From Sinorhizobium meliloti (GTDB lineage: Bacteria; Pseudomonadota; Alphaproteobacteria; Rhizobiales; Rhizobiaceae), in NCBI RefSeq assembly GCF_017876815.1, contig NZ_JAGIOS010000002.1, positions 720,001 through 752,000 on the forward strand: a stretch of DNA of 32,000 nt, given 5' to 3'. Each line of letters begins with the position of its first letter. The first letter of the stretch is position 1. This document shows, in pieces, positions 1-32,000 of the stretch. The position numbers and the translations under genes are program-made. The notes under the pieces are model-generated. The model was not told the origin of the DNA and did not search any database. It saw only the letters and a program-made list of their open reading frames with translations.

Positions 1-1063
1 TTCCGACGGATACTTGCGACAGCTTTCGCTCGCTGGCGAGGGGCCGCAGCCCGACACCGGCGCCGGCGGACGACGCTCCTATTCGCTTTCCGATATCAAC
101 GCGCTGCGCCGGCATCTGGCCGAACAGGCGATCGCCAAAGGCAATGGCGCCAAGGCGCGCGGTTATCTCAAATGGCGCGATGCCGCGAGAAGCGAGCATC
201 TCCAGGTGATCTCGGTCACCAACTTCAAGGGCGGCTCCGGCAAGACGACCTCATCGGTCCATCTCGCCCAATATCTCGCTCTGACCGGGCACCGGGTGCT
301 TGCGGTCGACCTCGACCCGCAGGCGTCGCTTTCGGCGCTGTTCGGCTACCAGCCGGAACTGGACCTGACCGGCAACGACACGCTTTATGGCGCAATCCGT
401 TACGACGCCGAGGCGCGCCCGCTGAAGGACATCATCCGCAAGACCTATTTCGACGGGCTCGACCTGGTGCCGGGCAACCTCGAACTGCAGGAGTTCGAAC
501 ACACGACGCCGCAGGCGCTCAGTGCGCGGCAGAGCGGCGCCGATGCCGGGCCGCTCTTCTTCGCCCGGGTGCAGGCGGCGCTCGCAAGCGTCGCCGACGA
601 CTACGACGTCGTCGTCATCGACTGCCCGCCGCAGCTCGGCTACCTGACGCTTTCGGCGCTCTGCGCTTCGACGTCGGTCATCGTCACCGTGCATCCGCAA
701 ATGCTCGACGTCGCATCGATGAACCAGTTCCTCTACATGACCTCGGACCTGCTCAGCGTCGTGCGCGACGCCGGCGGCGAGCTCAATTTCGATTTCCTGC
801 GCTATCTCGTCACCCGCTTCGAGCCGAATGACGGACCGCAGGCGCAGATCGTCGGCTTCATGCGCTCGCTCTTCGGCGACCGGGTGCTGACCTCCGCCAT
901 GGTAAAGTCGACCGCGATCTCGGATGCGGGTCTCACCAAGCAGACGCTCTACGAGGTGGGCCGGGAGAATTTCACCCGCGCGACCTATGACCGGGCGATC
1001 GAGTCGCTGAACGCCGTCAACGGCGAGATCGAGGCTCTCATTCACGCGGCATGGGGGCGCTGA
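1..1063 (+). CDS. repA: RepA-type (ParA/MinD family) partition ATPase, 5'-truncated by the window edge
   Basis: The frame is open from nt 2; the track ORF at 14 begins at an internal TTG. It has a deviant Walker A (NFKGGSGKTT), DLDPQAS, and VVIDCPPQLG. It is followed after 3 nt by a ParB-like gene, the canonical repA-repB arrangement of repABC replicons. About 50 N-terminal residues probably lie upstream of the window. Confidence 0.9.
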   Translation, partial: SDGYLRQLSLAGEGPQPDTGAGGRRSYSLSDINALRRHLAEQAIAKGNGAKARGYLKWRDAARSEHLQVISVTNFKGGSGKTTSSVHLAQYLALTGHRVLAVDLDPQASLSALFGYQPELDLTGNDTLYGAIRYDAEARPLKDIIRKTYFDGLDLVPGNLELQEFEHTTPQALSARQSGADAGPLFFARVQAALASVADDYDVVVIDCPPQLGYLTLSALCASTSVIVTVHPQMLDVASMNQFLYMTSDLLSVVRDAGGELNFDFLRYLVTRFEPNDGPQAQIVGFMRSLFGDRVLTSAMVKSTAISDAGLTKQTLYEVGRENFTRATYDRAIESLNAVNGEIEALIHAAWGR

Positions 1064-1066
1064 GTC

Positions 1067-2128
1067 ATGGCTGGCAATAACCGGAAAAACGAATTGCGGG
1101 CACTGTTTTCCGCGGGTGCGCCTGCCGCCGATCCGCAAACCCCCGCCGAAACGGCGTCGGGCGAGTTGACACCTGTCAACGCCAGGCCGGCCGCCCCGCT
1201 CGATGCGCCCCGTGCGGCCTCCGGCGCAGTGAAGGCCATGGGGCTCTCTCTCGGCAGCATCACACGCGAGGCCGAGGAAGCGCGGGTGCTCAGGGAAGCG
1301 TTGACCCAGGGTGAACGCGTCGTTTCGCTCGATCCGGCGCTGGTCGAAAGCTCCTTCGTCGAGGATCGGCTGACCGACGGCGAGATGGACGATGCGGATT
1401 TCCTCGCGCTCGTCGAGAGCATTCGCGAGAACGGCCAGCAATCGCCGATCCTCGTTCGCCCGCACCCGGAAAAGCAGGGCCATTACCAGACCGCCTACGG
1501 CCACCGGCGCCTGAAGGCGGTGCGCCGGCTCGAGCTCCAGGTAAAGGCGATCGTCCGGACGCTGACAGATGACGAGGTCGTGCTTGCGCAAGGCAAGGAA
1601 AACGCCGAGCGGCGCAACCTTTCCTTCATCGAACGTGCGCTTTTCGCCGCTGCGCTCGTAGCGCGCGGCTTCGACCGCAAGGTGATCGGCGATGCGCTTG
1701 CGGTGCAGAAGAGCGAACTTTCGCGCCTCCTGCAGGTGGCGGACGGTGTGCCGCACGAAGTCGCCCGCGCCATCGGCCCGGCGCCGAAGGCCGGGCGCGA
1801 GCGCTGGATGGCGATCGGGACGCTGCTTGAAAGGCAAGAAGCGCGCGCCCGAGCCCAAGACGAGATCGCTTCGCCACGCTTCCGCGCCGTCGATTCAGAC
1901 CAACGCTTTCAGCTCGTCTTCAATCGCCTGTCGCAAAGCGACAAGCCGGAACCGGAAAGGCCGGAGGAACTGAAGGACGCCGCAGGGCGGGTCTTCGCTC
2001 GGCTGAAGCGTGATGGGAAGGCGCCGAGGATCGAGTTCCTCCCGGGCACCCATCCGGCCGTCGTCCAGGAAGCCGTGTCGATGCTCGCCAACTGGCATGC
2101 AGCCTTCGTGGAGAATCAGAAGCCTTAG
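1067..2128 (+). CDS. repB: RepB-type (ParB family) partition/centromere-binding protein
   Basis: 353-aa ORF with its ATG 3 nt after the repA stop. It has a ParB N-domain core (ENGQQSPILVRP, YQTAYGHRRLKAV, GKENAERRNLSFIERA) and a typical RepB C-terminal half. The stop is TAG at 2126-2128. Confidence 0.9.
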   Translation: MAGNNRKNELRALFSAGAPAADPQTPAETASGELTPVNARPAAPLDAPRAASGAVKAMGLSLGSITREAEEARVLREALTQGERVVSLDPALVESSFVEDRLTDGEMDDADFLALVESIRENGQQSPILVRPHPEKQGHYQTAYGHRRLKAVRRLELQVKAIVRTLTDDEVVLAQGKENAERRNLSFIERALFAAALVARGFDRKVIGDALAVQKSELSRLLQVADGVPHEVARAIGPAPKAGRERWMAIGTLLERQEARARAQDEIASPRFRAVDSDQRFQLVFNRLSQSDKPEPERPEELKDAAGRVFARLKRDGKAPRIEFLPGTHPAVVQEAVSMLANWHAAFVENQKP

Positions 2129-2149
2129 AGCGACACAGCTCGGCCGCAA

Positions 2150-2169
2150 CGATGCCCATATGGGCATCG
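2150..2169. repeat. 20-bp perfect palindrome CGATGCCCATATGGGCATCG between the convergent repB and orphan gene
   Basis: Read directly: every position pairs (c2150-g2169 through a2159/t2160). It lies 22 nt after the repB stop and 22 nt before the stop of the minus-strand gene. There is no flanking T-run on either strand. Confidence 0.9.
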
Positions 2170-2190
2170 CCACGGTCGTGAGCGATGTCT

Positions 2191-2619
2191 TCATAGGCCG
2201 GCTGGTCGAGATCCCGCCGAATCCGGCGACGGCGAGGGAACGGAATGCATCGGATGGCTGAAGCGCTCGGCAAAGGCCTCGATGGAGCCGCGCCCGAAGC
2301 GTCTCAAGCGCCGCCGCACCAGAATGGACATGACCCGGGCGGCGGTCGAGAAGGTCATTGCGTCCAGCGGTCCGGCGCCGCTCCAGGGCTTCGTCAACCG
2401 GTCGGTGACTATGCCGATCATATTGGCCGGCATGAGGTCCGTGCAGGGTCTCATCCATTCGAAAACGGCACTGACCGGAAGCACCTTGTCCTCGAAGGAA
2501 ACGATGGGTTCGGGCATGCCCTCCTCCCAGTCGTCATAGGCTTCGAGGGCATCCCTGAAGAGTGTCTGGAGCGTAATCGGGGCGTGCCCTTCATGAAGGG
2601 CGGGCAGGAAATTCGTCAT
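2191..2619 (-). CDS. hypothetical protein (143 aa), no family recognised
   Basis: The internal ATG at 2619 is preceded by a strong SD (GGAGGAGACCCTA-ATG). Codon third positions are GC-rich downstream of 2619 and AT-rich upstream, so the 208-aa track ORF is over-extended. The product begins MTNFLPALHEGHAPITLQ and has a basic stretch, RRRLRRFGRG. Confidence 0.65.
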   Translation of the reverse strand: MTNFLPALHEGHAPITLQTLFRDALEAYDDWEEGMPEPIVSFEDKVLPVSAVFEWMRPCTDLMPANMIGIVTDRLTKPWSGAGPLDAMTFSTAARVMSILVRRRLRRFGRGSIEAFAERFSHPMHSVPSPSPDSAGSRPAGL

Positions 2620-2763
2620 TAGGGTCTCCTCCGATTGGATAGGCCGGAAACGCGAAATGGCCAATTCTGTCAGTGAGATGTGATTGCGAAACTCGCCACG
2701 GCACCATGCTTCGACCAGAGACATGGAACGCGCCGTGACACTTTGAACTGCTGCATGGGCTAA

Positions 2764-2787
2764 TCTTCGACCGGAACCGGTCGAAGA
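2764..2787. repeat. 24-bp dyad TCTTCGACCGG-AA-CCGGTCGAAGA, part of a cluster of four CTTCGA(C/A)C motifs
   Basis: The 11-bp arms pair perfectly (t2764-a2787 through g2774-c2777). Further copies are CTTCGACC at 2709-2716 and CTTCGAAC at 2804-2811. AATCTTCGA is directly repeated at 2762 and 2801. The dyad lies in the spacer upstream of the orphan gene and downstream of urtE. Confidence 0.85.
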
Positions 2788-2854
2788 ATCATGCAGGAGC
2801 AATCTTCGAACATGCATGTGCAGTATGGGTCAAAGCGCTTGAGCGGGCAAATGC

Positions 2855-2880
2855 AATCCACAAAAGAAGTGGATTTTTCT
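2855..2880 (+). terminator. plus-strand intrinsic-terminator-like hairpin (AATCCAC-aaaagaa-GTGGATT followed by TTTTCT)
   Basis: A 7-bp stem with a 7-nt loop. The T-run follows the stem only when read on the plus strand, yet both flanking genes are on the minus strand. The stem is short and AT-rich, so function is uncertain. Confidence 0.4.
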
Positions 2881-2984
2881 GTCGCCCGGAGGCGCCCCTG
2901 AGATCGGCCTTCCGGCCCAAGCCATTGACTTTACCGGCTGTTTCCCGGTCTGTGGAAAACCGCGCGCAGGCTCGCCATGGGACT

Positions 2985-3680
2985 TCAAACGGTTAGATGC
3001 CGGCGCGCTTGCGGGGTGTCGAGCGTCTCCGGCGGGCCCTCGTGCACGAAAGCTCCACGGTCCATGATATAGACATGGTCGGCAAGCTCGCGGCAGAAAT
3101 CGAGATATTGCTCCACGAGCAGGATCGCCATACCGGTCGAATCCCGCAAATATTTGATCGCGCGGCCGATGTCCTTGATGATCGACGGCTGGATGCCCTC
3201 GGTCGGCTCGTCCAGCACCAGGATTTTCGGGCGTGTCACGAGAGCGCGAGCGATCGCGAGCTGCTGCTGCTGGCCGCCCGAAAGGTCGCCGCCCCTCCGG
3301 CCGAGCATCGTCTGAAGTACCGGAAACAGACTGAATATATCGTCTGGGATCGAGCGTTGAGCCCGCCTCAGCGGAGCGAAGCCGGTTTCGAGATTTTCCT
3401 TCACCGTCAGCAGGGGAAAGATCTCGCGGCCCTGGGGCACGTAGCCGACGCCCTGTTTGGCGCGCCGGAAGGGCGCCATGCCGTCGAGCGGCGCGCCGTT
3501 GAAAGAGATCGTGCCGCTCGTCACCGGATGCTGGCCGGCGACGGCCCTGAGCAGGCTCGACTTGCCAACGCCGTTGCGGCCGAGAACGCAGGTGATCTTG
3601 CCCATTTCCGCCTTGAACGAGACGTCGCGGAGCGCCTGGGCGGCGCCGTAATGCAGGCTGACGTTTTCGACGTTCAGCAT
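2985..3680 (-). CDS. urtE: urea ABC transporter ATP-binding protein UrtE
   Basis: 231 aa. Walker A GRNGVGKSS, signature LSGGQQQ, Walker B ILVLDEP. It is the last gene of a urtA-B-C-D-E ordered operon. The SD is GGGAGGAATTGAACCG-ATG. Confidence 0.92.
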   Translation of the reverse strand: MLNVENVSLHYGAAQALRDVSFKAEMGKITCVLGRNGVGKSSLLRAVAGQHPVTSGTISFNGAPLDGMAPFRRAKQGVGYVPQGREIFPLLTVKENLETGFAPLRRAQRSIPDDIFSLFPVLQTMLGRRGGDLSGGQQQQLAIARALVTRPKILVLDEPTEGIQPSIIKDIGRAIKYLRDSTGMAILLVEQYLDFCRELADHVYIMDRGAFVHEGPPETLDTPQARRHLTV

Positions 3681-3698
3681 CGGTTCAATTCCTCCCGC

Positions 3699-4451
3699 TC
3701 ATCGGCCGAGATAGTTCTCGATCACCTTCGGATCGTTGCTGACGAAATCGATCGACCCTTCCGCCAGCACCGAGCCTTCCGCAAGGCAGGTGACCTTGAC
3801 GCCGAGATCGCGGATGAAGCCCATGTCGTGCTCGACGACGACCACCGAGCGCGTCCTGGCGATTTCTTTCAGGAGGATCGCCGTTTCCGCCGTCTCCGCA
3901 TCGGTCATGCCGGCCACCGGCTCGTCCACGAGCAGGAGTTCCGGCTCCTGGGCGAGCAGCATGCCGATCTCCAGCCATTGCTTCTGGCCATGCGAGAGAT
4001 TGGCGGTGAGATCGTCGCGGCGCGCCGTGAGCCGCACCGTCGAAAGGATCTCCTCGATGCGGCTCTTGTCCTCTCTCGTCAGCCGATAGAACAGGGTCGC
4101 GAAGACGCCGCGGCTGCGGTTCAGCGCCAGCTCCAGATTGTCCCAGACCGTATGGTTCTCGAAGACGGTCGGCTTCTGGAACTTGCGGCCGATGCCGAGC
4201 TCGGCGATTGCCGCTTCGTCTTTCTTGGTGAGGTCGATGTCGCCCTTGAAGAAGACCTCGCCCTCGTCCGGCCGCGTCTTGCCGGTGATGATGTCCATCA
4301 TCGTCGTCTTGCCGGCGCCATTGGGGCCGATGATCGCGCGCAGTTCCCCCGGCTCTACGACGAAGGAGAGCGAGTTCAGCGCCTTGAAGCCATCGAAGGA
4401 GACGGAGACCCCATCGAGATAGAGCAGGTTCCTGGGTTTCTTTCCGGTCAT
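3699..4451 (-). CDS. urtD: urea ABC transporter ATP-binding protein UrtD
   Basis: The start was chosen at MTGKKPRNLLYLDGVSV (ATG at 4451), 6 nt after the urtC stop. It has Walker A GPNGAGKTT and LSHGQKQ. The upstream part of the 346-aa track ORF overlaps urtC and is Arg-rich junk. Confidence 0.9.
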   Translation of the reverse strand: MTGKKPRNLLYLDGVSVSFDGFKALNSLSFVVEPGELRAIIGPNGAGKTTMMDIITGKTRPDEGEVFFKGDIDLTKKDEAAIAELGIGRKFQKPTVFENHTVWDNLELALNRSRGVFATLFYRLTREDKSRIEEILSTVRLTARRDDLTANLSHGQKQWLEIGMLLAQEPELLLVDEPVAGMTDAETAETAILLKEIARTRSVVVVEHDMGFIRDLGVKVTCLAEGSVLAEGSIDFVSNDPKVIENYLGR

Positions 4452-4456
4452 GGCGA

Positions 4457-5632
4457 TCACTCCGCGGCCACCGTTTCGGCGTTCGCAAGGCTCGCCGCTT
4501 TTTCGCTCTCGCTTTCCTTCCGGGCCGCCGCGTGGGATGCGCGCCGGCTTGCGAGATAGCTCTGCGCCGTGCCGACCACGCCCTTCGGCAGGAAAAGCGT
4601 GACGAGGACGAAGAGCCCGCCGAGCGCAAAGAGCCAGAATTCGGGGAAGGCGGCGGTGAAGATGCTTTTTCCGCCGTTGACGAGGATCGCGCCGACGATC
4701 GGTCCGATCAGCGTGCCGCGCCCGCCGACAGCCGTCCATATGACCACCTCGATCGAATTGGCGGGGGCGAACTCGCCCGGATTGATGATGCCGACTTGCG
4801 GCACGTAGAGCGCGCCGGCGACGCCCGCCATCATTGCCGAGACCGTGAAGGCGAAGAGCTTCATGTGCTCGACGCGATAGCCGAGAAAGCGTGTGCGGCT
4901 TTCCGCGTCGCGCAGCGCCACCAGCACCTTGCCGAATTTCGAGCGGACGATGCCCGAGGTGACGACGAGCGAAACGGCAAGCGCCAGCGCGGAGGCTGCA
5001 AAGAGTGCCGCACGCGTTCCGTCGGCCTGGATGTTGAAGCCGAGGATGTCCTTGAAATCGGTGAGCCCGTTATTGCCGCCGAAGCCCATGTCGTTGCGGA
5101 AGAAGGCGAGCAGCAGCGCATAGGTCATCGCCTGGGTGATGATCGAGAGATAGACCCCGTTGACCCGCGAGCGGAAGGCGAACCAGCCGAAGACGAAGGC
5201 AAGCAGGCCCGGCACCAGCACCACCATCAGCGCTGCGAACCAGAACATGTCGAAGCCGTACCAGAACCAGGGCAGCTCCTTCCAGTTGAGAAAGACCATG
5301 AAGTCCGGCAGCAGCGGATTGCCGTAGGAGCCGCGTGCGCCGATCTGGCGCATCAGATACATGCCCATGGCATAGCCGCCGAGCGCGAAGAAGGCCGCAT
5401 GCCCCAGCGAGAGGATGCCGCAGAAACCCCAGACAAGATCGAGCGCCAGAGCCAAGAGCGCATAGGTCAGGTACTTGCCGAAGAGCGAGACCAGATAGGT
5501 CGGCACATGCAGCGGGTGTTCCGGCGCGGTCAGGAGGTTGAGCGCGGGAACGATGACGGCCAGCGCCAGCAGGATCGCGACAGCGACGACGATCGTCCGA
5601 TCCAGCGATTTGACGAGAAACGAGGTGATCAT
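4457..5632 (-). CDS. urtC: urea ABC transporter permease UrtC
   Basis: 391-aa polytopic LivM-like permease. Its start overlaps the urtB stop (ATGA). It has a roughly 35-aa hydrophilic C-terminal tail. Confidence 0.92.
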   Translation of the reverse strand: MITSFLVKSLDRTIVVAVAILLALAVIVPALNLLTAPEHPLHVPTYLVSLFGKYLTYALLALALDLVWGFCGILSLGHAAFFALGGYAMGMYLMRQIGARGSYGNPLLPDFMVFLNWKELPWFWYGFDMFWFAALMVVLVPGLLAFVFGWFAFRSRVNGVYLSIITQAMTYALLLAFFRNDMGFGGNNGLTDFKDILGFNIQADGTRAALFAASALALAVSLVVTSGIVRSKFGKVLVALRDAESRTRFLGYRVEHMKLFAFTVSAMMAGVAGALYVPQVGIINPGEFAPANSIEVVIWTAVGGRGTLIGPIVGAILVNGGKSIFTAAFPEFWLFALGGLFVLVTLFLPKGVVGTAQSYLASRRASHAAARKESESEKAASLANAETVAAE

Positions 5633-7242
5633 GCTTCCACCGCCCGGCCCTTGAGTGCGAAGAGCCCGCGCGGCCGCTTCTGGATGAAGAGGATGATCAG
5701 CACGAGCACGAGGATCTTGCCGAGCACGGCGCCGGCATAGGGCTCCAGGAACTTGTTGAGGATGCCGAGCGACAAGGCGCCGACAAGCGTGCCCCAGAGA
5801 TTGCCGACGCCGCCGAAGACCACGACCATGAAGCTGTCGATGATGTAGCCCTGCCCGAGGTTCGGCGAGACGTTGTCGATCTGCGAAAGCGCCACACCCG
5901 CAATGCCGGCGATGCCGGAGCCGAGCGCGAAGGTCAGCGCATCCACCCAGGGCGTGCGGATGCCCATGGAAGAGGCCATGCGCCGGTTCTGCGTTACCGC
6001 GCGCATCTGCAGGCCCATCGGCGTCTTCTTGAGCAGAAAGAGAAGTGCCGCAAACACCGCAAGCGCAAAGACGATGATCCAGAGACGGTTCCAGGTGATC
6101 GCCAGTCCGCCGAGCTCGAAGGCGCCGGACATCCAGGACGGATTGCCGACCTCACGGTTGGTGGGGCCGAAGATCGTCCGCACCGTCTGCTGGAGGATGA
6201 GCGATATGCCCCAGGTGGCAAGCAGCGTTTCGAGCGGGCGCCCGTAGAGAAAGCGGATGACGCCGCGTTCCAGTGCGAGGCCCACGGCGCCCGTGACAAG
6301 AAAGGCGAGCGGCAGCGCGATCGCCAAGGACCACTCGAAAAGATGAGGAAAGGAGGTGCGCACGACATCTTGAACGAGGAAGGTCGTATAGGCCCCGAGC
6401 ATCACCATCTCGCCATGCGCCATGTTGATGATGCCCATGACGCCGAAGGTGATGGCGAGACCGATCGCCGCCAAGAGCAGCACCGAGCCGAGCGACAGGC
6501 CGTACCATATGTTCTGGCCCGCATTCCAGAAGGCTTGCGCCTGTTCGATGCTGGCGAGCGCCGCCTCGATGTCCGGCTTCAGGCTTTCGTCGGCAGAGCC
6601 GAGCGCGGCAGAAAGGATCGGCAGCGCCTCGCGGCCGCCGTTTTCCTCCAGCAGCCGCACCGCCTCCTTCTTCTCCTCGACCGGCCGGTCGGAGAGAAGC
6701 AGCATCGTGGCGCGCGCCTGTTCGAGAACCGCACGAACGGCTCCATCCTTCTCGGCAGCCAGTGCATTCTCGATGACGCCGAGCGCGTCGGCATCGGGCG
6801 ATTGCAGCACCGACTGCGCGGCCCTGAGGCGCTGATTGCGATCGGGGCTGAGGAGCGTCAGGCTGCCGAGGGCGGTCCGCACGGCGCGCCGCACGCTGTT
6901 GTTCACCCTGATCTTCGAAAGTCCCGCCTTCGGTGCTTCGCCGGCGCTGTCGCCGGAGATCGGATCCGTAAGGGTCAGGTTCGAACCGTTCTCCTTCGTC
7001 CGCAAGACCTGGCCATCCGCCTTGCGCGCATAGAGCTCGCCTTCGCCGAGCGCCTCGAGGATGGCGACGACTTCGGGCTTTCCGGTCTTCGCCAGTGCCG
7101 CGATATGCTCGTCCATCTCGGACAGCTTCGCCTCGCCGAGCGCGTTCACCAGATCGCGCAGTCCCTCTTCCGCGCGAAGCCCCGGAGCCATCGCAACGAA
7201 AAGGAACAGGGCAGCCAGCACGGTTGGGATGATGCGGTACAT
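5629..7242 (-). CDS. urtB: urea ABC transporter permease UrtB with a long N-terminal secreted helical-repeat extension
   Basis: 537 aa. There is a signal-like N-terminus (MYRIIPTVLAALFLFVAMAPGLRA), then about 240 aa of Ala/Leu/Glu-rich helical repeats, then a LivH-like permease core. Confidence 0.9.
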   Translation of the reverse strand: MYRIIPTVLAALFLFVAMAPGLRAEEGLRDLVNALGEAKLSEMDEHIAALAKTGKPEVVAILEALGEGELYARKADGQVLRTKENGSNLTLTDPISGDSAGEAPKAGLSKIRVNNSVRRAVRTALGSLTLLSPDRNQRLRAAQSVLQSPDADALGVIENALAAEKDGAVRAVLEQARATMLLLSDRPVEEKKEAVRLLEENGGREALPILSAALGSADESLKPDIEAALASIEQAQAFWNAGQNIWYGLSLGSVLLLAAIGLAITFGVMGIINMAHGEMVMLGAYTTFLVQDVVRTSFPHLFEWSLAIALPLAFLVTGAVGLALERGVIRFLYGRPLETLLATWGISLILQQTVRTIFGPTNREVGNPSWMSGAFELGGLAITWNRLWIIVFALAVFAALLFLLKKTPMGLQMRAVTQNRRMASSMGIRTPWVDALTFALGSGIAGIAGVALSQIDNVSPNLGQGYIIDSFMVVVFGGVGNLWGTLVGALSLGILNKFLEPYAGAVLGKILVLVLIILFIQKRPRGLFALKGRAVEA

Positions 7243-7261
7243 TCGTCTCTCGCCTTGCAGG

Positions 7262-7293
7262 CCTCCGTCCGACGGGAAGCGTTCGGACGGAGG
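7262..7293 (-). other. intercistronic stem-loop 1 (11-bp stem CCTCCGTCCGA/TCGGACGGAGG) just upstream of the urtB start
   Basis: Perfect 11-bp inverted repeat with a 10-nt loop, ending 20 nt from the urtB ATG (7242). Confidence 0.7.
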
Positions 7294-7335
7294 GGATTTC
7301 GAGCTAGCGGTTCGTCATGAAAAGCGGCGTTTGGG

Positions 7336-7360
7336 GGAGTGGCCCGACCCGGGCCACTCC
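7336..7360 (-). other. intercistronic stem-loop 2 (11-12 bp GC-rich stem GGAGTGGCCCG/CGGGCCACTCC) just after the urtA stop
   Basis: Perfect inverted repeat with a 3-nt centre, 25 nt downstream of the urtA stop on the mRNA strand. A weak T-stretch (GCTTTTC) follows about 13 nt later. It probably acts as a partial terminator or mRNA stabiliser, raising the UrtA : membrane-component ratio. Confidence 0.65.
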
Positions 7361-7384
7361 CTGAGCAAGTCTTTCGTCATGAAA

Positions 7385-8677
7385 TCAGGAACCCTTGCCG
7401 CCGCACTTGCCGGTGGCCACATTGAAGTTGCCGCAGGACATGGGCGCGCGCCAATCGGAGATCAGGTCCTTCGAGTCCGGCAGGTAGTCCGACCATTCGT
7501 CGCCGACGACGAGGCCGGGCGTTTCCCATACCGTTTCGAACTGGCCGTCGGACTGGATCTCGCCGATCAGCACGGGCTTGGTGATGTGGTGGTTCGGCAT
7601 CATCGTCGAATAGCCGCCCGAAAGGTTCGGTACCGAGACCCCGATCATGGCGTCGAGCACGGCATCGGTATCGGTGGTGCCAGCCTTCTCGACTGCCTTC
7701 AGCCACATGTTGAAGCCGATGTAATGGGCTTCCATCGGGTCGTTGGTGACCCGCTTGTCGTTCTTGGTATATGCCTGCCAGGTCTCGATGAACTCCGCAT
7801 TGGCCGGGTTGTCGACCGACTGGAAGTAGTTCCAGGCAGCGAGATGCCCGACGAGCGGCCCGGTATCGAGGCCGGCAAGTTCCTCCTCGCCGACCGAGAA
7901 GGCGACGACCGGGATGTCCTCGGCCTTGATGCCCTGGTTGGCAAGTTCCTTGTAGAACGGCACGTTGGCGTCGCCGTTGATGGTCGAGACGACCGCGGTC
8001 TTCTTGCCGGCCGAGCCGAACTTCTGGATGTCCGAGACGATCGTCTGCCAGTCGGAATGGCCGAAAGGCGTGTAATTGATCATGATGTCCTCGGGCGCGA
8101 CACCCTTGGAGATCAGGTAGGCCTCGAGGATCTTGTTGGTCGTGCGCGGATAGACGTAATCGGTGCCGGCGAGCACCCAGCGCTCGACTTCCTCGTTCTC
8201 CATCAGATAGTCGACGGCCGGGATGGCCTGCTGATTGGGAGCGGCCCCCGTATAGAAGACGTTGCGCTGGCTTTCCTCGCCCTCGTACTGGACCGGATAG
8301 AAGAGGATCGAATTCAGCTCCTCGAAGACCGGCAGCACGGTTTTGCGCGATACCGACGTCCAGCAGCCGAAGACGGCGGAAACCTTGTCGACGGAGACGA
8401 GCTCGCGCGCCTTTTCGGCAAAGAGCGGCCAGTCCGAGGCCGGGTCGACGACGACGGCTTCCAGCTTCTTGCCGAGCAGGCCGCCCTTCTTGTTCTGCTC
8501 CTCGATCAGCATGAGCATGGCGTCCTTGAGCGTCGTTTCGGAGATCGCCATGGTGCCGGAAAGCGAATGCAGGATGCCGACCTTGATCGTGTCGTCGGCC
8601 GCAAAGGCGCCGTTGAACGCCGTCGTCGAAAGGACGGCAGCTAGAAATGCGCCGGTGACGCGTGCCCTGATAGTCAT
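7385..8677 (-). CDS. urtA: urea ABC transporter substrate-binding protein UrtA
   Basis: 430 aa. It has a signal peptide (…AFNGAFAADD) and a LivK/amide-binding fold signature (IKVGILHSLSGTMAISE). It is the first gene of the urt operon. Confidence 0.93.
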   Translation of the reverse strand: MTIRARVTGAFLAAVLSTTAFNGAFAADDTIKVGILHSLSGTMAISETTLKDAMLMLIEEQNKKGGLLGKKLEAVVVDPASDWPLFAEKARELVSVDKVSAVFGCWTSVSRKTVLPVFEELNSILFYPVQYEGEESQRNVFYTGAAPNQQAIPAVDYLMENEEVERWVLAGTDYVYPRTTNKILEAYLISKGVAPEDIMINYTPFGHSDWQTIVSDIQKFGSAGKKTAVVSTINGDANVPFYKELANQGIKAEDIPVVAFSVGEEELAGLDTGPLVGHLAAWNYFQSVDNPANAEFIETWQAYTKNDKRVTNDPMEAHYIGFNMWLKAVEKAGTTDTDAVLDAMIGVSVPNLSGGYSTMMPNHHITKPVLIGEIQSDGQFETVWETPGLVVGDEWSDYLPDSKDLISDWRAPMSCGNFNVATGKCGGKGS

Positions 8678-8891
8678 CTGATTGAACCCCCTTGTTCTGA
8701 TCGCCGCAACGCAAGTGGCCGTTCTCCATGGCCGTTGCTCGGGGGATCATCAGGCAGCCGCGCTGCACTGCACATACGTCATTCTACGTAGGCGGCGGGG
8801 GGAAGAAGGAAGCTTGGGCTTACTGCCCGGAGTTTTCTGCCGAGGATCCAGGTCGCTACCGCGGCAGACGCGAGAGGAGCGGTACGGCTCC

Positions 8892-9341
8892 TCACAAATA
8901 GGCCGTCACCCGGGGTGGCCGATCCCATGCATCATGGCGCCCGTCCTCATAGACGATCGGGGCATTCGCCAGCTCCTCGTCGGTCGCGTCGTCGAGACAG
9001 GCGATATTCACCGCATGGAACGGTCCGCCCATGATCTCGAAATCGGCGCTGCCAAACGGGTGGACGCCGCAGTGCCTGCAGAACACGTGGCGGATCATGC
9101 GCTCGCCGAAGCGGTATTCCGCCAAGGCCTCCTCGCCGGAAAGCAGGGAGAAATCCTCGGGCGTGACGAACACCTTCCAGAATCGCGTCTTCAGGCAGGA
9201 GGAACAGTTGCAGCGGAAGGTCGTCGTCCACCACACGCCCGGCCGCGGCGCTTCGGATCGCTTTCCCTCCGGCGCAAGATCGAGATTTACGGAAAAACGC
9301 ACCGCGCCGCAATGGCAGCTCCCGTGATAGGTCTTCTTCAT
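8892..9341 (-). CDS. GFA-family (glutathione-dependent formaldehyde-activating-like) Cys-rich zinc protein
   Basis: The start MKKTYHGSCHCGAVRF (ATG at 9341, SD AGGAGG) overlaps the upstream gene's stop as ATGA. The CxC…CxxC…CxxC pattern is typical of the GFA/CENP-V fold. Confidence 0.85.
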   Translation of the reverse strand: MKKTYHGSCHCGAVRFSVNLDLAPEGKRSEAPRPGVWWTTTFRCNCSSCLKTRFWKVFVTPEDFSLLSGEEALAEYRFGERMIRHVFCRHCGVHPFGSADFEIMGGPFHAVNIACLDDATDEELANAPIVYEDGRHDAWDRPPRVTAYL

Positions 9342-9802
9342 TGCATTTCCTCCTTCCGGGCAGCGACATAGGAAACCAGCCGGTCCATGCACTCGCTCCA
9401 TCCTTCCGCATGCGAATCGCGGCTCTCGGCGCTCGTGAACGGCGCCTGGTGGAAGGTGAGACGCGTGCCGCCCGCCACATCATCGAGGGTGACCGTGATC
9501 AGCGTGTCGATGGAGCCCTCCTCTTCCCAGGCGAAGCTGAGGACGATGCGGCTGGGGGCCACGATCTCGCGATAGATGCCGTGCGCCCAGTAGTCCTGGC
9601 CCTCCGGCGAGCGGATGCAGCCGCGCCAGGCGCCGCCTTCACGGAAATCGGTGGTGATCGCGGGCACCGTGAAGCCCTTCGGACCCCACCAGCGTGCCAG
9701 GTGTTCGGGTGTCGTCCAGACCTTGAAGACGAGGTTGGCGGGCGCGTCGAAGACGCGCGTGATGGTAAGCGCGTTCTCTTCCTTCAGAGACGGGGCATTC
9801 AT
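9338..9802 (-). CDS. SRPBCC-superfamily protein, AHSA1 (activator of Hsp90 ATPase homolog 1-like) family
   Basis: 154 aa. It has the typical ITRVFDAPxxLVFKVWTxPEHLxxWWGP N-terminus and the usual partnership with an upstream ArsR regulator. Confidence 0.85.
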   Translation of the reverse strand: MNAPSLKEENALTITRVFDAPANLVFKVWTTPEHLARWWGPKGFTVPAITTDFREGGAWRGCIRSPEGQDYWAHGIYREIVAPSRIVLSFAWEEEGSIDTLITVTLDDVAGGTRLTFHQAPFTSAESRDSHAEGWSECMDRLVSYVAARKEEMQ

Positions 9803-9834
9803 GATCTTCTCCCTTGCGGTCGGGCGAACCCGGT

Positions 9835-10176
9835 TCAGTCTTGATCCGATTTCTCGTTGCGCTGCAGTTCATGAAGATAGCTGTCGAGCCGGTCGAAACT
9901 GCCTTCCCAGAAATGGCGGTAGCGTTCGATCCAGTCGGCGATTTCCTTCAACGGCGCCGCCTCCAGCCGGCAGGGCCGCCATTGGGCGTTACGGCCCCGG
10001 GATATCAGCCCCGCGCGTTCCAATACCTTCAGATGTTTGGAGACCGCCGGCAGACTCATCTCGAATGGAGCTGCAAGTTCGTTCACCGTCGCCTCGCCGG
10101 CGGCAAGGCGCGCAACGATAGCACGGCGGGTGGGGTCGGCCAGTGCCGACAGGGTGCTGCTGAGCTGATCCATCAA
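9835..10176 (-). CDS. ArsR/SmtB-family winged-helix transcriptional regulator
   Basis: It has LADPTRRAIVARL and an HTH region (VNELAAPFEMSLPAVSKHLKVLERAGLI). The track start is TTG at 10176; an in-frame ATG follows at 10173. Confidence 0.88.
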   Translation of the reverse strand: MMDQLSSTLSALADPTRRAIVARLAAGEATVNELAAPFEMSLPAVSKHLKVLERAGLISRGRNAQWRPCRLEAAPLKEIADWIERYRHFWEGSFDRLDSYLHELQRNEKSDQD

Positions 10177-10178
10177 TG

Positions 10179-10196
10179 ATTAACCTACTGGTTAAT
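10179..10196. promoter_or_regulatory. candidate ArsR operator: perfect dyad ATTAACC-TACT-GGTTAAT
   Basis: The 7-bp arms pair perfectly. The dyad lies 3-6 nt upstream of the arsR-like start codon in an AT-rich stretch (TTAATTAAC). Confidence 0.55.
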
Positions 10197-10479
10197 TAAC
10201 TTGATGGTTTATTGCAGCAGCGTGGCGTTCTGTCAAGAGCTGAAATCTGCAATGGACGGGTGCCGCGCCATTGCCCATTCACTTGGTCGGTCTCAAGGGA
10301 CCGCAGGGCAAATCCGCTTCAAGAGGGAGAACATTCGATACAAAACGATCAAAACTGATCAAGCGGCCCTCGCGGAGCGTCGACGTTTTCCGCAATGCAG
10401 CAATTTCCCGGGCCGCTCGTCCGTGTTACGACATGAGCAGCTGGCGCATTCGGCCGGCATTGCGAGATGACGAGGGACC

Positions 10480-13400
10480 ATGGCGGCACGCCAGCGCATC
10501 ATTCCCGTTCGACGAGAATATAACCGCTGGGTCGCCAACCAGACGCTCGAAGACTATGCGCTGCGCTTCACCGCCAAGAGCGCGCGGCGCTTTTCCTCCG
10601 CGCGCATTTCGCAGACGGCGATCGGCGCCATCTCCTTCCTGGCGCTGGAAGCCATCGGCGGCGCGATTACCATGTCCTACGGCACGACGAACGCTATCGT
10701 CGCGATCCTCGTCGCGAGCCTGATGATCCTTATCGTCGGCCTGCCGATCAGCCGCTATGCCATCCGTCACGGAGTCGACATCGACCTTCTCACGCGCGGC
10801 GCGAGCTTCGGCTATATCGGCTCGACGACCACCTCGCTCATCTATGCGAGCTTCACCTTCATCCTCTTCGCGATCGAAGCCTCGATCATGTCTGGGGCGC
10901 TGGAGCTCGCGCTCGGCATACCGCTCTGGATCGGCTACATCATCAGCGCCGTCATGGTGATCCCGCTGGTCACCCATGGCGTGAAGCTGATCAGCCGGTT
11001 CCAGCTCGTCACGCAGCCCTTCTGGATCGTCCTGAACATTCTTCCCTTCGCCTTCATCGCGTTTGCGGACTGGGAGAAGGTCGGCCTGTGGCTCGCTTAT
11101 GCGGGCATCCATCACACATCGGGCCCCCCCGGCACGCTCGCGCCGTTCCATCTCGTCGAATTCGGCGCTGCCTCGGCGGTCATCTTCGCGCTGATGGCGC
11201 AGATCGGCGAACAGGTGGACTTCCTGCGCTTCCTGCCGCCTGACGGCGAGCGCAAGCTCCGGCACCGCATCGCCGTCTTTCTTGCCGGCTCCGGCTGGGT
11301 GATCGTCGGCGCGCCGAAGCTGCTTGCCGGCTCCTTTCTCGTCGTGCTGGCGCTCAGCACCGGCGTTCCATCGACCAGGGCCGCCGACCCGGCGCAGATG
11401 TATTACACCGCCTTCGGCTACATCTTCCCGTCGGACACGGCCGCGCTCCTGCTGATGGCCGCTTTCGTCGTCGTCTCGCAGCTCAAAATCAACGTGATGA
11501 ACGCCTATGCGGGCTCGCTCGCCTGGTCGAACTTCTTCTCGCGGCTCACCCACAGCCATCCGGGCCGCGTCATCTGGCTGGTGTTCAACGTGGCGATCGC
11601 GCTCCTGCTGATGGAGCTCGGCATCTATCGTCTGCTGGAGGAGACGCTCGGCATCTTTTCGATCGTCGCCATGGCCTGGCTCTCAACGATCTCCGCCGAT
11701 CTCTTCGTCAACAAGCCGCTCGGGCTCGCCCCGCCCGGAATCGAGTTCAAGCGCGCCCATCTCTACGACATCAACCCTGTCGGCCTCGGCACCATGGGCG
11801 TGTCGACGCTCTTCGCCCTCGTCGCGCATTTCGGCGCGGCGGGCGAAATCGCCGCCTCGCTCGCCCCCTATATCGCGCTCGTCACGGCCTTTGTCGTCTC
11901 GCCGCTGATCGCCTGGTGGACGGAAGGGAAATTCTATCTCGCCCGCAAGCCGCGCAAGAGCTGGCTCACCGAAAGCGAGATCACCTGCTCGATCTGCGAG
12001 CATCCGTTCGAACCGGAGGACATGGCCTGGTGTCCGGCCTATGCGGCGCCGATCTGCTCGCTCTGCTGCTCTCTCGACAGCCGCTGCCACGACATGTGCA
12101 AGCCGAAGGCGCGGCTGAACACGCAGGTCGCGACCGTGGCCAAGGTGGTGCTGCCCGAAACGGTCGTCGCAAAGCTTGCGACAAGGCTCGGCCGTTACGC
12201 GATTTCAGCGGTGATCTCGATTACCGGCATCGGTGTCATCCTGGCGATGATCGCCCACCAGACGACGGCCGCCTCTCCCGAGACCGCCGATGTCGTCGAG
12301 CGGACCATCGCCATCGTCTTCTTCGTCTTCGCCATCCTTGCCGGCGTCGTGTCCTGGTTCTACGTGCTTGCCCATGACAGCCGGGTCGTTGCGGAAGAGG
12401 AATCCTCCCGGCAGAACACGGCTCTCCTGAAGGAGATCGCCGCCCACAAGAAGACCGACGCGGCGCTGCAGGACGCGAAAGAAAGGGCGGAGTCGGCCAA
12501 CCGCGCGAAGAGCCGCTATGTCGTGGGGCTCAGCCACGAACTGCGCACGCCGCTCAATGCGGTGCTCGGCTACGCCCAGATCCTCGAGCGCGACGAGACG
12601 ATACCGCCGCCGCGGCAGGGCGCGATCAAGGCGATCAGGCGCAGCGCCGACCATCTCTCCGGACTGATCGACGGCCTCCTCGACATCTCCAAGATCGAAG
12701 CCGGCAAGCTGCAGGTCTATTCCAACGAGATCAACATTCAGGACTTCTTGGATCAGATCGTCGACATGTTCCGCCCGCAGGCGCAGGCAAAGGGCATCGC
12801 CTTCGAGCACAACCGCGCAGCCTCGCTGCCGCAATATGTGCGGACCGACGACAAGCGCCTGCGGCAGATCCTCGTCAACCTGCTCTCCAATGCCCTGAAG
12901 TTCACGGAACGGGGGCATATCCGCTTCGACGTCGCCTATCGCAGCCAGGTTGCAAGTTTCACCATCGAGGACAGCGGCCGCGGCATCAGCGAGAAGGACC
13001 TGCCCCGGATCTTCGAGCCCTTCCAGCGCGGCGAGGCGGAATATCGCATGCCGGGCCTCGGCCTCGGCCTGACCATCACGCGCCTGCTCACCCAGACGCT
13101 CGGCGGCGAAATTTCCGTCACCAGCGAGAAGGACAAGGGCACGGGCTTCAAGGTCCGGCTGATGCTCTCTGCGGTCGACCGGCCCGCCGCGCTCAAAGAC
13201 CCGGTGCAGAAGATCAAGTCCTATCACGGGCCACGCCGGACGATCATCGTGGTCGACGACAATGCGGATCACCGCAACCTGATGCGCGAGCTGCTGACGC
13301 CGCTCGATTTCACCGTTCTTGCGGCGGCGAGCGGGGCGGCCTGCCTGGCGCTCGCCGAACATACGGAACCGGACCTGTTCCTGATCGACATCTCCATGCC

Positions 13401-13860
13401 CGGCATGAGCGGCTGGGATCTGGTGACGCGGCTGAGGGAAGCCGGCCAGAGCGCGCCGGCGATCATGCTTTCGGCCAATATCGGCGATGGCTCGGCCGCC
13501 GGCGCCATCGGCCACAACGATGCCCTTGCCAAGCCCTTCGGCCTGCGCCAGCTCACCGACAAGCTCGCGATCCACCTGAAACTCGAATGGATCTACGACG
13601 ACGGCCCGAAGGAAACGTCCGGCACCGACAAGACCACTGCGGTAGCGAGCCCCGGTCATCATCATTTGAAAGAATTGATCGAGCTCGGCGAAATCGGCTA
13701 CGTGAGGGGCATCGAAGCAAAATTGACGGAGATCGCCCTGAACCCCGACAACCGAGCCTTCGCCGAGGCGGCGCGCGCCTATGTCGGGGCATTCGACCTC
13801 GCGGGCTATGACGCCTTTCTCAAACGCCTGCTCGCCGGGGAGGCGAATGCCCGTGCCTGA
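10480..13860 (+). CDS. hybrid sensor histidine kinase with an N-terminal 12-TM permease-like (NCS1-like) domain, Cys8 cluster, HisKA, HATPase_c, REC and a C-terminal helical tail
   Basis: 1126 aa. Residues 1-485 contain 12 hydrophobic helices, with RGASFGYIGS and QLKINVMNAYAGSLAWSNFF motifs resembling purine-cytosine/hydantoin permeases. The Cys cluster spans residues 503-540, followed by two more TM helices. Kinase features are the H-box SHELRTPLN (His686), N-box LVNLLSNALKFT, G1 DSGRGI and G2 GLGLGL. The REC domain has LFLIDISMPGMSG (Asp970). Confidence 0.9.
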   Translation: MAARQRIIPVRREYNRWVANQTLEDYALRFTAKSARRFSSARISQTAIGAISFLALEAIGGAITMSYGTTNAIVAILVASLMILIVGLPISRYAIRHGVDIDLLTRGASFGYIGSTTTSLIYASFTFILFAIEASIMSGALELALGIPLWIGYIISAVMVIPLVTHGVKLISRFQLVTQPFWIVLNILPFAFIAFADWEKVGLWLAYAGIHHTSGPPGTLAPFHLVEFGAASAVIFALMAQIGEQVDFLRFLPPDGERKLRHRIAVFLAGSGWVIVGAPKLLAGSFLVVLALSTGVPSTRAADPAQMYYTAFGYIFPSDTAALLLMAAFVVVSQLKINVMNAYAGSLAWSNFFSRLTHSHPGRVIWLVFNVAIALLLMELGIYRLLEETLGIFSIVAMAWLSTISADLFVNKPLGLAPPGIEFKRAHLYDINPVGLGTMGVSTLFALVAHFGAAGEIAASLAPYIALVTAFVVSPLIAWWTEGKFYLARKPRKSWLTESEITCSICEHPFEPEDMAWCPAYAAPICSLCCSLDSRCHDMCKPKARLNTQVATVAKVVLPETVVAKLATRLGRYAISAVISITGIGVILAMIAHQTTAASPETADVVERTIAIVFFVFAILAGVVSWFYVLAHDSRVVAEEESSRQNTALLKEIAAHKKTDAALQDAKERAESANRAKSRYVVGLSHELRTPLNAVLGYAQILERDETIPPPRQGAIKAIRRSADHLSGLIDGLLDISKIEAGKLQVYSNEINIQDFLDQIVDMFRPQAQAKGIAFEHNRAASLPQYVRTDDKRLRQILVNLLSNALKFTERGHIRFDVAYRSQVASFTIEDSGRGISEKDLPRIFEPFQRGEAEYRMPGLGLGLTITRLLTQTLGGEISVTSEKDKGTGFKVRLMLSAVDRPAALKDPVQKIKSYHGPRRTIIVVDDNADHRNLMRELLTPLDFTVLAAASGAACLALAEHTEPDLFLIDISMPGMSGWDLVTRLREAGQSAPAIMLSANIGDGSAAGAIGHNDALAKPFGLRQLTDKLAIHLKLEWIYDDGPKETSGTDKTTAVASPGHHHLKELIELGEIGYVRGIEAKLTEIALNPDNRAFAEAARAYVGAFDLAGYDAFLKRLLAGEANARA

Positions 13861-14776
13861 GGCAGCGAACGCGCGCGACATCGTACTCCTCGTCGACGAT
13901 TCGCCGGAGGCGCTCGGCTTCCTGACCGAAGCGCTGGAACAGTCCGGCTTTTCCGTATTGATCGCGACCTCCGGCAACGCGGCGCTCAACATAGCCGATC
14001 GCATAACGCCGGACATCATCCTGCTCGATGCGGTCATGCCCGGCATGGACGGCTTCGACACCTGCACCCGGCTGAAGGCGAATGCTTCCGTCGCCCAGGT
14101 GCCCGTGGTCTTCATGACCGGCCTGACCGAGACGGAGCATGTGGTGCGGGCGCTCGAAGCCGGCGGCGTCGATTACCTGACCAAGCCGATCAATATCGAC
14201 GAGTTGCGCGCCCGCATCCGCGTCCATCTTTCCAATGCGCGCTCCGCCCAGAGCGCCCGCGTCGCACTGGACGCGGCGGGGCGGCATCTGCTGGCGGTGC
14301 GAGGCGATGGAACGGTTCGCTGGTCGACCCCGCAGGCGACCCGCCTCGTCAACGCGGCCACCGGCAGCGACGACGGTCTTGCCTTCGTCGCCGGGCGCAT
14401 TGCCGAGTGGATGCGGGAGCGGGAAACCAGCCCTGGCGAAAGGCAAGGGACTTTCACCCTGCAGCGCGCCAGCCAGACGGGCCTGCAGATCTCCTATCTC
14501 GGCGCAATCGGCGCCAATGAATACCTATTCCGGCTGACCGCCGAGAACGGCATGAGCGACGACGAAACGCTGCGCCAGCACTTCCGGCTCACCCAGCGGG
14601 AGTCCGAGGTGCTGCTCTGGATCGCCAAGGGAAAATCCAACCGCGACATCGGCGAGATCCTGGGTTTGAGCTCGCGCACCGTCACCAAGCATCTCGAACA
14701 GATCTATGTGAAGCTCGGCGTCGAAAACCGGGCCTCGGCGGCAGTGAAGGCGACGCAGGTGCTGCACGGGATCTGA
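13847..14776 (+). CDS. LuxR/FixJ-family response regulator with an extra central PAS-like domain (REC / about 105 aa / HTH)
   Basis: The ATG at 13847 overlaps the kinase stop by 14 nt. The REC domain has DD at 17-18, Asp61 (ILLDAVMPGMDG) and Lys113 (TKP). The LuxR HTH is LTQRESEVLLWIAKGKSNRDIGEILGLSSRTVTKHLEQIY. At 309 aa it is about 100 aa longer than NarL-type regulators. Confidence 0.9.
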   Translation: MPVPEAANARDIVLLVDDSPEALGFLTEALEQSGFSVLIATSGNAALNIADRITPDIILLDAVMPGMDGFDTCTRLKANASVAQVPVVFMTGLTETEHVVRALEAGGVDYLTKPINIDELRARIRVHLSNARSAQSARVALDAAGRHLLAVRGDGTVRWSTPQATRLVNAATGSDDGLAFVAGRIAEWMRERETSPGERQGTFTLQRASQTGLQISYLGAIGANEYLFRLTAENGMSDDETLRQHFRLTQRESEVLLWIAKGKSNRDIGEILGLSSRTVTKHLEQIYVKLGVENRASAAVKATQVLHGI

Positions 14777-14816
14777 TCTTGTGCCGAGTGCCCACCCCCT
14801 CTGGACTGGCCGGCGA

Positions 14817-14849
14817 TAAAAAAGCGCGGCCCGGAGAACCGGACCGCGC
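14817..14849 (-). terminator. rho-independent terminator of dctA
   Basis: On the minus strand it reads GCGCGGTCCGG-TTCT-CCGGGCCGCGC (10 bp plus one mismatch) followed by TTTTTTAT. It lies 40 nt after the dctA stop. Confidence 0.8.
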
Positions 14850-14888
14850 CAACCGCACCAGCGTGCGGTCTCGCCCTGGGAGGCAAGC

Positions 14889-16214
14889 TTATTCGGCGGG
14901 CTGGACGACCGCCGGGATGGCCTCGACGGACGCCTCGCCGCCGAGAGCTGCGGAAAGCTGCGCCTGATCGAGCTCGCCTTCCCACTTCGCCACCACGATC
15001 GTCGCAACCGCGTTGCCGACGAAATTGGTCAGGGCGCGGCATTCCGACATGAAGCGGTCGATGCCGAGGATCAGCGCCATGCCGGCGACCGGCACGGAGG
15101 GAACGACCGAGAGCGTTGCGGCAAGCGTGATGAAGCCGGCGCCGGTAATGCCGGCCGCACCCTTCGAGCTCAGCATTGCGACGAGGAGCAGCAGGATCTG
15201 GTCGCCGTATGAGAGCGGCGTATCGGTCGCCTGGGCGATGAACAGGGCCGCAAGCGTCATGTAGATATTGGTGCCGTCCAGGTTGAAGGAATAGCCGGTC
15301 GGAATGACGAGACCGACGACCGAGCGCTTGCAGCCGGCCTTCTCCATCTTGTTCATGAGGCCCGGAAGAGCCGCCTCCGAAGAGGACGTCCCGAGCACCA
15401 GCAGCAGCTCCTCCTTGATGTAGCGGATGAGCGAGAGGATCGAGAAGCCGTTATAGCGTGCGACCGCGCCGAGAACGATGAAGACGAAGAGAAACGACGT
15501 CAGATAGAAGGTGCCGATCAGCATGGCGAGATTGGCGATCGAGGCGATACCGTACTTGCCGATGGTGAAGGCCATGGCGCCGAAGGCGCCGATCGGGGCG
15601 GCCTTCATCAGGATCGCAACGAGCCGGAAGATCGGCAGCGTCAGCGCCTGCAGGAAATCGACCACGGGCTCGGCTTTCTTGCCGACGATCGCCAGCGAAA
15701 TACCGAAGAGCACCGAGATGAACAGGACCTGCAGGATGTCGCCCTCGGCGAAGGCGCCGACGAGCGTCGTCGGGATGATGTTCATCAGGAAGCCGGTGAT
15801 CGACTGCTCATGCGCCTTCTCGGCATAGGTCGCGACCGCCTTGGCGTCCAGCGTGGCCGGATCGATATGCATGCCCGCGCCTGGCTGCACCACGTTTGCG
15901 ACGACGAGACCCACGACAAGCGCGAGGGTGGAGAAGGCGAGAAAGTAGATCATCGCCTTGCCGGCGACGCGGCCGACCTTGGCGAGATCGGTCATGCCGG
16001 CAATCCCGGTCGCGACCGTCAGGAAGATCACCGGCGCGATGATCATCTTCACGAGCCTGATGAAGGCGTCGCCGAGCGGTTTGAGCTCCGTGCCGATATC
16101 AGGATAGAAATGCCCGAGCAGGATGCCCGCGGCGATCGCAGCCAGCACCTGAACATAGAGATGGCGGTAAAGGGGTGTCTTGCCGCGGACCTCCGCGGAA
16201 TGTTCGATGATCAT
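14889..16214 (-). CDS. dctA: C4-dicarboxylate transport protein DctA (DAACS family)
   Basis: 441 aa starting at [24 protein letters not shown] (ATG at 16214, SD GGAGGATATC). It shows strong recognisable identity to rhizobial DctA ([42 protein letters not shown]). It is the C-terminal part of the spurious 1508-aa track ORF. Confidence 0.97.
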
Positions 16215-16311
16215 GATATCCTCCACGTGGCAGGCCCAGTCCGGCAACATGCCGGGCCTCCCGGGCCGCTTTCCGAAGATCGACAGCAGTGGCTGCCTTG
16301 TGGAGCTTGTC

Positions 16312-16327
16312 AGCAACATGCGTGCCA
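16312..16327 (-). promoter_or_regulatory. sigma-54 (-24/-12) promoter of dctA
   Basis: The minus strand reads CTGGCACGCATGTTGCTG, a perfect TGGCAC-N5-TTGCT. The predicted transcription start near 16301 gives a leader of about 87 nt. Confidence 0.88.
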
Positions 16328-16401
16328 GTTTGCCGCGGAAGGCCGATGCGATTGAATCCATGGGATTCTTGCGGGCGGTGCTCGCTTGCCGTTCGTGGAT
16401 A

Positions 16402-16419
16402 TGTGCGGATTTCCGCACA
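16402..16419. promoter_or_regulatory. DctD upstream activating sequence, strong site (TGTGCGGA-TT-TCCGCACA)
   Basis: Perfect 8-bp arms. The centre is about 109 bp upstream of the predicted dctA start, consistent with the tandem DctD sites described for rhizobial dctA promoters. Confidence 0.8.
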
Positions 16420-16434
16420 GAAGCGCTGGCGTTC

Positions 16435-16452
16435 TGGGCGAAAACATGCACA
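16435..16452. promoter_or_regulatory. probable second, degenerate DctD site (TGGGCGAAAACATGCACA)
   Basis: It matches the strong site at 11 of 18 positions (TG-GCG…GCACA retained). The centre is 33 bp (three helical turns) from the strong site, at about -142. It overlaps the dctB ATG (16446). Confidence 0.45.
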
Positions 16453-18311
16453 ATGTTCGCATGGTCAAACTTCCTGCAGAAGCGACCGATCCGCATGCGC
16501 TTCGCAGCCGGGCCCGACGGTCCTGGCTCGTTTTCGCGGCAGTCGCGCTGGTCCTTCTGGCAGCCGGCCTTCTTCTTGCGCGAGACTACGGCCGGTCGCA
16601 GGCGCTCGCCGGCCTTGCCGGTCAGAGCCGGATCGACGCCAGCCTGAAAGCCTCGCTTCTTCGAGCAGTCGTGGAACGGCAGCGCGCCCTGCCGCTTGTC
16701 CTCGCCGACGACGCAGCCATTCGTGGCGCATTGCTTTCGCCGGACATGCAGTCGCTCGACCGCATCAACCGCAAGCTCGAGGCCCTGGCGACAAGCGCCG
16801 AAGCCGCGGTCATCTATCTGATCGACCGGAGCGGCGTCGCCGTCGCGGCCAGCAACTGGCAGGAGCCGACGAGCTTCGTCGGCAACGACTATGCCTTCCG
16901 CGATTATTTCCGGCTCGCCGTCCGCGACGGCATGGCCGAACATTTCGCCATGGGCACGGTCAGCAAGCGGCCCGGGCTTTATATTTCCCGGCGCGTCGAC
17001 GGGCCCGGCGGTCCGCTGGGGGTGATCGTCGCCAAGCTCGAATTCGACGGGGTCGAGGCGGATTGGCAGGCCTCCGGCAAGCCGGCCTATGTCACCGACC
17101 GGCGCGGCATCGTCCTCATCACCAGCCTGCCCTCCTGGCGCTTCATGACGACGAAGCCGATCGCCGAAGACCGGCTGGCGCCCATTCGCGAAAGCCTGCA
17201 GTTCGGCGATGCGCCGCTGCTGCCGCTGCCCTTCCGGAAGATCGAAGCGCGGCCCGATGGCTCCTCCACGCTCGACGCCCTGCTGCCGGGCGACTCCACC
17301 GCAGCCTTCCTGCGCGTGGAAACCATGGTGCCGTCGACGAACTGGCGGCTCGAGCAGCTGTCGCCGCTGAAGGCGCCGCTTGCAGCGGGTGCGCGGGAGG
17401 CGCAGCTCCTCACCCTTGCCGCGCTCGTACCGCTTCTCGCGCTTGCCGCATTGCTCCTGCGCCGTCGCCAGGTAGTCGCCATGCGCAGCGCCGAGGAGCG
17501 GCTGGCCCGCAATGCGCTTGAGGCGAGCGTCGAGGAGCGGACGCGCGACCTGCGCATGGCGCGCGACCGTCTCGAAACCGAGATCGCCGACCACCGGCAG
17601 ACCACCGAGAAGCTCCAGGCCGTGCAGCAGGACCTCGTCCAGGCGAATCGGCTGGCGATCCTCGGCCAGGTCGCCGCCGGGGTTGCCCATGAGATCAACC
17701 AGCCGGTCGCCACCATCCGCGCCTATGCGGATAATGCCCGCACGTTTCTCCACCGCGGCCAGACCGTCACCGCCGCCGAGAACATGGAAAGCATAGCCGA
17801 GCTTACCGAGCGCGTCGGCGCCATCACCGACGAGCTGCGCCGCTTCGCCCGCAAGGGCCATTTCGCAGCCGGGCCGACCGCGATGAAGGAGGTCGTCGAG
17901 GGTGCGCTCATGCTGCTCCGCAGCCGGTTTGCCGGGCGGATGGACGCAATCCGCATCGATCTGCCGCCCGATGGTCTCCAGGCGCTCGGCAACCGCATCC
18001 GGCTGGAGCAGGTCTTGATCAACCTCCTGCAGAATGCGCTGGAAGCGATCGGCGACAGCGAGAACGGCGCGATCCAGGTGCGCTGCAAGGCGGCGCCCGG
18101 CGGCATCGCGCTGACCGTCGCCGACAACGGCCCGGGGATTGCGGCCGATGTCCGCGAAGAGCTGTTCACGCCGTTCAACACCTCGAAGGAAGACGGGCTG
18201 GGCCTCGGTCTCGCGATCTCCAAGGAGATCGTCTCCGACTATGGCGGGACGATCGAGGTCGAGAGCGGCCCCTCCGGAACGACATTTACCGTGAACCTCA
18301 AGAAGGCCTGA
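16446..18311 (+). CDS. dctB: C4-dicarboxylate sensor histidine kinase DctB
   Basis: 621 aa from ATG 16446 ([10 protein letters not shown]…). It has two TM helices flanking a periplasmic sensor domain, the H-box [11 protein letters not shown], and an HATPase domain ([15 protein letters not shown]). The TTG-extended track ORF would swallow the DctD sites. Confidence 0.93.
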
Positions 18312-18314
18312 GCG

Positions 18315-19697
18315 ATGAGCGCCGCCCCATCCGTGTTCCTGATCGATGACGACCGCGATCTGCGCAAGGCAATGCAGCAGACGCTCGAGCTTGCGGGCTT
18401 CACCGTCTCGTCCTTCGCCAGCGCGACGGAGGCGCTCGCCGAACTTTCCGCCGACTTCGCGGGCATCGTCATCAGCGATATCCGCATGCCGGGCATGGAC
18501 GGCCTTGCCCTTTTCGGCAAAGTTCTGGCGCTCGACCCTGACCTGCCAATGATCCTCGTCACGGGGCACGGCGACATACCGATGGCGGTGCAGGCGATCC
18601 AGGACGGCGCCTATGACTTCATCGCCAAGCCGTTTGCCGCCGATCGTCTTGTCCAGAGCGCCCGGCGCGCAGAGGAGAAGCGGCGGCTCGTCATGGAGAA
18701 CCGGTCGCTGCGCCGCGCGGCCGAGGCCGCATCCGAAGGCCTGCCGCTGATCGGCCAGACGCCGGCCATGGAGCGGCTTCGCCAGACCTTGAAACACATC
18801 GCCGACACCGATGTCGACGTGCTGGTCGCCGGCGAGACGGGCAGCGGCAAGGAGGTCGTCGCCACGCTGCTGCACCAATGGAGCCGCCGCAGGACCGGCA
18901 ACTTCGTGGCGCTGAATTGCGGCGCTCTGCCGGAAACGGTGATCGAAAGCGAGCTCTTCGGCCACGAGCCCGGCGCCTTCACCGGCGCCGTCAAGAAGCG
19001 GATCGGCCGGATCGAGCATGCGAGCGGCGGCACGCTCTTCCTCGACGAGATCGAGGCCATGCCGCCGGCAACGCAGGTGAAGATGCTGCGCGTGCTCGAA
19101 GCCCGCGAGATCACGCCGCTCGGCACCAACCTGACCCGCCCGGTCGACATCCGCGTCGTCGCCGCCGCCAAGGTCGATCTCGGCGACCCGGCCGCACGCG
19201 GCGATTTCCGCGAGGATCTCTATTACCGGCTGAACGTCGTGACGCTCTCGATCCCGCCCCTGCGCGAACGGCGCGACGACATCCCCCTCCTCTTCTCCCA
19301 TTTCCTGGCCCGCGCCTCGGAACGCTTCGGCCGCGAAGTGCCCGCGATCTCGGCTGCCATGCGCGCGTACCTGGCGACGCATTCCTGGCCCGGCAATGTG
19401 CGCGAGCTTTCGCACTTCGCCGAACGGGTGGCGCTGGGGGTGGAGGGAAACCTGGGAGTTCCGGCCGCAGCGCCCGCCTCAAGCGGAGCGACCCTGCCGG
19501 AAAGATTGGAACGCTACGAGGCCGATATCCTCAAGCAGGCGCTCACGGCGCATTGCGGCGACGTCAAAGAGACCCTGCAAGTCCTCGGCATCCCCCGCAA
19601 GACTTTTTACGACAAGCTGCAGCGCCATGGGATCAACCGGGCAGATTATGTCGAACGGGCGGGCCCGGGGCGTCCCAATGCCATATCGAAAACTTGA
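18315..19697 (+). CDS. dctD: sigma-54-dependent response regulator DctD (NtrC family)
   Basis: 460 aa. The REC domain has [10 protein letters not shown]. The AAA+ domain has GETGSGKE, the GAFTGA loop (EPGAFTGAV) and ELFGHE. A C-terminal Fis-type HTH is present. The ATG is 3 nt after the dctB stop. Confidence 0.96.
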
Positions 19698-19740
19698 GCC
19701 TGCGGCAGCGACAAAGTCGGTGACCGTGCGGCAGGTTTAA

Positions 19741-19765
19741 GCCCCTCCCACCTGTGGGGAGGGGC
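19741..19765. other. GC-rich stem-loop GCCCCTCCC-acctgtg-GGGAGGGGC between convergent genes
   Basis: 9-bp perfect stem with a 7-nt loop, 44 nt after the dctD stop. There is no clear T-run on either strand. It may be a terminator or a REP-like element. Confidence 0.5.
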
Positions 19766-19821
19766 GATCACTTGCCCGGCGCTGCAAGTCGTCTGCGCCC
19801 GGCATGAGGTGAGAAGGCCGC

Positions 19822-21879
19822 CTATTCCGCCGTCGCCTCGAAGTCGACCCTGTCGAGAAGCAAGAGCGGATTTTGCGAAGCAACCGCGAATTCGAGCGCA
19901 CCGATTCCGTTTGCGGATTTGGATTTGACCGTCAACGTGAACATCCCCGGTTTGGCAATGAACTGCGAAGCTGCGTCCAGCACGTCCTGCAACCGAGGCT
20001 CCTGCGCGGCAAACTGCTGCAACGCCACCGAAGCCGTCATCGTGAGCATGCCGCGCGCCTGATCCTCCGTCATGTCGTTTTGCTCGGCATAGGCCTTTAT
20101 GGCCTTGGCGGCGAGACCTTTGTCCTCGATCTTCAGCTTTGCTTCACGGGCGGTGAGGCCGAACAGCGCTGCCCGCATCTTCGCCTCGTCGCCGGAAAAG
20201 AAGTCGCCGCTCACGCCCCCCAGCAGGCCGGAGAGGGAAAAGCCGCCAATATCTTTTCCACGTGCGGAGATATCCTTGATGACCAGAGTCTGGTTCGGCT
20301 CGTCCCAGGCGGCTTCGATGTTGGACGACAGGACCACCTCATTGAAACCGAGGTTGCGAAGCTGCGCGAACGGCTCGTCGTGCATATGCTCCGGGATCGG
20401 CAGGGTCAGATCCTGATATCTGATGCGGATGTCGGTCGGAATGCCGTTGCGTGGCTTCGTGAGCGCCAACTCGTAATCCTTGAGCGAGAAGCGGACGCGC
20501 CTCGGCACCGAATCCTGTGTGTCGCTCTCGGCGTCTTCGGTTTCTGTATCGGGCAGATCGGCATCCAGACCCGCCAGCCGGACCGTACCGAATTCCGGCA
20601 ACAGTGTCGTGAAGGCAAATCTCTCGCGCTGCTGCTCGTCGAGCGCGACCATCCTCTGCAGACCCTCCAAGGTCGAATTCCAGGAAAATCCCGAAATGCT
20701 CGCTTCGGAGACCTTGACGTAGTCCGCGCCCTCTCCCATCGAGAGGCCATTCAGCGTGCCGTCAAGCTTCCGTCCATCGACCTCGAGGGCTAGGCGATCT
20801 ATCGAAACCTTGATCCTCTCGCCTTCGTCACCGTCCTTCATCGGCGCGTCGATCGTAAGGCCGAGCATTTCCATGTCGGCCTTCTTCGTCATGTCGATAA
20901 TCGACAAGACCCGATTGAAATAGGCTTGGCGTTCCGCCGGCGGCAATTGATCCGGCGCCGAGACCGATTTCAGCTTTTTGAGCGTCTCGACCAGCGGCTC
21001 GGCCGGCATTCGCATGCTGAAGCCGCTGCTGCGAACCTCGTCATAGCCGAAGCTCGCCTCGCCATCCGAGAAGGCGATGTCCTTTACCGAAATCGGCCCA
21101 TAGACAGGCTTTGCCTCGTTGTCGTCCGAGCCGGCTTTTTCGGTATAGAGCCGCGCCAGATAGGCGGCATCGATATCCTGCGCCGTCACGGCTCCGATGG
21201 AACCCGCCACCCTATTCTTCCTGCCGCCCTCTCCCCCCGAACGGTCCACGCCGACTTCGAAGCTGCCGCCGCTCGCCGAATAGCGGGCGATACGCCCATC
21301 GGCGATGCCTTCCGAGACCACGTTCCTGTAGATCAGCTTCTGCTCGGTCCCGGCAACGATCTGTGCGAAGACGATCTCCGGGGCGGAGATACGCCTTGCC
21401 GTGAAAAGTTCTACTCGCTTGGAGATCGAGAGTTCGCTCTTCCCGCCGAACATCTGCTCCAAGGTGCCGCGATCAAAATCTGCTTCTTCGACGACCGCGC
21501 GCGGGACAGAGACCGTGCCGAAAGCAGTCTTGAGTTCAAGGCCGCTTACTTCGAGCATGCCCTGGAGGAAAAAGATACTGGGCCGGCCGTCAACCGCGGC
21601 GATACGAACGTCCGACCCGTCCTTCAGCGGCAAGGCCACGTCGCGCAGATGAATTCGCCCAAGGAAATCCGCTTCGACGCTGCCCGCCTTGCCACCGCGC
21701 TCGGCGATCATCCTGCTCACGCGATTTTCTACGATGGTCTTGTAGCCGGCCATGCCGGCGGCGGTGATTGCTATCACCGCAACTGCGGCCCAAAGCGCCT
21801 TGCGTCTCTTTTTTCCCGTTGCTGCCTCAGCTTGCCCCACGACAATCGTCCTTCCGCTACCTGCTTCACCGCGCCCCAT
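19822..21879 (-). CDS. membrane-anchored protein of unknown function (about 685 aa) with repeated beta-rich modules
   Basis: The long ORF has GC-rich third positions. An N-terminal basic stretch (GKKRRK) is followed by one TM helix (ALWAAVAVIAITAAGMAGY). The start is uncertain: ATG 21879 has no SD, while GTG 21840 is preceded by GGAAGGA at 8 nt. The track start at 22050 would overlap the thiC promoter and riboswitch. Confidence 0.75.
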   Translation of the reverse strand: MGRGEAGSGRTIVVGQAEAATGKKRRKALWAAVAVIAITAAGMAGYKTIVENRVSRMIAERGGKAGSVEADFLGRIHLRDVALPLKDGSDVRIAAVDGRPSIFFLQGMLEVSGLELKTAFGTVSVPRAVVEEADFDRGTLEQMFGGKSELSISKRVELFTARRISAPEIVFAQIVAGTEQKLIYRNVVSEGIADGRIARYSASGGSFEVGVDRSGGEGGRKNRVAGSIGAVTAQDIDAAYLARLYTEKAGSDDNEAKPVYGPISVKDIAFSDGEASFGYDEVRSSGFSMRMPAEPLVETLKKLKSVSAPDQLPPAERQAYFNRVLSIIDMTKKADMEMLGLTIDAPMKDGDEGERIKVSIDRLALEVDGRKLDGTLNGLSMGEGADYVKVSEASISGFSWNSTLEGLQRMVALDEQQRERFAFTTLLPEFGTVRLAGLDADLPDTETEDAESDTQDSVPRRVRFSLKDYELALTKPRNGIPTDIRIRYQDLTLPIPEHMHDEPFAQLRNLGFNEVVLSSNIEAAWDEPNQTLVIKDISARGKDIGGFSLSGLLGGVSGDFFSGDEAKMRAALFGLTAREAKLKIEDKGLAAKAIKAYAEQNDMTEDQARGMLTMTASVALQQFAAQEPRLQDVLDAASQFIAKPGMFTLTVKSKSANGIGALEFAVASQNPLLLLDRVDFEATAE

Positions 21880-22012
21880 TCGTGACGCGTGATTAGATGC
21901 AAGGAGCTGCATTTGCAAGCATGGCGGGAGGACAATCCAGAGCAGATAACTGACGCGCCCGACATCCTCGCCCGGGACCGGACCGCGCCGGAGGCGGCCA
22001 TTCAAAAACCAT

Positions 22013-22042
22013 CTTGACGCCGTGCCGATAACCGTTCCTAAT
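22013..22042 (+). promoter_or_regulatory. candidate sigma-70 promoter of the thi operon (CTTGAC-N17/18-CCTAAT)
   Basis: CTTGAC at 22013-22018 and TCCTAAT at 22036-22042 resemble the rhizobial CTTGAC-N17-CTATAT consensus. They would place the transcription start just before riboswitch stem P1. Confidence 0.4.
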
Positions 22043-22050
22043 TGCGCCAT

Positions 22051-24091
<2,041 letters not shown>

Positions 24092-24092
24092 G

Positions 24093-25070
24093 ATGCGCGT
24101 GCTGATCAGAGGGGCCGGCGTCGCCGGCCTCACCGCCGCCCATGAACTTCTCGCGCGCGGCGCCGAAGTAACGATCATCGAAAATGCCGCCGGCTTCACC
24201 GGGGCCGCTTCCTGGTATGCGGGCGGCATGCTCGCTCCCTGGTGCGAGCGCGAAAGCGCCGAGGAAACCGTCCTGACGCTGGGAATCGGCGCCGCCGACT
24301 GGTGGGAAGCCGCCCTCCCCGCCGGTTCCGTCCATCGCAACGGCACGCTCGTCGTGGCGCAACCCCGTGACGGAGCCGAACTCAAGCGCTTCGCCTCGCG
24401 CACCTCCGGCTTCCGCTGGCTCGATGCGGAGGAGATCGCAGCGCTTGAGCCGGCTCTCGCCGGCCGTTTCCGGCAGGCGCTGTTCTTTCCGCAGGAGGCG
24501 CATCTCGACCCCCGCCGGGCACTCTCGGCGCTCCGGCAAGGGCTGGCGGCACGCGGCGCCGCCTTCGCCGGCGAGGACATGGACGATCGCGGTTTCGCGC
24601 TCACCGTCGATTGCACCGGCGCGTCGAGGATCGGCGAGTTCGACGGACTTCGCGGCGTTCGCGGCGAGATGGCCTATCTGCAGACGGACGAGGTGACGCT
24701 CTCGCGCCCCGTGCGCATGCTGCATCCCCGCATCCCGCTCTATATCGTGCCGCGCGGCGGCGGGCTCTTCATGTGCGGCGCGACGATGATCGAGAGCGAC
24801 GACGCCGGTCCGATCACCACCCGCTCGCTGATGGAACTGCTGAACGCCGCCTATTCGCTCCATCCGGCTTTCGCCGAAGCGCGCCTGGTCGAAACCGGCA
24901 CGGGCGTGCGCCCCGCTCTTACCGACAACCTGCCGCGGGCCTGGCGCCGTGAAAACAGGATTACCGTCAACGGCCTCTATCGGCACGGCTTCCTCCTCTC
25001 CCCGGCCATGGCCGGGGAGGTGGCGGCACTGGCCCTTGGCGAAGAGAATCTTAGAGGAGATATCCGATGA
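24093..25070 (+). CDS. thiO: FAD-dependent glycine oxidase ThiO
   Basis: 325 aa from ATG 24093, 1 nt after the thiC stop. It has the Rossmann motif MRVLIRGAGVAGL and sits between thiC and thiS. Confidence 0.9.
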   Translation: MRVLIRGAGVAGLTAAHELLARGAEVTIIENAAGFTGAASWYAGGMLAPWCERESAEETVLTLGIGAADWWEAALPAGSVHRNGTLVVAQPRDGAELKRFASRTSGFRWLDAEEIAALEPALAGRFRQALFFPQEAHLDPRRALSALRQGLAARGAAFAGEDMDDRGFALTVDCTGASRIGEFDGLRGVRGEMAYLQTDEVTLSRPVRMLHPRIPLYIVPRGGGLFMCGATMIESDDAGPITTRSLMELLNAAYSLHPAFAEARLVETGTGVRPALTDNLPRAWRRENRITVNGLYRHGFLLSPAMAGEVAALALGEENLRGDIR

Positions 25071-25264
25071 AGCTGACCATCAACGGCGAGGAACATGAGC
25101 TTCAGGCCGCGACGCTCGCCGAACTCCTGCAGCGCCTCGAATTCGAGGGCGACTGGCTGGCGACCGCCGTAAACGGCGAACTCGTCCGGAAGGCCGACCG
25201 CGCCGGTCACCGGCTTGAGGACAGCGACCGTATCGAAATCCTGTCGCCCATGCAGGGAGGCTGA
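25067..25264 (+). CDS. thiS: sulfur-carrier protein ThiS
   Basis: 65 aa ending in the diagnostic Gly-Gly (…SPMQGG). Its start overlaps the thiO stop (ATGA). Confidence 0.9.
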
Positions 25265-25266
25265 CG

Positions 25267-26040
25267 ATGCCGCTATTCTATGAAACCGAGGTCCGATCGC
25301 GGCTCCTGCTCGGAACCGCCCGCTATCCCTCGCCGGCCGTGCTCGCCGAAGCGGTGCGGCGGTCGGGCACCGATATCGTCACGGTCTCGCTCCGCCGCGA
25401 GACGGCCGGCGGGCGCCAGGGCGGCGCCTTCTTCGAGCTGATCCGCGAACTCGGCGTGCGCGTGCTGCCCAACACGGCCGGCTGCCATTCCGTCTCGGAG
25501 GCCGTGCTGACCGCCAGGATGGCGCGCGAGGTGTTCGGCACCGACTGGATCAAGCTGGAAGTGATCGGCCACCAGGACACATTGCAGCCGGACGTCTTCG
25601 GCCTCGTGGAGGGGGCTCGCATCCTCACCGGGGAAGGTTTCCAGGTCTTCCCCTACACGACGGACGACCTCGTCGTCGCCGAAAGGCTGCTGGAGGCGGG
25701 CTGCCAAGTGCTGATGCCCTGGTGCGCGCCGATCGGCAGCGCCATGGGACCGCAGAATGTGCAGGGCTTGCGCGCCATGCGCGCGGAATTTCCCGACGTG
25801 CCGCTGATCGTCGACGCCGGCATCGGCCGCCCGTCCCACGCGACGACGGTCATGGAACTCGGCTACGACGCGGTCCTGCTCAACACGGCCGTTGCCGGCG
25901 CTGCCGATCCCGCCGCCATGGCCGAAGCCTTCACCAAGGCGATCGATGCCGGCCACGCGGCTCACGGCGCCGGCATGCTGGAGCCGCGCGACATGGCCGT
26001 TCCATCCACCCCCGTTATCGGAAAGGCAGTCTTCTCGTGA
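25267..26040 (+). CDS. thiG: thiazole synthase ThiG
   Basis: 257 aa. It has a TIM-barrel ThiG signature (LPNTAGC, IKLEVIGD-like, PWxAPIGS, VDAGIG), and the ATG is 2 nt after the thiS stop. Confidence 0.95.
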
Positions 26041-26642
26041 AGCTCGATCCCTTCTATCTCATCGTCGACAGCGCCCAATGGATCGAACGGCTGGTGCCGC
26101 TCGGCGTCAAACTCGTGCAGCTCCGCATCAAGGACCGGAACGAGGAAGACATCCGCCACCAGATACGGGTCGCCAGGGCAGTCTGCTCCGCCCATGCATG
26201 CCAGCTGATCGTCAACGACTACTGGCAGCTGGCGATAGAGGAAGCCTGCGATTTCATCCATCTCGGTCAGGAGGATCTGGCGGAGGCCGATCTTGCCGCC
26301 ATCCGTGCCGCCGGGCTCAAGCTCGGCGTCAGCACCCATGACGAGGCGGAACTGGCGAAGGCGCTCGCAGCCGAACCGGACTACGTCGCGCTCGGGCCGA
26401 TCTATCCGACGATCCTCAAGAAGATGAAGTGGGCGCCGCAGGGGCTGGAGCGGCTTTCATGGTGGCGCGAGCGCGTTCACCCGCTCCCGCTCGTCGCCAT
26501 CGGCGGCCTCAATACGGAGCGGATCGAAGGCGTCTTCGCGCATGGCGCCGACAGCGCCGCCGTGGTGACTGACATCACGCTGAATGCCGATCCGGAAGGA
26601 AGGACAAGGGAGTGGATACGGAAGACGGAGGCGTGGAGATAG
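26037..26642 (+). CDS. thiE: thiamine-phosphate synthase ThiE
   Basis: 201 aa from GTG 26037, overlapping the thiG stop (GTGA). Motifs include [43 protein letters not shown] and AIGG. Confidence 0.9.
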
Positions 26643-26691
26643 CGGTAGCGCGGGGGGAGACGGCCCGGCCTCATGGGTCGAAGCAGCGATG

Positions 26692-26712
26692 CTTGACATT
26701 TGTCACATGTGA
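26692..26712 (+). promoter_or_regulatory. candidate promoter/operator of the SorC-family regulator gene (CTTGACATTTGTCACATGTGA)
   Basis: The -35-like CTTGAC is embedded in two overlapping palindromes, TGACA-TT-TGTCA (26694-26705) and TCACATGTGA (26703-26712). The CTTGACATTTG core recurs twice at 31434-31460. Confidence 0.5.
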
Positions 26713-26747
26713 TGAATTAAGTCAGGGTTTCCGTCCGAAAGAACTCC

Positions 26748-27701
26748 ATGCCGATCCGCGCCAACGATCAGATCATCCACAAGGCCGCCTGGCTCTACTA
26801 TACGCATGGCCTGCGCCAGGATGAAGTCGCCCAACGTCTCGAAATCTCGCGTGCTTCCATCGCCATGTATCTGCGCAAGGCCCGCGAGATGGGGATAGTC
26901 ACCATCACCACGTCGACGGAACTCTTCTCCGACGACGTCCTTGCCCGCGAGCTGGAGGACGCCGCAGGACTGACGAGTGTCTGGATCGTCCCCGAGGACC
27001 GGCAGGCCATGGACCCGGCCGTCGAGATGCCCGTGGTGGCGGCCTCGGTTTTCCTGGAGCTCATCAACAAGGGCGACAGGATCGGTGTCGCCTGGGGCCG
27101 CACCGTATATCACATAGCGGACGTCATGCCGTTTGCCGATCTTCGGGGCGTGTCGGTCGTGCAGCTCTGCGGCAATCTCGGCGCTCCCTACTCCTACCGC
27201 CCGGATCAGTGCACCACGGAAATCGCCCGCCGTCTCAATGCGGAAGGCATCAATTTCTATGCGCCCCTCGTCCTCTCATCCGAGCGGCTCGCCGAGGAGT
27301 TGCGCCGCGAGCCCGTCATCAGGGAGCAACTTGCCACGATTTCGGACTGCAAGCTCGCGCTCTACTCCGTCGGGGGCATCGAGGAGGATAGCCACCTCGT
27401 CAAATGCGGTGCCCTTTCGGCGAAGGACCTGCATGCGATGGGCAAAAGGGGGGCAGCCGGCGTCATCGCCGGACAGCTGATCGATCTCGACGGCCAGTGG
27501 ATGGACTGCGCGCACAACCGACGCTGCATCTCGGCAGACCTCGACTCCATCCGCGCGATCCGGAAGCGCATGCTGGTGGTGCAGGAGGAAAGCAAGTTCG
27601 AGCCGCTGATGGCGGCTCTGAAGGGCGGGTTTGCTTCGCATCTCGTCGTTACCGCCTCGATGGCGCGACGGATCATGGACCGCTGGAGCCGCGATCATTG
27701 A
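26748..27701 (+). CDS. SorC/DeoR-family sugar-(phosphate)-binding transcriptional regulator
   Basis: 317 aa. It has an N-terminal HTH (AAWLYYTHGLRQDEVAQRLEISRASIAMYLRKARE) and a C-terminal SorC sugar-binding domain (GVAWGRT…). Confidence 0.88.
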   Translation: MPIRANDQIIHKAAWLYYTHGLRQDEVAQRLEISRASIAMYLRKAREMGIVTITTSTELFSDDVLARELEDAAGLTSVWIVPEDRQAMDPAVEMPVVAASVFLELINKGDRIGVAWGRTVYHIADVMPFADLRGVSVVQLCGNLGAPYSYRPDQCTTEIARRLNAEGINFYAPLVLSSERLAEELRREPVIREQLATISDCKLALYSVGGIEEDSHLVKCGALSAKDLHAMGKRGAAGVIAGQLIDLDGQWMDCAHNRRCISADLDSIRAIRKRMLVVQEESKFEPLMAALKGGFASHLVVTASMARRIMDRWSRDH

Positions 27702-27707
27702 ATATGC

Positions 27708-27737
27708 GCGCCGAGCGTCCATCGGGACGCGCGGCGC
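27708..27737. terminator. GC-rich hairpin between convergent genes (13-bp stem, one mismatch, loop ATCG)
   Basis: GCGCCGAGCGTCC-ATCG-GGACGCGCGGCGC lies between the regulator stop (27701) and the binding-protein stop (27744). No T-run is present. Confidence 0.5.
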
Positions 27738-27743
27738 ACGTAA

Positions 27744-28787
27744 TCAGGGCTTCGGCATCCAGGCCGGCATGGCGACGTCGGCATGCGCGAATTGCGGCAG
27801 CTTCACGCCGAGTTCTTCCATGTTCTTGATGTCCTGATCGCTGAGGTCCTTCTGGGTGATCAGCGTCGGGGGCACGATCACCTGCCGGCCGGGATTCTCG
27901 CCGGCAAGCAGCATGGCGAGCGAACGCACCGAGACCTGGCCGACGACGGCAGGATTGGTCGCCGCGGTCGCCACCCAGGCCGAGCCCGCCTCCCGCATGG
28001 CGGCGATGTCCGAGGTCGAGATGTCGGCTGAGTAGATCTTCACGCTGGAGGAGAGGCCCGCCTCGTCGACCGCGATCTTCACACCCTTGGCGAATTCGTC
28101 ATAGGGGGCGAACATCACCGTGATGTCCGGGTTGGCTGAAATCACGGAACGGGCCTGGTTGGCGACGGAATTGGCGATCGGGTTGTCCATGGTGCCGAAC
28201 TGGGCAGCTTCCTCGATGCCGGAATATTTCTTCTTGAATTCCTTCCAGGTCTCGTCGCGGCGGTCGAGCGGGGCGATCCCGGCGACGTAGACGTAACCGG
28301 CCTTGAAGCTCTCGCCGTTCTCCTTGATCGCCTGTTCGAGGGCGAGACGGGCGAGGTCGCGGTCGGACTGTTCGATCTGCGGAATCTTCTCATTCTCGAC
28401 ATTCACGTCGAAGGCGACGACCTTGATGCCGGCATCGACCGCGCGCTGGGCAGCTTCCTTCATGGATTCCGTCAGGCCGTGCTGGATAATGATGCCATCC
28501 ACTCCGAGCGCTATCGCCTGATCGACCATATCGGCCTGGAGCGCGGCGTCCTGACGGCTGTCGAAGATCTGAAGCTCAACGCCGAGCGCCTTGGCCTGCG
28601 CCTCGACGCCTGCGAGATAGGACTGAAAGAAGTCGCCGGTCGAAAGATAACGCACGAGCGCGATCTTCACGTCGCCGGGCTTGTCGAACGGCTTCGGCAT
28701 GTCGGCGGCAAGGGACGGCACGGCAGAGGCAGCCGCGCCCATAAGCGCGAGCGTCCATCTGCCCAGGGTTCTTCGAGTTATGTCCAT
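27744..28787 (-). CDS. ribose-type (Peripla_BP_4-like) sugar ABC transporter substrate-binding protein
   Basis: 347 aa from ATG 28787 (SD GGAGGAGACTGAC). It has a Tat-like signal (MDITRRTLGRWTLALMGAAASA…) and a type-I periplasmic binding-protein fold pattern. Confidence 0.9.
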   Translation of the reverse strand: MDITRRTLGRWTLALMGAAASAVPSLAADMPKPFDKPGDVKIALVRYLSTGDFFQSYLAGVEAQAKALGVELQIFDSRQDAALQADMVDQAIALGVDGIIIQHGLTESMKEAAQRAVDAGIKVVAFDVNVENEKIPQIEQSDRDLARLALEQAIKENGESFKAGYVYVAGIAPLDRRDETWKEFKKKYSGIEEAAQFGTMDNPIANSVANQARSVISANPDITVMFAPYDEFAKGVKIAVDEAGLSSSVKIYSADISTSDIAAMREAGSAWVATAATNPAVVGQVSVRSLAMLLAGENPGRQVIVPPTLITQKDLSDQDIKNMEELGVKLPQFAHADVAMPAWMPKP

Positions 28788-28833
28788 GTCAGTCTCCTCC
28801 ACTGATGAACTTTGATGGTCCGCCGAGGTCTCC

Positions 28834-29880
28834 TCAGCGTTTGCCTCTTTTCGAGAGCGCAAAGGTAAAGATCAGGGCGACGACGAGCACGGCGCCCTTG
28901 ATGAAATCCTGCGTGTAGTAAGGCGCATTCATCATCGTCAGGCCCTGCAGTAGGATCCCGACGAAAAGCGCGCCGACGGCCGTTCCGAAAGCGTTCGGCT
29001 TGGCCGCACCCAGCACGGCAAAACCGATCAGCGCGGCGGCGACGGCGTCGAGCAGCAGGTTGTTTCCGGAGGCGATATCGCCGCGGCCGAGGCGTGCTGC
29101 AAGCAGAATGCCGCCGATAGAGGCGAAGACGCCGGAAATGACGTAGGCCGAAATCTTGTAGGCATTGACCGGCGCCCCTGCGAGCGCGGCCGCGCGCTCG
29201 TTGGACCCGACCGCATACATTATGCGGCCGAAGCGGGTGTATTCGAGGAAGAACCAGATCGCTATGGCGAGCACCACGAGCACCACGACCGAGACCGGCA
29301 CGAGGTTGGGCAGGACGAGATCGAAGCGGTGGCGCCCGAGCGCCAGGAAAGCCGGACTGAAAGTGCCGGTCGCGACCGAACCGTCGGGCAGCGTCATGCC
29401 CGCGGCAATCGAGCGGCCCTCGGTCGGGATGCGCTGAAGGCCGAGCAGCAGGAACATCATGCCGAGGGTAGCCAGAAGGTCCGGAACGCGCATGTAGACG
29501 ATGATGAAGCCGTTGATCAGGCCGACGAGCGCGCCGACGGCGAGGCATACGAGCGCTGCCGTAAGCGCGTCGCCTCCCATCACCACCATAACATAGGAGG
29601 AAGCCATCATCGCCGTGGTGGCGACCGAGCCAATCGAGAGGTCGAACCCCCCGACGACAAGCGTCGCCGTCACGCCGAGGGCGAGAATGCCGGTGATCGA
29701 CACGGATTGCAGAATGAAGACTGCGCTTTGAGGGGAGGCAAAACCTCCGGTTACGAGCGAGAAATAAAGAACCATGCCGGCGAGCAGCATGAGGAAGCCG
29801 TACTTGATCGCGGTCTCCCTGATGCCCCACGTGCCCGGAAGTACGGGGGCCGCGGCGGGTTTGCTCTGTTCACTGCTCAT
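28834..29880 (-). CDS. sugar ABC transporter permease (RbsC-like)
   Basis: 348 aa from ATG 29880 (MSSEQSKPAAAP…). It is polytopic, and its start overlaps the ATPase gene's end by 11 nt. Confidence 0.9.
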   Translation of the reverse strand: MSSEQSKPAAAPVLPGTWGIRETAIKYGFLMLLAGMVLYFSLVTGGFASPQSAVFILQSVSITGILALGVTATLVVGGFDLSIGSVATTAMMASSYVMVVMGGDALTAALVCLAVGALVGLINGFIIVYMRVPDLLATLGMMFLLLGLQRIPTEGRSIAAGMTLPDGSVATGTFSPAFLALGRHRFDLVLPNLVPVSVVVLVVLAIAIWFFLEYTRFGRIMYAVGSNERAAALAGAPVNAYKISAYVISGVFASIGGILLAARLGRGDIASGNNLLLDAVAAALIGFAVLGAAKPNAFGTAVGALFVGILLQGLTMMNAPYYTQDFIKGAVLVVALIFTFALSKRGKR

Positions 29881-31393
29881 GATGCATGACCTGCTGATGG
29901 GATTGACCGGCGATCTCCGACAGCAGGCGCTCGACATCGACTTCAGTGTTTCGATGTTCGCCGACGATGGTCTGCTCCGACATGACGAGGATGCGGTCGG
30001 CGACCTCGAACGCTTCGTCGAGTTCGGTAAGGAAGAGGATGGTGGAACGGCCCGCGGCCGAGATGCGCAGCTTGTTGCCGATGTCCCGGCGCGCGGCGAT
30101 GTCGACGCCCTGGAACGGCTCGTCGAGGATGAGCAATCGCGAAGGCTCGCAGAGCCAGCGCCCGACCATCACCTTCTGCTGGTTTCCGCCCGAAAGTGTC
30201 TGCATCTCGTCGCGTTCGTTTCGGCAGATCACGCCGAGCGAGGTGATCTGCCCGCGCGCCTTGGCCCTTTCGGCCCTGCGGCTGGATATGCCGCAGCGGG
30301 AGAGCTTGCCCAGAAACGGCAGGCTGATGTTCTCGTAGATGTTGAAATCGGGCACGATGCCGCTTTCGGCGCGGTCCTTCGCGACGAGGAAAACGCCGCG
30401 CGCAATCGCCTGACCGGTTGCCTTCGGCGCATAGCGCAATCCGTCAAGGGTCATTTCGCCGGCCAGCGGGGAGCGCGCACCAAACAGCGTTTCGGCAAGC
30501 GCCGTCTTGCCGACCCCCACTAGGCCGGTGACCGCGACGATCTCGCCGTCAAGGAGATCGAAATCGAAAGGCCGCGCATGGTCGGACAGCTTCAGGCCGC
30601 GCACCTTGAAGATCGGCCCGCCGGCCTTGTGCACCGCGATTTTGCCCGCCGAAACCTTGCGGCCCAGCATCGCGTCGACGGCGCCCTCATAGTCGAGATC
30701 GGGCCCGTCGAAACGGCCCGTGATCCGGCCATCGCGAAGCGAGACGATGCGGTCGGCGAGGCGGCGGATATCCGACATGCGGTGCGAGATATAGAGAATG
30801 GCGACGCCGCGTGCCTTTAGCCGGTCGACGAGATCGAAGAGGCGTTCCGCTTCGGCGCTCGAGAGGGAGGACGTCGGCTCGTCGAGGATAAGCACCTTCG
30901 GCTCATGCGACATCGCCCGGGCAATCGCCACCATCTGCCGGTCGGCAAGGGTCAGGTCGTTGACGTTGGCGGCAAGATCGATGGAGAGCCCCATATGGGC
31001 GGCGACCGCAGCCGCCTCGCGCCGGACGCGCCGCGGATTGAAGAAGAACCGCGAGCCACGTCCGTTCAGCCGGTCGAACGTCAGATTGGTTGCGACGTCG
31101 AGGTCGGCGACGACCCCATCATTGATGTTCTGGTGCACGGTGACGACGCCGGCGCGGATCGCCTCGGCAGGCGTCACCGGCTCGAAAGCCGCATCCGCAA
31201 GCGTGATCGCGCCGGAGTCGCGCGCATAGACGCCGGAGAGAATGCGCACGAGGGTGGATTTTCCGGCGCCGTTGGCGCCCATCAAAATCGTTACCGCGCC
31301 GGCCTCAAGATCGAGATCCACCCCTTGGAGAACCTGCACGGGTCCAAAGGATTTGCGCACGCCCTCGATGCGAAACACTGCCTGTCCGCTCAT
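29870..31393 (-). CDS. sugar ABC transporter ATP-binding protein with duplicated ABC domains (RbsA-like)
   Basis: 507 aa from ATG 31393 (SD GGGAGGAGACA). The first domain has GANGAGKST, …ADRQMV and LILDEPT. The second has GLVGVGKTA, LSGGNQQK and LILDEP. Confidence 0.92.
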   Translation of the reverse strand: MSGQAVFRIEGVRKSFGPVQVLQGVDLDLEAGAVTILMGANGAGKSTLVRILSGVYARDSGAITLADAAFEPVTPAEAIRAGVVTVHQNINDGVVADLDVATNLTFDRLNGRGSRFFFNPRRVRREAAAVAAHMGLSIDLAANVNDLTLADRQMVAIARAMSHEPKVLILDEPTSSLSSAEAERLFDLVDRLKARGVAILYISHRMSDIRRLADRIVSLRDGRITGRFDGPDLDYEGAVDAMLGRKVSAGKIAVHKAGGPIFKVRGLKLSDHARPFDFDLLDGEIVAVTGLVGVGKTALAETLFGARSPLAGEMTLDGLRYAPKATGQAIARGVFLVAKDRAESGIVPDFNIYENISLPFLGKLSRCGISSRRAERAKARGQITSLGVICRNERDEMQTLSGGNQQKVMVGRWLCEPSRLLILDEPFQGVDIAARRDIGNKLRISAAGRSTILFLTELDEAFEVADRILVMSEQTIVGEHRNTEVDVERLLSEIAGQSHQQVMHHEQ

Positions 31394-31433
31394 TGTCTCC
31401 TCCCGACGCTGCACGTTAGGATAGGCTTTCATC

Positions 31434-31460
31434 AAATGTCAAGGTCATTGACATTTGACA
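31434..31460. promoter_or_regulatory. back-to-back divergent promoter/operator: inverted repeat AAATGTCA-aggtcat-TGACATTT carrying two CTTGACATTTG-type boxes
   Basis: The plus strand reads ATTGACATTTGACA (31447-31460), followed 17 nt later by TTAGCT. The minus strand reads CTTGACATTTGATG (31443 down to 31430), followed 17 nt later by CCTAAC. The same core occurs at 26692. Confidence 0.55.
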
Positions 31461-31528
31461 GAATGGTGCCTTAGCTGTGCCATGGCGGCGGGCGGTGGAG
31501 GCCGCGCCATCCGCAGGAGGAGGACGAT

Positions 31529-32000
31529 ATGGACAAGCAAGTCTTCGAGGCGCTCAGCGCCGAGTCATTGCCGCATCGGCTCGGCGGCAATTCCGCTCTC
31601 AGGGAGAAGATCGGCGGGGACGTTTCGCACTGGACCGTCAAGGAGATCGGCGACGGCAACCTCAACCTCGTGTTCATCGTCACGGGCAGCAAAGGCACGG
31701 CGGTCGTCAAGCAGGCCCTGCCCTATGTTCGCCTTGTCGGCGAGAGCTGGCCGCTGCCTCTGAAACGCTCCTTCTTCGAATACCACGCGCTGGTGCGCCA
31801 GGCTGCGCGTGCTCCCGGTATGGTGCCGGAGATTTTCTTCTTCGACGAGACGCAGGCGCTGATCGTCATGGAGTATCTGACACCGCACGTCATCCTGCGC
31901 CGCGCGCTGATCGATGGGCGCGAACTGCCCAATATAGGTTGCGATCTCGGCCTCTTCGCCGCCCGCACGCTTTTCCGCGGCTCGGACCTTTCCATGGCGA
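31529..32000 (+). CDS. mtnK: 5-methylthioribose kinase, 3'-truncated by the window edge
   Basis: It is absent from the track because it runs off the window. Hand translation from ATG 31529 (SD AGGAGGAGGA) gives MDKQVFEALSAESLPHRLGG…VKEIGDGNLNLVFIV…VVKQALPYVRLVGESWPLPLKRSFFEYHAL…IVMEYL. The EIGDGNLN and KQALPYVR-VGESWPL motifs are the MtnK signature. Confidence 0.88.
   Translation, partial: MDKQVFEALSAESLPHRLGGNSALREKIGGDVSHWTVKEIGDGNLNLVFIVTGSKGTAVVKQALPYVRLVGESWPLPLKRSFFEYHALVRQAARAPGMVPEIFFFDETQALIVMEYLTPHVILRRALIDGRELPNIGCDLGLFAARTLFRGSDLSMA

Follow-up and report, generated by a model that had tools for sequence, protein, structure and literature searches.

In this study, we concluded that SMb20609 and SMb20610 form a genuine and widespread bacterial signalling pair that has yet to be characterised, and we propose, with a probability of roughly 0.6, that they constitute a transceptor two-component system for urea and short-chain amides, controlling the urt genes (plus ure, fmd and ami genes). 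The pair was analysed within a 32-kb window of the Sinorhizobium meliloti replicon pSymB (Table 1), where the conserved partner is the urtABCDE operon for urea/short-chain-amide uptake. The kinase is identical to HB772_33115 of CP050561, and it appears under the name SMb20609 in a 2025 paper that terms it uncharacterised (PMC12542648). A full-text literature search gave no characterised orthologue of SMb20609/SMb20610 and no paper linking them to urea or amides, in agreement with the first-pass annotation, which knew of no characterised NCS1-type fusion. More than 3500 homologues, and 1568 clusters at 50% identity, indicate that the observed architecture is not a product of chance. Some longer relatives, such as P0181, which has PAS and Hpt domains, do not adjoin urt genes, so the family is not uniform.

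Table 1. Positions of the genes, domains and sites discussed, numbered from the first nucleotide of the window.
Feature	Position	Strand	Basis or remark
urtE	2985-3680	-	Annotation of identical record, ORF
urtD	3699-4451	-	Annotation of identical record, ORF
urtC	4457-5632	-	Annotation of identical record, ORF
urtB	5629-7242	-	Annotation of identical record, ORF
urtA, urea ABC transporter substrate-binding protein	7385..8677	-	TIGR03407 569 bits (cutoff 493), annotation
Predicted SMb20610 operator, dyad TACGTCATTCTACGTA	8775..8790	.	98 nt upstream of urtA ATG
ArsR / SRPBCC(AHSA1) / GFA cassette	8892..10176	-	Between urtA and kinase
PhaR (AniA) binding motif GTTTTCCGCAATGCAGCAATT in kinase promoter	10385..10405	+	Exact match to published motif
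SMb20609, 1126-aa hybrid histidine kinase	10480..13860	+	ORF, Pfam
Divergent NCS1-like (LeuT-fold) 12-TM permease-like domain, residues 1-485	10480..11934	+	AF2, Foldseek, hydropathy
Cytoplasmic 8-Cys cluster, residues 503-540	11986..12099	+	Cys positions, conservation
TM13-TM14 hairpin, residues 570-634	12187..12381	+	Hydropathy, AF2 helices
HisKA 677-742 (phospho-acceptor His686) and HATPase_c 790-896	12508..13167	+	Pfam E 3e-16, 6e-26
Kinase-borne REC, residues 922-1029	13243..13566	+	Pfam E 1.3e-21
Conserved C-terminal tail, residues 1058-1126	13651..13857	+	Conservation
SMb20610, 309-aa REC/PAS-like/LuxR response regulator	13847..14776	+	Pfam, AF2

Domain architecture of the kinase and its regulator

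SMb20609 runs from an NCS1-like domain through a Cys cluster, two TM helices, a signalling helix, HisKA, HATPase_c and REC to a tail. All the kinase features listed in the first-pass annotation (12+2 TM helices, both permease motifs, eight Cys, HisKA/HATPase/REC, the tail and the gene overlap) were confirmed at the same positions. Kyte-Doolittle hydropathy and the AlphaFold model placed 12 hydrophobic helices within residues ~46-481. With the AF2 model of residues 1-485 (pLDDT 79.8, pTM 0.81), Foldseek ranked Mhp1 (2jln, E 1.9e-9) and CodB (7qoa, E 4e-9, TM 0.74) first, above all other LeuT-fold families, including SGLT and SiaT. No sequence match of the 12-TM region was found in Pfam, NCBIfam or a PDB profile search, and the suggested profile-HMM comparison with PF02133 gave none even at E <= 10, yet the model finds Mhp1 and CodB; the earlier LeuT-fold/NCS1 assignment therefore holds at the fold level only. 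The hhalign alignment with the CodB family profile was colinear over 356 columns (P=3.5e-4) with a probability of only 37%, which makes any residue-level reading of the pocket tentative. Within this domain, the motifs LLTRGASFGYIGS (residues 103-115) and QLKINVMNAYAGSLAWSNFF (residues 334-353) are near-invariant among homologues, and the intrahelical polar residues T126, E133, Q241, E244, Q245, Q334, K336, N338 and N341 are invariant. Thirteen residues distinguish the urease-linked from the amidase-linked clade of the kinase family, two of which tentatively align with CodB substrate-site residues (L129F with W108, M340T with T279).

The cluster Cys (503, 506, 518, 526, 529, 530, 536 and 540; C-x2-C ... 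C ... C-x2-C-C ... C ... C) are each at least 90% conserved, and their region was modelled as a small beta/alpha module with two short strands (pLDDT ~78), which is probably a Zn-binding site. The same cluster is present in the kinase-less relatives P0187, P0189 and P0194. TM13 (570-596) and TM14 (602-634) are joined by a very short periplasmic loop according to hydropathy and the AlphaFold model, and the periplasmic loops of SMb20609 are minimal by the same two approaches; AF2 helices span 569-598 and 600-659, the latter connecting TM14 to HisKA without a break. His686 and the REC residues Asp926, Asp927 and Asp970 are invariant in 79/79 homologues. The post-REC tail of 70-95 aa, with the family consensus EL..LGEIGYVRGIEAKL.E...F...R..V..FDL.GY, gave no Pfam or PDB profile match. 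An Hpt identity for the tail was rejected, as His1062 is present in only 52 of 79 homologues and hhalign against the true Hpt of P0181 gave a probability of 0.3%.

The ATG of SMb20610 at 13847 leaves a 14-nt overlap with the kinase gene, likewise annotated in CP050561. The REC / PAS-like / LuxR organisation ascribed to it earlier was supported by Pfam for REC (13-125) and the LuxR/GerE HTH (248-302), whereas the middle domain (~110-120 aa, about 137-240), with no Pfam match, is PAS-like in its AF2 topology (aN-b1-b2-a-a-b3-b4-b5, pLDDT 71.5), with weak Foldseek matches to the PAS domains of TyrR, FixL and PYP.

Conserved neighbourhood and predicted operator

The kinase gene is preceded by a divergently oriented UrtA-type gene in 79 of the 80 related loci, which span Alpha-, Beta- and Gammaproteobacteria; urtBCDE (2985..7242 in the window) are kept in about 70 of the 80, and the regulator gene is immediately 3' of the kinase gene in 77-80. 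This synteny persists at 35% and 46% identity (L091 and L095): the pair in L091 is accompanied by a CN_hydrolase gene as well as a Urt-like ABC operon, and in L095 it is flanked by the urt operon and, on the opposite side, by ureDABC. Urease genes come after urtABCDE in at least 14 loci of the Sm-type clade, and the Urt-like ABC operon of the Bj-type clade is joined by FmdA (23 loci), FmdB (23) and AmiE (11), confirmed by NCBIfam. Each kinase-less relative with the same Cys cluster has an amidase (PF01425) gene directly 3' of it, one of them lying also among FmdA_AmdA and CN_hydrolase genes. As the conserved divergent partner is the urt operon, SMb20609/SMb20610 is probably a urea/amide sensor. 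Synteny tells which genes are regulated, not which signal is sensed, and a related compound or some state of the cell might be what the kinase detects.

The predicted SMb20610 operator is a 16-bp dyad with the consensus TACGYM-N4-KRCGTA, and the copy upstream of urtA is its sole match in the window. With at most one mismatch allowed, 72 of 75 loci have it at a median distance of 95-96 nt 5' of urtA (background expectation, 0.002 per 250 nt), and it remains with urtA where insertions of 1-8 kb part urtA from the kinase. Additional exact copies lie 5' of fmdA in Alcanivorax (L070) and 5' of the kinase in another locus (L017), and in L091 a co-varying dyad, TACGCA-N4-TGCGTA, stands in front of the binding-protein gene and again in front of the amidase gene.

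The ArsR/AHSA1/GFA cassette is a lineage-specific insertion between the kinase and urtA, outside the signalling system. The urtA-kinase spacer measures 150-500 nt in other loci; ArsR and AHSA1 occur in 3 of the 80 related loci, Sinorhizobium only, and a GFA homologue, at any position, in 5. The dctA gene was likewise found in 3 of 80, all Sinorhizobium. The PhaR motif is situated 75-95 nt upstream of the kinase ATG, and EMSA and reporter data have been reported for this motif at the SMb20609 promoter (PMC12542648), which hints at carbon-storage inputs to the S. meliloti kinase through the PHB regulator PhaR.

Proposed signalling route and alternative readings

Considering these results, we propose that the NCS1-like LeuT-fold domain binds urea and perhaps carries it too; formamide or acetamide would take the place of urea in the Bradyrhizobium-type clade. 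The conformational cycle of the permease domain may be relayed through the 8-Cys (probably zinc) module, the TM13-TM14 hairpin and the signalling helix to HisKA/HATPase, and His686 would then donate its phosphate to the SMb20610 receiver. Given that the tail of the kinase is no Hpt, the receiver of the kinase (Asp970) is most likely an internal sink or gate; the lack of an Hpt in this hybrid kinase makes the proposed phosphate route to the regulator tentative. A phosphorylated SMb20610 dimer would bind the dyad ~95 nt upstream of urtA and activate the high-affinity UrtABCDE transporter, and in other genomes the regulator may also activate downstream urease or formamidase/amidase genes. In S. 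meliloti, the inserted three-gene cassette now separates urtA from the kinase, whose promoter is under PhaR control. Domain content, fold, synteny and the conserved dyad are shown by the present data; the ligand, the direction of control and the phosphate route are inferred.

The same urt/ure/fmd regulon might answer to a different signal, a classical NCS1 substrate that is broken down to urea, such as allantoin or another ureide, a hydantoin or a pyrimidine, with urea uptake and hydrolysis induced as a downstream step. The nearest structures are indeed hydantoin and cytosine carriers, the JGI and NCBI pipelines already name relatives 'purine-cytosine permease-like', and rhizobia encounter ureides in legume tissues. 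We consider this improbable, since allantoinase, hydantoinase and pyrimidine-catabolic genes are absent among the conserved neighbours, the amidase-linked clade and the kinase-less relatives adjoin formamidase, aliphatic amidase or amidase-signature genes, and Leu occupies the positions of the CodB aromatic stacking residues in the tentative alignment. The conserved urt/ure/fmd/ami context also makes urea and short-chain amides likelier than the ligands suggested in the first-pass annotation (nucleobases, allantoin, hydantoins and thiamine precursors).

We are somewhat more doubtful that the permease-like domain is a mere anchor or scaffold, with the signal entering at the 8-Cys cluster (redox state or a metal, for instance the Ni of urease), at the PAS-like domain of the regulator or through contact with ligand-loaded Urt. 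The conservation of all eight Cys and the extra PAS-like domain of the regulator would fit such an entry, and co-sensing with ABC transporters is known from other systems. However, conservation along the kinase is highest in the 12-TM domain, whose many invariant intrahelical polar residues are unexpected for a mere anchor, and the periplasmic loops are minimal; moreover, kinase-less relatives adjoining metal-free amidase-signature enzymes have the Cys cluster too, which suggests that it is a structural element of the permease family. It is very improbable that the pair is, as first suggested from gene adjacency in this window, a transceptor of NCS1 type that recognises nucleobase-like ligands and regulates the divergent ArsR/AHSA1/GFA operon, the convergent dctA or both: these genes are not conserved across the related loci, no dyad lies near them and dctA has its own adjacent regulators, dctB/dctD.

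Comparison with known systems

The proposed urea/amide sensor shares with the SLC5/STAC systems CbrA/CbrB, CrbS(MxtR)/CrbR and RpuS/RpuR a LeuT-fold carrier at the N-terminus of a histidine kinase. Among these, CrbS, a HisKA-HATPase-REC hybrid without an Hpt, works with a LuxR-type regulator and controls genes for the uptake or catabolism of its solute (PMC5715377, PMC9100948, PMC7096432). SMb20609 is likewise a hybrid kinase lacking an Hpt, with a LuxR-type partner. In contrast, its carrier is NCS1-like, not SLC5 (Pfam gave no match to an SSF domain), it has no STAC and possesses the 8-Cys module and two extra TM helices, its regulator has an added PAS-like domain, and its predicted solute is urea/amide rather than histidine, acetate or pyruvate.

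Mhp1 (hydantoin) and CodB (cytosine) are the best structural matches, with a TM-score up to 0.75 on target, and the hhalign pairing with CodB covers an N-terminal ..SAR.., LLxR-xFGxxGS after TM2, DFxRF in TM6 and an Asn-rich TM8. The SMb20609 domain differs from both carriers in lacking a PF02133 match, at about 15-20% identity, in its aliphatic residues at the aromatic stacking positions (tentative alignment), and in bearing a C-terminal Cys cluster and kinase; its near-invariant Lys336 aligns with a CodB sodium-site residue.

AmiC/AmiR (Pseudomonas aeruginosa) and UreR (Proteus/Providencia) respond to short-chain amides or urea by inducing amidase or urease genes, and such regulation is what we predict for SMb20609/SMb20610. 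The AmiC sensor is cytoplasmic, resembles periplasmic binding proteins and acts by sequestering an RNA-binding antiterminator, and UreR is an AraC-type one-component activator; unlike SMb20609/SMb20610, neither is a membrane two-component system or based on a carrier domain. AmiC/AmiR have been summarised in a paper that assigns no regulator to amiE/fmdA/fmdB/urtABCDE clusters lacking amiC/amiR (PMC13209695).

SMb20610 shares REC and a GerE HTH with the NarL/FixJ family and differs from it in the ~110-aa PAS-like domain between them. NarL-family regulators bind 7-2-7 sites of inverted heptamers, and the predicted SMb20610 operator likewise consists of two inverted heptamers beginning TAC with a 2-bp gap, 16 bp in total, with its own predicted half-site, TACGTC or TACGCA.

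The SMb20609/SMb20610 pair

The 4.3-kb region that carries the kinase and its partner regulator matches records of the Sinorhizobium meliloti megaplasmid pSymB at 100% identity; the two genes are named SMb20609 and SMb20610 in strain 1021 and are annotated merely as "response regulator" and "response regulator transcription factor" in CP050561. The description of both proteins in the first-pass annotation was correct in every item, as checked for the ORF, helices, Cys residues, domains, gene overlap and motifs. In the kinase, hydropathy and an AlphaFold model concur on twelve hydrophobic helices between about residues 46 and 481, followed by a soluble stretch with eight Cys residues (Cys503, 506, 518, 526, 529, 530, 536 and 540) and by a two-helix membrane anchor (570-596 and 602-634) with few residues between its helices; by the same two approaches, a continuous helix runs on from the second anchor helix to residue 659. 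HisKA (677-742), HATPase_c (790-896) and a receiver (922-1029) were assigned by Pfam. The two motifs which that annotation had quoted from the twelve-helix region are near-invariant across homologues, and so are the eight Cys residues. Residues 1-660 and the C-terminal 95 residues were both without a Pfam match, and the linker (residues 486-660), composed of the Cys cluster and two TM helices, matched no family in a library from which the STAC model may be absent.

His686, Asp926, Asp927 and Asp970 are invariant in 79 of 79 sequences, and the protein combines a HisKA domain carrying the phospho-acceptor His, a HATPase_c domain and a fused receiver with an acidic pocket, as a hybrid histidine kinase does. 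Its C-terminal tail is also conserved (EL..LGEIGYVRGIEAKL ... FDL.GY). An Hpt identity for this tail was rejected: there was no PF01627 hit or any other Pfam or PDB profile match, and the sole candidate His, His1062, is unconserved (52 of the 79 sequences). Comparison by hhalign with the genuine Hpt domain of a longer relative, P0181, gave a probability of 0.3%. Because the tail is without Hpt features, the kinase is classed as hybrid and not as unorthodox. By analogy with what is assumed for CrbS/CrbR, the most economical phosphate route would run from His686 directly to the regulator, the fused receiver serving as sink or gate.

SMb20610 consists of a receiver, a middle part of 120 residues and a GerE/LuxR helix-turn-helix. 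Its matches to PF00072 (E 3e-29) and PF00196 (E 2e-18) give the receiver and C-terminal GerE helix-turn-helix of a NarL/FixJ (LuxR-type) regulator. There was no Pfam or PDB profile hit for the middle domain; its AF2 model (pLDDT 71.5) has the topology aN-b1-b2-a-a-b3-b4-b5, which fits PAS, and Foldseek matched it weakly to TyrR, FixL, heme-PAS and PYP (E 5e-4 to 1e-2), mixed with roadblock folds. The label "PAS-like" for the modeled domain is reasonable but not proven.

Table. Coordinates of features in the window and of three relatives at related loci (L-numbers) in other genomes
Feature	Sequence	Coordinates	Strand	Remarks
repA (window starts inside it) and repB of pSymB	Window	about 1-2130	+	Coordinates transferred from identical record
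urtEDCBA	Window	urtA, 7385-8677	-	First in annotated order around the kinase pair (CP050561)
Dyad (predicted SMb20610 operator)	Window	8775-8790		TACGTCATTCTACGTA; sole copy in window, 98 nt 5' of urtA ATG
GFA/SRPBCC(AHSA1)/ArsR-type cassette	Window	8892-10176	-	Between urtA and kinase
PhaR (AniA) motif, exact copy	Window	10385-10405	+	75-95 nt 5' of kinase ATG
SMb20609 (kinase, 1126 aa)	Window	10480-13860	+	After the cassette
SMb20610 (regulator)	Window	13847-14776	+	14-nt overlap with kinase; before dctA
dctA, then dctB and dctD	Window	14889-18311	dctA -; dctB, dctD +	Classical C4-dicarboxylate system; dctA convergent with regulator
P0181 (fused relative, 1459 aa)	L093	3706-8085		PAS_4 and genuine Hpt domain
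Region of kinase-less relative (558 aa, same 8-Cys cluster)	L086	8001-11227		Directly followed by amidase-signature gene (PF01425)
Region of kinase-less relative (558 aa, same 8-Cys cluster)	L084	1079-3927		Directly followed by amidase-signature gene (PF01425)

Linkage to urea and amide genes and a predicted operator

With the 12-TM region as query, 1568 clusters at 50% identity (E <= 1e-3) were retrieved, most of them fusions of 1000-1500 aa, and a scan of one genome per species gave at least 597 confirmed relatives. Synteny was compared in the best 80 of these (52-94% identity), which range over Rhizobiaceae, Devosia, Roseibium, Bradyrhizobium, Hyphomicrobium, Cellvibrio, Alcanivorax, Zhongshania and Burkholderiales. 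The regulator gene lies directly 3' of the kinase gene at 77-80 of these 80 loci, and a gene for a UrtA-type substrate-binding protein stands divergent and upstream of the kinase at 79. The loci fall into two clades. At loci of the S. meliloti (Sm) type (46 loci), urtABCDE adjoins, UrtA is 75-98% identical to that of the window, and urease genes (UreD, Urease_beta, Urease_gamma) follow urtE in at least 14 cases. UrtA of the window itself scored 569 bits against NCBIfam TIGR03407 (cut-off 492.75), and urtB-E are annotated. UrtA encoded at the 29 Bj-type loci shares only about 39% identity with the window's, yet exceeds the TIGR03407 cut-off, and the transporter genes are followed by genes for the formamidase FmdA (23 loci), an FmdB zinc-ribbon protein (23), the aliphatic amidase AmiE (11) and an AmiB-like AAA protein (3). 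For this second Urt-like transporter of Bradyrhizobium, amides and not urea had earlier been argued to be the cargo (Selengut and co-workers, 2010; PMC3098086).

The arrangement persists among more distant fused relatives, where the pair is flanked by an urt operon and ureDABC at 46% identity, and by an Urt-like operon and a CN_hydrolase amidase gene at 35% identity. In a Dechloromonas genome paper, a kinase of 1131 aa and a receiver protein of 308 aa are listed, uncommented, next to UrtA and urease. P0181 represents a longer branch and is not beside urt genes, its neighbors being genes for a ParA-like ATPase and for GATase/Peptidase_C26. Wiring thus differs in one sub-branch of the family or more, and the ligand is perhaps different there too.

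The targets proposed in the first-pass annotation, the ArsR/AHSA1/GFA operon and dctA, did not hold up: among the best 80 of at least 597 relatives, ArsR and AHSA1 were each present at 3 loci, a GFA homologue at 5 and dctA at 3. Within these 80 loci, S. meliloti, S. medicae and S. psoraleae alone have the cassette with ArsR and AHSA1, and dctA adjoins the pair only in Sinorhizobium. Since the spacer between urtA and the kinase is 150-500 nt outside Sinorhizobium, and ArsR and AHSA1 are confined to this genus, the cassette appears to have been inserted into a divergent promoter region that urtA and the kinase ancestrally shared, and to have split it; in other genomes, this position is taken by different insertions (1-8 kb). 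By the transferred coordinates, repA and repB immediately precede the urt operon, which places the locus beside the partition genes of the megaplasmid. Elsewhere in the window, a TPP riboswitch (22046-22157, +; Rfam RF00059, 73.8 bits) precedes the thiC-thiO-thiS-thiG-thiE operon.

The strict dyad TACGTC-N4-GACGTA was found within 250 nt 5' of urtA in 58 of 75 loci (<=2 mismatches; median distance 96 nt), compared with 13 hits across 1.5 Mb of flanking DNA. Its seeming absence from the Bradyrhizobium clade was overturned by a variant, TACGCA-N4-YGCGTA, about 70 nt from the ATG. The consensus TACGYM-N4-KRCGTA, which adds the Bradyrhizobium half-site TACGCA, gave 49 exact and 72 one-mismatch matches in the 75 loci, the expectation per 250 nt being 0.0003 and 0.002, respectively. 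The dyad keeps with urtA where insertions of 1-8 kb part urtA from the kinase. The two exact hits counted as background lie about 100 nt 5' of a probable fmdA start codon (L070 2705-2720, Alcanivorax) and of a displaced kinase gene (L017 9899-9914, Ectorhizobium), and at the 35%-identity locus (L091) a co-varying TACGCA-N4-TGCGTA (about 3700 and about 8130) stands 5' of both the binding-protein gene and the CN_hydrolase amidase gene. Some Bj-type loci have two tandem dyads 22 nt apart. Sites of NarL-family regulators are inverted heptamers of 7-2-7 geometry, and the dyad is alike, with two inverted heptamers that start with TAC and lie 2 bp apart. This geometry fits a GerE-type dimer, and we infer from the sequence pattern that the dyad is the SMb20610 operator.

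Two TGCACCGCAA repeats flank the dyad at L048 (about 9900-9990) and at further Bradyrhizobium loci, and on the kinase side TGGTAC-N5-TTGC comes next. The latter resembles a sigma-54 promoter with NtrC-like sites, which suggests general nitrogen control of the Bradyrhizobium sensor genes. In S. meliloti, a sigma-54-like element upstream of urtA had the wrong spacing by eye, a sigma-70 promoter scan of window positions 8600-10500 gave no sites, and no dyad was found in the window upstream of the kinase gene, where the PhaR box is the sole element. This box (GTTTTCCGCAATGCAGCAATT) agrees at every position with the PhaR (AniA) binding motif as published, and it ties expression of the sensor to the regulator of PHB storage; a 2025 proteomics paper (PMC12542648) counts SMb20609 among those direct targets of PhaR, a PHB-binding repressor, that are "functionally uncharacterized".

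The permease-like domain and its kinase-less relatives

The assignment of the twelve helices to the NCS1 permeases in the first-pass annotation stood at the level of fold and failed at the level of Pfam profiles. With PF02133, residues 1-500 gave no hit at E <= 10, nor did any of six relatives whose identity went down to 35%; Pfam and NCBIfam searches of the 12-TM region alone and of six distant relatives returned nothing, with no SSF (SLC5) Pfam hit in the kinase. Neither phmmer nor a 30-sequence family profile gave more than noise against all PDB sequences, and Mhp1 and CodB were not found. In contrast, the AlphaFold model of residues 1-660, built on 60 homologues (pLDDT 79.8, pTM 0.81), had three Mhp1 conformers and both CodB chains as its top five Foldseek matches in the PDB (E 1.9e-9 to 1.8e-7), with 2jln at E 1.9e-9, 7qoa at E 4.3e-9 (TM 0.74-0.75 on the target), and 4d1a and 2x79 next. 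SLC5, Nramp, APC and other LeuT-fold carriers ranked behind NCS1 (E 1e-6 or weaker). The model thus points to a 12-TM LeuT fold nearest to the solved NCS1 structures; because the structure matches and sequence profiles do not, we file the domain as NCS1-like by fold and not as a member by Pfam.

Against the CodB family alignment, hhalign gave one colinear alignment of 356 columns (residues 24-435 with CodB 5-365), with just P 3.5e-4 and a probability of 37%; the probability was 22% with CodB as a single sequence, and AllW gave no alignment. Four motifs are paired, namely EDYALRFTAKSARRW of the kinase family with NNYSQGPVPQSARKG of the CodB family, LLTRGAGFGYIGS with LLAR-FSFGVKGS, VDFLRF with ADFVRF, and KINVxNAYAGSLAWSN with NIWTTNDNALYASGLGFAN. 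The residue equivalences that would follow (T126/CodB Q105, L129/W108, L238/F204, K336/N275 and N341/N280) are leads only. JGI and NCBI pipelines already label relatives "purine-cytosine permease-like".

Some family members of 550 aa end just past the same Cys cluster and have no kinase. Presence of the cluster in these proteins indicates that it belongs to the permease family and not to the signaling part. Two were placed on contigs (L086 and L084), and the L086 cluster also contains FmdA_AmdA, CN_hydrolase, a second amidase and a LysR regulator. From the amidase genes beside them, the permease-like module is linked to amide metabolism independently of the kinase, and the kinase-less relatives are, by this gene context, candidate amide permeases of a family that has no Pfam model.

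A proposed model for urea and amide sensing, and its relation to known systems

Considering these results, we propose a plausible model for the pair. Urea, or formamide/acetamide in the Bj-type clade, would bind the polar pocket of the NCS1-like domain; the invariant residues T126, E133, Q241, E244, Q245, Q334, K336, N338 and N341 are predicted to sit in the site-forming helices of the LeuT fold. A rocking-bundle movement would then reach the signaling helix by way of the Cys module and the TM13-14 hairpin, the kinase would phosphorylate SMb20610, and SMb20610 on the dyad would switch on the high-affinity ABC transporter and linked hydrolases. Thirteen positions cleanly part the urease-linked from the amidase-linked clade, and two of them (129 L/F and 340 M/T) fall on tentatively predicted pocket positions, as expected from a change of ligand. 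In S. meliloti, PhaR control of the kinase promoter would give high sensor levels during carbon storage, a state of nitrogen limitation.

We give somewhat less than an even chance, about 0.45, to the reading that this is the first dedicated bacterial membrane sensor for urea and short-chain amides. A LeuT-fold carrier of NCS1 ancestry would here have turned into a receptor, or a transceptor, whose ligands are the smallest of the organic nitrogen compounds. Via a Zn-Cys module, it would act on a hybrid kinase and on a LuxR regulator that contains a PAS domain and has a defined operator. Such a system would occur in hundreds of Proteobacteria from soil, rhizosphere and sea, and in S. meliloti it would also be tied to carbon storage via PhaR. 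Urea is a major nitrogen source in soils, fertilized fields and the ocean, and the usual account of its uptake by bacteria rests on general nitrogen control alone (NtrC, NtcA, GlnR, AmtR). If the reading is true, a substrate-specific two-component urea sensor would be a missing layer of nitrogen sensing, and would explain the induction of urt, urease and formamidase/amidase clusters without AmiC/AmiR or UreR. It would also extend transceptor kinases beyond the SLC5 family, define a previously undescribed carrier-associated Cys-cluster module, and provide a ready-made operator/regulator pair on which biosensors of urea or formamide and, in biotechnology, formamide-based selection systems could be built.

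Database names already reveal that the fusion exists; the present analysis adds the link to urt/ure/fmd genes, the predicted operator and the amide-associated stand-alone relatives. Full texts, which covered few subscription journals so that an older report is possible, contained no functional study of SMb20609/SMb20610 or their family, and the literature on the gene pair consisted of passing listings and PhaR control of the kinase promoter. HK05741 of Pseudomonas resinovorans, near urea-transport genes, was set aside, as it is probably RetS, judged by the gene order of P. aeruginosa, and not a member of the SMb20609 family; urea induction in Serratia acts via CpxR and is unrelated.

By logic, the nearest known systems are the SLC5/STAC kinases CbrA, CrbS and RpuS. 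The SMb20609 family differs from them in its LeuT-fold lineage and in its linker, a Cys cluster with two TM helices, and the pair differs in its LuxR partner, with a PAS-like domain, and in its predicted solute. The known urea and amide regulators UreR and AmiC/AmiR are unrelated to SMb20609/SMb20610 in architecture.
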